DNA from: Candidatus Omnitrophota bacterium
GTDB lineage: Bacteria; Omnitrophota; Gorgyraeia; Zapsychrales; Fredricksoniimonadaceae
Length of the DNA stretch: 64,000 nucleotides
Direction of reading: 5' to 3'
Assembly: GCA_015233675.1 (NCBI GenBank)
Contig: JADFXH010000005.1
Span: forward strand, 80,964-144,963
Positions 1 through 64,000 of this stretch are shown here, in pieces. Each line of letters begins with the position of its first letter. Within the stretch, counting starts at the first letter, position 1. Under the pieces are notes generated by a model. It was not told the origin of the DNA, did not search any database, and was given only the letters and a program-made list of their open reading frames with translations. The position numbers and the translations under genes were made by a program.

Positions 1-3000
1 CTTGATTATAAAGGCAAAAAAGTTGGGTACATTGTTCTTCCTGATCGGGCGATAAGGATGATGTTTGAGAACTTTATTATGGAACACGTTAAAGATGGTC
101 AAAATTATGGGACAGTTCTTAACGTCGAAGACCCGATGACCAAGCTGGGATTGAATCGATATCTTGATATTGAGAAATTGGCAAATCAGGAGATTCCTGA
201 TATCAAGATTATTGGTAATAGAAAAACGACAGGGGATAAGATTGAGGATGCACTTTTTGATATGAAGGTTGCCGTAATTCAACGTTATCAAGATGAAGGA
301 TTGAAACAACCATCATTCCCTGTAAAACTTCACTGGGCATGGGAGGCGCTATTTGCAGTAGCCTATGTTCCTCTTGCCCTGATCGGCCTTGGGCTTTTAG
401 TCGTCGGGTTGGTGAATCTCGTGCATGGAGTCGCTATTTTGGGGCTTACCTGGAAAGGGGCCTTGTTCTTTGGGTATGTGCTCTTGTTTATAGCAAATAT
501 ATTGAAATCAGCCAGGAAATTCCTGGTGTTTCATGTTACCGATTGGCCGAGAGCTTTATTAAGGATATTGGCCACAAGCGATGACTATATTTATGACAGG
601 GTTACCCTGGACGATTTATCTAGGATCGTTGGCAGTGAACAAAACGGACAGGAGTTATTGAAGGATTTAGTTAACGGGAAATACCTTGAGCTAAAAGACG
701 AGAAGTATGTCGTAACGAAAAAGTATTTGGGCGAAACAGGGTCAGTAAGATTGGATAATTATACACAAGACGAGCGTTGTGAAATATATAACCTGCTTCA
801 GGAGAGATATACCGTTGCCCAGAAGATAGTTGTCAAGGTGCACTTCTTTGAAAGATATTATTCATGGCTATTCTTCTCCAATGCCATGTTGTGGGCCGTG
901 AGTATATTCTATTTCAGTCACGTTGTTCCCGGATTATGGGCGTATATCCCCGGAGCTCTTCTTTTGATATTAACTTCGAGAGAATCTATCCGAAGCTGGT
1001 GGTATTTGTTTAGCGAAGCAGCAACCAGAAGTATTCAGGAAAATCAGAGATGGTTCACCTATAAGGCTTACGCGGATATTGACAAAGAAGCATTGAACTA
1101 TTTAAGAGATCCTCAATTAAGTTTCTTAAAGGATTCCTACAAGGATGTGCTCTTGCAGGAAACTCTTTTGAGATTCCATATGATCACCGAAGCTCAAAAA
1201 GAGGAATTAGAGAAAGTTCTCAATCCCAGGGTGTTAAGCATGCCTAAGATAGACGGTCTTAGCAAAGATGCCCAAGATGAAATAACCAAATTCTTCAACC
1301 AGATCATCATGTCGATAACGATAGCCGGAGGCAAACAAGGATTTATCAAACAATTGAATGCAGTTGCGGTTGGCGATTTGGAACCATGGGTTGCCAAGGG
1401 CACAGGGAAGAAGAGAATTGTTCCGGAGAACAAGCTGCTTGATGGTGATGAAGTTGAAAAAGTAACGCATAAAGCCAACGGCATGCTTATTAAATCCGCC
1501 TTCTATCTTATCAAAGAAGAATATGGCGCATCATGGGCAATATTCCTGGATGAAGGATTAAAGGTCTGGTTAGAGCGCATGTTAAAGAAGGAAGGCATTG
1601 TTGCTGTTCTGGATCAAAACGATTTTAATACCTTGAGAGAACAGCTGATCGATAAGAAGACCCTGTTCGCGACGTCTAGAGATATGGTGGTGGCTTTAAT
1701 GATGAACAAAATTCCAGAATTGGATCAAAAGAAGGCTGTGCGAGTAGTCGAAGCAGCCTTTAAAGAAGGCTGGATTATGTTTCGCGTAGATGGTTATGCA
1801 AAGACATTGGTTTTGGCAGAGGCAGCAGCAGAAGCCACATTTAAAGCGTTTATAAAATACAGGATGAGAAAAGAAACAGAGAACCCGAATCTTGATGGTA
1901 TTGAACTTTGGAAGGCAGTATTTAAACTTGGTGTCAGCGGAAGGATTAGAAGAATAACAGGCCAAGAAGGGACAGAAGATCAGATTCAATCTTTGATGAA
2001 TGAATTGAAAGCCAAGAGAATAGCGCTCCTTGATAAAAAAGGCAGAGAAGTTGTTGCTGAAGAAAAATTGTATGAAGATTTAGCGTTGGCAGAATACCTT
2101 CAGTTTGTGCATGTGCACGAGGATATTAATCCGAACACACCTATAGCGGATGCTCAAACGATTATCAGACTTAAAGCTTTAGAAGCGGCAGAGACAGATG
2201 GAAGGAAAAAGCAGGAAATTGCTAATGAGATCAAGAGACTTGAAGCAAATGCTAAGAGTATCACTGATCTCGAAACCGCGAAAGCCGCTGAGACGGATGC
2301 AGATAAAAAGAAGGAAATCGATGGGAAGATCAAGAAGTTGAGATGGGGTGGTGCGGATCCGGAAAGCCTTATGAATATGTTGGTGAAAGACGGAGATTAT
2401 GTATTAAATACGCATAATAATAAAATTGTCGTTTCGACTATTGATCCCAAGGAAGGTGATACTAATCCTAATGGCGGAGAAGTTTATAATTCGACGATCA
2501 AGGTTGGTCCTAAAACAGATAAGTGGTCTATTACGGCGAGATTTATTGAGCCCTTCCTTGAGGAACGCGGTCATAAAGATGCCTTATTGTTCAACCTTGA
2601 CCGCGACCAGTTCTTCTACCCGGCAGATTGGTTCTTGCTCCCGATAGTTGCGATGAAGATGACTAATGATAGAAGATTAGGGGGCATGATGACTCGCATG
2701 ACGGATAAAGTCGGATTTGTGAGCGATGTCGCCGCAGACCATAAAGTCGCGGAAGATGTGTGGAACATAAGAATCCTGGCCGCGGAAAGCGAAATCGGGA
2801 CGCATGCTTTCTATGGTCCGGGCATCGCAAGTTGGGGTGCCATGAGGCAGTGGGGCGTTTATCTATCTAATATTGAAGATACCGCAGCGGCCCAGGAAGC
2901 ACAACTTTTAGGCTATAAGATGGAATATTGCCCGTGGATCACTTTTGGCAGGCCTCGCGAAATGATCCAAGGATCTATCCTCGCCTTCCAGATGAGATTC

Positions 3001-6000
3001 GGCGGCCTTGTTCTTGACGAGTTTTTGTCTCCTCATAACCAGAAGGTCATGCTGACGGATCAATTGCATTGGACAGAAAAACTCACTTTGTTCGAGAATT
3101 TTGATTTCTATTTCAATAAACCGCTCGTGCCGATTTATAACTTATTAGTCTTCTTGTTCGCCATGTTCTTGCCTCTGGCTCCGTTCTCTTATATAGCTCT
3201 GCCTCTTATTCTAATTGGCATACAATATATGTTGGCCGAAGCCATTACCGCCGGCGGCATAAGGTTATTTACGAGTGAAAAAGGTCTCATTAAAGGACTT
3301 GGCTTATATTTGAAGAGAATGTGGAGTTTGGTTTTCACATTCGGCGTTCTTATTCCGCTTCATGACTGGAAAACCAGAGGAGCGCTTGAAGGGACAGGCG
3401 GCCTTTTCACCGGCGGTATCAAAGACATGGTTTATCCAATGCTGCCGTTTAAGAAGTTATACGAAGGGTATAAGATTTCTGTTCAAATGGGGGTTGCCTT
3501 ACTGATTGTCCTAGCCTTTGCTCCAGCCCATCCATTGGCTATTGTGACACAGTGGTTCTTCTATATGCTGCCCTTCGTCTTTATATATGGCGGATTCATG
3601 AAGAATGGTTTCAAGAGAACAGGCGTTACGTTAAGTATACTAGGTTCTTTGGCCGGTTATTTTGTTAACTATTTGTTATTTGCATCAACCCCGTTATGGA
3701 TATGGTTAGCCGCTCCGTGGGCACTCACAGCAATCGCTGTTTTTGTAAAAGAACTTAGCAAGAAAGAAGGGGTTGTAAAGGCATTTAAAGAGTCATTTGA
3801 ATATTTCTCCAAAGATGAGAAGATCCGCGGCATTACATTGGGAACGCTGGCTGCAGTATTAGTAGTATTGGAATTCTTTAGGATCGCTCTTGTTGGGGAT
3901 TGGATTATCAAGAAATTCTCCAATAGAGGCGGCTTGTTAAGTGTGATAGGTGCATTCGCCGGATTCATCCTTCACAATTTAGTATTTGTATCAACTCCAT
4001 TGTGGATATGGCTGGCAGCTCCTTTAGCGGTAATATTCATTGTTGTTCTTACAGCTAAAATTAGGGGAGTAGAAGATATAGCCAAGGCGTTTAAACAAAC
4101 AGTGGGATATTTCTCTAAAGACAAGACCATTGATGCCGGGATCAAGAAATTAGCTCAATGGGGAGTTTTGGTATTATCTAAAATTAAAGGAACCCCGACA
4201 GACGCAAATCGTTCTCAGGCGCCGCCGGCAAATCAAGACAAAAAAGACCCCACCCGCGCCCTGCCCGGCCAGCCGATGTTAAGCTTGCCCCAAGTTCGCA
4301 GTGCTGTCGAGAAAGTTGGCTTTGATCATGCGGCAATTCTGGCAGAAGATAGACAAGAGGTGAAATTAGCCTTAGCGTATTTACGTTCTGTGGGCCTTGA
4401 TATTATGGCGGCCCATTTGGAGGCAATTGCCAAAGCTGGTTTAATTAGGGCAGGTCCATTTGAAGGTTTCTTAGCCGCTGTTCACACGCTTGCTGATGGC
4501 CGCGAAGCAATAGTCCTTAGCTTTAATCATCCTGTCCATGACGATTTATTCGAACGCACTGCCTCACTGATCCATGAGATCGGTGCTATTGCTCAATTCA
4601 ATTTAACAGACGAAGAAAACGAATCCCGTGCTCAAGCATTCTTGGGATTGACATTTATTATTGGATTAGAAATCGCCAAACGTATTCATAACCGTGAATA
4701 TAAGGAAGCAGAGAGCCTTAAAGCAAAAAACAATCAGAAACAAGCCAACAACGAAATCATCACCAACTTCTTCTTACCGACTCCACAGCAAGAATTCGTT
4801 AATCGTGTTATTGAAGCCGCGATACAGGTGGCACGCCGCGGCGAATACACTAAGGTTTTAGTCAATCCATGGGCCAATACACCGCATGAATATGAAGTAA
4901 CGATTGCGAGATTAACCGAAGAGTTTGCTTCAACCGCGTTCGGGAATCTCTTGCAAGCCATCGGCAGGCAAGTTCCGCAGCAAGCAACAGCCGATGATAT
5001 GGCAGAAATCATACGCGGCATTAATCTGGCGCAATACAACACATCAGCGAAGTTTGCCATTTACAGCGGCCCCCCGGGCGGCGGCAAAGGTGCCGTGGCA
5101 GAAAGATTCTACTCCCTGTATGGAGATTTGGCAGAACAGTTTATCCTGTTCCATACCCGCAACATTCGTGATGGCGAAGAGATGGGCAAGAATTATCATT
5201 ACCGCAATGAAGGGGCGTTAAATGAATTAGTCGAGCAGGGCAATGTGATTAAGGCAACAGTCAACGGGCAATTACAGGGCTTGCCCATACAGTCATTTGT
5301 TGACAAGTATAATTTTATTGATCCTAAGTCTGGTGAGGAGCATAAGGGGATTGCAATGGTCAATGGCCTGGATGCAGTGTTCCATGGCGGAAAGATTGTC
5401 ATCCTGGAATGCGGGCTGGCCTGGTTTGAGTCATTAAGAGAACAGTACGGCGAAGATATCATGAGCTTCTTTATCAGCCCATTTAGCGATGAGACATTAA
5501 ATGCGCGTTCCCGTGATTCAAAGGATGTTATGTCAGCTATTGTAGGATTAGAGATCGCAAAGAGAATCCATAGCCGTGAATATAAAGAGGCCGTGAGGCT
5601 GAAAGCAAAGAGCGCAGAAAAGCAAGCCCAGGAAGAAAGGATCAGCAACTTCTTCTTACCGACCCCTCAAAAAGAATTTCTTAACCGCATTAACGAAGCG
5701 GCCAAGCAAGTGGTGCTCCGAGGTGAGTATCGTAAAGTGTTAGTCAATCCATGGGCCAACACCACGGAAGAATATGAAGCAACGATCGAGAGGATAACCG
5801 AGGAATTCGCATCAGCGATTTTCAAGAATCTCTTAAAGGCCATAGGTATGGAAATTTCGCAAAGCTTAACTGCTCAAGGCATGGCGAAGATGTTAAGAGG
5901 GATAGATTTAAGCAAGTACGATACGCCGGCCAAGTTTGTAATCTATAGTGGGCCTCCGGGCGGCGGCAAGGGTGCCGTAGCAGAACATTTCTATGCTTTG

Positions 6001-9000
6001 TACGGAGACTTGGCAGAGAAGTTCGTGCTCTTTCATAGCCGCAATATCCGTGACGGCGAATCAATGAGTAAGAATTATCATTATAGAAATGAAGAGTCCC
6101 TTTATAAGTTAGCGGAAGAAGGCCATATTATCACGGCTGCTGTTAACGGACAGTTGCAGGGGTTAGCGTTAAATACTTTTGTCGATCATTATGAATATGT
6201 GGATCCAAAAACAGGGGAAAAGCATAGCGGGATTGAATCTATCAAGGGTCTGGATGCCGTCTTCCAAGGAAGAAGAATAGTGATCTTGGAATGCGGACGG
6301 TCATGGTTTGAGTCATTAAGAGAACAATATGGCAGTGACCTGATGAGCATCTTCATCTCGCCGTTTACAGATGAACAATTAAGAGATTCCTCGCGTCCGT
6401 TGCCCGGCAAGCCTATGGTGAGTGTTGAAGTTGTTGTCAATGAATTGGCCCGGCATGCGGCCAATAGTTTTGAAGTGTTAGATGAGAACAATGACGCAGT
6501 GTTATTGGCGATACATATTTTAGAGAATTTAGGCAAAGAAATTAAGGCCCAGGATCTTAAGGAAATGGCAAAACTTGGGTTACTTCGAGCCGGCCCGCTG
6601 GATGGATTTTTAGCTACGATTTTCCTTGTTGATGATCAAGAAACAATCCTTCTTTCAAATAACTATCCTGATTTTAATACAGTCGAAGAACAGGCCTTAA
6701 GCCTGGTCCACGAGATCGGCGCAATATCCAAATTTAATTTTAGCCATGAAGAAAACAGCAGCCGTGAAGAAGCCGGCCGGGTTTGGTTAAGCCGCGTGCC
6801 GCCTGTCAATCCTGCCGAAGCCGCTGTTGTTGGTTTAGAGATTGCCAAGCGCATTCATGCGGGTGAATGCAAAGAGGCGGCAAAGGTAAGGACATGCTCC
6901 CTGGAGAAAAAATATATGGGCGAAGAAATTACAAACTTCTACCGGTCTACAGCCCAGGCGATATTTATTGATAGAATTAAAGCGGCAGTAAATCAGATGA
7001 GGCATCGTCATGCATACAAAGAAATTTTAGTCAATCCATGGGCCAAAAATGAGGCAGAACACAGGGCAACGATTGAAAAATTAACTGAAGAGTTTGCCTT
7101 GAGGATCTTCCGCAATATAGCGCAGGCAGTTGGTATAAGATTTGCAGAAACCGCGACTGCTGGAGCGTTGTTTGAGGAAATCCGGAAAGTAGATTTATCC
7201 AAGTACGATATGATCGAAAAGTTTGTGATTTACAGCGGACCTTCGGCAGTAGGTAAAAAAGAAATCTGGGACAGGTTCTTTGAATTGTATGGAGATATGA
7301 TTTCAAGGGTCGTGTTATTCCATACCCGTAATATTCGTAAGAATGAAGCGATGGGTAAGGATTATCATTATCGCAATGACGCGGCGCTTGAACAGCTTGC
7401 CGATGAAGGCAAGATCATTACCGCAAGTGTCAATGGCCATTTACAAGGGTTGGCTGTTAGGAGTTTTGTTGACCATTATATATATGAAGACCCGCTCACA
7501 GGGCAGAGATATGAAGGAGTAGAAGAAATCAAAGGTCTTGATTCTGTATTCCACGGCAACAAGATAGTCGTTTTAGGATGCAGCCTAGCCTGGTTTGAAG
7601 CATTGCAGAAACAGTATGAGGACAGGTTAATGAGCATTTTCATCTCCCCGTTTAGTGATAAAGAACTTGAAGAGGCTGTGAATGATCCTCAGAAAGTGTT
7701 TAACGCAACTGTTGGTTTAGAGATTGCCAAGCGCATTCATGCCAGGGAAGTCAAAGAAGCGGGCGAAGTAATGAATGATTCTCGGGGTAGACAGTATAAG
7801 GGCAAAGAAATTACAAACTTCTACCAGCCGACAGTCCACGAAGAATTTGTTAACAGGATCCATGAGGCAGCCATCCAGATAGGACGTAGTCATGAATACA
7901 AAGAAGTTTTAGTCAATACATGGGCAAAGGATGAAGCAGAATATAAGGCAACGATCGAAAGATTAACTGAAGAATTTGCTTTAAAGATTTTCCGTAATAT
8001 AACGCAATCTATCGGCATAGGATTTTCGCCGACAGCGACAGCTCGAGCGTTGGCTGAAGAAATTCAAAAGGTAGACTTGTCCGATCATGATACGATTGCA
8101 AAGTTTGCGATATACAGCGGTCCTCCGGGCGGTGGTAAAGGAGCTATATGGAAAAGGTTCTTTGATCTATATGGTGAGATGATCTTAAGGTTCGTATTAT
8201 TCCATACCCGTAATATCCGAAAAGGTGAAGTAATGGGCAAGGATTATCACTACCGAAATGAAGAAGCGCTCGAAGAGCTTGCTAAAGAGGGCAAAATCAT
8301 TACTGCAAGGGTCAATGGCCAGTTACAAGGCTTGGCTATCAGAAGTTTTGTTGACCAATATTCATATACGGACCCTGTTTCAGGCCTGAAGCATGAAGGA
8401 ATTGAGGAGATTAAGGGTCTTGATTCTGTATTCAAGGGAAGCAAGATTGTCATTCTGGAATGCGGCCTTCCCTGGTTTGAATCCTTAGATAAACAATTTG
8501 GGGATAAATTAATGAGCATATTCATTTCCCCGTTTAGTGACGATGAATTGCCCTCTTTATTACAGAATTTGCCGGCTACGAATGACCTTTTACCGTACTT
8601 TAATGAAGACCGTAAAGCTTTGGAGAAACAGCTTAAACGCTGGCAAGCGGCGTATAAGGCCAAATTGGGCAGGGAAATAACGATCAATCAGCTTTTGGAA
8701 AAAGAAGAATTCTTCGAACTTCTAAATGAGGACGGAGAGGTTAATTGTAAAGTAAAACCGCGGGCGCTGGTGCATTATGACGGGGATTGGCATCGTGATG
8801 TGCGGGTGATTATGATGAATAACCGTAAGGAAGTATTGATTCAAAAGAGAGCTTCGACAAAGGATATTGAGCCCGGTTTGTTTGCGGAATCGGTTGGAGG
8901 GCATTCAAAGATCGGAGAGACATCTGATCAAAACGTGGTTCGAGAAATTCGTGAAGAGGTTGGGATTGATCGTGTTGATCAAAGCCGGTTGTTAAATTTG

Positions 9001-12000
9001 GGAGTATTCAAAGATGAAGTTTTAGGATCTAATCACGCAATCAACCGTTCGTATTATGCAGCCTATGTTTATTTGATGAATGATAAAGAAGAAGGCAGTA
9101 TCCGTGTGGATTATGATGACGGTATTCAGCAGATTTTCTGGGCGCCGATAGCTGAGTTAAGAGAAAAGATTTTGGCTAATCCGCAAGAATACACAAAATC
9201 ATTGGTTACAACCTTTGGCGATGAAGAGAACTTTGCTAAGTTATTAGCGTTACACAAAGACAATACCCGTCCATTGCCCGGAAAGCCTATGGCAGGAGAT
9301 GAAGTTGTGACGACAGAGTTGCTCAAGCATGATTTGACAAGCTTCCCTGTATTAAATGAAAAAGAGGAATCTGTTGCTTTGGCGGTTAAAGCCATGAATG
9401 CCATGGGAGAGACAGATAAGGCTCAATATTTAATTGCGATGGTCAAAGAAGGCCGTGTACGTGCGGGTCCCGTTAAAGGATTCCTTGCTACAACCACCTT
9501 GGTTGACGGGCAGGAAAATATTATCCTCTCCAATGCGTATCCTGATAAGAACACTGCTTTTGAAAAAGCCCTCTCATTGGTCCACGAAATCGGCGCCATC
9601 ACTGAATTTAATTTAAGTCATAAGGTCAATGCTGTCCGGATGAATGCCGCCAGTAAGACGATAGGTGAGCTTACTGGAAAGGATTTCGAAACACTTAAAT
9701 CTTTCTTTAATCAAGATGAAGTCAAAACGCTCAAGGCTATCCGCGGCTGGCAGCGGGAAATGAAAGAAAAGTTAGGGGTAGAAAAGACTTTTTGGCAGAT
9801 GACAACCTTTAAAGATGATGAACATCTTGAAGGGGTTGAGTATTTTAGATTAACTGATAGCGAAGGCCGGTACACCGGCAAGATCCGTCCAAGAGATTTA
9901 TGCCATTTGGACGGCACGTGGCACAGGGCTATTGCAGTATTGCTAGTGGATAAAGAAGGCAGATTATTAGTACAGGTCAGGTCAGATGATAAGAAATTCT
10001 ATCCCGGGTGCCGCGATTCTTCTGCGGCCGGGCATTTAGGATTGACGCAATCTTACATTGATGGAGCGATCAGAGAGACCGAAGAAGAAGTTTTTGATTC
10101 ACAACTTGAGCTTGACCCTTCGCGTATGGTCATGTTAGGCGAAGAAGGAATGTTTGTTTTTAAGAATGAGGACCCTGGTCGTAGATTAATAGATTGGGAA
10201 AGGGTCAGCCTGTTTATTTATTTTGTAAAGGATGAAGAAAAATCCAAGGTCAAGAGGCAGGAAAGCGAAGTCAAATTGCTGGAGTGGGTTGACCCCAATC
10301 AAGAAATTAAAAACGTGCAAGGATGGCTGAAGGACCCTGCAGGATATCGAAAGAGAGGCATTGATTATGCCAGTTTAGGAATAAACGTTTTCTCTAATCA
10401 GAAAATCGTGGACTTGATGGAAGAAGCTATTGCGCAAGCCAAAGATTCCTCCAAGCCTCGTGCAGGCCGCAGTGAAGAGGATGCCATCACTGAAGCCACA
10501 GGACTCATTACCAGCGGCAAAATAAACGACAATAATGTTTGGATGGTTGTAAAGAAGAGTACCCCATGGGTGACGCTTGTGATGAATTATTATGGAGTAA
10601 TAGGCCAGCAAGAAAAGGCGGTCAAACTGAGTGAATTAATCAAGGCTGGACACGTAAGAGTTGGTCCAATGATAACGGCTTATGGAGCGCATGTGATCAT
10701 TGAAGGGCAGGAACATATCTTAATAGCCAACAATGACAATTTGAATTTGCCTTCCGTATTAATTCACGAAAATAATGGGGCGAGCCACCAAGAGAATGAA
10801 GAGGCAGAAGAGCTGTATCAGGTATATTGGGGAATAGTCTATACGCTGATTTTATATAATCAGGAACATTTGTTGGAAAGATGGGAAGAATTAAATAGTT
10901 CAGAAAAAGAATCACTGCTAAGCGATATTGTGAGGATCGATTGGAGAGAAGCGGCAAAACTATATAAACGGTTGGTTGTGGAAAAAAACCCTGCACCGGT
11001 TGTGGAGAGTTTCACTGCGATTGATCCTATTAAAGAGAGAAGGGAAGTTGCCGCTCATGCGGGAGATTCTGTTTTATGTTGGGGAGCAAAGGAAGGCAAG
11101 GCAAAATATGGTGTCATTCTGGTGGCTGGCGGGACAGGCTCAGGCCTTAAACATAATGGGCCTAAAGGGACGTTCCCGGCAACGCCGTTGAGTCATGAGA
11201 GTTTGTATGAAATTATAATCACGAAACTCCAGGCGGCGGCAGCGTACGGCCATCAACAGATGTATCCGTTAGTCGTAATGTTAAGCGAGCAGACTCGAGA
11301 AGGGACTTTCAAATTTATCCAGGGGCTTAAGGAATGGGATGATATCAAAAGCCGTGTCATGTTTGTAATGCAAAAGGATTTGCCGGGGTTGTTGCGAGAG
11401 CCTGCGAAAGAGAATGATGGTGAGGCGTTTTTGAAGGCCCGTGGTCGGGTCAATCTTGGCGGGGCTGGACATGGCGATGCCTTTGATTATGTTTTAAACC
11501 CGGCCGCAGGCACTAAGGGGGAAGTTTGGTCTGATGAGGTTAATGCTTTTGTGCAAGCCCCTGTTGTAGCGTGGCTGGAAGATTTAGGTGTGGAATACAT
11601 GCAATTTGCCAATGTCGACAATGTCCTGGCGCCATTCGCGGATAAATATTTTATCGGCGAACATGCATTAAGCCGTGACAAAGACATGGAAGCGGAAGGC
11701 CGGGCGCACATTTCTTTGGTCTTGGTAAGAAAGACTCAATGGGATGACAAAAATCAAACATATAAAGATCGATTAGGAAATGTCGTTATCATCAACGGAC
11801 GGAAAGAATCCATTGATTACTCAGACGCTAGCGATGCCATCAACGCCTCTGCGTACGGAGACCCCAGTATCCGCCTTGTGACTATCCAAAGCCTGGCAGG
11901 CTCTTTGCCAATCGAATACTCCGTGGCTAAGAAGACTGAACAAGATTATCAAGGTAAAGACGTTAACATTTATAAATTTGAACGTTCAAGCGGGAATAAA

Positions 12001-15000
12001 AAACGTTACGGCATTGAAATGGCTTATGAAGCACAGGACGTTTTCGGGGCCATTAAGAACCGTGACGAAGATGCTGTGGTAGAAACGCCGACCACGGCCA
12101 AAAAGGCCCAGTCGAACCACTGGAAGAAACTCATTTATAAGGCATTGCCCGAGGTTGAAATTCCGGATTCTTCCATTATTGAGTTGCCACAGAGCGCTGA
12201 ATATATGACGCCGGAACAATTGCGCGAAGAATTATTGAGTTTGAAATTCAACTCGCATATAAGCGATGGCGTAGGCGTACTTATTGGCCGCGATTTTAAT
12301 TCCATTACTCTTTATAAAAAAGACCCCACCCGCGCGCTACCGGGCCAGCCGATGGCAGAGTCCAAGGTGGTAGCGGCAGAAATGTCCCAGCATAACACCA
12401 ACACATTTGAGCCTATGAATGGACATAATGCAGCGGTGAGGCTTGCGATGTTGGCTTTAAGGGCTCTGGGGCATGAAGAGAAGGCGGATACTCTGGAATG
12501 GATGGTCAAGGCGGGCCTGGTGCGAGCCGGGCCGGTGGAAGGATTTTTAGCGACGGTTTGGTCAATGAAGGGCCAAGAAGGGATAGTGTTATCGAATAAA
12601 TATGCTGAGTTTAATAACATTGAAGAAAACGCCCTTAGTCTGATCCATGAAATCGGTGCCCTCTTAAATTTCAGTCATGAACAAAACACCGCTCGAGAAG
12701 ATCTGGCCCGCAAGTGGTTTGAGGCGAATGGCGCGCTGATAGGTTTGGAGGTAATCAAGCGCATCCATTCACGGGAAAGCAAGGAAGCGCAGGAGGTTAA
12801 GGCTAAAAACATAGCCATGCAGGAAAAGGGAGAATTAGCCCGCATTGACAGGTTTTATGTTCCTGCGCGGCATGATGATTTATTGTTGCGTGTTAAGGAA
12901 GATGTGTGGCAGGTTTTACGGCGTGGAGAATATAAAAAGGTGCTGGTGAATCAATGGGCATCCAGCAGCAGGGAATACCAATCCGCCATTGAAAGGGTGA
13001 CGGAGGAATTCGCCAAGGCAATTTTTGGAAATATAGCCAAGTCTTTGGCGTTAAGCATTACGGATAAGACGAGTGCCGCAGAATTATACGATATGTTAAT
13101 GCGGGAAGATTTGTCCCAACTGCCTGTTGAGGTGAAGTTAGCTGTTTATTCAGGACCGCCGGGTGGCGGCAAGCGTGTTATCTGGAACAAATACAATGAG
13201 CTTTATGGTTCGATTATGGAAAGGGTTGTATTGTTCCATACTCGAGCGATCCTGCCTTCAGAACAAATGGGAGTAAACTTCCATTACCGCAGCGTTGAAC
13301 ATTTACTTATGTTAGAAAAAGAAGGAAAAATCCTGACAGCAGTTGTTAATGGGGAATTGCAGGGGTTGCCCCTTACCAGCTTCGAGGACCAGTACGTGTT
13401 CATGGATCCTATGAGCAAAGCCAAATATGATGGGACAGCCCAGGTCAGGGGTTTGAGGGAGGTATTAAGCGGTAACAAGATAGGTATTTTCGAATGCGGT
13501 GTTTCGTGGTTTGAGATATTAAAGGAATTATATGGCGATGAGCTGATGAGCATTTTCATATCACCGTTTAGTGATAAGTATATGGCAGGGGCGATCAAGG
13601 ATCCGTTTACAATATTTGCGGCGAAGGTGGGGATGGAAACGGGACAGCGTATCCGCTCGCGAGAATATAAGGAAGCTGAAAAGTTAGCCAGGGAGGCGCG
13701 GATATTGCAATCCCAAGGCCGGCGAATAGAGGAAGATAAATTTTTCCAGCCGACCAAGCAGGAAGAATATGAAAACCGCATCAAAGAATCGGTTGAGCAG
13801 GTTCGCCGCAGGTTTGAATACCATAAAGTTTTATATAACTCTTGGGCGAAGACAAAGGAGGAGTACGAACAAAGGATGGCGTTTTTGGTGGAAGAATTTG
13901 CTATAAGCGTGTTCAGGAATTTATTGGGAGGCATTGGGCTGAAGCCTGAAGGTTCAACGGCAGAGGAGTTGGCCCAACAGATCAGGAGGATAGATTTAAG
14001 CCAATATGATACCTGCGCAAAACTGGCTATTTACAGCGGGCCGCCGGGCGGGGGCAAAGGGTCAGTGTGGGAAGGGTTTATTGATCATTATGGAGACTTG
14101 GTTGAGAGGTTTGTTTTATTCCATACAAGGCCGATGCGCAGCGGTGAGGTCATGGGGAAGGCGTATCATTTCAGGAATGATGAACATCTCCTCAAGCTTC
14201 AGGAAGAAGGCAAGATCATAACGGCGCAGGTCAATGGGCAAATGCAGGGACTGGCGGTGAGTTCATTTAAAGATCTCTTTGAGTTTAAAGATCCTAAATC
14301 AGGCCAAGAGATTAAAGATGATAATGGAGCGATGGTGCGTGGGATGGACGAAGTTTTCAAGGGCAATAAGATCGTTATTTTGGAATGCGGCCTGGCATGG
14401 TTTGAATCTTTACGCACGCAGTATGCGGATGAAATCATGAGTTTGTTTATCTCACCGTTTGCTGAAAATGAATTATCATTTAGCCATGTGGAGAAATTCG
14501 CCAGCAGGAGTGCCGACAAGAAAGATACCAGCCGGCCGCTGGCGGGACAGCCTATGGCTACTGTGGAGCAGGTAGCGGCAGAAATGGCGAAGCATGATAT
14601 CAGGAAATTTGTCAAGCTTGATAAATACAGTGCGGCGTTCAGGGTTGCGAAATCAGCGTTAAAGGCGATCCGTCGCAATGATATGGCAGAGATGCTGGAG
14701 TGGATGGTCAAAGTGGGGCTGGTGCGTGCCGGACCTGTGGAAGGGTTTTTAGCAACGGTTTGGGTTATCGATGGCAGGGAAAACATAATTCTCTCCGACA
14801 AGAATCCTGATATTGAAGAACAGATTTTAAGTTTGGTGCATGAAATAGGGGCGGTTGGACGTTTTGAGCGCAGCCACGAAGAGAACAGTACGAGGGAAGC
14901 GATGGCCCTCAAGTGGCTGCAGGCCAAAGGAGTGTTGATAGGCTTACAGGTTGTTAACCGGATCCATTTCCGCGAAGGCAAGGAAGCGTTGGCTGTTAAG

Positions 15001-18000
15001 GAAGAGAACTTGAAGAGGCTGGCAAGAGGGGAAAATATCGAGAAATTCTATCTTCCTACTAAACAGACAGATTTGCTCAAGCGGATAAAGGAAGCGATAT
15101 GGCAGGTATTACGACGCAACGAATATAGGAAGGTGCTGGTAAACCAATGGGCCTTAAGCGAGAAGGAATATCAGTCAACGATAAGCAAGTTGACAGAGGA
15201 GTTTGGTCTGGCGATTTTTGAGAATGTGGCTGAGGCACTAGGGCTGGATGTCCCGAATAAAGCAAGCGCGGATGTTTTATTTGAGATGTTAAAGAAGGAA
15301 GATTTAAGGCAGAAGTCAAGCATAGCGAAGATGGCGATTTATTCCGGTCCTCCAGGCGGAGGCAAGGGCGCAATATGGGATGAATTCATAAGGCTTTACG
15401 GGAAGATCCGCAGAGAAACATTTGAGAAGAACCTGCCTGATGGAGGGGAAGTTTTTGACTGGCTAATGCGAGAGGGCAAATTGGAGGGTATTGCCGGCCA
15501 AGAAGGGGCGCTAGCCGTGGAGATTGAAAAAATCAATGGATCTTTGATAGGGACGCCCTACCAAGAGAATGCCAAACAAATTATGGAATTTTTACAGCAG
15601 TACCAGTTTGGGGAGATGATTGACAGGTTTGTGTTGTTCCATACCCGGGAGATCCGTCCCAAGGAGGCGATGGGAGTTAATTACCATTACCGCAATGAAG
15701 ACCATTTATACGAGTTAGAAAAAGAAGAGAAAATCATTACAGCGCGGATCAATGGCCAATTGCAGGGTTTGGCTATAAAGGATTTTGAGGACCCGTATGT
15801 GTATGTAGATCCAAAGAGCAAGGAGAGACATGCAGGTACAGGGCATGTGCTTGGGATGGAATCGGTATTGGAGAGCAACAAGATCACAGTGCTGGAATGC
15901 GGCATGGCATGGTTTGAAGCGTTATCGCGTAAATACGGTGATGAGTTAATGAGCGTATTTATCTCACCGTTTAGCGACCAGTACTTGTCCAACGCGGTGA
16001 AAGATACAGGCACAGTTTTTGCGGCAAAGGTTGGGTTGGAAACAGGGTTACGCATTCATTATTATGAATACAGGGCAGCAGAACGTTTGAAAAAGATATC
16101 AGAGGACCTTCAAAATGAGGGAAGATTTATAGAAGAATTTTGTCAGCCGATGGGACGTTCGGATTTTGAGGAAAAGACAAAGGAAGGGGTCGTACTGACA
16201 AGCCGTCGCCACCAGTATGATAGCTCAGGAACTCCATTGGTGAGTCCGGCTGTCAATATATCTGACAGCGAGTATGACCGTCAGATGGATATTCTGGGAG
16301 AAGAATTTGCTTTAAGGGTGTTTAGGAACTTGGCGAAAAATTTAGAATTTTATCCGCCGGACAATACAGCAGATGAGATAGCAGACTTTTTTAGGGTTAT
16401 TGATTTAGGTCAATATGAGAGCAGAGCCAAGCTCGTATTTCTTGGAGGATCACCCGGAGTTGGCAAGAGGGCCGTCAGGAGAAAGTTTATTGAACGTTTT
16501 GGAGATTTAGTCGCGCACTTTGTTATGTTTTCAATTGAGGGGATGGGGCCCAACGACAAGATGGGAGAGACGTATCATTTCAGGAACAAGGAACACCTTT
16601 TGAGACTGCAAGATGAGGGTAAGGTAATTTTGCCTAGGATAGACGGAGAAGTTGATTGGAAAACCCCGGGTCTGGCCGTGAAGTCATTTGAGGACAGTTT
16701 CAAATTTAGAGACCCTGTAACGAAAAAGGTCACAACAGGTACCATGTGGGTACGGGGATTGGATGATGTTTTCAGTGACAATAAAATTGTCATTTTAGAA
16801 TGCGGACTATCGAGGTATGAGTCTTTAAGGACGCAGTATGCGGATGAACCGTTGAGCATATTTATTGCGCCTTTTAGCGATGAAGAGTTATCGTGTGAAC
16901 ATTTAGCGGAATTCGTACCTGCGGTTACGGGGCCTAATGTGAAAAAAGAGTTTGAAGAGCCGTTAGATTTAGGGCAAGCCTATCAATCCATTGTGGATCG
17001 GCTCAGGGAGATGGGCATTTTAGGACAAGGAGACGGGAGAATATCAAAAGAATTTGTAGCGGATGTGTTCGCGAATCATTTTTGGCATCATTATACAGGG
17101 GACGTTCCTGATCAAATTAGGGTTGAAAGACGCACGGCACAAACAATTATTGCGGCCTTAATGATCGAGGCGGCGAGGGAGAATCCGTCTCGGCAGGTTG
17201 TTTTATTCCATAATCCATATGAAAAGCTGGTTAACGCGCAAGAGATGCTCCCTGATATGTCAGCCGCAGAGATGCTTTTGATAATTTCTGATGACACGTA
17301 TGAATTAAGGAAGAGAACGTTGGAGTGGTTAAATTCCAAACGCGTGACCATAGATGACGAGTGGGTAAGGAAGCCGGCATTGCCGATCATAGGATTTGAA
17401 TTTAAAGGGCCGGAGGGGAGATATATCAAGGCAAGTGATTTGATTGAGGAGTACCGTAAATATGCTCCTGAGGCCAGTATAATGGTCCCGGTGTTTTTAC
17501 AGGGAGGCGTAGTTGAATTAAAAGAGATAAAAGGCCCAAAACAGGATTCCACCCGTCCTCAACCCGGCCAGCCGATGGCTTCTGCGGAAGCAGTTTCTAC
17601 AGAGCTGGCTAAGCATGATTTGAAGACATTTACAATATTGAAGGAAACTGATGAGTCCGTTGTTTTAGCGGTCAAGTCCATGAACGCGATGGAAGAGACG
17701 GATAAAGCCGAGCATCTATTGATGATGGTACGCGAAGGCCGCGTGCGTGCGGGGCCGGTCACAGGCTTCCTCGCAACAACCGCTGTTGTTAATCAAGCAG
17801 AAAATATAATCCTTTCGAATACTAATCCTTCCTTTAATACGGTTAAAGAACAAGCCTTGAGTCTAGTCCATGAGATTGGTGCGACAAGAACATTTAATTT
17901 GACACATGAAGTTAATAGCCAAAGAGAGTTGAAAGCAAAGACTTTGATTAGGGTAGCTGGATCCGCAGTAGCAGCCGCGTTTCTGGCATTTATGGGTAAG

Positions 18001-21000
18001 AAAAATAAAATATTTTCAATCTTGATGATTGGGTTAGTAGTAGTGTTGTTAAGCAGCAGTATTGTAATCCAACACACAGGGCCAAGGAGTGATATACCGC
18101 AATCTCCGGTTACAACACAACAGGCGGCATTTTATGGATTGACCATTGATGCCCAAACTTTTACGAACAATGATGTTAACACCATCATCGGCAATGCCGT
18201 TCGTACTTATTATCCGATACCTCCTCAGTTAGCCCAGCAGATCATTTCAACCGGTCATGTAAAAACTTTAATTGTCGGCATTCCTTTTAACAGCAATGCC
18301 TATGGCCCGGAGAATTTGACCCAATTCTGGGGGAATGCTGTCCCTGCCAAGAATGAACGAGTTTCCTTGATGGACAATAATTATGTGGAATACATCCGTT
18401 CTTTAAGAACTGCCGTTAATGGTCGTGCCACGATCATTATTGAGTTGCTCAATGAAGCTAATTTTGATTGGAATTATCCTAAATGGGTCGGCAAACCTGC
18501 AAACGAAGAGACATTCAAGGAACTATTTAATTTAATTGATGCCAGCGCCAAGAATATCCACAGAGAATTAGGCCGCGATGTAATAGTTTCGACTGATTTG
18601 GGTGATAGACCGGAACATTTTGGGCTAGCTCTTAAGACAGACGTTGACAGGATCGGGGTCAATTATTATCGTCATAATACTTCTTTGACGAGTGATATTA
18701 AAAATGCTTATGACAAAACAGGTACCCATAAACCATTCTACATTGCCGAAGCAGGGGCTTCTTCTTTAAACAGCGAGGCTGCTCAGGCTGAAATTGTTCG
18801 CAATGATTGGAACGACGCTCAAAAGATGAAGATAAGCATTACATTTATGTCATTGGAAGACAACAGCAAGAAAGCTGAGTCTAGCGGCAAGCCTGAAGAA
18901 GGTGATTGGGGATGGATGAACGAGGCCCATAAACTAAAGCCGGTGTACGTTCAAATGAATAAGATTTGGACCCCAACAGCAGCCACCAATTCAGCAAAAC
19001 AAGCAGTAGCGACTAAGCATACAGCGGTTAAGCCAGCAGCAGTTAAACCGGCATCACCGAAGGTAAATATTTCAAAACCCGCTCAACATCATGTGCGAAT
19101 TCATACAAGGTCATTGGTGCCGGTAAGAAAATATGCCAGCCATACAGGCATACATCCTGCGTTGACACGGCAGTCGGTAGTACCGGTAGTTACGCCGAAG
19201 CCAGTTGCATCACAGCCCGCTGCTCAGCCAGAGGAACCCAAAGCAGAAACACCAACAGCGCCAGCGGCCACGACCGCAAACGTTATCCAGCTTACCACTG
19301 ATAAGCAGGTAGCAACTGCTCCAACAACGGCCGCACCGGCAGTATCAGCGCCAACAACAACTACACCTGCAGTTTCAGTAACAACACCTGCCCCTGCAGT
19401 GACCAAGGTCGCAAATCTCGTCAAAGCCTTCACAGCAACAGAAGGGCAAACAACTGCGATATTCGGCAAGACCGAAGACGGCAAATATTTCAAGGCAACG
19501 CTCCAGAATTGGAGTCCTGTAGTTGCGGAGGATGTTCCTGCGGACGTTAAACAGGCTATTGACATCGCAACAGCCCAGCATCCGCTGGTATTGTGGGTCA
19601 ACAGCAAAGACGTCACAAGTCCTGATTATCAAGCGAATTATCAGACCATTTTGAACAATGTCCGCCAGGCTTTAGGGAACACTAATATTGTTACCCTGTG
19701 TGATACAGCCAAGCCGGAAAACACGATTCAATCGACAAGCCCGCTTACCTTCAGCCCGGTGACAGTCAGTGACAGGCACATTTTACGTGAAGGCAAACCA
19801 TACATTATCCATGGCATTACTCTATCAACCGCACATACCGGAGAAGGCCGCCGGGATGTCCGCTATACGCTTGATTACATCGGAGGGGAAAACACCTTAC
19901 GTCAGATGAAGGAGATGGGAGTTAACAGTATCCGCATGTATTATCCTCCGAGCAAAGATCTTCTTGATGCTTTAAGCCGCAATGGCATGACCGTGACAGT
20001 GGGAATCCCGAATTTTGATGACCGCAATGTTCCGGCTGATGAAAAGATCGATATCAGCAGCGGCAGTTATAAACAGTACATTGATCAAAACAAGAACAAT
20101 CCCGCGATTCTAATGTGGGAAATTGGTAACGAATATAACTATCATCCTGAATGGTTCAAGGATAGCGGTAAGAGCTGGAAGGAGATTCTAAAAGACACAG
20201 TACATGAAGTGCGGGCAATTGATATGAATCATCCGATAACGACAGCCGAGGGAGTAGAACAGGGCGGCTTAAAGGCGATTGCGGGCAAAGACGGGGATGG
20301 GATTAGCGCGGCAGGGTTTAACGTATATAGGGGAGAAGGGCTTGGTAATTTGAGTCAAGAGTGGCAGAAAGCTTCTGTCAAGCCGGTGTATTTATCTGAA
20401 TTTGGGGTCAATTACAGCGCAGATGCCGATGTACAGGCAAGGGGCATCAAGATGCTCTGGCAGGATATCCAAAAGGGCATTGATGAAGGGGTTCTTTCCG
20501 GCGGATATGCGATGACATGGAAGAGTGAAGACTGGAAAGACGGCGCGGCAGAAAAGAACCTTGGAGTTATTGATGCCAATGGAGCACCGAAACAAGCCTA
20601 TTATGTACTTCAGCAGCTCTGGAACCCGTCGAAAGTTCCAGCTCCGGCCACAAACATCGTACCTGCCAAGGCTGATCCTAAAGCAGAACCTAAGACAGGT
20701 CTTCCTTCAGTGCCGAAAACGACTCCGACATTGGTACCGGCGAATCACAGCTCTGGTAACGATCCATTGAAGGAGCAGCTTAATAAAATGAACAACAGCC
20801 TGCAGGCGGCTAAGGAAGGCATAGATAGCGCGAATAAGAGCCTTAAGGAAATCAACATCCAAATAGCGGATCATTCTAACGACTGGCAAATCAGAGATCA
20901 AAACAATGATGTACGTTACGGTCTGGCCCTGATGGGGATCAATCTCCAGCAATCAATTGGTCAGGCGTATGCAGACAATCTTAATTCATCCAACATGAGT

Positions 21001-24000
21001 GATGAGGACAAATCCGGAGTATTCGCAGGACTTAGCGTCGGGTCAGTTCCTGACAACGGGTTAAGCGTTAAGCTTTGGGGACCATTGTCTGTTAATGCAA
21101 CAGTTCAAAACTCGCAGGCAGGCCCGCTTAACATGGCACAAACGCTGCTTAATACAAAAGAGGTATTTAAAGCGCAGGGAGTCAATGCAGTGATGGGTGG
21201 GATCAATTATGTCAAGACGATCACTGATATAAACAATATTTTTGTAACCCAGCATGTACGCATGAGTGAAGCAGGGGCGTTTGTAATAAAGAATGGTAAG
21301 CAGACAGTAATAGCGTTGGATGCAATTAAGGGCAATCCGATAGCAGTGGACGATCATGGCAAGGCTGTATTTAAGGCAGGGCGAGACGGCAAATTAGTAC
21401 ATGTTCCTGTGATAGAAAAACTATATAGCGGCATTGAGGCAATTACAGGGAAGATATTTGGTAACCATAGCAAGCAAGTACCGTACAGCAAGCAGAAGTC
21501 GGGGTATATTCCTGGCAGGGTTGAAAGCGCCTTTGTAATGCAGGGCAGCAACAACACAAATCCATATATTAAGTATACGATCGAACGTGGAGAACAAGGT
21601 TATTTTGTCAATGATCAAGGCTCATATGTGCAGAAAGGAACAACGGGCGCGATTGCGGCAGAGCAATTTGTGTTTGGCTACAAATATGATATGACGAAGC
21701 TGATGGCGAGCAACGGGAAAGACGGGAAAACCGCCATATTTATGAGCCATCGATTTGCCAATACAGAAGAAGAGGAAGTGATCAAGAACAACCAAAAGGA
21801 TCTGTGGCTTGAGCCGGGGGCTATTTATTCGATACCCTCCAAGTATGATTTGAAGATGGCGGCGAAGAACTGGCCTGATTTGACAGGGAAGGACAACAAT
21901 GCGTTGCTTATTCATCCGATTACGAAGGAAGTGCTGAAGGTTTATGCCGGTGACAAACTGCCGAATACTGCATACAGGAATCAGCCGGTAGTAGTCAATG
22001 GAGCGATGAATCCTGAAAGTCTGATGGGAGTGCCTGTAGACAGCAGTTACGGGCCGGTAAAAGATGCTCAGGGCAAGCCGATGGTCTGGGGCGGCACCTT
22101 TGCGAGATCAGTAATTGCGCAAGTGGGGGCCAATGGAGAAGTGATTGCGGCGGGGTTGATTAAGTCTGAGGTAGTTAAGAGCAGTTCAGATATGCTAACA
22201 ATTCCTACTTTAGACCAAAAAGAAAGCATCGTGCGAAAGGTAGTTGCTGATGCCGGCGGAGACGAGCTAGAAGCGAATAAGGTATGGAATATTTTGCAAG
22301 AGAACCAGGAGCAGCCGGTATTCCCGCAGGTGATTTATACGCCGAGCGGCATCAACCGTTATTCATGGTCTATCTTACCTTTATCTAATAATGAAACCAA
22401 TGATACCGGCACGGTGATGGTTTTTAAGAAAAACGGCAATGCGTATGAATTTTCCAAATTTAGCAGCAACTTTACGGTTAAGCCGGAGTCCAAGCCATTA
22501 ACGTCAAGTGTAGTTTTGAGTATGCCGGTCAGCGATGGTATAGCGGCGGTAAAGACGGTATGTGGGCACAATTTTAATACCATCACACTTCCTGCCAAAT
22601 TCCCGGTGGTCCAAAATCCCGATAAGGATAGTACAGATAATATCGGTATATTTATACCGAAGCCGGATAAAGTCATGTATGCCTTTATCACGTTTAAGGA
22701 TTATACACAGGCTATATATAGTGAAGCGCAAGCTCTTAAATTGCATATTTATGATTTACCGGATAAGGGAGAGGTAAAATCTTCAGTTGCGTACAAATCA
22801 GCTGATTATAGCTGGAGCCACACTAATGAGCCGGCCCATAATGTAGAAGGTCAGATGCCGGTACAGCTGGGTATTTATGAGGATCATACACCGGCGATAG
22901 TGGTATATACGCCGCGCATTACCAATCTCCAGAAGTATATGCAGGAGCATCAGAAGAGCGCAGTTGCAATCACGCCTGAGGGGGCAACTAAATATTTTGA
23001 TAATGCGCCTTTGACGCATATGGACAAGGTAGAGCCGATGGCCTCGCCGGTATTTGGCAAAGCCGCAAGCGATCTGGCGTCTGGCAGATCACTGGATGAT
23101 TTAAAAGCTGCTATTAACTCAAAGGCATTTGAAGCGATCAAAGATGCGGACAAACAGGCCATTAATAATCGTATTGATAATATCGTGAATCTGGATCAAA
23201 CAAATAGCGAGGCTCTTAAGGTTTATCAAGGCTCATTAATTCAAGGGAAATTAGACAATGCGTATCAGCTGCTTTTGAATGCGCAGAAGATGAAAGGGCA
23301 GAAAGGTCTTCAGTCTGCGGCAGAAGCGATTTATGGGATATTAGGACAGGTTGAAGAAGAGACAGCGAAAGTAGACAGCGATATGTCGATCGGCAAGATG
23401 ATCGTGCAGATCTCCGGCGCGTTGCAGACGGTGAGCAGTGATCAATTTGATTCCAAGGGGCTTAAATCAAGTATTCTTATCCCTGCCTTAGCGCAAGACG
23501 GGGACATCTCGGAGGGTCGCGTGACTTTAGGATTTAACGGATTTAGCGCCGCCTTCAATACACATTTGACCAAAGATTTGGGGTATACGCAGGAGCAAGC
23601 AGCTCAGATCGCGGCTATATTAAAACAGGATCTGATAAGCGAGACACCGGATGGTTATTTGAAACAGCTGCAGTCATTAGGTGACAACAAGGCCATGCAT
23701 GAGAAATTGAGCAACGATATTAAGGGTTACTACAATACCCCGATTGCCAGCAGCTTTGATTTAACTTCTTTAGGGATCGCAATTGGCCAAGACACAACGA
23801 GTATTCAGACTTACAAGAATTATGATCTAATGTCCCACGAATGGCCGCTTTTGACGCCATCTGTTATTAAAGCCGCTGGGGCCTATTGGGCAAGTCTTGA
23901 CAAGCAGATAGCGGCGATTGATAAGGATGTAGCCGCAGGAACGTTAAGTCCGGCGGCAATCGTCGAGTACACGAAAGTCCGCAACAGCCTCTCGACAATA

Positions 24001-27000
24001 GAGAGCGTCTCCAAGACAGAGGTTGATCTTGACAGTCAACTATATAACCACACTAGTCAGGAAAACGGATTGCTTAAGGTGATCAATCGCAAAATAGCAG
24101 ACACCCAACAAGATGAAGACGCAAAGACAGCCGAGCTTAACGCATTAACAGCGATGAACAATCTTCAAGATCAGCATTTATTATATACGCCAAAGGTTCA
24201 AGTCTCGGTGAAGCAGGCAATTGACTTAAATTTGAATAACGCCAATTTTGATATTAACACCTTCTTTAGTCGAACAGGGTTTGGCCTTGATCCGTTACGC
24301 AGCATGCTTGACGAGACGAAGAATTTAATGGCCGCCAACCGCAGCAAGCAAAACGATGCGGACACGCTAAAAGGACTTCGAAAGGTTTATGAGCAGGAGC
24401 AAAGGGAATTTACGAATAATATGACGGCGCTGAATACGAAGTTCGCTGATGCCCAGAAAGAAAGAGCTATTTTAAAGGGCGAATTGACAACCGCGATTGT
24501 TAAATCAACGATGGATGACAAATCAAAGCATGATGGTATCCAGGCGCTTGAAGAGTTTTTTGCCGCTAACCGCGGACCAAGCGCGGGGCTACTGGTTGCG
24601 GGCAACAGCGTTTACACGGCGCAAGGCCGTGTAGAGCTTGTGGCTCCATATGCGGGCAAGATTACGGGGAGCAAGTTAGAATCTGATGGTAATCAGTATT
24701 ACTTTACGACAGATGAAGGTCGCAAAGTGACGTATATTGCCGGGACGTATACTGTTAATGCGCCGGGCGCATTCCAGAACAGTTTTGGTCTTGTCAGTAT
24801 TGATGAACAGTTAGCTAAAAATTTAATGAGCAACACTAATATAGGGTATGTAGCCGGCGACAAATTTGAGAAACGGCCGGACGGCACCTTCAATGATCTC
24901 AAGCAAAAGTATTATTTGGTAGTGGAGTCAGTTGGATATAGTACGGACCATGCGTATTTTGGAGTAGTGGGCCTGATTAAGGCCAATATGCAAGACAAGG
25001 ACAATACGGTCAAGGCATTAAGCGGAGTGGTTGATTTGGATTTAACGGCGGACCACAAGAACAAGCTTATTATGGAAGCGGGCATAGCCAATGCCAATGC
25101 CTCAAAGAACAGTCCGTATACCATTTATGACATGTTAACCAACCAAGCGATATTCACACAGAGCGTAGCGTTATCTGCCGATGATATGAACAGTTATCAG
25201 AAGGTAGAGATTCTGCATAACATCAATAAGAACTGGATGATGTATGTGGCGGGCAATCATGAAGAAGGCAAGAACAATATAACAGGCAAATACAATGAGT
25301 CCTTCCTGTCGGCAGGGGTTGGTGCTGATTACGGGAAGGTCAAGTTTAATTTTGAAGCAGCGCCGGGCGCAAAACGCTATGGCAGCAAGATGACTTTTGG
25401 GCGTCTTTATTTATCTGCAGATGATATCCATAATACGACAGTCTTAAGCGGAAGCTATGATCTGGTCAAAGATAACGGTCAGGTAATTGAAGTGGGGGCC
25501 AAACGTGATGCCCAGCAAAACATCATCGGGTTTATCGGCTGGCGCAAAGAATACAAAGGGATGGACATCAGTGGCGGTGTTACGAGCAAGGGCGCGCCGG
25601 AGCTTAGTGTCTCTAAACAAATCGCGGGCAGTAACGCTAAGGCTAAGGTCAAGGGGCTGGTAGAAGTGCCTGTTAATATGGGGCCAGAAGACAGATGGAT
25701 GATTCCGGGCTTTGAGGATCTATCCAAAGAGCCGGGCCGGATGACCGAGAGCATGGAAGTTAATGGGGTCAGCGGTGAGCCGATAAAAGGCCTATTTGAC
25801 CAGCAGGGCAATATAGTGATTCTTTCGAATGCATTGATCCAAAAGGATCTGGACATTCAGGCCAACGATTTTGTGAAATTAATTTATCTCGATGGCAAAG
25901 GATTTACCGGTGCTGACAAGAACGCATTTGCAAATGCGGTTACACCGCGCGCCGTGACTGTCGGCAATGAGACCAGAACAAGATCAGCCATAACCCCGAT
26001 CAAATGGATTACGGCACAAGACCTCGAGGCGGCGCATATTCAAAAAGATAATAACGGCCTGTATTGGTTCACTCTGGATGACGGCCAAAAGGTATCTTTA
26101 GGCAGCGGCGAAACAATGATTATATTGCCGGGAGATACAGACAAAATAGGTCTTGGCCACAGCAGCTATCCTGTGGTCGTGGAGTTGACATATAAGGGGT
26201 TTTCAGAACAGATACCGGAACTTACACAATATATAAACGGAGTAAATGATGGCTTGTATGTTGCCAGGATCATGACTCCTGACATGAAAAAGGGCACATT
26301 GGCGACTGCCGTGGCTCCCAAGGAGCTAGAAGAGTACCTGGCCCATAGCGAAGAAGATCTTGGTAAGATATCGCATTTTGAGCAAATAATAGTGCCAGTA
26401 GAAAAGTCAACAATTGCAGGTCTCGATTTAATGAACGTCAAGGGATCAGTTTTAAATCCTGATAATCCAAAGGGCATTTGGCAGGCAGTGGGGGGATCAA
26501 CAACAAAAGTGCAGTTAAAACTGAACACCGACTTAGAGGGAATTCTCGCAAAGTACTCACAAGCAGATGCTCATAAAATCATGTCTATGGTGCAGCAGTC
26601 CTATGGTTATGTGGCAGTTTATCCTGACGGACGACACGTTTCCGTTGAGTTTGCCGGAAAAGCCGGATTTGATGCATTAGGTTCTGCAATAAATGGTAAT
26701 TGGTCCACAGTACCGATGAAGAATGGGACGGTATATGCCACGGAAGAAGAATTGATGAAGCTTTACAATGAAGGCAAGATAAAGTCTGTTGATGAAAAAG
26801 GCAATGGAAAATGGAAACTGATGACTGATCAGGGGGCGGTAGGGATATCGAAGGAGTTAATTAAAGAAGGGAAAGATTTTAAAGCAGGGACAGTTAAAAA
26901 CGGATTTTACTTTAGGATCCTCAAACCCGGCCTTACAAGGGGCAAGTTAAGCACCTATGTGAATGTTAATGGTTTAAGCCGGTATATGGCACGTAATCCC

Positions 27001-30000
27001 GCAGGGCTTAAAGGCGCGCATCTGGAGCAGTATACAGTGAAGCTAAATGGCAAAGCAATACCTGACGGCAAGGGCGGGTTCCAGCAAGCCTATCATATCG
27101 TCGGTATTTCTGAAAAGCCGGTGGCGGTGGAATTTGCCGGGCCAAAGGGTAAAGTTGGGTATGATGCGTTATGGGATATAACCAAAGATTTATTTACTGT
27201 GAAGACAAGCGAAGGGACGATTTATATAAGCGCAAAAGAAATTGTCAACGGTCTTCATAACGGGACGTATAAATTTGCTCCTGTCAAAGGCAAGAAAGAA
27301 CTGGTCTTAGAGACAAGGGATGGGATCAAAGTAGGCTGGCCCAGCAAGAAGAACGGGGATTCTAATTATCAGTATGTTTTGAGAACTGCCAACAACACTC
27401 CTATTAACACATTGTTTAGCATTCCTAACAAATTAGGCGGTGTGGATTTTAAGACCGGCACACAGATCGTCGATGGTATTCACAACGGAACTTATAAATT
27501 TGCTGTGGTCAAAGGCAAGCAGCAAGGGGTCTTAGAGACGAGGGCTGGAGACAAGATAGGCTGGCCCAGCAAGATCAAGGGTAATGGGGAACCTGATTTT
27601 GGGTTTGTTTTGACAACTACCAATGGTACGCCTATTAGCAGAATGTTCAGCGTTCCCAATGCTAAAGGCGGGGTTGATTTCATGACGGCAAAGCAGGTTT
27701 TTGCAGAGATCAACCGTCCGAACAGTTCCTTGACCTATGAATATCAAATTGATCCTAAAACACATAAAGTCGCTCTGGATAAAAACGGCAATATTCAAAA
27801 GATGGTATTGCATAGCCGGTATGGCGCTGTTGGTCTTCCTAACGGGTTCCATGGGTTCTCTGAGTCTTCCAATATGTTTGTGGTCATTACCAAAGAATAT
27901 GTAACTGGCAAGAAGTATGACAATATTGTCAAATTCAATGCGTCAGGTGAAGCCTTTGAGTACGTGAATTTACATCCCGGGTTTTATCAAGGTCCGGTTG
28001 TGGATATCGCTTCCAAGGATAAAAATAATAAGGGCGGTTTTGATACCTACGAGATAGACCTTGTCACCGGTAAAGCTGGTAAATTCATTGGTTATGTCAA
28101 CAAGGTCTCCGTTATAAAGATTCCTGATCCTAACGTAAAGAACAATTTGATGGATGTAGCGGTGTTTGAGCGTCATCTTAAGAACGGCGCTTTCGTATCA
28201 GCCATCGGCGTTGTCACAAAGTCACATCCTAATTCTATTGGGTTAGATGAGATGGCGGGCAACCAGTATGTTAATTTCTATCCGTCTGAAATTGTAAAAG
28301 GTAATCCGGTGGCAGGAGTCGCAACTGTTGACGGAGGCAAGAAAACCGCAGACTTTTCAGGGATGAAAATTGTCAGGGAACAAAAGTATAGCGGGAAAGA
28401 AGACGTCCAATCCTTATATGCGTTTGACAAGAACTATAATCTTACTAGACAAGTTGGGATCGCTGTGATGGAGACTAAAGGGCTGACTATTAAGGGAGGC
28501 GACCAAAAGACATATCAGTATAATTTAATCCACAATCTTTATTTTGGGCGGGCCAATGGCCCTAAATATATTGGCATTGACCAAAACACCGGAGCTGAGA
28601 TGATTCAGTTCATGGGTCAAAAGGCAGAAGTTTCTTTAACGGATGCAAAAAATCGGGCAATAGGCAGTGATACGTATACTGATATCGACTATACGAAGAT
28701 CAGACAAGGTTTAGACAAGGCAGGGAAATGGGCATTTAGCGCCAGGACAGAAACAGGGTATGGCGTGTATAGCGTCAAGACAGGCAAGGAACTTAATATT
28801 CTTTTGGGCCAGTACTATGGATATATTAATTCTGAATTGAAGCCTTACGAAGTAACCGGTCAGGATATTGCCCCTGGCGATAAGTTGATCTTCTGGGCAC
28901 AATCAGACAAGGCCGGTACTAATTTTAATATTAATTTTACTTATAAGAATTTGTTTGGTAAGCCGGTTTCTGTTGACAGAACTATCGGCAAGGCCTGGAA
29001 CAAGGTTGAGATTGCACTTCCCAAGGACGGGAAATTAGTCAGGATTTCATTTAGCGATGGCAAGAACCAGGTCCAGTTAGCGGCCGCATTTATTATACAT
29101 AACGGAAAGCCGATTCCTTTGGATCAAATAGTTGGCCGTGTATATGAAGATGATTATACCAAACCAACCCCGCCGGGCTGGTTCTTTGGCAACACGGTAT
29201 TTAATCCTGATCAAGTGAAGTCAACGCTAACAAAGCAGGATCTTCAGATGCTTTATCCTAACGGCAGTGTACAAGAACTTCCGTTCGATGTCCGCTCGGG
29301 ATATACCTACAATATCCGAAATAACAAAATTAACAGCACAAAACTTTTTGGGATGTCCCATTATGCCGGACAGGATATTAATGGCTATACTTTGCATCGT
29401 CTTTGGACTGAAAAAGAAGGGTATCTTGTGGCACAGAATAAGGGCAATGTGCCGGTTTATTATGTTTACGATTCAGGTGAAGAAAGACAGAAACATATCT
29501 CTGTGTGGCGTGAGCAGGTATTTGTTGATCCTAAAGGGACCCCACAGTATTCCTTGAATTACGAAACCGGGGAATTAATTTGGTTGTTACAGAGACGGGA
29601 TTTGGATAGCGGGGCTATTCTTTACAAGTATAACCCAACGACGGGTCGAAAAGTCACGGTTGTTTTTGACGCTAATGGTATTCAGCGTTGGATGAAGGAT
29701 TCAAGAGATTCTTTACCGCAAAGCTTTAATGAGTTGGGTAAAGGAGAGGTTTCTTTGCGCAGTTTGTTAGGTATTGGAGCCCCGTCCAAGGAAAATTTAC
29801 AACCGCCTGTTGAGTGGAAAGCTTATGAGAAAGAATTGAAGGATAAGTCCAATGTTATCCTGCCTGCAAAATCATTCCAGCCGGGCAGCGGCTATGACTC
29901 GGTTGCAAATAATTTCCGTATAGGAAAGATTGATATAGGTAAAATTTATAGTCAATATCCCTTGTTGTTCTCAGCAGGGTTGATTGGGTTAATGGTGGGG

Positions 30001-33000
30001 CTTGCATTGATTATCAATCTTATACGGACGATTCGCTATAAAGTCATGGGTTTCTTCTCCAAGAAGGACAATCCGGTTGCTCCTCAAACCATTGTTCCCC
30101 AGAGAGCCGATATTGACAGATATATTGTGGAACTGGGCTCGCCATTGGTCCATCAGGAACAAGAGCAGATTAGCAATGCGTTAATTTCAATTAGTAAAGA
30201 GAACGAAGCTATTTATGCGGGCCAAGAGCCTTCCTCAGTGGAACTGGGAGAACAGATGGATATTGTTTCCGGTCAGTATATTCGTCAGAGGGATCCCAAC
30301 GGTAGTAAAGAGAGGCCTTACAGGATCATTCCTTTGCGTGACGAAGTTTGGAGTCGAGCATTTGCTGTAAGGTCTGAAATAGACGTTCTTTCAAACAATT
30401 ACAATTATCTCCAGATCCTTATCCGTTTAGCCAAAGAACTCATCGCAGAGAACAGGCAAGCAGAGATTATGGAGATGGTGGAAACATATAACAAGTTCTG
30501 GAAAACGGTAATCTTCGATAACCAAAAGAGAATGAAAGATATATCTATTTCAGAACACGATGCTTTCCGCGTTGAGGATTTCTATTACATCCACCATAAG
30601 GAATTCAGTATCGGTGAAAAAGACAAAGAGAAAGAATTGGGGAAATTAGGCAAGCTGTATACCCTTGAAGGTTATGAAAAGTTGAAGAATGAAATGGGGC
30701 GGGATGGATTTGTCGTATCGGCGCTTGAAGATTTACGGTTCTTTGTTGGGCAGGTATCTCCGGGGCTATTTGCCGGGCTGTGGAATAAATTTGTCAGCAT
30801 TTTCGCACGCAGCCGCACATCCGCGTGGGGGACGCTTGAATCAGCATTTATTCTAGGAGTTTGGGTTGTTTCCAACATTGCTTTATGGAAGGTGTATAGT
30901 TTGCCGGTGCTGTCTTATTTCTCGGCGTTCGCATCGGGGGCAGGGAGGATAAATCTTCTTTATGGCGTATTAAGTTTTGTGGTACCGGCCATCTGTGCGT
31001 TATTGCTTTTCGTGTCTGAAAGGTTCATTGTCGGGGGGCTGATCACGTATTTTGCAAACTTGTTCTGGTTGAAATTGAATGTACTGCGCAGTAACGATTC
31101 TTTAAGGACAATGGGGACTAAGCTGAATAACAAGATCCGCAGGATTGCCGGGGCTGACCAGGATAAGGCCATAAGGAATGTTATCGACGAGTTCCGATTG
31201 ATGCTCAAGGATTTCTATTTATATAACAAGGTAGATCCTGCTGTTTATGAAAGAGAGATAAAGCCGGTTGTTGAGGATGAACAGTTTACGGTCTTTGGAA
31301 TTAATGGTATTGCTCGGATTCTTTTAAGGGCGGGGGTATCTTCCTGGGAAGTTAAAGAACGCTTGAAAGATTGGGCTAACGCCTATCTGGCGCGTAAGAA
31401 TCTGGCGTTGTTTAATCCCGAGTTTGCCAAGATCCGCGGCCGCTGGATTCGACTCTACTGGAAAGGGGATCCATTCTATTATGTCTGGAGTAAGATCAGG
31501 TCGCCGAAGGGCAAAAAGAATCAAATCTATTCCCATCTATACAAAATTGCCAGTTCGCATCCGGATGAATGGGCATACCTGTTAGATATGCTGAAAAAAG
31601 GAGTTTATGTTGATGTTCCAGAAGATTTTAAGGAATTTGATGATCCGATCGTATATAAGATTGTTGATTTTAATGAGCCAAGCGCGCAGAAGATTGTTGT
31701 TTGTGATATCGAGAAGTGGCTTCAGTTGACGGATGAGGAAATTAAGCAGCTTGATCTTACAAAAGGTTTCAAGTCAACTTCTGACTTGAATAAAGGCTTC
31801 GATAAGAGTGTTGCAAAACTCAGGTTTAATGAAGCCGACCCGCAGGGGAATGGGGAAGACATAGTAAAAGCTTTAATCAAAGCAGATGTGTTGGAAGAAA
31901 ATACTTCAGAAGAAGGAGTGCGCTTAAAACGCAAGGATGGTGAGACTATAAAGAGGCCAGACGCAATTGCAGGAAATAATTTTGACCAAATTTGGGACGA
32001 TTTAGAAAAGATTAATAATAATCTAAGAGACAAAATTCTTCGCAAGTTCCTGACGGATTTCGTGAATTCCCGTGAACAGGCAACATGGTGGACCTATCAG
32101 GGCTATCGTAATATCCGTAGGGCGTATGAAACTGCCGCGCGCTATGAATTCCCCAATGCAGCAGAAGCAGATATCCAAAAGATGGTTAACGGCAAATCGA
32201 TGATATTAGTTGGGTTGTCCAAAGCTACTTCTAAGAAAACAATAGCAACTTGGGAGGATGCAAAGAAAAAGAAGTTCAACCATTCTCTGCTCGAGTTGAT
32301 TAGATTTACCAATCCTCGTGAGTATAAAGAGCTCATGGGAATGCGTCAAACAGATGAAGGGGCGGCAGTCGCATTTATTAATAAGCAGATCATTACCGCG
32401 GACATTGTTTTAAAGGGAGATGAGCAGTATGCCGGACTGGTTTATGTTTTGGAACACAGGGATGAAGGGTTTCTTGCTGTGGGCCCGCCTGCTCTTGAGA
32501 AGACCATTATGCAATTCTCGCAAGGTTCCTACAAAGCCCAATTAATCGCCCGTCTTTTTCCAAGGGCTGTAGGGACATTGTCATTCTTTATGGATGCTGA
32601 TACAGAAACACGGCCGGAGGAAGCCCGCAAGTTATTACGTACCGGCCAGAGATTTGATGAAAATCCCAAGCTGGGGATCTTGAATTATTCACAGTATATC
32701 TTTAATCGTCCGAACAATACCGCCACGCAGTTCTTTGGGACAGCAATCGGCAGTAAATGGGCACCGTATTTAAGATGGAGAGGCATGACAGGCATGTCCG
32801 GATTTTATGGGCATAATTCGGACCTTTCCACAGAGTACCTGTGGCGCTATGAAGGGGCCGCGCCTGATTACGTCGCGGAAGACTTACAGGTGGCAATGGC
32901 CTTTAGGGAGCATGGCGTTGACGTTGAGCAGGATGAACGTGCGCATTGCGGAGAAGGTATTGAGCAAGCACAGGGTATGTACAAGAGCCCGACAACCTTA

Positions 33001-36000
33001 AAATGGGCACAGGCAACGATACAGATACTTGTCGGCGACGGATTTACCAGGAAGATGAATGCAAAGAACATTCCGATGAGCGAAAAGATTGATATCCGTG
33101 CCGGTATTTTCTTCTATGATCTGATGAATTATTACGCCGTTCCGGCGCTGATCTTCTTTGCCATTTGTTCCGTAATGCTGGGGATGAATATGTTTGGGAT
33201 ATTGCCGGATTACATGGCAGAGGTCGGGATGCTTCTTTCTGTAGCTATTAACGCATTTTTAGTTGCAAAATTCGCAGAGTCGCATGGTTTTGGTAAGCTG
33301 CGGGCGACCATAGGCGGCTTGTCCGTCACTGCCGGTGCGTGGATCTATGCGCATTATACAAATGGGCTTATCTTTGATTACAATTGGCACACCGGTGTGT
33401 GGGCATTTGTTTTTGGATTTATGGCAACTTCCCGTCCGATAGGGATGTGGTTGAAGTATTTATTAAGTGGAGGTGTCGCAATCTGGACTTCTCTTATAGC
33501 GTCTCAGGCCAAAGGTGTTGATATCGGAGAGAGCGGAAAAGCGGCCTATATCACTTCTCTGAAAGGCCCGGCGTTGGATGGTGAATCGGAACTTGATGTT
33601 GCGATCGAACAGGATGCCAAGACAGGTGTAATTAAAGATATTAAACCAGAAGGCGTATTTATTCGCTCGGATCGTGATATTTTTGCCGGCACTATAGCTA
33701 CAGTTGCGTTGATTATAGGGATTATCAGACTGCTGGTCTTTTTAGGTGCCGGATGGGCAGTGGCAGGTCTAATTGCCTCAGGAATTCTTTATTTCGTGGT
33801 TTCAACAGTTGGCTTCATTGGTGCCCAATATGGGTTCAATCCGGTGGCACAAGCCCCCGGTGTACCAGTGTCTGGGTTTATAAAATGGGTGGTCCAGCCT
33901 TTCAAAGCGTTTTTATATGCCATGTTCTGGCCGATGGCATGGATTTATTCAGCTTTAAGAAATGGGATTTCCAAAGAAGCACAGTTTGCTGAGGGGGTTG
34001 GTATTAAGAACGGCCGAAATGTGATCAAAGGGCATAGTAAATCGTTCATTTATATGCTGGATAATTTCTTAGGATTTTGGGAATGGATCAATATTGCCAA
34101 GAAGCCATGGGCAGAACTTGCTTTTGACAAGAAATTTGATTTGTGCTTTCTCATTGTGAGGAAGGCCGCATTCTTGACCTTAACAGTGGCCTTGAGCCTA
34201 GCGCTACTTCCCCTAATTCCTCAGTTAGCTATTCCTGCACTTATAAGCCACTCTCTCGCAGCTGTTGCCGTCGTTGTTTCTATTTTTCCAGTTATGCTTA
34301 TAATTCTTGCTTATTTGAGCAGGAAGATCATCACAGAACGGCCCCTTAATTCCTGGGCAGTTAGAGGGGCTATTGCCTTCCCATTTGCGGGGATGGTAAT
34401 TGCCGGTGCATTTTTAGGCGGGTTCTGGGGAGCTATACTTTTTGGCGCGGCCATGGTCATCGCCAGCGTGGTTAATCTTAAACTTTCCGAACTGCTTTAT
34501 TGGTATTCTGGTTACGCTCTTATTGCCAGGCCGATCAGAAAATTAGTGATGGGTGTTACCGATGTCAGAAAACAAGTAACATTCGAAGAATTTAAAGGAA
34601 TGGGCAAATTGTTTGAGAAGATGGCAATTGGGTTTTATTCCGTTATAGGATTAGCCGGTCTTGGAGTTGTTGCTTATCTGGGGCTTCACGTGGGTCTTCC
34701 TATAGGTGTAGCCTTGGTATTAGGCATGTTTGCGATGCTGATACTGTTTGATTCCGCGATTGTTCGTGTCGGGCAGATAAATAAGACACTGCACCTGCTT
34801 GCAGCGGGCATTATTGGTGGGATAGCGTATTTAGGTATTGGAAAATTATTTACATTAACGGGAATTAGCGCCGGATGGTCTTGGGCAGGTCCGATTACCG
34901 GTATTATTGCAGGACTCATCTATCTTGACCAGACGCATAGGATCAATAAGCTGGTTCGTGCTTTGTTGCACCGAAAAGATCCCACCCGTGGTTTGCCCGG
35001 CCAGCCGATGGCCTCAGCTGAAGCGGTATCAACGGAACTAACCAAGCATGATTTGACAACTTTCCCTGCATTAAATGAAAAAGATGAATCTGTTGCCTTG
35101 GCAGTAAAAGCAATGAACGCCATCGGCGAAGCGGATAAAGCGGAGCATCTTTTGATGATGGTGCGGCAAGGCCGCGTGCGTGCAGGGCCGGTTGAAGGAT
35201 TCCTTGCTACCACCGCCAATATCAATGGCGATGAGAGCATCATTCTCTCCAATGCCTACCCTGATTACAATAATGCCGAAGAACAGGCGTTTAGTCTCGT
35301 CCATGAAGCTGGCGCGATTGCGCAATTCGGGTTAACTCACGAGGAGAACACCAAACGTGAATTTGATGCTCGTCTTGCGTTGATGGCGAATATGTATTTT
35401 AATGGCGGCCGAGCAGAGACGCACAGGGCGCTTCTGGGCTGGCAGCAAGGGTTTGCGGAAAGATTAAACAAGAAGGTTTCCATCGAAGAGCTTTTGACGA
35501 TCAAGATAGGGGAATACCAGAAAAATGCGATTGAGTATTTCCGTACGCTGAACCCTGACGGATCTTTGACCGGAAATATCAAGCCAAGGCAATTGGTCCA
35601 TCGTGACGGGGATTGGCATTCTTCAGTTTATATTATGATTTTTAATGCAGAAGGCGGAATCATTTTACAGCGTCGTGGGTTAAACCTGCAAACGGATCCC
35701 GGCTGTTGGGATGGAGCGGCTTGCGGGCATACGGGACTAGAGCTGGATCATCGGATAGCCGCCGCCAAGGAAACGCAAGAGGAAGTTGGCTTACATATTG
35801 ACCCGCGTGATCTTATTTTGATCGGAAAAGAAAATGAATATTTGGATATTTTTGATATGGTCGATAGCAACGGCAACGAAGTTCACAATAGGGGACTAAC
35901 AACTGTCTTTGTATATGTCCTGCCTGCAGGGATGACGGAAAAAGACCTGAATTATGACAAAGAAGCAGTTATTGGTCTTAAAAGTCGTCCGTTTGAAGAA

Positions 36001-39000
36001 GAGCTGGCGAGAGTTAAATCGACGCCGGAAGATTATGCCACAGTCAAGAATTTCCTTCAGCCTGATTCAAAAATAGCGAACGAAATGCGTGCCGCGGTAA
36101 AAGCAGAGTTAGAACGCAGACAATATATTCCACAGGACTCAACAAGGCCTATACCCGGTCGACCGATGGTTCCGGCAAGGGTTGTGAACGCAGAGGTTGT
36201 TAAGCGGGATTTTGAAACTTATGCAATATTGTCAGTATACAGCCGGGAAGTAAAATTAGCCTTAGCGTATTTATGTTCCGTTGGGCTTGACAGCATGGCC
36301 GCCTGCTTAGAGGAAATTGCAAATGAGGGGCTTATCAGGGCGGGTCCCGTTAAAGGGTTCTTAGCCGCTGTTTATACTCTTCCTGACGGCAGGGAAACAA
36401 TAGTCCTTACCAATAAGCATCCTATCCATGACAATTTATTCGAACGTGTCGCGTCCTTAATCCATGAGATTGGAGCCACTGCGCACTTCAATTTAATAGA
36501 CAAAGAAAATGAGGACAGAGCTAAGGCGTTTTTAATCCTTAAAGAAGTTGCAACATCAAATAAATATTCGCCTGAAAGGGTTAGTTTAGACAGGACAATG
36601 GCAGGTAATGGGTCTGTTTTTGCTAAAACAATGTTAACAATATTGGTAGTAGGATTTTTAACTTTATCAATGATGCCGCAGAAAGCCATCTCTCAGGAAA
36701 GGGCATTAACTGGGCAAATGATTTTAGCCCAAGCAGATTTAAATGGCATGAACCAAGGGCAAAAAGTTAACTCGCAGGAAGATCCAATTAAAGAAAAAAT
36801 GGCAGGATTGTTGGTAAATTTAAAACATGGCAATGAACAAAAACAAAGATCCGCAGCGCAGGAGTTAATAAAAATTGGAGCGATACCAATTTTAATAAAG
36901 GATCAAATTGAGGTTAATAGTAGGGATTGGATGGGGACCTGGCCTGACTCCACGTATGAATTAGTATCTATTCTAGATAAGACCATAGCTCCAGGAGTTG
37001 AAAGGGAGATAGCTGAAGGAGATGCATCAGGCAGGTCATTGGTTGCAGTAAGTTCTTTATGTGCAGTAAATAACGTGCAAACCGTTGAGGAGGTTAGAAA
37101 GCAATGGATTGAAAAGATTAGAGAGCAAGCAAGTATAGGGAATATTGCAGATACTCAACAAGAAACAACTCAAAAGATTCTTCAGGAATTGGGAGCAACC
37201 TGGTGGGAAAAACAAACTGACGCATGGAGGACTGCTTATGCGTGGGTTCTGGGGATAATAGCTGCGTCTTTCATTTTACATTTATTTTTAACGAGGAAAG
37301 AAAGAACTATTAGATGGATTCAGGATTCTACCCATCAAGCAGGGGAAAGGGTATTTAAAAGGATCTTAAAAGGATTGGAGAATGATGATGATCGGATTCA
37401 ACGGACAGCAATAACAGCGCTGGGTAACAGAGGGGATGTTCGTGCTATTGAGCCGTTGCTCAAACAGTTAGCTGATAGAAGTGCGGACATGCGCCGTTTA
37501 GCTGTTGAGGCTTTGAAAAAATTAGGAGCGACCAAAGAACAATTTGTGAAGGGATATTTGGCAGCTTTAAGAAGTACAAATTTGTATGTTCAATGGGCAG
37601 CGGTCAAAGAGCTTGGGCAATTAGGGGATAAGTCTGCAATCGATCCTGTGATGGAATTTTTTAGTAAGGAACCGGATTCATATAGAGAAGTCATCGAAGC
37701 TCTAAATAAAATTGGCGCAACAAAGGAAAGGTTAATAGATGTATCTGTGAGGGCGTTAGATAATGCTAATTGGAATATTCAATGGATAGCGGCCAAAGAG
37801 CTTGGAGAATTAGGGGATAAGTCTATGATTGCCCCCTTAATGGAAACGATTAGTAAGAATTATACTTCAAGGGTTTATGAAGAGGTCATCGCATCTTTAG
37901 AAAAATTAGGTGCCACAGCAATACAGATAGATGAAGTTAAAAAAGTTAAAGAAATTGAAAAAAGGAAAGAAGAAGAAAGACAAAGAGAAATTGAGCAGAT
38001 GAGGGATGATTCTGGGTCAGATGATTATGACGCAGACGATTCATACTCCGGTCCGGGGGTTGGGGACACCTATTGTTTCGCTTTGCCAAGTATAATTATT
38101 GCCCTAAGAACATCAACAGAAAACACGCTCTGGATTGAAGTTGCGCTGTTTTCATTTGCAGCGATCATTTCGTTATTCACGCTGAAGAAAGTAATTAATA
38201 ACAAAAAAATAAAGAATATGGATACGCGCCGCGCGCAAGCTCCACCGGCAAAGCAAAATAGAAAATATTCCACATGGAAAACAATGCTCAGAATAATATT
38301 GGTGATGGTAACTTTGCCATTCTTAAGCGGATGTGGTCATGTTTCGCGGGGTATGAATACTAGTGAAAGTTTGATAATTTCAAGCCTAATCGTTTTTGGC
38401 GTGATAGGCATTGTGGTATTGGTGCTTTCCGGAATTGAGATCCTATATCAACTTTTTAAGATGAGCGGCTCAACGAAATCTTGGAAAACATATTGTATTA
38501 TGAAATATATAGTTGGTGTTCCAGTAATGGCATTTGCTCTTTTCAAAGTATTTTCTTCGGATTATGGTTATCTTCAATCCTTATTCATGCTGATAGGAGG
38601 GGCCGTGGTCTCTCTGCTTGGTCTTGGGATCAGCCGTCTTATTACAAGAAATGAGCAACGCCGTAATCAGCTGGCCTTTTTTATCGCTATTGTGCCAATG
38701 GTCTTTCTTTTAACACCAGCGCATCCGATTACTTTAGGAGTATTGCTGGCTGGTTTACTAAATGGCCGAATTTCTTTCTTAAAGAGATTAATGCCCGAAA
38801 CATTTTTTGTGTTTACGTCTTTCTTTCAGAAATATCCAAAAATAGGACTTTTCACGTGTGTCACATCAACTGGAATATTATTAACAAGTCTAGGGTATGA
38901 TGGGCTAAATTTCGTGCTTTTAGTTTTACTTTATTTTGTTCAATTAAGTATGATGGGGGCGTTATTTGGCATTGGTGAGGCAGGGGAGAAATACCGTTCA

Positions 39001-42000
39001 ATTTTATTTAAAGCAAAAGAACCCGCATCCAATAGATACGCCTACGATATAAGAGAAGATTGGTTTGCAGCCAAGTCTCTTACGGACGATCAAATTGATG
39101 AATTAATGACCAGCACTGATTATTCTCCGGAAAAGGAGATAATTTTTGTTTATGATGGGATGTCGTCTCTCCCATCGAGATTAATATATTCTCAAGTTTT
39201 CCTTAATGCAGAATTTGGCACGGATGAAACGCTCGGGATGCTTTATGGCACGATTCAAGGTGTTGCGGTTATAAGGAATATTGCTTTAAAAGAAGTGAAA
39301 AAGAGATACGGAACATCAGTAAAAACTTTTGATGATTTAGTTAAATCATTTCGATTACTAGGATTTGAAGTTAGGAGAACACCTTTCTTAGACGACGAGA
39401 ATGATCCTGCCCGCAACTTACCCGGCCGACCGATGGTTCCGGCAAGGGTTGTGAACGCAGAGGTTGTTAAGCGGGATTTTGAAACTTATGCAATATTGTC
39501 AGTATACAGCCGGGAAGTAAAATTAGCCTTAGCGTATTTATGTTCCGTTGGGCTTGACAGCATGGCCGCCCGCTTAGAGGAAATTGCAAAGGAGGGTCTT
39601 ATCAGGGCGGGTCCCGTTAAAGGGTTCTTAGCCGCTGTTTATACTCTTCCTGACGGCAGGGAAACAATAGTCCTTACCAATAAGCATCCTATCCATGACA
39701 ATTTATTCGAACGTGTCGCGTCCTTAATCCATGAGATCGGGGCTGTCTCTCAATTTAATTTACCAGATGAAGAAAACGAAGCCAGGGCCCAGGCATTCCT
39801 GGGAGCGATGGCCATTGTTGGATTGGAGATCGCTCAGCGTATTCATAACCGTGAATACAAAGAAGCTGAAACTCTCAGGGCCAATAGCAACCAGAAACAG
39901 GCACGCAACGAAATCATCACAAACTTCTTCTTACCAACTCCTCAGAAAGAGTTTGTGAATCGTATTATTGAAGCTGAGATGCAGGTGATACGCCGTGCTG
40001 AATACCGCGAGGTTTTAGTTAACCCTTGGGCTAATACATCTCAGGAATATGAAGCAGGTATTGCCAGGTTAACCGATGAGTTTGCATCATCTATATTCAG
40101 GAATATTTTGCAAGCGGTCGGCAGGCCGGCTCCTGATTACATGACAGCCGGCGATATGGCGGATATCTTAAGCGAAATGGATCTGTCGGCGTACAACACG
40201 AATGCGAAGCTTGTCATTTACAGCGGCCCGCCGGGCTCGGGCAAAGGCGAACTGGCTAAACGTTTTTATGAATTGTATGGAGACTTGGCAGAGAAGGTTG
40301 TCTTATTTCACACTCGCGAAATGCATGCCAACGAGATGATGGGTAGAGACTACCATTTCCGTACGGAAGAACATATTAAGTCATTAGAGCAGGAAGGCAA
40401 GGTGATCACGGCAGTAGTCTATGGACAATTACAGGGCCTGGCCGTAACGTCCTTTATTGATGAGTATGATTATTCAGATCCTAGGTCTTTGGGAGAATAT
40501 AAGGTAAGCGAAAATATCAAGGGTTTGGACTCAGTGATGCAGGGCGGCAAGATAGTCATTTTGGAATGCGGGTTGGCATGGTTTGAGCAGTTACGAAGAC
40601 AGTATGGCAGTGAGCTCATGAGTTTCTTTATAAGTCCATTTAGCAATGATGTATTAAATGCGCGTTCCCAAGATCCCAGAGATGTTTTGTATTGTACGAT
40701 CGGGCTTGAGATCGCCAAAAGAATTCATAATTGTGAGTATAAAGAGGCCGTTAGCCAGAAAATGATCAATGCAGATAAACAAGTACGACAGGAAAACATT
40801 ACGCATTTCTATCTGCCGATGTCACGAGACGCGTTTTTAACCCGGGTCAATGAAGCTGTTTTGCAGGTAAAACGCCGCCAGGAGTATTTTAAGGTGATGG
40901 TCAATCCGTGGGTCAATACATTTGAGGAATTTGAAGCAACGATTGCGAGATTAACAGAGGAGTTTGCCTCAACAGTGTTCAGAAATCTTTTGCAATCCAT
41001 CGGTAAGCAGGTTTCAGAGCAAGCAACAGCTAATGATATGGCAGGAATCTTACGCGGTATTGACCTTGCTCAATTTGACACATCAGCGAAATTTGTAATT
41101 TACAGCGGCCCGCCGGGTGGAGGCAAGGGATCGGTGGCCAAGAGATTCTACGCCTTGTATGGGGACTTGGCAGGGAAAATTGTATTGTTTAATACACGCA
41201 ACATTCGGCGCGGCGAAGAAATGGGAAGGAATTATCATTTCCGTAATGAAAAACCGCTTGAACTGTTAGCCCAGGAAGGCAATGTCATTACAGCCATGGT
41301 TAATGGGAAAATGCAGGGTTTGGCGGTTAAGTCTTTTGTGGATAATTATGAATATGTGGATCCAAGATCAAGGGAAAAGCAAAGCGGGATTGTAGTTATT
41401 CAGGGCTTGAATGCGGTTTTCCGTGGGCCAAAGATAGTGATTTTAGAATGCGGATTGGCATGGTTTGAGTCATTAAGCGCATATTATGGCGATCGATTGA
41501 TGAGTATTTTCATATCGCCATTTGCAGATGAACAATTAAAAGAGGTGAAGAAAGACCAAGAAGGAAAGGATCCAACCCGCGCCTTGCCCGGCCAAGAGAT
41601 GTTAACCTCCGATGAAGTGCGCAGGGTAGTCGATAAGGTGGGATTTGATAATCTGATCGTTCTTTCGGCAGACAGCCAGGAGGTGAAATTAGCCTTAGCG
41701 TATTTGCGCTCAGCGGGCCTGTATGACATGGCCACCTATTTAGGCGTAATTGCCAAGGCAGGGTTGATTAGGGCGGGACCCCTTGAAGGGTTTTTAGCCG
41801 CAGTTTATAGTTTGAAGGATGACCGCGAAGCCATCGTCCTTACCAACGATCAATGGATTGTTACAAAAGCCCAAATTGATAATGTCAGGCTAAATGAGAG
41901 GGATAAACTCAACTGGGATGAGGTTTCCCAAAATTTATTAGACAATGCATGGGCTGTGCCGATAAGTTCTACAGAAGTTCGTTTAACTGTAAATTTAGAG

Positions 42001-45000
42001 TCAGAAAAAGGCCGGATGTCGCGAGTTTTTGGTGAGAAATTTTCAAAAATTTTGCCTATTTTGCAGCAATCTCTTCATCCCGTCCATAGGGACTTATTCG
42101 AGCGCGCTGCGTCATTGGTCCATGAGGCAGGTGCCGCGCTCGGTGAATCGGATCAAGTAAACGAAGCCAGGGCCCAGGCCTTTTTACTGGTAACTGCTAA
42201 AGTGGGATTAGAAATCGCCAGGCGTATTCATAGCAGGGAATACATTGAAGCAAAGGGCTTGAGAGAAAAGAATAATACCAAATTAACAAATAAAGAAGAT
42301 CTCGAAGAAAAAGATTTCTACATACCGACGGAACAGGAAGAATTTGAAAACAGGGTCATTGAGGCAGCTGTGCAGGTAGTTCGCAGTGACGAGCATCCTG
42401 TAGTGTTGGTGAATCCATGGGTAAGGACAGATCAGGTTGAGGCTACTATGGAGGGATTAACCGAAGAGTTCGCAAGAGCGATATTCAGGAATCTTTTGGA
42501 AACAATCGGCTGGATGAGTGACGAGATGACGGAGGATGAAAGGGCGGATATTCTAGAGAATATGACAGCGGATGAAATGGCAGAGATTTTACAGTATGAA
42601 AATCTTTCAGGATACAATCCTGCCAAGTTCGTTATATATAGCGGACCACCGGGCGGCGGCAAGGGTACGGTGGCAAAGAGATTTTACAAATTGTACGGAG
42701 AACAAGGAAAGAATTTAGTAGAGAAATTCGTTTTATTTCATACTCGAAATATCCGTCAGGGTGAAAAGATGGGCGTCCACTATCATTACCGCAATGAATT
42801 AGACGGCAAGGTTATGAAAGACTGGTTTACTCAGATCGGCTGCGATAGGGACAGGATCGCAGAGGTTTTGGTTGAGACAGGATATCTGACAAAAGAGCAT
42901 CGTTTTATAGAAGAATTTAATGGTTTAAAGCAAGATTTTAAAGATGCTTTACCGGAATATACAGAGGAACAATTTACGCTGATTGAGCCTGTGTTGAAAC
43001 AATCGCTGGAGCATATTGGAATCACCAGCAATGTTCTTTTGGCAAAAGTAAATGGTCAGCTGCAGGGGCTGCCCTTGAAAACTTTAAGCGAGCCTGAGTA
43101 TTATTATGAAGATCCCACCACGGGGGAACAGCATAATAATAAAATGGAACCGAGTATAGTCAAGGGCCTTGATGCGGTGTTCGCAGGCAACAAGATTTAC
43201 ATTTTAGAATGCGGTTTGGCCTGGTTTGAGGCATTAAGGGCGCTCTATGGCGATAAATTGATGAGCATCTTTATTTCACCGTTTACTTATGAGCAATTAG
43301 GATATGTGAAGAAAAATAAAAACAGGAGAGATACAAGCCGTCCATTACCCGGCAAGCCGATGGTGAGTGTTGAAGTTGTTGTCAACGAATTGGCCCGGCA
43401 TGCGGCCAATAGTTTTGAGGTGTTAGATGAAAACAATTCCGCGGTAATGTTAGCGATAAAAATATTAGAGAATATAGGGAAAGAACTTAATGCAAAAGAG
43501 CTGAGAGAAATGGCGAAGCTGGGGCTGCTTAGAGCCGGTCCTCTCGACGGATTTTTAGCCACGATCTTCCTGGTTGATGGTCAAGAAACAATCCTCCTTT
43601 CAAATAATTACCCTGATTTTAATACAGTTGAAGAACAAGCCTTAAGTCTGGTCCACGAGATCGGAGCTGTATCCAAATTTAATTTTAGCCATGAAGAAAA
43701 CAGCAGCCGTGAAGAAGCCGGTCGGGCTTGGTTAAGCCGCGCGCCGCCGGTCAATCCTGCTGAAACTGCAGTTGTTGGTTTAGAAATTGCGAAGCGCATT
43801 CATGCGAGGGAAGTGAAGGAAGCCGCCGAAGTAGCGAAAGATTCCATACGAAAGAAGTATGCGGGAGAAGAAATTAAGAACTTCTACCAGCCGACAGTCC
43901 AAGAAGAATTTGTCGGCAGGATCCATGAGGCAGGCGTTCAAGTCGGACGTCGTCGTGAATACAAAGAAATTTTAGTCAATCCATGGGCCAAGGATGAAAC
44001 GGAATACAAGGCAACGATTGAAAGATTAACTGAAGAATTTGCTTTAAGTGTCTTTCGCAATATAGCGCAAGCCATTGGCATAGGATTTTCACCGACAGCG
44101 ACAGCTGAAGTGTTAGCCGAAGAAATTCAAAAGGCAGACTTGTCCCAGCACGATACGATTGCAAAGTTTGCGATATACAGCGGACCTTCGGGGGTAGGGA
44201 AAGAAGCCATATGGAAAAGGTTCTTTGAGTTGTATGGGGATATGATTTCAAGGTTTGTGTTGTTCCATACCCGTAATATCCGTAAAGGTGAAGTAATGGG
44301 TAAGAATTATCATTACCGTAATGAAGAGGCGCTTGAAGAGCTAGCCAAAGAAGGCAAAATCATCACTGCAAGGGTTAATGGTCAGTTACAAGGGTTGGCC
44401 ATCAGGAGTTTTGTTGACCAATATTCATATAAGGATCCTGTCTCAGGCCAGGAGTATGAAGGGATAGATAGGATAAGAGGGCTTGATTCCGTATTCAAGG
44501 GAAGCAAGATTGTCATCCTGGAGTGCGGGCTATCCTGGTTTGAATCGTTGAATGAGGAATTTGGGGATAAATTAATGAGCATATTTATCTCGCCGTTTAG
44601 CGATAAGGAACTTGAAGAGGCTGTAAATGATTCACAGAAAGTATTTGATGCAGTTGTTGGTTTAGAAATTGCGAAGCGCATTCATGCGAGGGAAGTGAAG
44701 GAAGCCGCCGAAGTAGCGAAAGATTCCATACGAAAGAAGTATGCGGGAGAAGAAATTAAGAACTTCTACCAGCCGACAGTCCAAGAAGAATTTGTCGGCA
44801 GGATCCATGAGGCAGGCGTTCAAGTCGGACGTCGTCGTGAATACAAAGAAATTTTAGTCAATCCATGGGCCAAGGATGAAACGGAATACAAGGCAACGAT
44901 TGAAAGATTAACTGAAGAATTTGCTTTAAGTGTCTTTCGCAATATAGCGCAAGCCATTGGCATAGGATTTTCACCGACAGCGACAGCTGAAGTGTTAGCC

Positions 45001-48000
45001 GAAGAAATTCAAAAGGCAGACTTGTCCCAGCACGATACGATTGCAAAGTTTGCGATATACAGCGGACCTTCGGGGGTAGGGAAAGAAGCCATATGGAAAA
45101 GGTTCTTTGAGTTGTATGGGGATATGATTTCAAGGTTTGTGTTGTTCCATACCCGTAATATCCGTAAAGGTGAAGTAATGGGTAAGAATTATCATTACCG
45201 TAATGAAGAGGCGCTTGAAGAGCTAGCCAAAGAAGGCAAAATCATCACTGCAAGGGTTAATGGTCAGTTACAAGGGTTGGCCATTAGGAGTTTTGTTGAC
45301 CAATATTCATATAAGGATCCTGTCTCAGGCCAGGAGTATGAAGGGATAGATAGGATAAGAGGGCTTGATTCCGTATTCAAGGGAAGCAAGATTGTCATCC
45401 TGGAGTGCGGGCTATCCTGGTTTGAATCGTTGAATGAGGAATTTGGGGATAAATTAATGAGCATATTTATCTCGCCGTTTACGAATGAGGAATTGGCCTC
45501 TTTATTACAAAATTTGCAAGCCAGACGACAAGACGCGGCCCGCGCCTTGCCCGGTCAGCCGATGTTGACCAGCAATGAAGTAAACAACTTTGTTAAGTTT
45601 GGGTTTGATTATACGGTGATCCTTGCAGAAGACAGCCAGGAAGTTCAAATGGCCTTAGCGTATTTGCGCTCGGTGGGACTTGATGCCATGGCCGACCATT
45701 TAGCGGAGATTGCCAAGGCCGGTTTAATCAGGGCAGGTCCGTATAAAGAGTTCTTAGCCGCTGTATATACTCTTGCTGATAAACGTGAAGCTATAATCTT
45801 TAGCGATTATCATCCTGTCCACGACAGTTTATTCGAACGCGTTGCTTCCCTAATCCATGAGATAGGGGCTACTATTCCATTCAATTTAACAGATGAAGAG
45901 AATGAGGCCAGGGCCCAGGCGTTCTTGAAATTCAAAGAAGTCGACGTTTCTTTATCTCGCCTTTCAATTGATAATGTGACAGAAAAGCTGCTGCTTTATC
46001 CCTTGGAGCTGATGCATTCGCCGGATCTTTATCAATACCTAGATGACTTTGATAGGACGCATTATGAATTTTCTGGAACAGGGGACGGGAAAGGCTATTG
46101 GAAGTCGAAAGATTTTAAATCGCACGGTCAAGATTTAGTTCTAGGCACCTGGGAAGATGTGATTAGCGACAATGGATTCAATGATACGATGCCACGTGAC
46201 ATTGTCATCCGGTTTAAAAGAGAAGGGAAAAGCGTCAGTTTTTATTGCTTTGATGATCATGGCCGCTCAGTAATGTATGCCATGGAAGCTGTTGCGCGGC
46301 ATGAGATGCCAGCAGATGGCAATATTCAACTATTTCTTGATGAGCATAGTGACGGCAGCCCTAAATCAGGGGTGGATGGGGTAATACAAAAAGACTTGTC
46401 AGCTGGCAAAAAATATCCGCCTGTTGGAGATGCTTTGCATCTGAAGGATTGGACTGCCTATGAGTACTTTGATATGTTAACAATGAATTGCTTCAACGCG
46501 CAATTCGTAGATATCAATTTCTTAAATAAGCATTTTTGGATTGATGGGGCATTAATCGTACGTCAATCGGATGGCTTCTCTTATTATAAGACGTTACCAT
46601 ATTTTTTATTGAAGGAACGGCCGAGAAATGAAGAAGTCTTCTTAAATATTGATACTGATGTTACCGGATTAGGAAGAAGGGATGCTTTTTACAATGATAT
46701 TGGAAGAAAGTGGGTCCAACAAAAGGACCTGATGTTTTTTAAGGAATTGCTGATAAAACTGGCCAGGGAAGACAGGAATTTGCTTTCTTCTTTTCATGCT
46801 AGCACAACTCATTTTTACGATTCATCGGATGATAATTATGTTGCTTTTGGTCATGTCGGTCTCGTTCGTTTTCTTGCTCGAGTAGCTCCCGCCATCCTAT
46901 TGTCTGACGAGCAAAGTCTTCCAGGTCCTAAGCTTCAAGAAATGGTCGATCAGGCTATAAATCAGCATCTTCAATTTTCTGGCTCTAAAGAGAAAGACCC
47001 CGCCCGCACCCTACCGGGCCAGCCGATGGCTTCTGCGGAAGCTGTTTCTACAGAGCTGGCCAAGCATGATTTGAAGACATTTACAATATTGAAGGAAACT
47101 GATGCTCCCGTTGTTTTAGCGGTCAAGTCCATGAACGCGATGGGTGAGCAGGACAAGGCCGGGCATCTGCTGATGATGGTACGCGAAGGCCTCGTGCGTG
47201 CCGGTCCGGTTGAAGGCTTCCTTGCTGCAACAGCCATGATTGATGACCAAGAAAACATTATTCTCTCCAATGCTTATCCCGAATACAACAGCGCTTTAGA
47301 ACAGTCGCTCTCTTTAGTCCACGAAATCGGTGCCACAGCCCGGTTTAATTTATCTCATCAGCAGAATGCCGAGAGAGAAGAGCTAGCCCGTACGGCGCTT
47401 AAGGCCAGTGGAGCTGTTTTGGATACGTTCTTTTACAGTGCTCATGAGACCAAGGAGGATTTTACGCCGCTTCTTCCTTATATGCGCAAGGAGATAGAGA
47501 AGGTCATCCGCGCCCAAAGGCCGCTTATCGTGATAATGGAAGGGGGGACGGTATTAAGCGCATTTTTATATATGCTCGAAGCCTTCCAAAAGTATGCCAT
47601 GGCCCATGATAGGCATCTTAGATTTAACGAGGTCAGGGCCATTGACTTGATGGATACCGTGATGGAAGGCATGGAGCGCGAAGGCTTTGACTATTTATTG
47701 AATTTGCTTGATGATCGCCGGTACGCAGGAGTTTTTCAGGCATTTTTAGATGAGACGAATGCCTCTTTGGCAGATCTGGTAGGGCGGGCAACAAATGTGG
47801 ATGTCAGTCTAAGCATGCCCGGCTTCCCCGGGGCAGTCATAGAGTTCATGAGGCCTTATCGGCAAAGGGGATTGAATGTTACTTATTTTGCGGAAGAAGA
47901 TGACCTTTTGACCATGCGTCATGGCCTGCGCGAGGATATTTTGACCAGCATGTCGGTCGAAAAGTTAATAAAAGGCCAAAGGGAGGAATTTTTGCGTGCC

Positions 48001-51000
48001 TCAGATGAGCGGATAAAAGAGAACCTGAGGGCTACCGTTGTGCGAGACAGGTCATTGGCTTCTCAATTATTCAGGATAAAGGCAAGTTGTCCTCAGGCCG
48101 TGATCTGGGTGACAAGAGGAGGGTTGCATTTTCGTGAGCACGAGTTCTTCCTGAACAAATATCCTCGACAGGAACTTCCGGCCATGGTCAAGACCGTCGG
48201 ATTTAAAGATTGGGACAACAACATTCTTCCTTCAGAAGCATTGACTCTTCGCCAGATGCGCACCCTTACGATAGAAGAAAGCGACATTAGTTCCGATATA
48301 CAGCCGACGGAAGAAGAGTCCCTCCAGAACGCTTTGGGGGCGCAGATCTTGCATATCTTAAGAAAGAAAGGGACTTCGGGAAGTTATCTGACGATCATAT
48401 CCGGGATCATGCGGATGGTCCGGGCGTGCTCTAACGAGGATATATACCAGTTCTTTGCCGATCTTCCCAAGATCGGTCTTTTCGCGGAGGAGAACGAGGT
48501 GGGGGCCTATGAAGATGTTGTGATTTCCATGCTCGCCAAAATGGCTCAGAGGCTGTTGGGCACGGTCAGCCCCTTCGCCGGGACCTCTTCGGATTCCCGG
48601 TCAAACATAAGACCAATGATGAAAGAAGAGATCGTGCTCAGGCAGTCGCAAGAAGGAAGCGCGATAATGAGGGTTTTGCCCGTGGTTGAGATTCCCGAGC
48701 CGACAAAGAGAGAGCCGAGGGCAAGCCAGGAGTCGCAGGATTCGGGGTTGTTCGTTATCAATACAACATTAAGGCAGGATTTGTCCAATGCGCTTTACGG
48801 GATTGTCAGGCAGAACAGGATCAATTTTATCGTTGACAATATCTTTAAAGGCAGGCCGTATACCGATGCGAAAAGGTTGATGAGGGTCTCCGGAATGGAT
48901 AAAGGACAAGCGCAGGAGTTTCTAAAGAGGCTTGCTAAAAAGAAAGATAGCGCCCGCAGCCTGCCCGGCGAGACGTTGGCGGCATCCGAGGCTGTGACTG
49001 CCGAATTGACCAGGCATGACCTGAAGGATTTTGCGGTCCTTCATGAAAGCGACGCAGCGGTAATGCTGGCTGTGAGGTCCATGAACGCGATGGGTGAGCA
49101 GGACAAGGCCGAGCATCTGTTGATGATGGTACGCGAAGGCCGCGTGCGTGCCGGCCCGGTTGAAGGCTTCCTTGCCGCATCAACCATGATTGACGACCAA
49201 GAAAATATTATTCTCTCCAATGTTTATCCCGAATACAACAGCGCTTTAGAACAGTCGCTCTCTTTAGTCCACGAAATCGGCGTTACTAATATATTTAATT
49301 TAAGCCATGAAGCAAATGTTGGCCGTGAACAGCAGGCGCGCAGAGAGGTGTATCTTTTAAGACTTCAGGAACGCCGAAACGGTCTTTTGGATATATCCTC
49401 CAAAAAGATTGAAGGTATCGCGGGAAGCAATAAATTTTATTCCAATGGTCAGGCCAAAGAGTTCTTGGGGACAACTGTAATTGCTTTTGTGTCTGAAAAT
49501 TCTCCGGCATTCGAACGTCTTATTGATCTACAGTTCCGATTAAAACAAGCCGTTGAAAAAGCAGGTCTCTCCCAGTTCATGGCCTGGCTGGATCCGGCAA
49601 GTTTTCACATGACAATTTGCGATATAGACAGTGAGCTTCCGGAATTGACAGGTGATCATATAAGCCAACGCAAAGAAGAGGTCAGCCGCGCGTTTTTAAA
49701 TTTAAAACCAAATGATAGATCACCGATACAAGGACAGATCCGGCATCTCGGATTCTTGGCTGCATTGACGTCGCTCGTTTGGTTTGACAAGCCTGAGGAG
49801 TTAGATAAGGCCCTTGAAATTGAAGCAGAGATCAAGGTTAATACGAGTGAGCCTAAACAGCAAAGAGAATTTACCGGTCATATTTCATTGGCTTATCCGG
49901 TAGGCCGGATGACGCCCCGGCAACTGGCGGATCTACTCGGAGTTTTCAATCAATTTGATAATGAGGATCTTGGTGAAGTTGTTTTTGAAAATGTGACCCT
50001 GACTAAATTTGAGGACATGCAAAAATTTATGCCTGTTATCTCATTGGAGCTTGGGTCAGGGAGCACTGATCATTCCCGCTCATTGCCAGGCCAGCCGATG
50101 GTCAGGGATCAGGAGGTTAGGTCAGAAATGGCCCGGCATAACATCAAAGATTTTGTGTGGTTTAATGAATATAATTCAGCGGTTAGGGTCGCGATGTTAG
50201 CTTTGCAGGCGGCAGGACAAACAAAGATGGCAGAGGCTCTTGAGTTGATGGTCAAGGCGGGATTGGTGCGTGCCGGACCGCTGGAAGGCTTCTTGGCAAC
50301 GACCTGGCTGATCGACGGTAAAGAAGGCCTTGTTCTTTCTGATAAATATCCTGAATTTAACAATATTGAAGAGAATGTCCTTGGCTTGGTCCATGAAATT
50401 GGGGTGGTGTCTTTATTTAACCTCAGCCATGAACAAAATATTGCGCGGGAAAATTTTGTTCGCAAGTGGCTTGATGCGAACGCTGCGTTGATAGGCCTGG
50501 AGGTCATCAAACGCATTCATGCTCGCGAATGCAAGGAAGCTGCGGAAGTTAAGGCTGACAACGAGGCCATGCAGGCTCGTGGGGAATTAGACCAAATAGG
50601 AAGATTTTATGTGCCTGCGCGGCAAAAGGATTTCTTAGGACGCGTTAAGGAAGATGTGTGGCAGGTCTTACGCCGGGGAGAATATAAAGTGGTCCTTGCG
50701 AATCAATGGGCCAACAGCAGCTGGGAATACCAGTCCACCATCAAAAGAGTAACCGAGGAATTTGCAAAGGCGATATTTGGGAATACAGCAATGGCCTTAG
50801 GGTTGCCCGTTACAAAAGAGACAAGTGCGGCGGAATTATTCAATACGTTAAACCAAAAAGATTTATCCCTTGTGCGGGGAGCTGCCAAGTTGGCTGTATA
50901 TTCAGGACCGCCCGGCGGAGGCAAGCGTGTGATCTGGAAGAATTTTATGGAACTTTACGGCTCACTTATCGACAGGGTGGTGCTGTTTCATACCAGGGAG

Positions 51001-54000
51001 ATCCTGCCTTCGGAAAAAATGGGAGTCAACTATCATTATCGAAGCGCGGATGCTTTACGTAAATTAGAAAGTGAAGGGAAGGTCATAACCGCGGTTGTCA
51101 ACGGGTACTTGCAGGGCTTGGCCGTGAGCAGTTTTGAAGATTCTTATGTGTTTGTGGATCCGGCCAGCAAGGTCAGATATGAAGGAACAATTCAAATTCG
51201 GGGATTGGATGAGATGTTAAGCGGCAGCAAGATAGCGGTTTTCGAATGTGGTGTTTCATGGTTGGAGGAATTAAAAAGAAAATATGATCATGAATTGATG
51301 AGCCTTTTTATATCACCGTTTAGTGACCGGTATTTGGCCGGAGCTATCAAGGATCCGATCACGATTTTTGCAGCTAAGGTGGGCATGGAAACAGGTCAGC
51401 GTATTCGTTTGCGCGAATACAAAGAAGCGGAAGCGTTAGCCAGAGAGGCGAGGATAGCGCAGTATCAGGGCCAGCGTATAGAGAAATTTTTCCAGCCGAC
51501 TAATCAGCAGGAATATGAAAAACGTCTTAAAGAAGCGGTCGAGCAAGTGGCCCGCAGGTTTGAATACCATAAAGTTTTACAAAATCCGTTGGCGAAAACA
51601 CAGGAGGAATATGAACAGAGAATGAGGCTTTTGACGGAAGAATTTGCAATAAGCGTGTTCAGGAATTTACTGGATGCCATCAACGTTAAGTATGAAGAGC
51701 AGGCAACGGCCGATAATTTAGCCCAAATGATCAGAAGGATAGACGTAAGGCAATATGAAACAAAGGCCAAATTGGTAATTTACAGCGGGCCTCCGGGAGG
51801 AGGCAGAAGCCTGGTGTGGGAGGGGTTTGTTAAACGTTACGGAGATCTGATAGAGGGGTTTGTATTATTCCATACGAGGGCAATGCACAGCGGCGAGTGG
51901 ATGGGGAGAAACTACCATTTCAGGAATGACGAACACTTAATAAAATTGCAGAAAGAAGGCAAGATCATTACGGCAAAGGTCAATGGCCAAATGCAGGGAT
52001 TGGCGGTTGTTTCATTCGAAGATTCATTTAAGTTTAAAGACCCTCAAACAGGCAACGAAATTAACAGCGTTGATCAAGTCCGGGGTATGGATGAAGTTTT
52101 CAAGGGCAATAAGATCGTTATTCTTGAATGCGGTCTGGCATGGCTTGAAGCTTTACGGGCGCAGTATGCGGATGAAATCATGAGTTTGTTTATCTCGCCA
52201 TTTAGTGAAGAAGAATTGACATGTACTCATTTGGATATTTCTGACTGCGAAAACACGGTGGAAAATGATCACGCCCGTCCGCTGCCGGGCCAGCCGCCGG
52301 TATCTGTTGAGACGGTGGCCGCAGAAATGGAAGGGCATGATGTCAACGCATTTGTTGTCTTGGAAAAATACAGCGCGGCGGTCGCAGTGGCTATCTTAGC
52401 GCTAATGTCTATTAAACAGGTTTTTATGGCAGAGAAGCTTGAAGAGATGGTAAGGGCAGGCTTGGTACGCGCCGGGCCGCTGAAGGGATTTTTAGCAACT
52501 ACATGGGATATTGACGGGCAGGAAAACATAATTGTCTCGGGTAATTCCGATATTAACGAACAGATTTTAAGCTTGGTTCATGAAATAGGGGCGATTACGT
52601 ATTTTGGCCTGAGTCATGGAGAAAACACTGTTCGTGAAGAGTTGACCCGTAAATGGCTGGACGCCCAGGGAGCGCTGATAGGATTAGAAGTTGTCATGCG
52701 AATTCATGGACGTGAGTGTAAGGAAGCAGAGAAGATCAAGAAACAGAACGAGGAAAAGCAAGCAGACGGGAAGATAGGGGAAATTGAGAAATTCTACCTG
52801 CCTACGGAACAGTCGGTTTTGGAAAGAAGGGTTCAGGAAGCGGTATTGCAGGTATTGCGGCGACGTGAATACAAGAAAGTCTTGGTCAATCAAAGGGCCT
52901 CCAGCGGAAAAGAGTTTGAGGCTACGAAAACGAGGTTAACAGAAGAGTTTGCGCAGGAGATATTTAGAAATGTGGCGGCAGCAATAGGGTTAGCGAAAGA
53001 TTTAGGGCAAGAGGTTTTGGATAAAGCAAGCGCGATGGAATTATTTGAGATGTTGAGACAGAAAGATTTAAGCCAGGTGTCGAGTAGTGCGAAGATGGCG
53101 ATTTATTCCGGCCCTCCCGGCGGAGGCAAGGGAGTGGTTTGGGATGAATTTATAAGTCTTTATGGGAAAATAAGCAGAGGAAAATTTGTGGACGAGCTGC
53201 CGCCTTTTGGGGGTGAAGTTTTTGATTGGCTAATGGAAAATAAAAGCTTGGAGGGGACTCCGGGTCAAGAAGGGTATATAGCTGTTAAGATTGACAAGAT
53301 CAAGAAAGACTTAGATAAAGAGCCGTTATATAAAGAAAACTGCGAAAAAATTATAGCATTCTTAAGGAAGTTTCAGTTTGGGGAGAAGGTTGACAGGCTT
53401 GTGTTATTCCACACAAGAGATATCCGTGCCGGAGAAAAAATGGGGGTCAACTACCATTATCGCAGCAAGGAACATTTATTCAAATTAGCAAAAGAAAGAA
53501 AGATCTTGGTAGCGGAGGTTAATGGTGAACTGCAAGGGCTAGCGGTTGGCGATTTTACAGATCCTTATGTGTATGTGGATCCCAAGAATCATAATAGGGT
53601 TGCAGAAGGGATTATTGCGAAACCAAGGTTTTCAGGAGCAACTTTCATTACAGGCACAATTTTGGACCCGGACAATAAAGGGGCAGACGGCGTTTGGGAA
53701 GAATACTCCCCAACAGAGGTTTGTTTAAAAGAAAACAAAAACCTGACAGAAGCTGTTGTGCGGGAAATTGCAAAGAGCGATTTTGGTAAGATTTGGGCTA
53801 TTGTGCAAGAAGCCCAGGAAGTGCCGAAGATATTAGGGATGAATACGTTATTCGGCGGGGAGAAGATCATAGTGCTGGAATGCGGCATGGCATGGTTTGA
53901 AGAATTGACGCGAAAATATGGCGACAAGTTAATAAGTATATTTATTTCACCATTTAGCGATCTGTATCTGTCCCGCGCGGTTCAAAATCCGTTCACGGTC

Positions 54001-57000
54001 TTATTAGCAAAAGTAAGCCTGGAAACAGCGCTACGTATTCATTATTATGAAGACAAAGACGCAAGAGATTTAAAAAATGACTCAGAGGATTTTATAAAAA
54101 AGACTTCAGAGAATTTACCGCTTCCGGAAATACGGATTGAAAGATTCTTCCAGCCCACAGAACAAACAATATTTGAGGATAAGGCCAAAGAAGGGGCCAT
54201 CCAGGTCAGCGGGCGCCACCAGTATAATAGTGAAGGGGATCCTTTGGTGAGCCCTGAGGTAAACACGCCCGATGCAGATTACGACCGGGGAATGGAACAG
54301 CTGGCGGAAGAATTTGCTTTAAGAATATTTAGGAATTTGTGTAATGTCATGAGATTAACGTACCCACCAACCCCTTCTGCGGAAGAGTTAGCAGAGCTAT
54401 TAAGATGGGAGGGTCTAAGTAAAGACCCCAAGGGAAGGCTCGTCCTTCTTGGGGGGGCACCCGCAGTGGGAAGGAAGTCAGTATTAGAAAGATTTATTGG
54501 GAGGTTTATTGATTTAGTGGAACGCTGCGTTGAGTTTTCATCTAGAGGGATGGGTAAGAAAGATACGATGGGAAGGACGTATCATTTCAGGAACAAGGAA
54601 CATCTGCTGAGGCTGAAAAATGAAGGCAAAATTATTTTACCACGAGTTGATGGGGGAATGGGGGCTGTTGCAAAACAAGCATTTGTACGCGCCCATCTTA
54701 ATGCTGACCTGATCTGGAGTAAATTGATAGAAAATGGCTATATTGGGGCTAATGGCGCGATCCAGGACAAATTCGTAGAACTTAGAGATTACTCCCAGAT
54801 GATCTTGCCCCAAACCCTTGATGACCGGAAAGAAAAAATTTATTTCATTTTGCAACAGGCCCAAATTGATTGGGAAACTCCGGGGCTGGCAGTGCAATCA
54901 TTTGAGGATACATACGAATTTAAAGACCCGCTGTCGAAAAAGGTCATAAAAGGTACGGCGCAGGTTCGCGGGCTGGATGATGTTTTAACGGACGGGAAGA
55001 TCGTTATTTTAGAATGCGGACGTGCGCTGTATAACTCGTTAAGAGCGCAGTATGAGGATGAACCATTGAGCATATTCATTTCTCCGTTTAGTGAAGAAGA
55101 GTTGTCGTGCGAACATTTGGGGAAGTTTGCTCCTGTTATTGCCGCACCTCAAGGAAGGCAAGATCCTGTATCTTCCGACGAAATAACCGCGCAGACAAAG
55201 ATCCCTGAAGGCCCTCTAGATTTGGGGCAGGCCTATCAAAGTATTCTTGATCGTCTTAAGGAGAAAGGTATTTTAGGTGAAGGGAGAATAACTAAAGAAT
55301 TTGTTGCGGACGTGTTTGCCAATCATTTTTGGCATAATTATACAGGTCGATTGCCGGATCAAGTAAGGATCGAGAGACGCGCGGCACAAACTATTATAGC
55401 GGACTTAATGATCAGGGAAGCCCGAAAAGATCCTTCGCGGCAGGTCATTTTATTTCATAATCCATATGAAAACCTTGTTGACGAGATGATCCCTGATATG
55501 GCAGTCGCAGAAATGCTTTTGATAGACCCTTATGGCACGCCAGAATTTGAAGAGAAAACCTTGGAGTGGTTGAATGATTTGCCGGTCATCATCAATGACG
55601 AGTGGACCAGAAGGCCGGAATTGCCCATTATAGGCTTTGAATTTAAGGGGCCGGCGGAAAAATACATCAAGGCCAGTGATCTGGTCAATGCCTACCAAAA
55701 ATATAATCCTGATGCCAGGATTATGGTTCCTGTTTTTGTAGAGAAGAACATAGTTGAGTTAAAAGAAATAAAAAATACACAACAGGATAATGCCCGGCCA
55801 TTACCCGGCCAGCCGATGGCTAGTGCTGAAGTTGTGTCCGTAGAGTTGGCCAAGCATGATTTGAAAGTTTTGACAATTTTGAAAGGAACTGATGCTTCCG
55901 TTGTTTTAGCTGTCAAAGCCATGAATGCGATGGGGGAAGAAGATAAAGCAGAACATCTGCTGATGATGGTACGCGCAGGCCGCGTACGGGCTGGTCCGGT
56001 AAAAGGATTCCTTGCGGCAACAGCCATGATTGACGGTCAAGAAAATATTATTCTCTCCAAGGCGTATCCCCAATACAACAGCCCCATAGAACAGTCTCTC
56101 TCGCTGGTCCATGAAATAGGCGCAACAAGTCAATTCAATTTAAGTCATGAAGCGAATGCAAAACGTGAAGCTGCGGTGTATTTGGCGAGGACATCGTTCG
56201 AGCATTTCAACATTATTCCCTCGGTGACAGTACGGGATCGTGAAAAAGATATGAAAGCCGGAGTGCGTGAATTTATAGAGTATGCTCAAGACAACGCAAT
56301 AACATATTCATTAGAGTTAAAGGATGTTCCGCAAGTAAATGAGCAAAGAAGGACACTGCATCCTAAATATCTTAACCCCAGGGCGCCAGAGCGAGAAAAG
56401 GGAACATTAAATTTGGCCGGAGATGAGCTGCAGAAACAGGCAGAAGACGGTACCTTATATATCTATGAGGCCGTAAAAGAGCTGAAGCCTTCGGTTATTT
56501 CTTTTCATTTAGGGTTTACAGGCCAAAGAATGCGCGAGCCAGAGAATGAAAGGAACATAGTAGTTGTCGACGATATGGAGTCCCAAGAAAAAATTAAGAA
56601 ATTAATTAAAGGAATTCAGTTGGTGGCTAAGGGATTACGGGACAGAGATTTCAAAGGTGATATCTTGCTTGAAAATTTAGTTTGCCAGCATGCAAATACT
56701 TACGAAAGAGTCTGCGAGCCTGATTTTATTCGTGGTCTATTTGACAGAATAGAAAAAGGATTAAACGTGGGCATGCTTATTGATACTTCACATTTAATTG
56801 TCAGCGCCAGTAATTTGAAAATAGATCCGATAAAGTATTTAAGGACCGTCCTTGATAAGCAAACAATAGGGCTTCTTAAAGAAGTGCATTTAACGGTACC
56901 GGAATATGACAAAAAGCAGGATTTGCTGTTTGACGCACATAGCCCTTTTTCGCAGAGCATTGGTTTGGAAGCCAATAGAATGTCCAGAAGACTATTAAGT

Positions 57001-60000
57001 CAAATTCTTAAAATACGTAAGGAAAATAAGATAACCTCGCCGCTTATCATCAACTTTGAGGTCAAAAACCCGGATGTTTATGCTAAAGATGAGCTTGTGG
57101 CATTAGTTAAATTCCTGGATCAGGAAAGGAATAAATTAACGACTGTCATTCGTTCGTCTTTGGAAGAAAGAAGGAGGGATGCCTCCCGTCCTCTGCCCGG
57201 CCAGCCGATGGCATCGCTGGAAGTTGTGGCGGCAGAACTAGCCAGGCATGACTTGAAAAGCTTTGTGAAGTTAAATATAAAAGATGAAGCTGTTGTTTTA
57301 GCAGTCAAGGCCATGATAGACATGAAAGAAAAGGATAAGGCAGAGCATCTTCAGATGATGGTACGCGAAGGGCGTGTACGTGCAGGTCCCATAGGATTCA
57401 TACTTGCCACAACGGCCATGATTAACGATCAAGAAAATATAATTCTCTCTAATACGTATCCCAAATATAACAGTTCCCTGGAACAGGCACTATCGTTGGT
57501 CCACGAACTCGGAGCTATGGCAAACTTTAAATTGAGCCATAATGAAAACAGAGCGCGTGAGATGAGCGCCCGCAAGATGGTTGAACGGACAGATGTTCAG
57601 TTGATCGTTGATTGGACATCTGAAAGAGAAGGGCTTCCTAAAGAGCCTGACTTTATCTGGCTGTTTGGAAGTAAATTTTCCCGTCCGGCGAAAGCAGTTG
57701 CCAGGCTTTGGAAAACCTTAGGAAGCAGCGCAAAGACGCGGGTGCTTATTACTGGCGGCGTGGGGAGAGAAACGGCGACGTTAACAGACCTTCGGAAGAA
57801 TTTTGGGATGACCGGACAGGTTGAAAGAAAAATTAATCAAATTTTTGATGAGTTATGTGATTTAAGAAACAGCCAAGGCGTTTCTAAGCTTTGGGAAGAA
57901 ATTGAATTCAGGTTTAATATTTACCGCGGCAGGGACCAGGAAAAGATTGATTTGCATGAAGCAGGAGAGTTATCAGAAGAGCAGAAAGATTGGATCAGGT
58001 TTTACGGGGAATATTTAGAAGGATCAGAGATGGATGATGTTAGAAACAGGAAAATTTCCATAGAGGAAATTGTGATCAATAAGCTGCTTGACCGACAATC
58101 CCGTTATCATCTTCCGGTCCCGGAGGGGATTGTTTATTATGCGATTTTGATAGAAAAAGGGGTGGATCCGGTGGCGATTCTTGTGGAAGCGCAGTCGACA
58201 ACAACCGTCGAAAATGTTCTTTATGGGGCAAAGGTCCTGAAGAAGGAAAAGTTGTGTCCTCAAACGATCATTCTAGTCCAGGAACCGTATATACAGCGGC
58301 GAGCCAAGGCTGCTTTCTTAAAGAAATACCCGTTGATCTATCCGGAGGGATGTAAGGACCTTCAAGCCTTCAGTTGTCCGCCGTTTGCTTATAAAGGCAA
58401 GGATGCCATGATCGCTTTGGGTGATGAAAAATTTGTCGAAATGAGAAAACGGGCGATTGGCGAAGTTGAAAGATTTTTGGTTTATCCTGAAGAAGACCGG
58501 ATCGTTGAAGTTTCAATTCCCGACAATATTATTGATGCCTATGATAGGCTCAAGGCAATTAATGAAGATTCCAGCGCTAAATTGTCCCAGGGGAAGATAG
58601 CTCAAGGGTATGAGCGAACAAGGATTTCCAACAACAAAAAAAGCATCGTCGAGTCTTTGGAGAACAGCAAATGGCAGGATGCGGTAGATGCTGTAGCTCG
58701 GCTGATATTAGTGGGCCAAGAGGATAAAGTGGGGGCTGTTTTGGCAGAGATCCTTGAGACGGCAGCAGGGAATCCCGTAAGCCCCGCAGAGCGCCGGCGG
58801 TCAAATCCGGACATCTTCCTAGCATCCCAGTCGAAACCAAAAGAGGATGTTCTTAATATGGCAGTCTCCGGCTGCAACGTTAGCCGTATCGAGCCCAAAC
58901 ACGATAATGAGGAGCCTATGGCCCGGGGTGTTTCTCTTGATATTGCATTGAAAGCCTTGTCTTTTTATAAGCTTTATCGTGCGGTCAAGGATAAGAAGAA
59001 TTCTGTACGTGACGGTATTTATGTCAGCGGCGACTTTGTTTTCGAAGATGATTGCGGAAGCCCGGTTGGAAAGATTGACGACCCCGATGAGGCAAACAAA
59101 GGTTATGAGAAAAGGTCGGTTTGTCCGCTCAAGGGCCTTTCCGGATTTGTGATCGTCCAACGCGAGAACGGCGTTTTCCACAAGGTCGTTCTGGGCGCGG
59201 ATGCGGCCTATGTCCTTTTGCGCAGGCCCTATGAACTTATTGAATCGGATAAAAATAATCCTCTTATGCACGAAGAAACCGCAGGCGAGCGTTACGGACG
59301 GTATGTTAAAGAAAAACATTTCAAAGGTAAAGCAGGAGGGATCGGTGTGCAAGACGAGGCTTTTTGGCCGCTGGTCAAGCGCATTTATGGAGATCCTTTT
59401 GTCATCCGCGGACTTCCGCTGGAGGCATTCTCAAAAAATTTACAGAAGGTTATGTCCCCATGTCCTGAAATGGATTGGAAAAAACTTAATGTAAAAGAAT
59501 GGGGAGGCAGCATCACGGACAATCTGAAGATTAAGGATGAACTCAAGGGTAAGCCTGATTTGGATATCCTTAGGGAGATCGCACGCGACTGCCTGTTTGC
59601 CGGTGATATTTGCTCTGCGGCTTGGGCGATCATGAATATGCTTATGCTTAAGTCGCCGGAAGAATACAGAAAATTTGAGGAAAAGGACTTGCAGAGGCTC
59701 GAGGTCCTGACAGGTGAGAAAGGTGAGCGGCTCTCCACGCGTTGTGCGGATTTTGATGAAATCGCGCTCGAATACAGGTTTTTGGAGACGGTTCTTAACC
59801 TTCTGAGTGACGGTGATGTGTATCAACAGGATCGTAAAAAAATATGGAGTGAGACAAGTCTCAAAGCTGAAGCGGTTAAGCATCTTTTCGATAATAACCT
59901 GCAGGTGCAGGATCGGCTTGAGAGAATTATTACATCCATCCTTAACGCGAATGAAGAGGATAGGGGGCTGCGTCTTAACGACCGACATCTATTGCCGGCG

Positions 60001-63000
60001 TTTGGTAATGAAATTCAGGATAGCTTGGGCGTTTTCAGGAGGAATGTTGTTGAGAATACGATAATCGAGACTGTCGGGATTGCTCTGAATAACGCGGGCA
60101 AGGAGTTCCTGGCGGTTGCCGCGCTCACACGATTGCTCCAGGATAATAACAAAAAGGTCATCTTTTATTGTTATCCTGAAGCTCACATGCTTTGCGACGT
60201 CCTTGTCTCTGAACAGGGGAGTGCAAATGCTTTTGTGGCAAGGATGATTGAGGGAACAAAATTGAGCAATGAAGAGAAAAGAAATATACTCGAATCCTTG
60301 GCCAAAGTGGAATGGAAGGAGCTTGGCAAGACCGCAGACGAACGCCGAGATTTCTTGTCCGTTGGTAAGAATGTATCCGCGCTGATTGTGATCGGTGAGG
60401 ACGGTTTTGCGGATATTCGTAAGCGTTTGAACATAGACGATCATGTGTCCCTTTTGTTGTGCCCTGTGTTTGTAGTGCGTTCAATCAAGAACATTGGGCC
60501 GGTACAGGTCATGGCCAGACAGGGCGAGCTATTCGACAGCCCTATAATGGACTATGACGTGACCTATTACCCTCTGCGTGTCAATCAACTAAAGAAGGGT
60601 GATGGGCATGCTCGTAAACCGAAGAAAGACCTGTTACAAGAAGTGGAGAGTTCTGCTCAAGAGCTTAAGGGCATAGATTCAAAGAGCAACAAAGAACAGG
60701 TGATCGATTGGTTTAACCAACTGATTTACGAAAAACCTGTCATAGCTTGCGGAATGATCCAGCATCTTTTGGACAATGGCGGTCTTGGAGGCGGCAAGGG
60801 GACGCTTGGGGAATACAAGGTTCAGATGCAGAATTGGCTGACGGAATGTGTCCGAAAGGCGAGGGAATCCAAGAAGGATGATTTTAAATATACACGCGAC
60901 GGGGGTGTTTATTTTGCCACACATTTTCAGCGGGAGAACTATAACGAAGCAGACGAAAACAGCAAGGCCCGAAGCCGCCGGCCCGGAATCGGAGATATTC
61001 TTGAGAACCGCAATGTCCTGGAAGACTTAAATCAGGAGGACAGGGATATTCTTAACGTTTTGGGAGTTGAAGTTGAGACTGGCGCAAAAAAACTTTTCTG
61101 CCAGAGCAACTTGCTTAACCCTGTTGGCATGGCCATGGCCATCGCGTTCATTAAGGCGTCCCGGGTGGCCATGCACATTAAAGGGGGTATTGTCATCGCG
61201 CGTCAGGTTGTCATTTTGGCCGAGCAGTCTAACGGCCGATATGAATTTATTTTACCGGAGGATATGATTAAGACCCTTAATCCTAAGATGAAGCTTAGGG
61301 TCTATACGGCCATGAGCGCTATCAAGTGTCGTAATGATGGTGAGATTAGCGTAGATCTCAGTTACGGACTGGCTCTGGTGCATACGGTCGACAGTGATAT
61401 CTCTGCCGTAGACCTGGATTTGAAGATGGCTCTTGACGAGCTAAAAGATCAGCAATGGGCCCAAAGCGGAGAAATAAAGAATTTGGCGATTAAGATAATA
61501 GACCAGAGCGCGAGCAATACCGGTACAGTCAGGTTCGAGGATATCAAGACACTGCTGGTTACTTCCATCGAGAAGTCTGAATTCAAAAACGATTTTGATG
61601 CGTTTAACTGGTCGTCTCCTTTGGCCCGAGTTCTCATCAAGAAGATCATTGGGGACCCTTATGCTGTGATCGGCCTTCCGTATTATGGGCTCAAAGATTA
61701 CTTTGCAAGTAACGGTATCGGCACGATAGCCCCTAATATACCGAAGGACAGGTATGACGGAAAGATTCCCGAAATTTCTCCGAGCCGTGTGGAAGATCAT
61801 CTCAAATTCTTAGCAAGGTACGCCCCCTCCCTGCAGAGGATCACAGCGCATCTAGTTGAGATCAATCGTAGTGGAATATTCGATGATGAGATGTTCCGGT
61901 TGCAAATCAGGCTCATCGCTATGAAAATCAAGATCCATCAGCGTCAGAGGCTTCTGTTTACGGCAATGACAGAAGATGTGGCCGCTATGAAATGTGCTCT
62001 GGATTTTTATTTGAATAAAACACAAGCACTTGGACTAAACCCGGGTATCGAAGCGGACCAACTTAAAAGCCAGCTTGATAAGCTCTGTGATGAATGGGAG
62101 AGGCTCAAAGGAAGAGACCTGGAAGCGTGGGACTATGATACGGTCCCCTTGCAGGCCCAGACTAAAATCTACAGGCTCATGGACGCACTGACAGCTATCG
62201 CGTTCGGATGGCCCCAACGCCGCGCCATGCCGAGGACCTTGGCCGGAGAGCCGAAACCTATGGAGCGCTTTAGCAGGGAATGGGCCGCGGATTTTTATCA
62301 GGGTGATCCGTGGGCCTTTGAAAAGGTTGACCGCACAGAGACAGCACTGCACAAACTGGATGTCTATTTAAAGGGCATGGACTTGAGCCGTAAAACGTTG
62401 CAGAAGGTAGGGACCAAAGATTTCAAAGTCCTGGCCATGGATGTTATGACTAAGATGGCCAGAGAAGATTTTGAAGGGGATATCCATGGGCTTGTCAGGG
62501 AAGTTCCGCAGGTTATGGAGAAGGGCTACTCTGCCCATGTTGTTAAGAAAGAGGCTTTGAGGAACAACGATCTTTTTGATTGGCTGATGAAAAACGGCTA
62601 CTTCGAAGAAAAAGAAGGAAAAGAAGCCCACCCAAAACCGTTAACAAACGACATGATAGCCGCTGTTAAAAAAGAGTACCCCTCCCTTTACGGATACATT
62701 TTAACTATTTTGAAACCGATCGACTACGACGTGGCTGAGTTCTTCAATAGGCTGGAGATGTCGAATGCTTCGGGCAATAAACGCGTAGGGATCTTCCTTA
62801 ACAATGCCGGGGCTGAAACGGTACTTGCGCTCTTTTTTGCTTATCTCCTGCTTAACCAGGGATTCACCGTGACGTTATATGCGGCGGTGTTCCCGTCGGT
62901 TAACACTGATGTGACTACGGATGAGGTTTATCTTCAGATTCCCTATGTGGACCAGATCCTCGCGGACAACAACGTCGGGGAATCGGAGGGAAGAAAAACG

Positions 63001-64000
63001 ATGGGAGCTTATCACAGGGATGGCCGGTTGGTTATCAAGCCATTCGAAGCGGATTATACCGACCCCGCTGATATGCAAGAGAAGATGATTATTCAGGCCA
63101 ACACACAGGATGTGTCCCTGGCGTTAGGCGAGTTGTGGTACGGGTATCTTGTCGGGCTTGGAGAAATTCAGATGGTGCCCGCGAACCGCGCGTTTGACTA
63201 TGGGTTTTCGCATGACGTTAAAGGCAAGCCGGTCAGAGACAACGGCGTTGCATTGTCCCTGAACACCGCGATCATGTGTCTTATGATCCACAAGAATCCG
63301 CGCCAACCTGTTGAACTGCGTAATAGCCGCAAGGCTATCCTGAAATCCGAACAGGGCGAATTTTTCCAGGCGGTAGGGCAGGCGTATAAAGCAATCGTCT
63401 TCCAGCTGTTCCGGGGAGGTGATTGGTATTTTGTTCGTCGGCAGTATGAGATTAAGTCAAAAACCGGACTAGATAAATTATTGCAGAACGGCAGCAGCGA
63501 TGATCGCGAGAAGAAAGATCTCAACGACAGTATCCAGAGGTCTTGTTCTTTTTATCTAAGCATACCCGAGAATAAGGAAAGGTTCGAACTTTTGCGCACG
63601 GACGATGTGGAGCGCCGGAGCATCCGATGGGCCTATAAGACGCCTTTACGCCGTATTCAGGTTAGTCTTGAAGAATCCCCTCAGGACAGCGAAATTTTAC
63701 TGCTTTCGGTCGATCTGGCGATTAATTTTGATCACATCCGCCGGGAAGCTTCTCCTGGGATAGCAGCGCTTCGTCGCAGCGAGATCCCTGTGTACCGCGA
63801 GAAAATCCCCTCACTTGTAGCTAATAATATCAGGGCGGCTCTAGAAGAGCTGACGACCAGCGATATCAAAGTGAAAAATCCATTCAAAGAATACAATGCG
63901 GTCAGGGTCGTTGTGGAGTACAAAGATGACTCAGATGAGCTGCAAACCAGAGTTGAAGGAGATACCAAAAAAGCTCCTGATTATTATATGGTTGATTTTG
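1..64000 (+). CDS. Single uninterrupted reading frame (+1) across the whole window; internal fragment (>=21,333 codons, no start, no stop) of a giant modular multi-pass membrane protein
   Basis: Frame +1 gave protein-like sequence with no stop wherever I translated (e.g. 1-1500, 2401-3060, 4246-6900, 8640-12400, 17521-20640, 29941-33200, 34978-39816, 43330-50100, 55741-64000). None of the 21 + strand ORFs in the supplied track is in frame 1 (all start at coordinates 0 or 2 mod 3), as expected if frame 1 is open at both edges and so not reported. Every recognisable enzyme motif falls in this frame. Confidence 0.93.
334..510 (+). other. Transmembrane helix cluster (2-3 helices)
   Basis: 'WAWEALFAVAYVPLALIGLGLLVVGLVNLVHGVAILGLTWKGALFFGYVLLFIANIL': long uncharged hydrophobic runs. 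Confidence 0.6.
856..978 (+). other. Transmembrane helix pair
   Basis: 'YYSWLFFSNAMLWAVSIFYFSHVVPGLWAYIPGALLLILT'. Confidence 0.55.
3103..4190 (+). other. Multi-pass transmembrane region of module A (about 8-10 helices)
   Basis: Successive hydrophobic runs, e.g. 'PIYNLLVFLFAMFLPLAPFSYIALPLILIGIQYML', 'MWSLVFTFGVLIPL', 'VQMGVALLIVLAFAPAHPLAIVTQWFFYMLPFVFIYGGF', 'TLSILGSLAGYFVNYLLFASTPLWIWLAAPWALTAIAVFV'. Confidence 0.6.
3661..4150 (+). repeat. Internal 102-aa (306-bp) duplication of a TM hairpin plus amphipathic segment
   Basis: 'LLFASTPLWIWLAAPWALTAIAVFVKELSKKEGVVKAFKESFEYFSKDEKIRG' (S-T-P at 3685) versus 'LVFVSTPLWIWLAAPLAVIFIVVLTAKIRGVEDIAKAFKQTVGYFSKDKTIDAG' (S-T-P at 3991). Confidence 0.7.
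4246..4659 (+). other. Connector module L1 (subtype b), unknown function
   Basis: 'DPTRALPGQPM' 4246-4278; 'GLIRAGPFEGFLAAV'; 'SLIHEIGAIAQFNLTDEEN' (HEIGA 4573-4587). Confidence 0.8.
4660..5541 (+). other. Guanylate-kinase-like module K1 (294 aa unit)
   Basis: 'IGLEIAKRIHNREYKEA', 'VLVNPWA', P-loop 'YSGPPGGGKG' 5062-5091, 'FHTRNIRDGEEMGKNYHYRN', 'VNGQLQGL', 'ILECGLAWFESL', 'ISPFS'. Confidence 0.7.
5542..6384 (+). other. Guanylate-kinase-like module K2
   Basis: 'VGLEIAKRIHSREYKEA'; P-loop 'YSGPPGGGKG' 5944-5973; 'FHSRNIRDGESMSKNYHYRN'; 'ILECGRSWFESL'; 'ISPFT'. Confidence 0.7.
6385..6828 (+). other. Connector module L2 (subtype c)
   Basis: 'DSSRPLPGKPM' 6385-6417; 'GLLRAGPLDGFLATI'; 'SLVHEIGAISKFNFSHEEN'. 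High nucleotide similarity to L12 (43330-43773). Confidence 0.8.
6829..7710 (+). other. Guanylate-kinase-like module K3 (882 bp)
   Basis: 'VGLEIAKRIHAGECKEA'; P-loop variant 'YSGPSAVGKK' 7231-7260; 'FHTRNIRKNEAMGKDYHYRN'; 'VLGCSLAWFEAL'. Confidence 0.65.
7711..8545 (+). other. Guanylate-kinase-like module K4
   Basis: 'VGLEIAKRIHAREVKEA'; P-loop 'YSGPPGGGKG' 8113-8142; 'FHTRNIRKGEVMGKDYHYRN'; 'ILECGLPWFESL'; 'ISPFSDDEL'. Confidence 0.7.
8640..9255 (+). other. Nudix hydrolase domain 1 (IDI-like subfamily look), intact Nudix box
   Basis: 'HYDGDWHRDVRVIMMNNRKEVLIQKRASTKDIEPGLFAESVGGH'. Nudix box 'GHSKIGETSDQNVVREIREEVGI' at 8899-8967 fits G-x5-E-x7-R-E-U-x-E-E-x-G-U exactly. Confidence 0.8.
9259..9645 (+). 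other. Connector module L3 (subtype a)
   Basis: 'DNTRPLPGKPM' 9259-9291; 'LAVKAMNAMGETDKA'; 'GRVRAGPVKGFLATT'; 'SLVHEIGAITEFNLSHKVN'. Confidence 0.8.
9745..10430 (+). other. Nudix-like domain 2 (Nudix box partly degenerate)
   Basis: 'HLDGTWHRAIAVLLVDKEGRLLVQVRSDDKKFYPGCRDSSAAGH'; box 'GHLGLTQSYIDGAIRETEEEVF' (about 10030-10095). The first Glu is Gln and the final Gly is Phe. Confidence 0.6.
10444..10830 (+). other. Connector module L4 (degenerate copy)
   Basis: 'DSSKPRAGRS' replaces D-x-x-R-x-L-P-G-Q-P-M; 'GHVRVGPMITAYGA' replaces RAGPxxGFLA; 'VLIHENNGASHQEN' replaces LVHEIGA...HEEN. Spacing is the same. Confidence 0.55.
10987..12318 (+). other. UDP-sugar pyrophosphorylase-like nucleotidyltransferase domain (UDPGP family look)
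   Basis: 'GVILVAGGTGSGLKHNGPKGTFP' (11110-11178) resembles the L-x-G-G-x-G-T-x-[LM]-x4-P-K-G signature. 'GGAGHGDAFDYV' (11461-) and 'MQFANVDNVLA' (about 11599-11631) sit in the expected order. Confidence 0.6.
12322..12738 (+). other. Connector module L5 (subtype d)
   Basis: 'DPTRALPGQPM' 12322-12354; 'GLVRAGPVEGFLATV'; 'SLIHEIGALLNFSHEQN'. Confidence 0.8.
12739..13626 (+). other. Guanylate-kinase-like module K5 (888 bp)
   Basis: 'IGLEVIKRIHSRESKEA'; P-loop 'YSGPPGGGKR' 13147-13176; 'FHTRAILPSEQMGVNFHYRS'; 'IFECGVSWFEIL'; 'ISPFS'. Confidence 0.65.
13627..14523 (+). other. Guanylate-kinase-like module K6
   Basis: 'VGMETGQRIRSREYKEA'; P-loop 'YSGPPGGGKG' 14032-14061; 'FHTRPMRSGEVMGKAYHFRN'; 'ILECGLAWFESL'. 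Confidence 0.7.
14524..14937 (+). other. Connector module L6 (subtype d)
   Basis: 'DTSRPLAGQPM' 14524-14556; 'GLVRAGPVEGFLATV'; 'SLVHEIGAVGRFERSHEEN'. Confidence 0.8.
14938..16029 (+). other. Guanylate-kinase-like module K7 with an insertion of about 70 aa after the P-loop helix
   Basis: 'IGLQVVNRIHFREGKEA'; P-loop 'YSGPPGGGKG' 15340-15369. Insertion at about 15400-15630 contains 'VFDWLMREGKLEGIAGQEG'. 'FHTREIRPKEAMGVNYHYRN'; 'VLECGMAWFEAL'. Confidence 0.65.
16030..16895 (+). other. Degenerate guanylate-kinase-like module K8
   Basis: 'VGLETGLRIHYYEYRAA'; P-loop 'LGGSPGVGKR' 16441-16470. The H-T-R motif is lost ('MFSIEGMGPNDKMGETYHFRN'); 'ILECGLSRYESL'; 'IAPFSDEEL'. Confidence 0.5.
16896..17544 (+). 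other. Unknown conserved domain X1 (about 215 aa; paralogue at 55111-55785)
   Basis: 'PLDLGQAYQSIVDRLREMGILGQGDGRISKEFVADVFANHFWHHYTG...RQVVLFHNPYEKLV...PIIGFEFKGPEGRYIKASDL' aligns colinearly with X1'. I recognise no family. Confidence 0.6.
17545..17935 (+). other. Connector module L7 (subtype a)
   Basis: 'DSTRPQPGQPM' 17545-17577; 'LAVKSMNAMEETDKAEHLLMMVREGRVRAGPVTGFLATT'; 'SLVHEIGATRTFNLTHEVN'. Confidence 0.8.
17950..18072 (+). other. Transmembrane anchor (1-2 helices) opening the GH-containing segment
   Basis: 'VAGSAVAAAFLAFMGKKNKIFSILMIGLVVVLLSSSIVIQ'. Confidence 0.6.
18127..18970 (+). other. Clan GH-A (TIM-barrel) glycoside-hydrolase-like domain 1
   Basis: Acid/base-type 'IIIELLNEANFDW' (N-E at 18451-18456) and nucleophile-type 'PFYIAEAGA' (E at 18748-18750), about 100 aa apart as in GH5-like enzymes. 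Confidence 0.5.
18971..19420 (+). other. Pro/Thr/Ala/Val-rich low-complexity linker
   Basis: 'PVASQPAAQPEEPKAETPTAPAATTANVIQLTTDKQVATAPTTAAPAVSAPTTTTPAVSVTTPAPAVT'. Confidence 0.75.
19747..20630 (+). other. Clan GH-A (TIM-barrel) glycoside-hydrolase-like domain 2
   Basis: 'KPYIIHGITL...MKEMGVNSIRMYYPP...NGMTVTVGIP'; acid/base-type 'ILMWEIGNEYN' (N-E at 20128-20133); nucleophile-type 'PVYLSEFGVN' (E at 20398-20400). The pattern is shared by GH5, GH2 and GH72-type enzymes, so I cannot assign a family by eye. Confidence 0.6.
20641..29955 (+). other. About 3,100 aa with no family I recognise (helical/coiled-coil stretches plus beta-rich stretches), probably extracytoplasmic
   Basis: Lies between the GH-A domains and the next TM helix (29956-30024). 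Asn/Gln/Lys-rich helical segments (e.g. 20760-20900, 23100-24560) alternate with Gly/Tyr/Val-rich beta-like segments (25200-29900). No P-loop or other cytosolic enzyme motifs seen. Confidence 0.4.
27241..27700 (+). repeat. Tandem 75-aa (225-bp) protein repeat, 2 copies
   Basis: 'GLHNGTYKFAPVKGKKELVLETRDGIKVGWPSKKNGDSNYQYVLRTANNTPINTLFSIPNKLGGVDF' versus 'GIHNGTYKFAVVKGKQQGVLETRAGDKIGWPSKIKGNGEPDFGFVLTTTNGTPISRMFSVPNAKGGVDF' (H-N-G at 27256 and 27481). Confidence 0.8.
29956..30024 (+). other. Transmembrane helix closing the GH-containing segment
   Basis: 'YPLLFSAGLIGLMVGLALIINLI' followed by basic 'RTIRYK'. Confidence 0.65.
30745..31080 (+). other. Transmembrane cluster (about 4 helices) of module B
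   Basis: 'VSPGLFAGLWNKFVSIF', 'LESAFILGVWVVSNIALW', 'LPVLSYFSAFASGAG', 'LLYGVLSFVVPAICALLLFVSERFIVGGLITYFANLFWL'. Confidence 0.55.
33100..34925 (+). other. Multi-pass transmembrane region of module B (more than 10 helices with two soluble loops)
   Basis: e.g. 'GIFFYDLMNYYAVPALIFFAICSVMLGMNMFGIL', 'VGMLLSVAINAFLVA', 'GVWAFVFGFMA', 'IFAGTIATVALIIGIIRLLVFLGAGWAVAGLIASGILYFVVSTVGFIGA', 'LTLTVALSLALLPLIPQLAIPALISHSLAAVAVVVSIFPVMLIILAYL', 'AFPFAGMVIAGAFLGGFWGAILFGAAMVIASVV', 'VGLPIGVALVLGMFAMLILF'. Confidence 0.65.
34978..35365 (+). other. Connector module L8 (subtype a)
   Basis: 'DPTRGLPGQPM' 34978-35010; 'LAVKAMNAIGEADKAEHLLMMVRQGRVRAGPVEGFLATT'; 'SLVHEAGAIAQFGLTHEEN'. Confidence 0.8.
35440..36135 (+). 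other. Nudix-like domain 3 (degenerate Nudix box)
   Basis: 'HRDGDWHSSVYIMIFNAEGGIILQRRGLNLQTDPGCWDGAACGH'; box 'GHTGLELDHRIAAAKETQEEVGL' (35725-35793). Position 7 is Leu instead of Glu and R-E is K-E. Confidence 0.55.
36136..36545 (+). other. Connector module L9 (subtype b)
   Basis: 'DSTRPIPGRPM' 36136-36168; 'GLIRAGPVKGFLAAV'; 'SLIHEIGATAHFNLIDKEN'. Nt 36161-36470 are almost identical to 39428-39737 (L10). Confidence 0.8.
36161..36470. repeat. Direct DNA repeat, copy 1 (partner 39428-39737, offset 3,267 bp, in frame)
   Basis: About 310 bp, nearly identical by eye. Differences seen include 'gcctgcttag' versus 'gcccgcttag' and 'aaatgaggggctt' versus 'aaggagggtctt'. Confidence 0.8.
36616..36678 (+). 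other. Transmembrane helix
   Basis: 'VFAKTMLTILVVGFLTLSMM'. Confidence 0.6.
37231..37290 (+). other. Transmembrane helix
   Basis: 'TAYAWVLGIIAASFILHLFL' followed by 'TRKERT'. Confidence 0.6.
37330..37930 (+). other. HEAT-like (PBS-lyase type) repeat domain, about 5 repeats
   Basis: 'RIQRTAITALGNRGDVRAIEPLLKQLADRSADMRRLAVEALKKLGA', 'YVQWAAVKELGQLGDKSAIDPVMEFF', 'NIQWIAAKELGELGDKSMIAPLMETI': the classic x-R-x-x-A-x-x-x-L-G-x-x-G-D-x-x-A-x-x-x-L periodicity. Confidence 0.7.
38068..38985 (+). other. Multi-pass transmembrane region (about 8 helices)
   Basis: 'CFALPSIIIAL', 'IEVALFSFAAIISLFTL', 'MLRIILVMVTLPFLSG', 'LIISSLIVFGVIGIVVLVLSGIEIL', 'IVGVPVMAFALFKVF', 'LFMLIGGAVVSLLGLGI', 'LAFFIAIVPMVFLL...LGVLLAGLL', 'GLFTCVTSTGILLTSLG', 'FVLLVLLYFVQLSMMGALFGIG'. 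Confidence 0.65.
39403..39816 (+). other. Connector module L10 (subtype b)
   Basis: 'DPARNLPGRPM' 39403-39435; 'GLIRAGPVKGFLAAV'; 'SLIHEIGAVSQFNLPDEEN'. Confidence 0.8.
39428..39737. repeat. Direct DNA repeat, copy 2 (partner 36161-36470)
   Basis: See copy 1. The two copies bracket the TM-HEAT-multiTM cassette. Confidence 0.8.
39817..40698 (+). other. Guanylate-kinase-like module K9 (882 bp)
   Basis: 'VGLEIAQRIHNREYKEA'; P-loop 'YSGPPGSGKG' 40219-40248; 'FHTREMHANEMMGRDYHFRT'; 'ILECGLAWFEQL'; 'ISPFS'. Confidence 0.7.
40699..41568 (+). other. Guanylate-kinase-like module K10
   Basis: 'IGLEIAKRIHNCEYKEA'; P-loop 'YSGPPGGGKG' 41101-41130; 'FNTRNIRRGEEMGRNYHFRN'; 'ILECGLAWFESL'. Confidence 0.7.
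41569..42201 (+). other. Connector module L11 (subtype b) with an insertion of about 73 aa
   Basis: 'DPTRALPGQEM' 41569-41601; 'GLIRAGPLEGFLAAV'. An insertion at about 41850-42075 sits between 'IVLTN' and 'HPVHRDLFERAASLVHEAGA'. Confidence 0.7.
42202..43329 (+). other. Guanylate-kinase-like module K11 with insertions
   Basis: 'VGLEIARRIHSREYIEA'; P-loop 'YSGPPGGGKG' 42637-42666; 'FHTRNIRQGEKMGVHYHYRN'. Insertion at about 42800-43030 contains 'VMKDWFTQIG...LVETGYLTKEHRFIEEF'. 'ILECGLAWFEAL'. Confidence 0.65.
43330..43773 (+). other. Connector module L12 (subtype c)
   Basis: 'DTSRPLPGKPM' 43330-43362; 'GLLRAGPLDGFLATI'; 'SLVHEIGAVSKFNFSHEEN'. Confidence 0.8.
43767..45481. repeat. In-frame tandem DNA duplication, period 882 bp; 833 bp shared with 1 mismatch
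   Basis: 43767-44599 versus 44649-45481, compared block by block by eye. The only difference I found is C at 44403 versus T at 45285 (ATC/ATT, both Ile). Confidence 0.85.
43774..44655 (+). other. Guanylate-kinase-like module K12 (882 bp)
   Basis: 'VGLEIAKRIHAREVKEA'; P-loop 'YSGPSGVGKE' 44176-44205; 'FHTRNIRKGEVMGKNYHYRN'; 'ILECGLSWFESL'. Confidence 0.7.
44656..45531 (+). other. Guanylate-kinase-like module K13 (near-identical tandem copy of K12)
   Basis: Same peptide as K12 through 'ISPF'; P-loop 45058-45087. Diverges after 45481 ('TNEELASLLQNLQARRQ'). Confidence 0.7.
45532..45945 (+). other. Connector module L13 (subtype b)
   Basis: 'DAARALPGQPM' 45532-45564; 'GLIRAGPYKEFLAAV'; 'SLIHEIGATIPFNLTDEEN'. 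Confidence 0.8.
46000..46990 (+). other. UPF0489-like domain (family of human C5orf22), tentative
   Basis: 'SVSFYCFDDHGRSVMYAMEAVARHEMPADGNIQLFLDEHSDGSP' (46234-46365) resembles the family N-terminal pattern (V-x-D/E-D-H-x-x-x-x-x-x-Y-x-A ... H-x-D-x-H-x-D). 'VFLNIDTDV' (about 46636-46662) resembles its 'LDIDLDFF' motif. Recalled from memory. Confidence 0.4.
46996..47385 (+). other. Connector module L14 (subtype a)
   Basis: 'DPARTLPGQPM' 46996-47028; 'LAVKSMNAMGEQDKAGHLLMMVREGLVRAGPVEGFLAAT'; 'SLVHEIGATARFNLSHQQN'. Confidence 0.8.
47386..48945 (+). other. Unknown region X3 (about 520 aa)
   Basis: No confident family. There is a weak resemblance to TraB/GumN/ChaN-type domains ('RPLIVIMEGGTV...' early and 'VVRDRSLASQLFRIKASCPQAVIWVTRGGLHF' at about 48040-48135, compare 'eRDxxMAxxL...vvaVvGaGH'). 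Confidence 0.25.
48946..49335 (+). other. Connector module L15 (subtype a; variant start motif)
   Basis: 'DSARSLPGETL' 48946-48978; 'LAVRSMNAMGEQDKAEHLLMMVREGRVRAGPVEGFLAAS'; 'SLVHEIGVTNIFNLSHEAN'. Confidence 0.8.
49465..50060 (+). other. 2H-phosphoesterase-like domain (LigT / cyclic phosphodiesterase superfamily), tentative
   Basis: Two H-h-[TS]-h motifs about 88 aa apart: 'PASFHMTICD' (H at 49606-49608) and 'FTGHISLAYP' (H at 49879-49881). The domain is about 200 aa. Confidence 0.5.
50068..50490 (+). other. Connector module L16 (subtype d)
   Basis: 'DHSRSLPGQPM' 50068-50100; 'GLVRAGPLEGFLATT'; 'GLVHEIGVVSLFNLSHEQN'. Confidence 0.8.
50491..51378 (+). other. Guanylate-kinase-like module K14 (888 bp; paralogue of K5)
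   Basis: 'IGLEVIKRIHARECKEA'; P-loop 'YSGPPGGGKR' 50899-50928; 'FHTREILPSEKMGVNYHYRS'; 'VFECGVSWLEEL'. Confidence 0.65.
51379..52266 (+). other. Guanylate-kinase-like module K15 (paralogue of K6; P-loop Lys replaced by Arg)
   Basis: 'VGMETGQRIRLREYKEA'; P-loop 'YSGPPGGGRS' 51781-51810; 'FHTRAMHSGEWMGRNYHFRN'; 'ILECGLAWLEAL'. Confidence 0.6.
52267..52677 (+). other. Connector module L17 (subtype d; variant start motif)
   Basis: 'DHARPLPGQPP' 52267-52299; 'GLVRAGPLKGFLATT'; 'SLVHEIGAITYFGLSHGEN'. Confidence 0.8.
52678..54012 (+). other. Guanylate-kinase-like module K16 with two insertions (paralogue of K7)
   Basis: 'IGLEVVMRIHGRECKEA'; P-loop 'YSGPPGGGKG' 53104-53133. First insertion contains 'VFDWLMENKSLEGTPGQEG' (about 53160-53400). 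'FHTRDIRAGEKMGVNYHYRS'. Second insertion at about 53590-53830. 'VLECGMAWFEEL'. Confidence 0.6.
54013..55110 (+). other. Degenerate guanylate-kinase-like module K17 (paralogue of K8)
   Basis: 'VSLETALRIHYYEDKDA'; P-loop remnant 'LLGGAPAVGRKS' (54445-54480); 'FSSRGMGKKDTMGRTYHFRN'. An insertion contains 'LIWSKLIENGYIGANG'. 'ILECGRALYNSL'; 'ISPFSEEEL'. Confidence 0.5.
55111..55785 (+). other. Unknown conserved domain X1' (paralogue of 16896-17544)
   Basis: 'PLDLGQAYQSILDRLKEKGILGEGRITKEFVADVFANHFWHNYTG...RQVILFHNPYENLV...PIIGFEFKGPAEKYIKASDL'. Confidence 0.6.
55786..56175 (+). other. Connector module L18 (subtype a)
   Basis: 'DNARPLPGQPM' 55786-55818; 'LAVKAMNAMGEEDKAEHLLMMVRAGRVRAGPVKGFLAAT'; 'SLVHEIGATSQFNLSHEAN'. 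Confidence 0.8.
56410..57120 (+). other. Xylose-isomerase-like TIM-barrel domain (DUF692/UPF0276-like), tentative
   Basis: Ordered motifs 'PSVISFHLGF', 'GDILLENLV', 'VGMLIDTSHLIVSA', 'LKEVHLTVPEY...LFDAHSP' resemble the H...E-N...D-x-x-H...H-L...D-x-H metal-ligand series of this fold. Confidence 0.35.
57178..57565 (+). other. Connector module L19 (subtype a)
   Basis: 'DASRPLPGQPM' 57178-57210; 'LAVKAMIDMKEKDKAEHLQMMVREGRVRAGPIGFILATT'; 'SLVHELGAMANFKLSHNEN'. Confidence 0.8.
57646..58400 (+). other. DUF218 (YdcF/SanA/ElyC-like) domain
   Basis: 'DFIWLFGSKFSRPAKAVARLWKTLGSSAKTRVLITGGVGRET' and 'GVDPVAILVEAQSTTTVENVLYGAKVLKKEKLCPQTIILVQEPYIQRRAKAAF' match the family pattern (LG...sGG...E..S.nT.EN.......lVT..yH..RA...F) as I recall it. 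Confidence 0.55.
60040..60560 (+). other. DUF89 (ARMT1-like damage-control phosphatase)-like core, copy 1, divergent
   Basis: 'ALNNAGKEFLAVAALTRLLQDNNKKVIFYCYPEAHMLCDVLVSE' compared with the family 'DNaGEixfDxxLixxLl..g.kVt..vk..P.iNDaT..D'. Confidence 0.3.
62740..63330 (+). other. DUF89 (ARMT1-like)-like core, copy 2
   Basis: 'VGIFLNNAGAETVLALFFAYLLLNQGFTVTLYAAVFPSVNTDVTTDEV' (62785-62928). It keeps the N-x-G-x-E and P-x-x-N-x-D-x-T-x-x-E/D spacing, but the first metal-binding Asp is Asn. Confidence 0.4.

Follow-up and report, generated by a model that had tools for sequence, protein, structure and literature searches.

We identified a 5.6-kb cassette of eight modules that is found at two sites in one giant gene, the second about 37.7 kb downstream of the first. 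This is very probably the result of an ancient intragenic segmental duplication within one giant multi-enzyme ORF of an Omnitrophota-type bacterium. The window, that is the whole stretch of 64,000 nucleotides analysed here, is a single stop-free frame (+0, nt 1-63999) of 21,333 codons; the ORF extends past both window ends, and the two block copies are a count within the window. Segmentation of the protein with HMMs gave 17 K and 19 L modules, which matches exactly the scheme of the original prediction. The block duplication is real, yet it is an ordinary growth route for giant modular genes.

Order, extent and divergence of the two copies

Copy A (nt 12316-17985, residues 4106-5995) is collinear with copy B (nt 50062-56229, residues 16688-18743), with all modules on the + strand. 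The L and K modules of both copies were found by HMM match. Copy A opens with L5 (12316-12717, aa 4106-4239), which starts with D..R.LPGQPM and contains HEIGA, and continues with the guanylate-kinase-like modules K5 (12718-13596, aa 4240-4532) and K6 (13606-14487, aa 4536-4829), L6 (14518-14916, aa 4840-4972), K7 (14917-15999, aa 4973-5333), K8 (16009-16902, aa 5337-5634), X1 (16903-17538, aa 5635-5846) and L7 (17539-17985, aa 5847-5995). As had been predicted, the same order of eight modules recurs in copy B, with L16 (50062-50469, aa 16688-16823), K14 (50470-51348, aa 16824-17116), K15 (51358-52230, aa 17120-17410), L17 (52261-52656, aa 17421-17552), K16 (52657-53982, aa 17553-17994), K17 (53992-55116, aa 17998-18372), X1' (55117-55779, aa 18373-18593) and L18 (55780-56229, aa 18594-18743).

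When aa 4108-5978 were used as a BLASTP query against the whole 21,333-aa protein, three collinear HSPs were obtained (4108-5278 to 16690-17868, 66% over 1,184 columns; 5283-5549 to 17944-18218, 55%; 5530-5976 to 18255-18723, 63%), and a tile dot-plot agreed. The runner-up matches to copy A were much weaker (41% to 1416-2850 and 48% to 14444-15325; elsewhere 35-48%). Over 1,879 codons the copies are 65% identical in amino acids and 71% in nucleotides, a divergence as substantial as had been proposed. The block has sharp ends: at aa ~4106/16688 identity per 40 columns climbs from about 5-12 to 18-35, and beyond aa 5976/18723 it returns to a background of 5-8. The inter-module junctions of the two copies align, and their flanks differ.

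The idiosyncrasies noted in the original prediction were all present in both copies. K5 and K14 share the P-loop GPPGGGKR, and the spacing from K5 to K6 and from K14 to K15 is 296 aa (888 bp) versus 294 aa in other K units. In K7 and K16 an insertion of about 70 aa with GGEVFDWLM follows the P-loop. K8 and K17 are degenerate, both with RIHYYE and with H-T-R replaced by FSIEG and FSSRG respectively (P-loops GSPGVGKR and GAPAVGRKS), and are followed by X1 and X1', which are 66-70% identical. A 4-aa DW.TPG insertion is a further rare character common to A and B. Copy B alone carries the predicted extra insertions, of about 75 aa in K16 and 69 aa in K17, and the P-loop lysine of K15 is lost (GGGRS).

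Synonymous divergence was uniformly high, with dS of 0.91-1.64 and dN/dS of 0.16-0.24 in all eight module pairs and no near-identical patches along the block. A uniform dS of about 1.2 and dN/dS of about 0.2 suggest one old event followed by purifying selection on both copies, although the whole-block values (dS 1.18, dN 0.24) date it only coarsely, because synonymous sites are near saturation (pS about 0.6). The block thus combines collinear alignment through the junctions, sister modules (L7/L18 excepted) and uniform divergence with discrete ends, as expected of a multi-module duplication, and the proposal that the gene grew by ancient block duplication holds on module order, sisterhood of the K modules, divergence and ends alike.

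Identity of the K, L and X1 modules

K modules match Pfam Guanylate_kin (PF00625) at 74-138 bits against a gathering cut-off of 25.2, with the match confined to positions of about 2-132 in a profile of 182. With TIGR03263, the Gmk equivalog model, K6 and K8 scored 47.3 and 26.8 bits, below the cut-off of 160.45, and only over model positions 2-85 of 180. K6 aligns to solved guanylate kinases over residues 5-82. Guanylate kinases recognise guanine through the Glu and the Ser/Thr of a ..E....GN.YGT segment and have a GK(S/T) P-loop. In the alignment of K with 7U5F/3LNC, 'iiTAqVNGQmQGLA' faces 'leHAEVFGNLYGTS', and by our reading the K positions matching the guanine-binding residues appear not to be conserved. 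The K P-loop reads GGGKG or GGGKR; GPPGGGKG is adenylate-kinase-like, with no Ser/Thr behind the Lys. K thus falls short of a bona fide guanylate kinase Gmk in its sub-cut-off TIGR03263 score, the partial match, the P-loop and the guanine-recognising residues.

Judged from these motifs, K is a guanylate-kinase-like P-loop domain with conserved phosphate- and NMP-binding motifs and without the guanine-specific residues, and it is predicted to be probably a nucleotide or phospho-transfer domain. With guanylate kinase it shares the P-loop and the H/T-T-R...R.GE..G..YHF segment (GK residues about 2-90). A LID/C-terminal-like segment (RI..RE.KEA ... EY..VLVN) is also recognisable but, unlike in guanylate kinase, lies N-terminal of the P-loop in the K repeat unit, and here 17 K copies share one polypeptide. 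The K8/K17 subtype would be a putative non-catalytic K derivative. MAGUK scaffolds also carry catalytically dead GK domains, in which catalytic motifs are lost yet the domain remains constrained, as in K8/K17.

L is a conserved domain of 147 residues for which family searches gave no sequence-level match. When the AF2 model of L6 (pLDDT 86) was compared with the PDB using Foldseek, the top six matches were selecase and the seventh abylysin (probability 0.91-0.97, weak E of 0.08-0.9, TM 0.38-0.55). The predicted fold thus weakly resembles the minigluzincin metallopeptidases, of which selecase (4QHF/4QHI) and abylysin (4JIU) were the best structural matches. Minigluzincins are defined by HExxH and a downstream Glu ligand; L reads HE[IM]G[AVTP] instead, in 19/19 modules of the window and in all L modules of L001-L008 and P0007/8, with the His-Glu invariant on a helix in every copy. 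No HExxH zinc-binding motif was present in the whole 21,333 aa or in the L modules of those loci. X1 matched no Pfam or NCBIfam family and is a near-orphan: a set of 1.84 billion representative proteins yielded just 2 relatives.

Module relationships and alternative histories

Six module pairs were reciprocal nearest neighbours: K5/K14 (70% identity; next best 56-58%), K6/K15 (76%; 52-55%), K7/K16 (64%; 57-58%), K8/K17 (60%; 47-49%), and L5/L16 and L6/L17 (each 61%; 55-56%). The finding that would have spoken against the duplication, four K pairs that are not each other's closest relatives, was thus not obtained. Neighbour-joining bootstraps were 100% for K5/K14, K6/K15 and K8/K17, 84% for K7/K16 and 72-85% for L5/L16, while L6/L17 paired by identity only. 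The expectation that all paired modules would be sisters failed for L7/L18, since both are closest to L14 (L18 75%, L7 69%) and their sister bootstrap is only 16%. Consequently the 3' limit of the event rests on collinearity and not on sisterhood; there may have been remodelling at the 3' end, or L7/L18 may lie outside the same duplication event. The nested clades (K5,K14,K7,K16) and (K6,K15,K8,K17), each with 100% bootstrap, show an earlier duplication of an L-Ka-Kb triplet.

Two further resemblances had been claimed. L2-K3-K4 (nt 6379-8562, +), the older partner, and L12-K12-K13 (43324-45507, +) are indeed well supported as a pair, with 79% amino-acid and 81% nucleotide identity, 0 gaps over 728 codons, a dS of 0.74 and L2/L12 at 90%. 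L1-K1-K2 (4240-6393, +) is collinear with L10-K9-K10 (39397-41550), at 64% amino-acid identity with 0 gaps over 718 codons and dS 1.34, but the tree did not pair them (bootstrap 40% for K1/K9 and 32% for K2/K10), and the nearest neighbour of L10 is L9. The suggested recent single-unit duplication of K12/K13 did not hold up as such. The tracts nt 43767-44599 and 44649-45481 are identical at 832/833 nt, K12 retains K3-type flanks and K13 a K4-type tail, and on this pattern the near-identity is better read as gene conversion from K13 to K12 than as simple unit duplication.

The only comparable block found elsewhere is in the metagenome locus L008, in the order K6-L-K7-K8-X1-L. Both the VFDWLM insertion and the HTR loss occur there, but HYYE and the copy-B insertions do not. 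At 60.5% identity with copy A and 59-61% with copy B, compared with 65% between A and B, L008 stands roughly as far from either copy as the two stand from one another; dS is 1.15 for A-B, 1.30 for B-L008 and 1.58 for A-L008. Downstream of its block L008 matches window aa 19207-19543 and 16450-16687, both flanking copy B; this shared neighbourhood suggests that copy A is probably the derived one. In rooted trees including L008, K7 joins the K7 of L008 (79-90%), whereas K8+K17 (99-100%) and X1+X1' (91%) leave L008 outside, the signal switching near aa 5290-5340. These conflicting trees point to a mosaic history, by old conversion or uneven rates.

A single larger duplication of about 14-17 kb, from L1...L7 (aa 1414-5995) to L10...L18 (aa 13133-18743), is possible but doubtful; the 5.6-kb block would then be no more than the part that has survived best, with replacement of the middle cassettes at a later time. 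Collinearity and order are preserved across all three block pairs, at similar offsets (11,719, 12,315 and 12,582 aa), and each super-region starts just past a cluster of hydrophobic TM-like segments (aa 1042-1350 and aa 12206-12990). However, L modules are all that aa 2855-4105 and aa 15170-16687, which separate the blocks, have in common, the sisterhood of K1/K9 and K2/K10 is not resolved by the tree, and dS differs among the pairs (1.34, 0.74 and 1.18), although conversion could account for the latter. Also unlikely, and more so, is that the blocks are much older and that repeated intragenic gene conversion has upheld at least part of their similarity and sisterhood. Such concerted evolution would fit the conversion seen in K12/K13, the mosaic relationship with L008 (5' half A+L008, 3' half A+B, switch near the K7/K8 boundary) and the clustering of K-K pairs of other Omnitrophota loci within each pair. 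It fits poorly with a dS of 0.9-1.6 throughout a block that lacks near-identical patches, with dS values for K8 and X1 (1.0-1.2) that are not below that of K7 (1.2), and with the copy-specific insertions of K16 and K17, which were not homogenised.

It is extremely improbable that single K and L units were duplicated independently in the same order by chance, or that an assembly artefact joined strain variants. Some single units have clearly interacted or been duplicated here (K12/K13; L9/L10 are 84% identical), and repeats in metagenome assemblies can be chimeric. Nevertheless, the collinearity of eight modules, including the otherwise unique X1, effectively refutes this reading; the junctions align with uniform divergence, 71% nucleotide identity is far too divergent for assembler confusion, the reading frame is unbroken over 64 kb, the flanks of the two copies differ, and the same cassette is present in another organism (L008).

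The ancient segmental duplication very probably proceeded as follows. A cassette [L - Ka - Kb - L - Ka' - Kb' - X1 - L] was built by tandem duplication of the L-Ka-Kb triplet and then copied in frame to another site of the gene, about 37.7 kb away, most likely by non-allelic (unequal) homologous recombination among the many repeated L/K modules. Purifying selection has kept both copies, copy B later gaining the insertions in K16 and K17 and losing the lysine of the P-loop in both K15 and K17. Gene conversion between repeats, as from K13 to K12, is still active in the gene.

Comparison with known giant proteins

The context is a multi-enzyme giant gene of Omnitrophota type. The searches gave no close orthologue over the entire gene; every relative that could be detected is a MAG fragment or a giant ORF of Omnitrophota, and the nearest matches are 46-60% identical. 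The ORF encodes NUDIX, HEAT, AAA_5, glycosyl-hydrolase-like and other enzyme domains with TM clusters in between. Its length, its Omnitrophota-restricted relatives and this mixture of enzyme domains, TM segments and HEAT repeats place it with the 'Archaeovorins', the giant multi-enzyme proteins of Omnitrophota (West-Roberts et al. 2023, bioRxiv 10.1101/2023.11.21.568195), and with the 'multi-enzyme metabolic cluster' class (bioRxiv 10.64898/2026.06.07.730766), which it resembles in a stop-free ORF of >21,000 codons and in enzyme domains set among TM clusters. Inside the window we detected none of the glycosyltransferase and peptidase content that typifies Archaeovorins. The word 'guanylate' occurs in neither paper, neither describes the L and X1 modules, and our literature search found no paper linking guanylate-kinase-like domains with such giant proteins. 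The 2026 preprint reports a repeated Pfam domain in 65% of long proteins, and explains such repeats by ancient duplication and subsequent divergence (bioRxiv 10.64898/2026.06.07.730766). Repeats in these papers are described per Pfam domain, whereas the window presents a collinear eight-module segmental duplication.

The hierarchy of this growth, from triplet to double triplet plus X1 to block, is similar to that of other modular giant genes. Super-repeats are duplicated in the Ig/Fn arrays of titin and in the modules of NRPS/PKS megasynthases, and there, as in the window, what is duplicated is a cassette of several domains and not a single one, and the copies stay in frame and are maintained by purifying selection. 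Unlike these tandem analogues, the copies in the window are dispersed, 37.7 kb apart, and their modules are kinase-like enzyme domains with an uncharacterised domain, whereas titin Ig/Fn domains are structural and NRPS/PKS modules form an assembly line.

The duplicated block and its module pairs

The block L5-K5-K6-L6-K7-K8-X1-L7 (copy A, aa 4106-5995), in which K is a guanylate-kinase-like P-loop unit, L an unannotated 147-residue domain and X1 a near-orphan domain, recurs in the same giant gene as L16-K14-K15-L17-K16-K17-X1'-L18 (copy B, aa 16688-18743). A BLASTP search against the whole translation placed aa 4108-5978 on aa 16690-18723 in three collinear HSPs, with 66% identity over 1,184 columns, 55% over 276 and 63% over 473; copy A reached at most 48% identity with any other region of the protein. 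The same diagonal appeared in a protein-level self dot-plot made with 200-aa tiles. Identity rises at about aa 4106/16688 and drops at aa 5976/18723 (copy A/copy B), and a weak tail of 30-44% begins at about aa 4058/16626. Using HMMs iterated from one K and one L seed, we recovered 17 K and 19 L modules exactly in the order that the original prediction had listed. The peculiarities ascribed to both copies were also found. The spacing from K5 to K6 and from K14 to K15 is 296 aa (888 bp), against 294 aa for the other K units, and the P-loop GPPGGGKR is present in K5 and K14 only. K7 and K16 both hold an insert of about 70 aa containing GGEVFDWLM, and the degenerate units K8 and K17 share RIHYYE, with H-T-R replaced by FSIEG and FSSRG respectively. 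X1 is common to both copies, and copy B carries extra insertions of about 75 aa in K16 and 69 aa in K17.

Sister relationships between the paired K modules had been set in advance as a test, and neighbour joining recovered all four with bootstrap support of 84-100% (K5/K14, K6/K15 and K8/K17 at 100%, K7/K16 at 84%). These pairs are reciprocal nearest neighbours over 291 aligned columns, with identities of 70% for K5/K14, 76% for K6/K15, 64% for K7/K16 and 60% for K8/K17, 6-21 points above the next-best match. Pairing of the L modules held for L5/L16 and L6/L17, which are reciprocal nearest neighbours (61% versus 55-56%; bootstrap 72-85% for L5/L16 and weak for L6/L17), but not for L7/L18, since L18 is nearest to L14. 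Both L7 and L18 fall in a subfamily with L3, L8, L14, L15 and L19. At a deeper level, the clades (K5, K14, K7, K16) and (K6, K15, K8, K17) each received 100% support, and the block itself therefore goes back to an L-Ka-Kb triplet that had been duplicated in tandem before, Ka and Kb being the two K types. A Ka/Kb order conserved across Omnitrophota was considered and rejected, as paired K units in other genomes usually cluster together.

Over the 1,879 aligned codons of the whole block the copies are 65% identical in amino acids and 71% in nucleotides, with a dS of 1.18, a dN of 0.24 and a dN/dS of 0.20. The eight module pairs are uniform in this respect (dS 0.91-1.64, dN/dS 0.16-0.24), including the supposedly degenerate K8/K17 pair at 0.24 and X1 at 0.21. 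This uniform divergence fits one old event followed by purifying selection on both copies. The observation made from the sequence is confirmed, and the core of its interpretation is supported, with three details corrected.

Other block pairs and the age of the duplication

Two smaller resemblances had been proposed, and the one between L2-K3-K4 and L12-K12-K13 is clear, at 79% amino acid identity without gaps over 728 codons, with L2 and L12 90% identical (bootstrap 96%). K12 and K13 had been taken for a recent single-unit duplication. They share a tract in which 832 of 833 nt are identical (nt 43767-44599 versus 44649-45481, offset 882 nt), and outside it their identity is at random level. 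The head and tail of K12 are K3-type junctions, the tail of K13 is K4-type, and the identical core is K4-like. This pattern points to a recent gene-conversion tract, from K13 to K12, inside an older block duplicate instead of a simple unit duplication; the tract is possibly an assembly artefact. For L1-K1-K2 and L10-K9-K10 the collinearity stands (64% amino acid identity, no gaps), but the trees do not pair the modules: K1, K2, K9, K10 and K11 form one clade without resolved pairs, and L10 is closest to L9 (84%). Perhaps all three block pairs stem from one larger duplication, as is hinted by their same order and their similar offsets of 11.7-12.6 kaa. However, the sequences between the block pairs, and after each block, are similar in L modules only, so that one large duplication is retained as a rival to separate block events. 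L9 (aa 12046-12178, nt ~36136-36534) and L10 (aa 13135-13267, nt ~39403-39801) are 84-90% identical (dS 0.34, dN/dS 0.39), far closer than other L pairs, and the 1,090 aa between them hold unrelated TM-rich sequence. L9/L10 is a younger single-module duplication or conversion.

The block family is very rare. A block query matched four proteins in 5.8 billion; each is a fragment from an Omnitrophota MAG, and one carries the label Deltaproteobacteria. Searching GTDB species genomes with K-unit patterns gave seven loci of no more than 58% identity, labelled Omnitrophota (five, including Candidatus Gygaella obscura), Candidatus Omnitrophus (one) and uncultured Planctomycetales (one). Each locus is a giant ORF, open throughout, that contains K-K pairs and L modules; X1 is absent from all seven, none of which served for dating, and a scan of GTDB genomes with K8-X1 patterns gave no relatives.

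One metagenome contig, Ga0182030_10005300 (L008), carries a comparable cassette, K6(tail)-L-K7-K8-X1-L, whose identity with copy A is 60.5% (one HSP) and with copy B 59-61%. It has the VFDWLM insertion and the loss of HTR, so both are older than the block duplication; HYYE, a 4-aa DW.TPG insertion and the K16/K17 insertions were not found in it. The 1,312 shared codons give dS values of 1.15 between A and B, 1.30 between B and L008 and 1.58 between A and L008, and the corresponding dN values are 0.25, 0.28 and 0.27. Dating against a related locus, as had been suggested, thus gave an age close to that of the L008 split, but the order of the two events is conflicting. Rooted trees join K8 with K17 (99-100%) and X1 with X1' (91%) and leave L008 outside, whereas the rooted K7 tree groups K7 of copy A with that of L008 (79-90%), and the three-way site patterns change over near aa 5290-5340. 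The duplication and the split from a lineage whose protein sequence is now 40% different would be of similar age, and the mosaic signal could come from uneven rates or from ancient conversion in the K8-X1 part.

Past its terminal L, L008 (aa 1217-1968 on its side) matches window aa ~19059-19543 (after L19: 19207-19543) followed by aa 16450-16687, a 2H-phosphoesterase-like region that immediately precedes L16; L18 and a TIM-barrel-like stretch (window aa 18594-19057) are missing from it. This order, the post-L19 region before the pre-L16 region, implies that cassettes around copy B were rearranged between the lineages. Because the flanks of L008 match the surroundings of copy B, copy B lies in the shared neighbourhood, and we infer that copy A is probably the derived copy.

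The K, L and X1 modules

K units score 74-138 bits against Pfam Guanylate_kin, over profile positions of about 2-132, and far under the Gmk equivalog cut-off (47 versus 160 bits). They align to residues 5-82 of solved guanylate kinases, including the P-loop and the TTR..R.GE..G..YHF region, and by our reading of that alignment the guanine-binding positions are missing. The K P-loop is GPPGGGKG; in copy B its lysine is lost in K15 (GGGRS) and K17 (GAPAVGRKS). Every K unit has a segment resembling the guanylate kinase LID and C-terminal helix (RI..RE.KEA ... EY..VLVN) about 90-130 aa upstream of the P-loop, so that the true domain would be either permuted or spanning unit boundaries. A LID-like segment with no core in front of it follows each L, and the core closest upstream of an L has no such segment behind it. 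The arrangement suggests a circularly permuted or boundary-spanning guanylate-kinase-like fold.

The L modules share the invariant residues D3, G10, R70, G72, P73, E88, H108, E109 and N123 and have no sequence relative in Pfam, NCBIfam or PDB; a weak PDB profile match to RNase PH (E 0.0055 over 48 columns) was treated as chance. The AF2 model is confident (pLDDT 86), and structurally it comes closest to two minigluzincins, selecase and abylysin (probability up to 0.97, E 0.08, TM 0.4-0.55). HExxH is found in none of the L modules of this gene or of other loci. Of the 19 L modules, 18 (for example those starting at nt 12322, 14524, 17545, 50068, 52267 and 55786) open with a nearly invariant junction motif, D..R.LPGQPM, which has no further occurrence in the protein. 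The motif may serve as a linker, or as a site of modification or processing. A similar 'ARPLPGQHMPSG' lies at the end of the homologous protein P0001, and other giant-protein fragments have short punctuation motifs of their own (SSSP, AGSP). One speculative reading makes the L modules non-canonical processing domains derived from minigluzincins, each placed just behind D..R.LPGQPM, with the giant ORF cut at this motif into L-K-K cassettes. If so, the block duplication would have doubled the output of one particular set of four kinase-like subunits, of which two look catalytic and two are degenerate, and the degenerate K8/K17+X1 unit would be a regulatory pseudo-kinase. We regard this whole scheme, or K units that are circularly permuted guanylate kinases, as a long shot. 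An L-type domain also makes up part of the 261-aa protein P0008, which is encoded just ahead of a 1,487-aa PPDK_N/PEP-utilizers protein (L009, ENA ERZ25039603 contig_3623, 6001-11251). The domain may thus occur outside giant ORFs, or P0008 as called may be only a piece of a longer gene; the PPDK-like neighbour gave no functional clue for L.

X1 had no match among 5.8 billion proteins in a word-indexed search, and an exhaustive HMMER search of 1.84 billion representative proteins found only two distant relatives, P0005 and P0006, of which one is a multi-enzyme protein of 5,930 aa. A Pfam match of X1 to Recombinase was sub-threshold (E 0.031, 15 bits versus a cut-off of 21.1) and was rejected; X1' has no Pfam match, and neither copy has an NCBIfam family. 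The AF2 model of X1 is poor (pLDDT 55) and not usable, and its Foldseek resemblance to Atg8/LC3 (probability at most 0.2) is meaningless.

The giant gene and its known relatives

The 21,333 codons of frame +0 contain no stop, and the frame is open at both window ends, compared with 692-1,790 stops in each other frame; with one stop-free frame over 64 kb, all features described here are therefore parts of a single giant gene. Its coding strand is rich in G across the entire window. The only complete ORFs of at least 200 aa, at 13284-13934 (-) and 14199-14981 (-), are antisense inside copy A and most likely arise from compositional skew of the coding strand. Outside the K/L regions the protein is mostly unique in the 200-aa tile dot-plot of the whole translation, and it includes NUDIX, GH2-like, HEAT, 2H-phosphoesterase-like, MbnB/TIM-like, DUF218, Maf and ARMT1-like domains. 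Hydrophobic TM-like clusters lie at aa 1042-1350 (nt ~3124-4050), 9987-10348 (nt ~29959-31044), 11050-11582 (nt ~33148-34746) and 12206-12990 (nt ~36616-38970), and a single TM-like segment (aa 6004-6022, nt ~18010-18066) directly follows L7 at the end of copy A. Both K/L-rich super-regions begin just 3' of such a cluster. Three NUDIX-like segments (aa 2863-3035, nt ~8587-9105; aa 3232-3418, nt ~9694-10254; aa 11799-12013, nt ~35395-36039) have diverged to 26-34% mutual identity; the L modules L3 and L8 are each directly followed by one such segment. L3+NUDIX resembles L8+NUDIX, a further small two-module duplication.

The block is a well-resolved, concrete example of how record-length Omnitrophota genes grow by in-frame copying of multi-domain cassettes, after which selection keeps both copies, and these gain insertions, lose catalytic motifs and now and then undergo gene conversion. 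The paired copies are also natural replicates that show which residues of unknown domains are constrained. Our literature search found no paper pairing 'guanylate kinase' with Omnitrophota, and guanylate-kinase-like domains are unmentioned in West-Roberts et al. 2023 (bioRxiv 10.1101/2023.11.21.568195) and in the 2026 complete-genome preprint (bioRxiv 10.64898/2026.06.07.730766). The module set of 17 guanylate-kinase-like units, 19 unannotated HEIGA domains and the near-orphan X1 is mentioned in neither survey. The preprint already describes repeated domains in Omnitrophota giant proteins as ancient duplication followed by divergence, and the advance is incremental for that reason. The block duplication is a clear specific case of a known process in a known gene class, with previously undescribed modules, and the window has the same architecture and taxonomy as the Omnitrophota giant multi-enzyme proteins of these two reports.

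Follow-up and report, generated by a model that had tools for sequence, protein, structure and literature searches.

Probable gene conversion between neighbouring guanylate-kinase-like modules of a giant Omnitrophota gene

Two neighbouring guanylate-kinase-like modules (K units) within a very long Omnitrophota gene share an 833-nt core that is identical at all but one position. The pattern of identity in and around this core suggests that the old core of the upstream module, G1, was probably overwritten recently by that of its downstream neighbour, G2, that is, by gene conversion that left the copy number unchanged. The process itself is a known one, being ordinary gene conversion comparable to the homogenisation of polyketide synthase modules; it is the gene that is unusual. 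On this reading, the 833-nt repeat shows that modules of a gene of more than 60 kb are still exchanging sequence, rather than that an array is growing unit by unit.

The window, by which we mean the whole 64,000-nt stretch of DNA that was analysed, is read through by one frame:

1–63999, + strand: single stop-free reading frame, open at both window ends (21,333 codons, frame +1)

With 0 stop codons in 63,999 nt, the ORF exceeds 21,000 amino acids and continues past both ends. Its Pfam matches in the window comprise Guanylate_kin (many), NUDIX, Glyco_hydro_2_C, HEAT_2, Maf, DUF218, ARMT1-like and 2H-phosphodiesterase domains; no glycosyl transferases, peptidases or methyltransferases were seen among the Pfam domain matches within these 64 kb. 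The closest relatives of the ORF are all from Omnitrophota, the nearest being 61% identical. Judged by its sequence, the ORF probably belongs to one of the giant multi-enzyme genes of the kind described in Omnitrophota. The length of its stop-free frame, the combination of NUDIX, glycosyl hydrolase and HEAT domains and the Omnitrophota relatives recall the multi-enzyme class of Omnitrophota giant proteins, the 'Archaeovorins'. The domain set given for Archaeovorins consists of NUDIX, glycosyl hydrolases, HEAT, transferases and methylases (10.1101/2023.11.21.568195), and a multi-enzyme class of Omnitrophota giant proteins has been described (10.64898/2026.06.07.730766); neither of these two reports mentions guanylate-kinase domains or gene conversion.

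K units are paired as K1-K2 in 8 of the 9 arrays of the window, which also contains 18 copies of a linker module, L. In doublets A, B, E, G and H, K2 starts exactly 882 nt after K1 (885 nt in C), and the offset of 882 nt recurs in four relatives from other metagenomes (L001, L002, L005 and L007). From these sequence comparisons, the K1-K2 doublet with its 882-nt period is the ancestral arrangement. Since array F contains a lone K with an L module on each side, and P0001 a tandem run of three or more K units, gain and loss of K units do occur in the family. The family itself is rare, with 29 representatives at E <= 1e-30 among 1.84 billion. The features around doublet G, and those of its sister doublet B, are as follows:

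43324–43764, + strand: linker module L preceding doublet G, ortholog of the L preceding doublet B (88-98% amino acid identity)
43765–45528, + strand: doublet G (G1 and G2), sister of doublet B
43767–44599, + strand: tract copy 1, the core of G1 (K1 position); putative recipient, from the identity and the K2-type core between K1-type flanks
44403, + strand: C/T difference between the copies (T at 45285), synonymous ATC/ATT
44600–44648, + strand: K1-specific 49-nt tail or inter-unit linker SDKELEEAVNDSQKVF, apparently unconverted; ortholog of the B1 tail SDKELEEAVNDPQKVF (26:3 B1-like to B2-like sites)
44649–45481, + strand: tract copy 2, the core of G2 (K2 position); putative donor, from the identity, the B/G alignment (G2 region 80-98% identical to B2 in amino acids) and the tree
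45482–45530, + strand: K2-specific tail TNEELASLLQNLQARR, ortholog of the B2 tail SDDELPSLLQNLPATN, running into the next L module (21 B2-like versus 3 B1-like sites)
6820–8583, + strand: sister doublet B (B1 6820–7701, B2 7702–8583), taken as the unconverted reference for G1 and G2 before the event

An earlier, sequence-only reading had reported the pair of 833-nt cores, their 882-nt start-to-start spacing, their common frame and their single synonymous C/T difference, and all of this was reproduced. The sole mismatch (44403 C, 45285 T) falls at a third codon position and both codons encode Ile, so that the two cores encode the same protein sequence (100% identity); B2 carries C at the homologous site. 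The identity ends abruptly, with 0 bases of extension on either the 5' or the 3' side, and the remaining 49 nt of the period (44600–44648 versus 45482–45530) have diverged to 3 of 16 identical residues. The pair had also been described as a near-perfect duplication of 882 bp: the figure holds for the period, but identity covers only 833 of the 882 nt. If the cores had merely the identity of B1 and B2 (75.7% nt; 67% in amino acids), at least 832 matches in 833 would have a probability of about 1e-98. The tract is a clear outlier within the window, where the runner-up internal pairs reach 93.4% over 379 nt and 84.5% over 831 nt, and its longest exact match elsewhere is 33 nt. The remaining K1/K2 pairs show 48-76% nucleotide identity, in line with the earlier statement that other K modules are far more diverged. 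Tandem Repeats Finder did not detect the 882-nt repeat, because the longest period that it covered was 500 nt.

The same reading took the identity to be the product of very recent recombination in an exact 294-amino-acid register, with which our results agree, and, with an assembly artefact as its alternative, favoured the view that a new unit had been added and that the array is still expanding, with which they do not. In repeat-containing bacterial surface proteins, unequal crossing-over yields identical in-frame direct repeats one unit apart, with potential for copy-number polymorphism. Applied to doublet G, such an event would have turned one 294-codon K into two. The spacing, an exact multiple of three and exactly one unit, is what this would produce, and the number of K units per array does vary, as array F and P0001 show. 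However, a simple tandem duplication predicts 882 identical nt, and since 833 were found, flush at both ends, it is not supported. Moreover, the 49-nt spacer copies neither flank but is orthologous to the B1 tail (with which it shares 15 of 16 residues), doublets of the same type are found in sister B, in seven other arrays and in four relatives, and copy 1 has a K2-type core between K1-type flanks. Unlike the duplications of surface proteins, then, doublet G has an identity shorter than its period, position-specific flanks and the ancestral copy number, and we regard its origin by recent duplication as very improbable. Nor does the spacer look like a novel joint formed by the unit's own ends, given its orthology to the B1 tail.

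The comparison with doublet B carries most of the evidence for overwriting of G1. In a collinear alignment of B with G, amino acid identity starts at 88-98% in the L module ahead of the doublet, falls to 55-70% over most of the G1 core (80-82% in its middle) and returns to 90% in the G1 tail; G2 and B2 are mostly 75-98% identical. Overall, the G core is 83% identical to B2 and 69% to B1 in amino acids. When only informative sites were counted (those where B1 and B2 differ, 202 of them within the tract), the ratio of B1-like to B2-like sites in G1 was 88:3 over the 120 nt that precede the tract, dropped to 57:127 within it and came back to 26:3 across the spacer (p = 1e-28 and 2e-9 by Fisher tests). 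The spacer is unique in the window; what comes closest is the B1 tail at position 7655, which has 7 mismatches to it. The G2 tail, for its part, resembles that of B2. Thus a near-identical tract lies between homologous but diverged flanks, copy number and spacing are unchanged, and the tract groups with the donor type while its flanks group with the positional orthologs of the recipient, the combination by which gene conversion is recognised.

A neighbour-joining tree of the cores places (G1,G2) with B2 at 97.5% bootstrap, leaving B1 outside. In the same tree the K1 and K2 clades of C, H, D and I are each supported at 100%, which indicates that the K1/K2 split is older than the copying of the supermodule. 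No such separation of K1 from K2 cores is seen within the A/B/E/G/X clade, and the antiquity of K1 and K2 there therefore rests on tails, spacing and the comparison with B. The polarity of the exchange, which would run from K2 to K1, is likewise deduced from comparison with this one sister doublet. Most of the 57 B1-like sites of the tract (57/202) are expected to reflect changes on the B2 lineage. Since the P-loop of G (GPSGVGKE) has derived residues in common with that of B1 (GPSAVGKK), the homogenised sequence may be a mosaic derived from more than one exchange.

These comparisons are consistent with the following course of events. The starting state would have been a pair of old, adjacent K1 and K2 modules of 294 codons each within the giant multi-enzyme gene, the L-K1-K2 supermodule having already been copied several times inside it to give, among others, the sister doublets G and B. 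The entire homologous core of G1 (833 nt) would then have been replaced with the sequence of G2. As to the molecular pathway, we infer a non-reciprocal exchange, either gene conversion of the RecA type or a double template switch during replication. Its end points would fall in those two nucleotide blocks that are best conserved across the unit (encoding VGLEIAKRIH and LMSIFISPF), and at the 5' tract end B1 and B2 themselves share an identical block of 33 nt. The position-specific sequence beyond these blocks (the L module ahead of G1, the 49-nt tail of K1 and the tail of K2) would have stayed as it was, and one synonymous change would have arisen since. As a consequence, the K1 position would now carry a predicted nucleotide-binding site of K2 type (RKGE, where B1 has RKNE), and the locus, with its two 833-nt perfect direct repeats, would be liable to lose or acquire a unit later on. 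Because such repeats are good substrates for recombination, it is reasonable to suppose, as the earlier reading did, that copy number at G may now be polymorphic.

Near-identical repeats can also be created by an assembler, which may pass twice through one core in a repeat graph although the genome itself has two diverged units or another copy number, or may collapse a longer array. Blocks conserved between the units, up to 33 nt long, could serve as repeat nodes at small k, and passes through a loop structure in short-read data give only a minimum copy number, so that the K copy number of 2 at doublet G is a lower bound. Against this, the unique 49-nt spacer has the core on both sides and none of the four junction 40-mers occurs a second time, so that any molecule with the spacer must contain two cores or more; exact matches of the tract elsewhere in the window reach no more than 33 nt, less than the final-round k of modern assemblers. 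A difference at one site would not be expected if a single graph path had been written twice, the outcome is in frame with every family-invariant residue retained, and a like pattern is found in an independent MAG from another study (L003, below). An artefact is thus unlikely, though less so than a recent duplication, and we infer that the conversion occurred in the organism rather than in the assembler.

A further alternative is that a third, identical copy, located beyond the window elsewhere in the gene or genome, overwrote the cores of G1 and G2 alike. The window indeed holds only part of the gene, whose ORF runs on past both ends, and L002 has near-identical segments with K units at a distance of 8.5 kb from each other, which indicates that exchange over longer range does occur in the family. 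Such a history would, however, require two conversions with identical end points instead of one, no further copy of more than 85% identity exists within the 64 kb, and adjacent direct repeats are the likeliest partners. We consider it as improbable as a recent duplication, and conversion of G1 by G2 remains the preferred reading.

Only one clear recent conversion event is seen within the 64-kb window, and homogenised K modules recur in other Omnitrophota. In the MAG protein MDD5044590.1 (L003), adjacent K domains contain an exact repeat of 746 nt with a period of 864 nt; here too the tract is shorter than its period and the flanks have diverged, and on this sequence pattern L003 is a second, independent case of homogenisation of adjacent K units. 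In a third genome (L002), a 2.9-kb segment that includes a K doublet is present in two copies with 99.86% identity, and the X1 and X2 cores of L001 cluster together in the core tree with 100% bootstrap. Three independent genomes thus hold tracts of 746 nt, 833 nt and 2.9 kb that are 99.9-100% identical. We can suggest only tentatively that giant Omnitrophota genes, rather than being relics fixed since ancient duplications, are recombinationally active at present, with adjacent and distant K modules repeatedly overwriting each other.

Gene conversion has been reported to be widespread in assembly-line polyketide synthases (PMC8256042; cf. PMC4256081). As in those enzymes, the exchange proposed here would be non-reciprocal and would take place inside a single, very long modular ORF, with paralogous enzymatic modules as partners; near-identical tracts are bounded by conserved blocks, and neighbours group together rather than by position. 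The modules differ, being guanylate-kinase-like P-loop domains of an Omnitrophota giant protein instead of KS, AT and ACP domains. For the Omnitrophota giant proteins, repeat architecture has been attributed mostly to ancient duplication followed by divergence, and strict nucleotide tandems have been treated as small and locally stable (10.64898/2026.06.07.730766). In contrast to that picture, the near-perfect 833-nt pair would be explained as an ancient pair that has been homogenised, and ongoing conversion, if true, would be a third answer to the question posed there, beside recent expansion and ancient duplication. This bears on the upkeep of giant Omnitrophota genes and on the dating of their internal repeats, in that identity between neighbours does not date the duplication. 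Were conversion ongoing, it would drive concerted evolution of the domain arrays and could 'repair' a degenerate nucleotide-binding site with the sequence of a neighbour; new perfect repeats would also form continually and provide starting points for changes in copy number. In practical terms, short-read assemblies of such genes are broken, or their repeats miscounted, by just this kind of converted tract of 0.75-3 kb.

Finally, paired guanylate-kinase-like modules stand out as a building block that recurs in Omnitrophota giant proteins and belongs to a rare, so far uncharacterised family. By sequence, the K unit aligns to solved guanylate kinase structures across two motifs:

44182–44205, + strand: P-loop codons GPSGVGKE of G1 (G2: 45064–45087), aligned to GPSGVGKGT of S. 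aureus guanylate kinase (4qrh, 2j41)
44266–44316, + strand: HTRNIRKGEVMGKNYHY of G1 (G2: 45148–45198), matching the guanylate kinase GMP-binding motif, aligned to TTRQMREGEVDGVDYFF of 4qrh and 2j41

The G unit scores 45.1 bits against Pfam PF00625 (cut-off 25.2), covering only profile positions 4-70 of 182, and coverage in other K units extends up to positions 3-132. The canonical P-loop G-x-x-G-x-G-K-[ST] is absent from the K units, in which no Ser or Thr directly follows the Lys: the variant is GPSGVGKE in G and GPPGGGKG in most units, and Arg replaces Lys in H2 and I2. The G units match the GMP-binding motif T-R-x-x-R-x-G-E...G-x-x-Y-x-[FY] in sequence; the motifs are degenerate in C1, H1, D2 and I2. 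Compared with guanylate kinases, each K unit has about 130 additional residues, and the unit phasing of the sequence-only reading is a circular permutation of the domain, with the C-terminal helices of the fold aligning to the start of the unit. An AlphaFold model of the doublet (pLDDT 88.7) matched many guanylate kinases in Foldseek with probability 1.0, at a per-target TM-score of only ~0.5 and high rmsd. It also matched long chains of the ciliary C1 central-pair apparatus, and Chlamydomonas FAP42, which has been described with four guanylate-kinase domains (10.1101/2021.06.16.448709), is a sequence match to the K unit.

A single reading frame runs stop-free through the whole window (1-63999, plus strand; 21,333 codons) and is open at both ends; the few minus-strand ORFs (13284-13934 and 14199-14981, for instance) are antisense to this frame and probably spurious. 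Pfam matches within the window comprise many Guanylate_kin domains together with NUDIX, GH2 TIM barrel, HEAT repeats, Maf, DUF218, an ARMT1-like domain and a 2H-phosphodiesterase domain. The ORF fits the description of the giant multi-enzyme proteins of Omnitrophota (10.1101/2023.11.21.568195; 10.64898/2026.06.07.730766), reports that mention neither guanylate-kinase modules nor gene conversion. All of the relatives found are Omnitrophota, and those from the NCBI protein collection bear the labels Candidatus Omnitrophota or Omnitrophica. A first metagenome scan for close strains returned no relatives, a contig scan returned one only, at 61% identity, and a word-indexed protein search gave five distant matches. 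One relative, a Candidatus Omnitrophus MAG contig (L001), is likewise a single long ORF, with 61% identity across the doublet.

Two module types recur in the window: L, a linker of ~140 aa (n=18), and K, a guanylate-kinase-like unit of 294 aa. In eight of the nine K arrays the units are paired as an adjacent K1-K2 doublet.

K arrays of the window (plus strand; amino-acid positions, K1/K2 for doublets)
Doublet A: aa 1551/1845
Doublet B: aa 2274/2568
Doublet C: aa 4244/4540
Doublet D: aa 4978/5341
Doublet E: aa 13270/13564
Array F, a lone K unit: 42193-43332, aa 14065-14444
Doublet G, the finding under study: aa 14589/14883
Doublet H: aa 16828/17124
Doublet I: aa 17557/18002

Five doublets (A, B, E, G and H) have a K1-to-K2 offset of exactly 882 nt, and C has one of 885 nt; 882 nt is also the best self-match offset in four relatives from other samples (L001, L002, L005 and L007). 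Since this spacing is common to many doublets and to the relatives, it is an old, conserved trait of the doublet and not the mark of a new event.

The two units of doublet G are set apart by their near-identity over the following tracts.

43767-44599, plus strand: core of G1 (833 nt)
44649-45481, plus strand: core of G2 (833 nt), start-to-start offset 882 nt

The position and near-perfect identity of this pair, which had been picked out by the sequence-only reading, are borne out: there is a single mismatch in 833 nt (44403 C, 45285 T). It falls at a third codon position and is synonymous, as that reading held, with ATC and ATT both encoding Ile, such that the core proteins are identical. Identity ends sharply at both borders, with no further matching base on either side. 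At the level of identity seen between B1 and B2 (75.7% nt), the units of the sister doublet B (6820-8583), 832 or more matches in 833 would have a probability of ~1e-98. The runner-up internal pairs within the window reach 93.4% over 379 nt and 84.5% over 831 nt, and the other K modules are indeed much diverged, the other doublets having 48-76% nt identity. Tandem Repeats Finder reported no repeat at the G locus because its maximum period is 500 nt. Convergence or purifying selection is ruled out as the source of the identity, given that synonymous sites are identical and that the other doublets show only 48-76%. A mobile element or insertion is likewise ruled out: the tract is an in-frame K core with all of the family-invariant residues.

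The pair had been described as an 882-bp duplication of a whole unit. The offset is indeed 882 nt and in frame, but only 833 nt are identical, whereas a simple tandem duplication would give 882 nt; the remaining 49 nt of the period are diverged, with 3 of 16 residues common to the G1 and G2 tails. The spacer after copy 1 encodes SDKELEEAVNDSQKVF, nearly the B1 tail (SDKELEEAVNDPQKVF), and the tail after copy 2, TNEELASLLQNLQARR, resembles the B2 tail (SDDELPSLLQNLPATN). In a collinear alignment of the B and G supermodules (L-K1-K2), the upstream L module shows 88-98% amino-acid identity, which falls to 55-70% in most of the G1 core (80-82% in a mid-core stretch), returns to 90% in the G1 tail and is mostly 75-98% in G2. 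The G core itself has 83% amino-acid identity with B2 against 69% with B1, and a neighbour-joining tree of cores joined (G1,G2) to B2 at 97.5% bootstrap, with B1 outside. In the same tree, for doublets C, D, H and I, the K1 cores and the K2 cores fall into two distinct clades, supported at 100%; the K1/K2 split is therefore older than the copying of the supermodule.

We scored G1 as B1-like or B2-like at the informative sites, that is, positions at which B1 and B2 differ. In the 120 nt upstream there were 88 B1-like sites against 3 B2-like, in the tract 57 against 127, and in the spacer 26 against 3 (Fisher tests, p = 1e-28 and 2e-9). For the tract, a count of 57 B1-like sites is close to what substitutions in the B2 lineage should produce. 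A simple tandem duplication of the G unit is rejected on tract length, flanks and phylogeny, and the recent array expansion by copy gain proposed in the sequence-only reading is not supported, since the tract is shorter than the period and a K2-type core lies between K1-type flanks. The best explanation, which we consider likely, is a recent gene conversion of 833 nt, from K2 to K1, within an ancient doublet.

It is unlikely that the pair is instead an assembly artefact; the copy number of two is a minimum if the assembly was made from short reads. No second copy of the 49-nt spacer occurs in the window, where the B1 tail comes closest with 7 mismatches, and the core lies on both sides of the spacer, with all four junction 40-mers unique; any molecule bearing the spacer therefore carries at least two cores. 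Additionally, no other part of the window matches the tract exactly over more than 33 nt, the two copies are told apart by one site, a difference unexpected from one path written twice, and the structure is in frame with every invariant residue kept.

We propose, as the simplest history, that copying of an L-K1-K2 supermodule would have given rise to B and G; much later the G2 core would have overwritten that of G1, followed by one synonymous change. The tract ends lie where nucleotide conservation within the unit is highest, in blocks encoding VGLEIAKRIH and LMSIFISPF, and at the 5' end a 33-nt block is identical in B1 and B2. Such blocks could plausibly have anchored either homologous strand invasion or a double template switch between the direct repeats, whose offset is 882 nt. 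By this conversion, position K1 of doublet G would have acquired a K2-type putative binding motif (RKGE vs RKNE in B1). The P-loop of both G copies is GPSGVGKE (44182-44205, 45064-45087), with an unusual Ser and Val in common with GPSAVGKK of B1 (7237-7260); GPPGGGKG is found in B2 (8119-8142), in the L001 units and in nearly all other units. The homogenised core is at most suggestive of a K2 backbone containing an older patch of K1 origin, and hence of more than one exchange.

The K-unit family is rare, a profile search finding 29 representatives at E <= 1e-30 among 1.84 billion. Comparable repeats occur in two other genomes.

6722-7467 and 7586-8331, contig JAQTTE010000033.1 of GCA_028710905.1: exact 746-nt repeat in MDD5044590.1
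798-3730 and 9299-12228, contig_3842 of ENA ERZ1286166 (L002): repeated segment in the homologous giant-gene region

The first, in one of the 29 representatives and from another Omnitrophota MAG, lies in adjacent K domains with a period of 864 nt (288 codons); here too the tract is shorter than the period and identity in the flanks drops to random level, the same pattern as in doublet G. In the second, from a third genome, a 2,933-nt segment containing a K doublet has a second copy 8.5 kb away at 99.86% identity. This region is annotated as many consecutive genes on one strand, the split calls probably being due to frameshifts. Furthermore, the L001 doublet cores pair with each other (100% bootstrap, 72% aa identity), as would fit a homogenisation of greater age. 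Taken together, these cases indicate that exchange between modules is recurrent in this gene family. The number of K units per array ranges from one (array F) to at least three (relative protein P0001), and with recurrent exchange this makes the earlier general idea of unequal recombination acting on the arrays reasonable, but the G locus is no example of gain. The closest known process is module homogenisation in assembly-line polyketide synthases, as treated in PMC8256042 and PMC4256081; the process at G is of a known kind, and it is the host gene that is unusual.

Between flanks collinear with window aa 274-1300 and 3226-3477, L001 (DYQZ01000001.1, 41920-63707) has only one K doublet, against at least two (A and B) in the window gene; L-K1-K2 supermodules therefore vary in number between lineages. 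Unit F, the sole single K flanked by two L modules, carries two insertions and ends in a K2-type tail. Recombination could have collapsed a former doublet into this unit, but comparison of each half with A1, A2, E1 and E2 gave identities that do not settle the point.

The G unit scores 45.1 bits against Pfam Guanylate_kin (cut-off 25.2) and aligns with solved guanylate kinases across the P-loop and GMP-binding motif (HTRNIRKGEVMGKNYHY vs TTRQMREGEVDGVDYFF). In its P-loop no Ser/Thr follows the Lys. The start of the unit is matched weakly (below threshold) by the C-terminal helices of the kinase fold, and in relatives the profile matches are ordered core, then helical part; the unit as phased in the sequence-only reading therefore circularly permutes the structural domain. 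AlphaFold gave a confident model for the doublet (pLDDT 88.7, pTM 0.82). Foldseek matched this model to guanylate kinases and to long chains of the Chlamydomonas C1 central-pair apparatus (7sqc_1A to 1D), in alignments that cross domain breaks with high rmsd. FAP42, a ciliary protein with four guanylate-kinase domains (10.1101/2021.06.16.448709), is a weak sequence match to the unit, and the name comes from that match and not from the 7sqc chains. Motifs are degenerate in units C1, H1, D2 and I2 (in D2 and I2, the P-loop and GMP-binding motifs), and so some K units, including D2 and I2, are probably non-catalytic. Large insertions of 60-130 aa occur in some units (D1, 14932-16020; I1, 52669-54003; I2, 54004-55137), after the P-loop helix or inside the nucleotide-binding subdomain. 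Within I2, an AT-rich short tandem repeat in the ORF (54055-54117; period 23-24 nt, 2-3 copies) is the only array that Tandem Repeats Finder reported in the window.

Finally, the L modules, which matched no Pfam family, are located as follows.

L modules (n=18, plus strand), amino-acid starts: 1414, 2128, 3086, 4106, 4840, 5847, 11658, 12045, 13133, 13856, 14442, 15176, 15664, 16314, 16690, 17421, 18594, 19057
Example, preceding doublet G: 43324-43764

They have the conserved pattern RAGP..GFLA....QE.I.LS....SL[VI]HEIGA. In the relative proteins P0010 and P0012, LFHELGH, an HExxH motif, lies at an apparently matching place (by eye, unaligned); the window protein has no HExxH anywhere. A degenerate zincin-like module is one possible reading of L. 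The second-closest internal pair of the window (36152-36530 and 39419-39797, 93.4% over 379 nt) covers two L modules, those at aa 12045 and 13133, which suggests another fairly recent duplication or conversion, at the scale of the supermodule.

Follow-up and report, generated by a model that had tools for sequence, protein, structure and literature searches.

A Giant Reading Frame with Recurrent Connectors

The window, by which we mean the whole stretch of 64,000 nucleotides analysed here, is occupied by a single open reading frame on the forward strand (positions 1 to 63,999) that contains no stop in 21,333 codons and is open at both ends of the window. Along this frame, Pfam searches identified guanylate-kinase-like, NUDIX, HEAT, AAA, GH2, MbnB-like, DUF218, Maf and DUF89 domains; Pfam families number more than 12 in all, the Guanylate_kin and NUDIX domains are repeated, and a connector sequence recurs in about 19–20 copies. 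Giant multi-enzyme proteins are known from Omnitrophota (West-Roberts et al., 2023, bioRxiv 10.1101/2023.11.21.568195), and a "multi-enzyme metabolic cluster" class of giant proteins has been described (Nielsen and Lui, 2026, bioRxiv 10.64898/2026.06.07.730766). The Omnitrophota giants are recognised by a length of at least 10,000 aa, many enzyme domains and internal repeats, and the frame in the window encodes at least 21,333 aa. Like these giants, it packs many different enzyme domains (NUDIX, HEAT, AAA_5 and glycosyl hydrolase) into a single ORF, here one of over 21,000 codons, its internal repeats are diverged at the nucleotide level, and the only named relatives of its terminal module are found in Omnitrophota metagenome-assembled genomes (MAGs). 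The window is best read as lying inside a giant multi-enzyme gene like those known from Candidatus Omnitrophota, a phylum suggested by its relatives. The main text of the two preprints makes no mention of the connector repeat or of the terminal module described below, nor does it treat codon usage, the word "codon" being absent (0 times) from one of them and occurring a single time, as "start codon", in the other.

Each connector is about 135 aa long and carries invariant RAGP...HExG...N..R residues. By fold search it is predicted to adopt a minigluzincin-like (selecase-like) metallopeptidase fold in which the second zinc-binding His is missing, while comparison of the connector sequence profile with the PDB returned only a weak and probably spurious match to RNase PH. 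Among 5.8 billion proteins, the connector is nearly absent outside the window; one connector-bearing contig (L002) is broken into small ORFs. The last copy in the window is at 57,172–57,585 on the forward strand (connector HMM match at aa 19058–19195, E 1e-63), and its GC3 of 0.446–0.486 is similar to that of the bulk of the gene.

The last connector is followed on the same strand by a DUF218-like cargo cassette at 57,592–58,551, which scores 43.9 bits against PF02698 (cutoff 27.6) over nt ~58,117–58,347. Its codon usage is that of the bulk (GC3 0.447, with TTA for 7 of 28 Leu), and P0001, a free-standing protein, has a homologous N-terminus (44% identity over its aa 64–379). P0008, a related protein from an independent contig, lacks this cassette at the equivalent position. 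A previous reading of the window made from the letters alone (the sequence-only reading) had placed the end of the connector/cargo architecture at the last connector; upstream, however, aa 5983–11657 already lack connectors over a greater length than the terminal block does.

The Terminal (Maf + DUF89) x2 Module

Downstream of the DUF218-like cassette is a conserved supermodule (58,663–63,999, forward strand) with two successive pairs of Maf-like and DUF89-like domains and a tail, for which colinear relatives exist and whose GC3, A3 and GC1 are 0.538, 0.175 and 0.554, respectively. It is ~1,750–1,900 aa long and, by homology, extends past the end of the window. The first Maf-like NTP pyrophosphatase domain (58,813–59,448, forward strand) is above the Pfam cutoff of the Maf/YhdE/YceF family (PF02545, 41.5–44 bits, cutoff 27) and shows the S-x-S, E, K and D motifs as well as KAGGIGVQD (KAGxYGIQ in the family), with S11, E38, K57 and D78 invariant in alignment A4; of the family's N-terminal S-x-S-(P)-R-R, the window has S-Q-S-K-P-K, compared with S-x-S-P-R-R/K in the related loci L003 and L005. 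The second Maf-like domain (61,042–61,707, forward strand) is divergent and remains below that cutoff (E 4.3e-4, 20.5 bits), but P0012 has a Maf domain to which it aligns (E 1.8e-5), and its GDPYAVIGLP pairs with GDPFVIRGLP of the first.

Of the two DUF89/ARMT1-like domains, which are also on the forward strand, the first (DUF89-1; 59,716–60,369) is divergent, falling below the PF01937 cutoff of 25 bits (E 3.6e-4, 20.3 bits), and gives a weak colinear match to the second. The latter (DUF89-2; 62,728–63,150) exceeds the cutoff (27.9–38.3 bits), is the best-conserved part of the module and has its highest GC3 (0.63). Its family profile (alignment A3) matches the damage-control phosphatases of Schizosaccharomyces pombe (7t7k, E 1.5e-4, and 8tkz). 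Of the two metal-binding motifs of the family, DNAGxE and KGDxNY, the first reads NNAG(A/D)E in DUF89-2, the solved 8tkz having NNAGFE, and the second reads LGELWY in place of KGDLNY. A conserved C-terminal tail, defined with alignment A3, follows at 63,151–63,999 on the forward strand and is cut by the end of the window; the relatives contain ~100–150 more conserved residues. Unlike the Maf and DUF89 families as such, the module thus combines two successive Maf + DUF89 pairs in a unit of ~1,800 aa that also has long helical inserts besides the conserved tail. This (Maf + DUF89) x2 supermodule is previously undescribed and very rare.

Relatives of the Module

The full HMMER search found only 6 relatives of the module among 1.84 billion representative proteins. 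A word-indexed search with the whole 2,133-aa block returned only P0001, which matched the DUF218 part; the module family was not recovered by this search because the index misses relatives at ~35% identity. Related loci were identified with alignment A3, which contains three sequences. L003 contains an ORF (at least 1,914 aa) whose predicted product has a signal-peptide-like start and is then colinear with aa 19633–21295 of the window (E 3e-135). In L005, whose protein is P0009 and which comes from a Candidatus Omnitrophota MAG, the module is found behind an unrelated N-terminus. P0008 is colinear with the module over its aa 193–2033 and has the module directly after a connector; L004 is also colinear with it, and P0010 is among the differently fused or free-standing homologues. 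The only taxonomically named relatives are those from two Candidatus Omnitrophota MAGs. The free-standing homologues that the sequence-only reading had proposed to look for are therefore present, in L003 and L005. To judge from these arrangements, the module is an independent evolutionary unit; on these two contigs it makes up most of a predicted free-standing protein, which is apparently secreted or membrane-anchored.

The relatives also delimit the module. Its 5' homology boundary is at 58,663 by comparison with P0008 and at 58,720–58,800 by comparison with P0011 and P0008, which is inside the support interval of the codon-usage change-point given below (58,051–58,861). The nearest relatives are 45–46% identical to the window over the best-conserved 400 aa. 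Between P0008 and the window, connector and module are about equally diverged (34–47%). The module of the window forms a clade with those of P0008 and L004, and the latter two look GC-richer.

A Codon-Usage Change-Point Past the Last Connector

The best single split of synonymous codon usage in all 64 kb is at 58.05–58.6 kb (G = 172–188). Shuffles that preserved the amino acids (n = 200) gave a maximum split statistic of 62 ± 7, the largest values being 78–84, and the composition of the block thus deviates significantly from that of its flank. A profile-likelihood scan yielded a best estimate of ~58,620 with a 2-lnL support interval of 58,051–58,861, and dynamic-programming segmentation (optimal partitioning) placed the breaks at 58,620 for GC3 (from 0.451 to 0.542) and at 58,860 for A3 (from 0.26 to 0.174). 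Owing to the patchy heterogeneity of GC3, no break was returned by a top-down binary segmentation under a heavy penalty. The bulk and the downstream block differ in GC3 (0.457 versus 0.538) and in A3 (0.255 versus 0.177), and the overall GC content increases at the break from about 0.43–0.45 to 0.47–0.49.

The change-point that the sequence-only reading had suspected near 58 kb is accordingly significant and, at 58,050–58,860, the strongest in the window, and the locally higher GC content that it had described by eye is confirmed. Its claim that the change falls where the connectors end does not hold: position 57,585 is ~11 lnL units worse as a change-point, and the break is ~1 kb downstream, past the DUF218-like cargo of bulk usage. 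The codon shift is genuine but modest in size, as +0.08 in GC3 and +3% in GC are no more than the GC3 spread of neighbouring genes on the related Omnitrophota contig L005 (0.395–0.527).

The shift is mainly at the expense of codons ending in A. With expected counts calculated from the block's own amino acids and the synonymous usage of the bulk, TTA, CTA and TCA together were found 31 times in 58,621–63,999, where 81.5 ± 7.4 were expected; their frequency is therefore not comparable to that upstream. For Leu, whose content is the same, TTA accounts for 0.10 of the codons in aa 19212–21333 and for 0.16–0.62 in all other segments. CTA, however, is not depleted (0.05 of Leu in the block versus 0.04–0.06). 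The previous description of the block as nearly devoid of TTA, CTA and TCA is thus correct in that TTA and TCA are depleted, but it does not apply to CTA, and the deficit is one of A-ending codons in general: GCA, ATA, CCA, CAA, AGA, GTA, TCA and TTA are all scarcer, and the NNA codons other than the three above were counted 286 times versus 367 ± 15 expected. TTA and TCA are depleted to 0.38 and the other NNA codons to 0.78 of expectation; CCA, GTA, AGA and ATA are halved, though none of them can give antisense stops. T3 is flat (0.288 and 0.284), the gain is mainly in C3, and NNC codons gain over NNT codons for His, Asn, Ile, Tyr and Asp. TTA is common upstream in the GLEIA motifs, as had been noted, encoding the Leu of 7 of the 9 motifs.

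The last observation raises the question of whether the contrast results from paralogy, since repeated connector and guanylate-kinase-like units that inherit their codons would inflate TTA upstream. TTA/Leu is indeed higher in the repeated segments (0.30–0.41) than in most long unique segments upstream (0.20–0.27), and the TTA of the GLEIA motif is common to most of its copies. When the block is compared only with the unique upstream sequence (8,850 codons), however, TTA/Leu is still 0.10 versus 0.26 and A3 0.188 versus 0.244, and the permutation tests are conditional on the amino acid. Paralogy explains part of the contrast; as its sole cause it is very improbable, and we rejected it because the contrast with unique sequence persists.

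The terminal block is the largest of several islands in the gene. Further islands are found at 36.5–39.4 kb (GC3 0.33) and 48.3–49.2 kb (GC3 0.66), and even without the last block GC3 is overdispersed (chi2 = 185, df = 64) and correlates with GC1. The connector paralogues range in GC3 from 0.41 to 0.59, in correlation with their flanks (r = 0.68, p = 0.003). Codon usage is thus regional along the entire gene.

The Open Antisense Frame

All ten antisense ORFs to which the sequence-only reading had drawn attention are present. They are on the reverse strand, are 60–182 aa long and all end at 0 mod 3: one is at 58,024–58,263, upstream of a codon-aligned series at 58,819–63,306 that consists of 58,819–59,352, 59,440–59,988, 59,989–60,444, 60,679–60,924, 61,441–61,800, 62,035–62,352, 62,368–62,631, 62,875–63,078 and 63,124–63,306. 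Two long antisense ORFs upstream (13,284–13,934 and 14,199–14,981) end at 2 mod 3, and the phase therefore differs between the two regions, as had been stated. Codon-aligned antisense stops decrease from 42.9 per 1000 codons in nt 1–58,620 to 17.3 in nt 58,621–63,999, while the other two antisense phases are steady (32.2 and 34.6, and 57.0 and 63.6 stops per 1000 codons, respectively); the unusual openness at 58.0–63.3 kb is real and confined to the codon-aligned phase. This phase is open because its stops arise only from sense TTA, CTA and TCA, of which TTA and TCA are strongly depleted.

Ten ORFs of this size in one phase over 5 kb, together with the stronger depletion of TTA and TCA than of other NNA codons, could mean that the antisense frame encodes real overlapping genes, which would force the sense strand away from TTA, CTA and TCA. 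We consider this scarcely credible. CTA is undepleted, the halved CCA, GTA, AGA and ATA have no antisense-stop role, and a steep drop of TTA, the most GC-sensitive codon, is expected from a GC shift. The 31 stops still break the codon-aligned frame, whose longest open runs (203, 182 and 163 codons) are no longer than those in synonymous shuffles (P = 0.58). In the homologous modules the antisense frame is not kept open, with 30–70 stop-generating codons per 1000 in L003 and 13–43 in L005. The shuffle-like run lengths and the non-conservation in L003 and L005 led us to reject antisense genes, and since the runs are no longer than in shuffles, the antisense ORFs at 58.8–63.3 kb are passive by-products. 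Annotators should be cautious not to take these long ORFs for genes.

Composition of the Module across Hosts

The GC3 of the module is 0.327 in L003 (35.5% GC), 0.453 in L005 (44% GC) and 0.63 in L004 (54% GC). It thus tracks the host contig, which shows that the bias is not intrinsic to the module. In L005, where GC3 is 0.425–0.438 in the rest of the ORF, the module is only +0.02 above its flanks. On the GC12–GC3 line of the relatives, the module of the window (GC12 0.448, GC3 0.538) is between those of L005 and L004. The shift extends to first codon positions and amino acids: GC1 is 0.554 in the module of the window versus 0.519 in that of L005, and GARP/FYMINK is 0.81 in the window, 0.68 in L005 and 0.97–1.15 in P0008 and L004. 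Both features fit a background of ~47–48% GC, and the rest of the gene is at 44.6% GC. Within the module, non-conserved residues have a GC3 of 0.532 and an A3 of 0.188, and A3 is 0.136 at fully conserved sites. In DUF89-2, GC3 and A3 are 0.63 and 0.115 in the window, ~0.49–0.50 and 0.18 in L005, and 0.37–0.38 and 0.25 in L003.

Origin of the Terminal Block

Based on the above, we propose, with a probability of roughly 0.5, that the terminal block is a cassette whose composition has had a history of its own, within a mosaic giant gene of the Omnitrophota type. The cassette would have been imported from a somewhat GC-richer relative or would have had its sequence replaced most recently through recombination with the homologous cassette of such a relative. 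Other cassettes of the mosaic gene show islands of like kind. The order is connector, extra DUF218-like cassette and module here, compared with connector and module in P0008. As the module is found elsewhere as a separate gene, the giant gene can be read as a patchwork of cassettes. The comparison is between the block and the rest of the same gene only, and either of the two may be the newcomer. The shift most likely stems from history and not from continuing selection or mutation bias.

The different evolutionary origin that the sequence-only reading had suggested is consistent with a discrete unit, its free-standing homologues, the match between homology boundary and change-point and the shift in GC1 and amino acids; the part of that suggestion concerning horizontal acquisition is not demonstrated. 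The search for a donor found no close relative, with only 6 homologues among 1.84 billion representatives and the best relatives 45–46% identical, and at this identity of the nearest relatives the recency of an acquisition is not demonstrable. Around 57.3–59.0 kb only chance-level short repeats were found, with no flanking direct repeats, integrase or tRNA, and the cassette junctions bear no insertion scars. Because P0008 has the same order of connector and module, the fusion could be old, from before the split of the lineages. A later homologous replacement aside, any codon bias imported with it would then be expected to have faded long ago.

The order common to P0008 at deep divergence speaks for another explanation of the shift, a cause in situ, namely ongoing domain-specific selection (for accuracy or speed in catalytic domains, or for avoidance of codons of the TTA, ATA and AGA type) or a local mutation or repair bias that keeps a long-resident module different. 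In each of the three loci with DNA, GC3 peaks and A3 is at its minimum within the module in DUF89-2, its best-conserved part; fully conserved sites have the lowest A3 (0.136 versus 0.188); and, as in selected codon sets, NNC gains on NNT for His, Asn, Ile, Tyr and Asp. Nevertheless, the variable sites carry nearly the full shift (GC3 0.532 versus 0.457 in the bulk), and accuracy selection at conserved residues, which we considered separately, is unsupported for this reason. Furthermore, GC3 in the L005 module only slightly exceeds that of its flanks, the shift extends to GC1 and to the amino acids, connectors with the same function lie 0.18 apart in GC3 depending on what surrounds them, and one ORF is one translation unit. 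A cause in situ is thus possible but rather unlikely. The different translational constraints that the sequence-only reading had offered as an alternative are likewise disfavoured, as the shift is equal at non-conserved residues and connectors take the GC3 of their neighbours.

Assembly is difficult for giant repetitive genes, and a chimeric contig in which such homologous genes of two coexisting organisms or strains of different GC were joined would also produce such a break and, in principle, the several compositional islands of the gene. The break, however, is in unique sequence, 0.5–1.3 kb from the nearest repeat (the connector that ends at 57,585), the frame is open across it, and the protein order of connector, optional cassette and module matches that of P0008 on an independent contig. 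Homologues 0.08 apart in GC3 would, moreover, probably not share a long identical stretch for joining. We therefore regard a chimera as improbable and retain a separate compositional history of the cassette as the preferred explanation. A side observation runs counter to the historical reading: the C3-dominated gain with flat T3 is not the exact A,T to G,C pattern found between L005 and L004.

Comparison with Known Systems

In the model of Lawrence and Ochman, islands of codon usage or GC3 reportedly mark horizontally acquired DNA, which is later ameliorated. Like such islands, the block shows an abrupt and strong synonymous change at the boundary of a unit that is found in other contexts. Unlike them, it is inside one reading frame, its shift is small (+0.08 GC3), and neither mobility genes, tRNA or flanking repeats nor a close donor were found for it. 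Since GC1 is shifted along with GC3, the block looks less like an import on its way through amelioration than like a sequence in equilibrium with a different background.

MARTX toxins, polymorphic toxins and polyvalent proteins are multi-effector proteins with swappable cargo domains. The window resembles them, without more than resemblance, in that a repeated spacer alternates with variable enzymatic cargo, that the same cargo is free-standing or in other fusions and that, relative to P0008, a DUF218-like cassette is inserted at the junction of spacer and cargo. It differs from them in that Pfam searches detected no homology to their repeats or processing domains and that the spacer is predicted to have a minigluzincin-like fold without the second zinc-binding His.

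A broader and frankly speculative possibility is that the giant genes are continually rebuilt by exchange of cassettes between species, which would leave a stratigraphy of codon islands in which the terminal module would be the latest exchange. Connectors would then serve as recombination landmarks and possibly as self-processing sites, and self-processing would cut the polyprotein into individual nucleotide-metabolising enzymes. As the giant ORF is translated as one unit, codon differences along it do not come from the expression level, and with this level uniform, giant genes are a natural test of history, recombination and local mutation bias. Should the islands be historical, a look at codon usage could provide a cheap map of cassette boundaries and assembly order in genes of 20,000 to 150,000 codons. 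The module itself can be studied as a free-standing protein. The genes neighbouring it on L003 and L005, and those on L001, gave no clue to a codon preference linked to expression; they are ordinary and encode LptD, TatD, MatE, a histidine kinase and an epimerase fusion.

Codon usage along the giant reading frame

The window is a single uninterrupted + strand ORF of 21,333 codons, which runs over all 64,000 bases and is open at both ends. Its Pfam matches include guanylate-kinase-like and NUDIX domains (both repeated), HEAT repeats, AAA-type P-loops and a GH2 TIM barrel, followed close to the 3' end by MbnB-like, DUF218, Maf and ARMT1/DUF89 domains. Self-comparison of the window shows that the guanylate-kinase-like units are duplicated alongside 19-20 copies of a connector of ~135 amino acids (e.g., nt 4240-4641, 6382-6789, 9256-9663, 12316-12723, 46993-47400, 55780-56175 and 57172-57585).

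Over the whole 64 kb, the best single split of synonymous codon usage is found at 58.05-58.6 kb with a heterogeneity statistic G of 188, while the maximum split in 200 protein-preserving shuffles was 62±7 and the largest was 84. Optimal partitioning positions the GC3 break at nt 58,620 (0.451 to 0.542) and the A3 break at nt 58,860 (0.26 to 0.174), and the 2-lnL support interval of the change-point is nt 58,051-58,861. The break is real and well past chance. Its position near 58 kb agrees with the sequence-only reading, which had also equated it with the end of the connector architecture. The latter does not hold: the end of the last connector (aa 19195, nt 57,585) is worse as a change-point by ~11 lnL units, and the DUF218-like cargo that follows it (nt 57,634-58,560) keeps the usage of the upstream bulk, with a GC3 of 0.447 and TTA for 7 of 28 Leu, so that break and connector end do not coincide. 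Self-comparison found no paralogues within the window of anything downstream of the last connector. Connector absence is not peculiar to the 3' end, as a stretch of 5,675 aa (nt 17950-34970, aa 5983-11657) also has none and exceeds the connector-free terminal block more than twofold in length. A GH2 TIM-barrel match (nt ~19761-20427) and large regions without Pfam match are found in this stretch.

The terminal block contains 31 TTA, TCA and CTA codons, compared with 81.5±7.4 expected from upstream usage given the amino acids of the block, and stops in the codon-aligned antisense frame become rarer at nt 58,620 (42.9 per 1000 codons before it, 17.3 after it), with no change there in the two other antisense phases. 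Although the predicted scarcity of these three codons as a set is thus borne out, it is not specific to them: CTA is unchanged, whereas GCA, ATA, CCA, CAA, AGA and GTA are each reduced by ~30-60%. At third positions, A decreases from 0.255 to 0.177 and C increases from 0.191 to 0.247, with no change in T. The fall is steepest for TTA, as expected of the most AT-rich synonymous codon. Paralogous upstream repeats in which TTA is common by descent account for part of the contrast but not for all of it, as it survives when only unique upstream sequence is used for the comparison (TTA/Leu 0.10 vs. 0.26).

All ten antisense ORFs from which the break had originally been noticed lie where they were reported, with ends at 0 mod 3. 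For the long antisense ORFs upstream, the ends fall at 2 mod 3, and the longest of them lie in a G3-rich stretch at nt 12178-15000. The antisense ORFs of the block are by-products: its longest open antisense runs (203, 182 and 163 codons) match those obtained by synonymous shuffling within the block (P=0.58), its codon-aligned antisense frame is still broken by 31 stops, and neither of two relatives, L003 and L005, has the equivalent frame open in its homologous module.

The terminal module and its relatives

Pfam matches, both weak and strong, and internal colinearity give a 3'-end order of DUF218-like, Maf-like 1, a helical region with DUF89-like 1, Maf-like 2, a second helical region, DUF89-like 2 and a conserved tail. 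The two Maf-like and DUF89-like pairs (nt 58813-60369 and 61042-63150) represent an internal duplication whose halves resemble each other only at the motif level (GDPFVIRGLP/GDPYAVIGLP and IALNNAGKE/IFLNNAGAE). The duplication is old, because it is common to P0008, L003 and L005. Maf-like 1 retains the S-x-S, E, K, D and KAGGIGVQD elements of its family, while DUF89-like 2 aligns with solved damage-control phosphatases but its own metal-site motifs are altered.

Only six relatives of aa 19601-20800 turned up when 1.84 billion representative proteins were searched in full with HMMER, and all relatives with a taxonomic name are from Omnitrophota MAGs. P0008 (4,322 aa) is colinear with aa 19555-21332 of the window. 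Its gene (nt 7-12975) lacks the 5' end because it sits at the start of a 15.9-kb JGI contig. P0008 opens with one connector (aa 68-198, 44% identity to the last connector of the window), directly followed by the module. Relative to P0008, the DUF218-like cassette (nt 57,592-58,551, ~360 aa) is extra in the window, exactly between connector and module; it shares 44% identity with the N-terminus of a free-standing protein of 1,284 aa (P0001, GCA_964440235.1), and no repeats flanking it were found. Downstream of its pyrophosphatase and phosphatase pairs, P0008 has Dus-like (PF01207) and 5'-nucleotidase (PF06189) domains before the stop; by eye only, an HD/RelA-SpoT-like segment and a long, basic tail of low complexity are also discernible. 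These downstream domains, the two pairs and the upstream guanylate-kinase-like and NUDIX domains suggest a nucleotide-processing role for the module.

The DNA of three further loci was recovered by pattern scans. L003 (35.5% GC) encodes a product with a signal-peptide-like start and then the whole module (E 3e-135). L005, a 110-kb contig of a Candidatus Omnitrophota MAG (44% GC), encodes a protein of 3,508 aa in which the module follows an unrelated N-terminal part. L004, from another Omnitrophota MAG (54% GC), is 45% identical to the window and runs 655 aa past its end; this stretch (L004 1558-3522) matches, at 41%, the first part of what follows the module in P0008. By homology, the gene of the window probably extends some 2,000 or more codons past nt 64,000. 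In the clade of L005 and L003 the module is free-standing, and in that of the window, P0008 and L004 it forms part of larger proteins. The 5' limit of its homology (nt 58,663-58,800) falls within the change-point interval. As judged from these homologies, the module is an independent evolutionary unit, and free-standing homologues of the 3' block do exist.

Origin of the codon-usage shift

The codon bias is not intrinsic to the module, whose GC3 varies with the host (0.327 in L003, 0.453 in L005 and 0.63 in L004) and in L005 is only 0.02 above the remainder of the same ORF. A conserved-site effect is not supported as the cause either, as residues differing in all three relatives, with GC3 of 0.532 and A3 of 0.188, are far from the bulk values (0.457 and 0.255). 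The window module (0.448, 0.538) plots between L005 and L004 on the GC12-GC3 line that the relatives define. It has a GC1 of 0.554 vs. 0.519 for the L005 module, and its GARP/FYMINK ratio (0.81) lies between that of L005 (0.68) and those of P0008 and L004 (0.97 and 1.15). Because non-synonymous composition has shifted along with GC3, the block resembles sequence at equilibrium in a ~47-48% GC background, although the gene that holds it has 44.6% GC.

Deviant usage is also regional elsewhere in the ORF. A low-GC3 island (nt 36541-39360; GC3 0.33, A3 0.355) covers HEAT-repeat cargo and at the 1000-codon scale deviates more than the terminal block (G=161 vs. 137), and one of the connector copies lies in a short high-GC3 island (nt 48301-49200; GC3 0.66). 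With the last block excluded, GC3 remains overdispersed (chi2 185, df 64) and is correlated with GC1 (r=0.35), and the GC3 of the paralogous connectors (0.41-0.59) tracks that of their flanks (r=0.68).

Given a bias that is neither module-intrinsic nor due to conserved sites, the non-synonymous shift and the regional usage, we favor a mosaic history of the gene, in which cassettes with different compositional pasts would have been joined or, alternatively, later overwritten by homologous ones from relatives of different GC. No close donor was found in the databases, where the best identity is 45-46%; a separate origin of the 3' block, one of two options in the sequence-only reading, is supported in part, by the independence of the module and the shift in composition. 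The original observation is confirmed and its interpretation partly supported. As the connector-then-module order is common to P0008, the fusion could be ancient, in which case imported bias should have decayed, barring later replacement. The shift (+0.08 GC3) equals the spread among neighboring L005 genes (0.395-0.527). In each of the three loci with DNA, GC3 within the module peaks in DUF89-like 2, which hints at a local selective or mutational cause; we assign this cause an appreciable probability beside the mosaic history. Chimeric assembly is unlikely, as the break sits in unique sequence and an independent contig corroborates the domain order.

Giant multi-enzyme proteins have been documented in Omnitrophota (bioRxiv 10.1101/2023.11.21.568195; 10.64898/2026.06.07.730766), and the window matches their 'multi-enzyme cluster' class. 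Since codon usage is not discussed in the main text of either report, an intragenic codon-usage island at a cassette boundary is a new but modest observation in a known kind of gene.

The connectors

The connectors share the invariant residues RAGP...L-x-H-E-x-G...N-x-x-R, and their fold is predicted confidently (AF2 pLDDT 87.9, pTM 0.83). Selecase and jannalysin, both minimal metallopeptidases, have the nearest folds in the PDB, ahead of SPRTN, IrrE/PprI and MATCAP; selecase accounts for the top seven matches (probability 0.96-0.99, E 0.02-0.06, TM 0.49-0.57 on target). The second zinc-binding His of HExxH is missing from all 17 aligned copies. Based on the modeled fold, the connector may serve as a joint, of peptidase or pseudopeptidase type, in a polyprotein. 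Elsewhere, among 5.8 billion proteins, it was found only in six short ones, plus the one copy in P0008. A connector is also carried by a 5,880-nt contig (L002; JGI 3300019788 contig Ga0182028_1510952), which is called as 12 ORFs, each 31-143 aa long and distributed over both strands, and looks like a similar giant gene in a frameshift-ridden or fragmented assembly.
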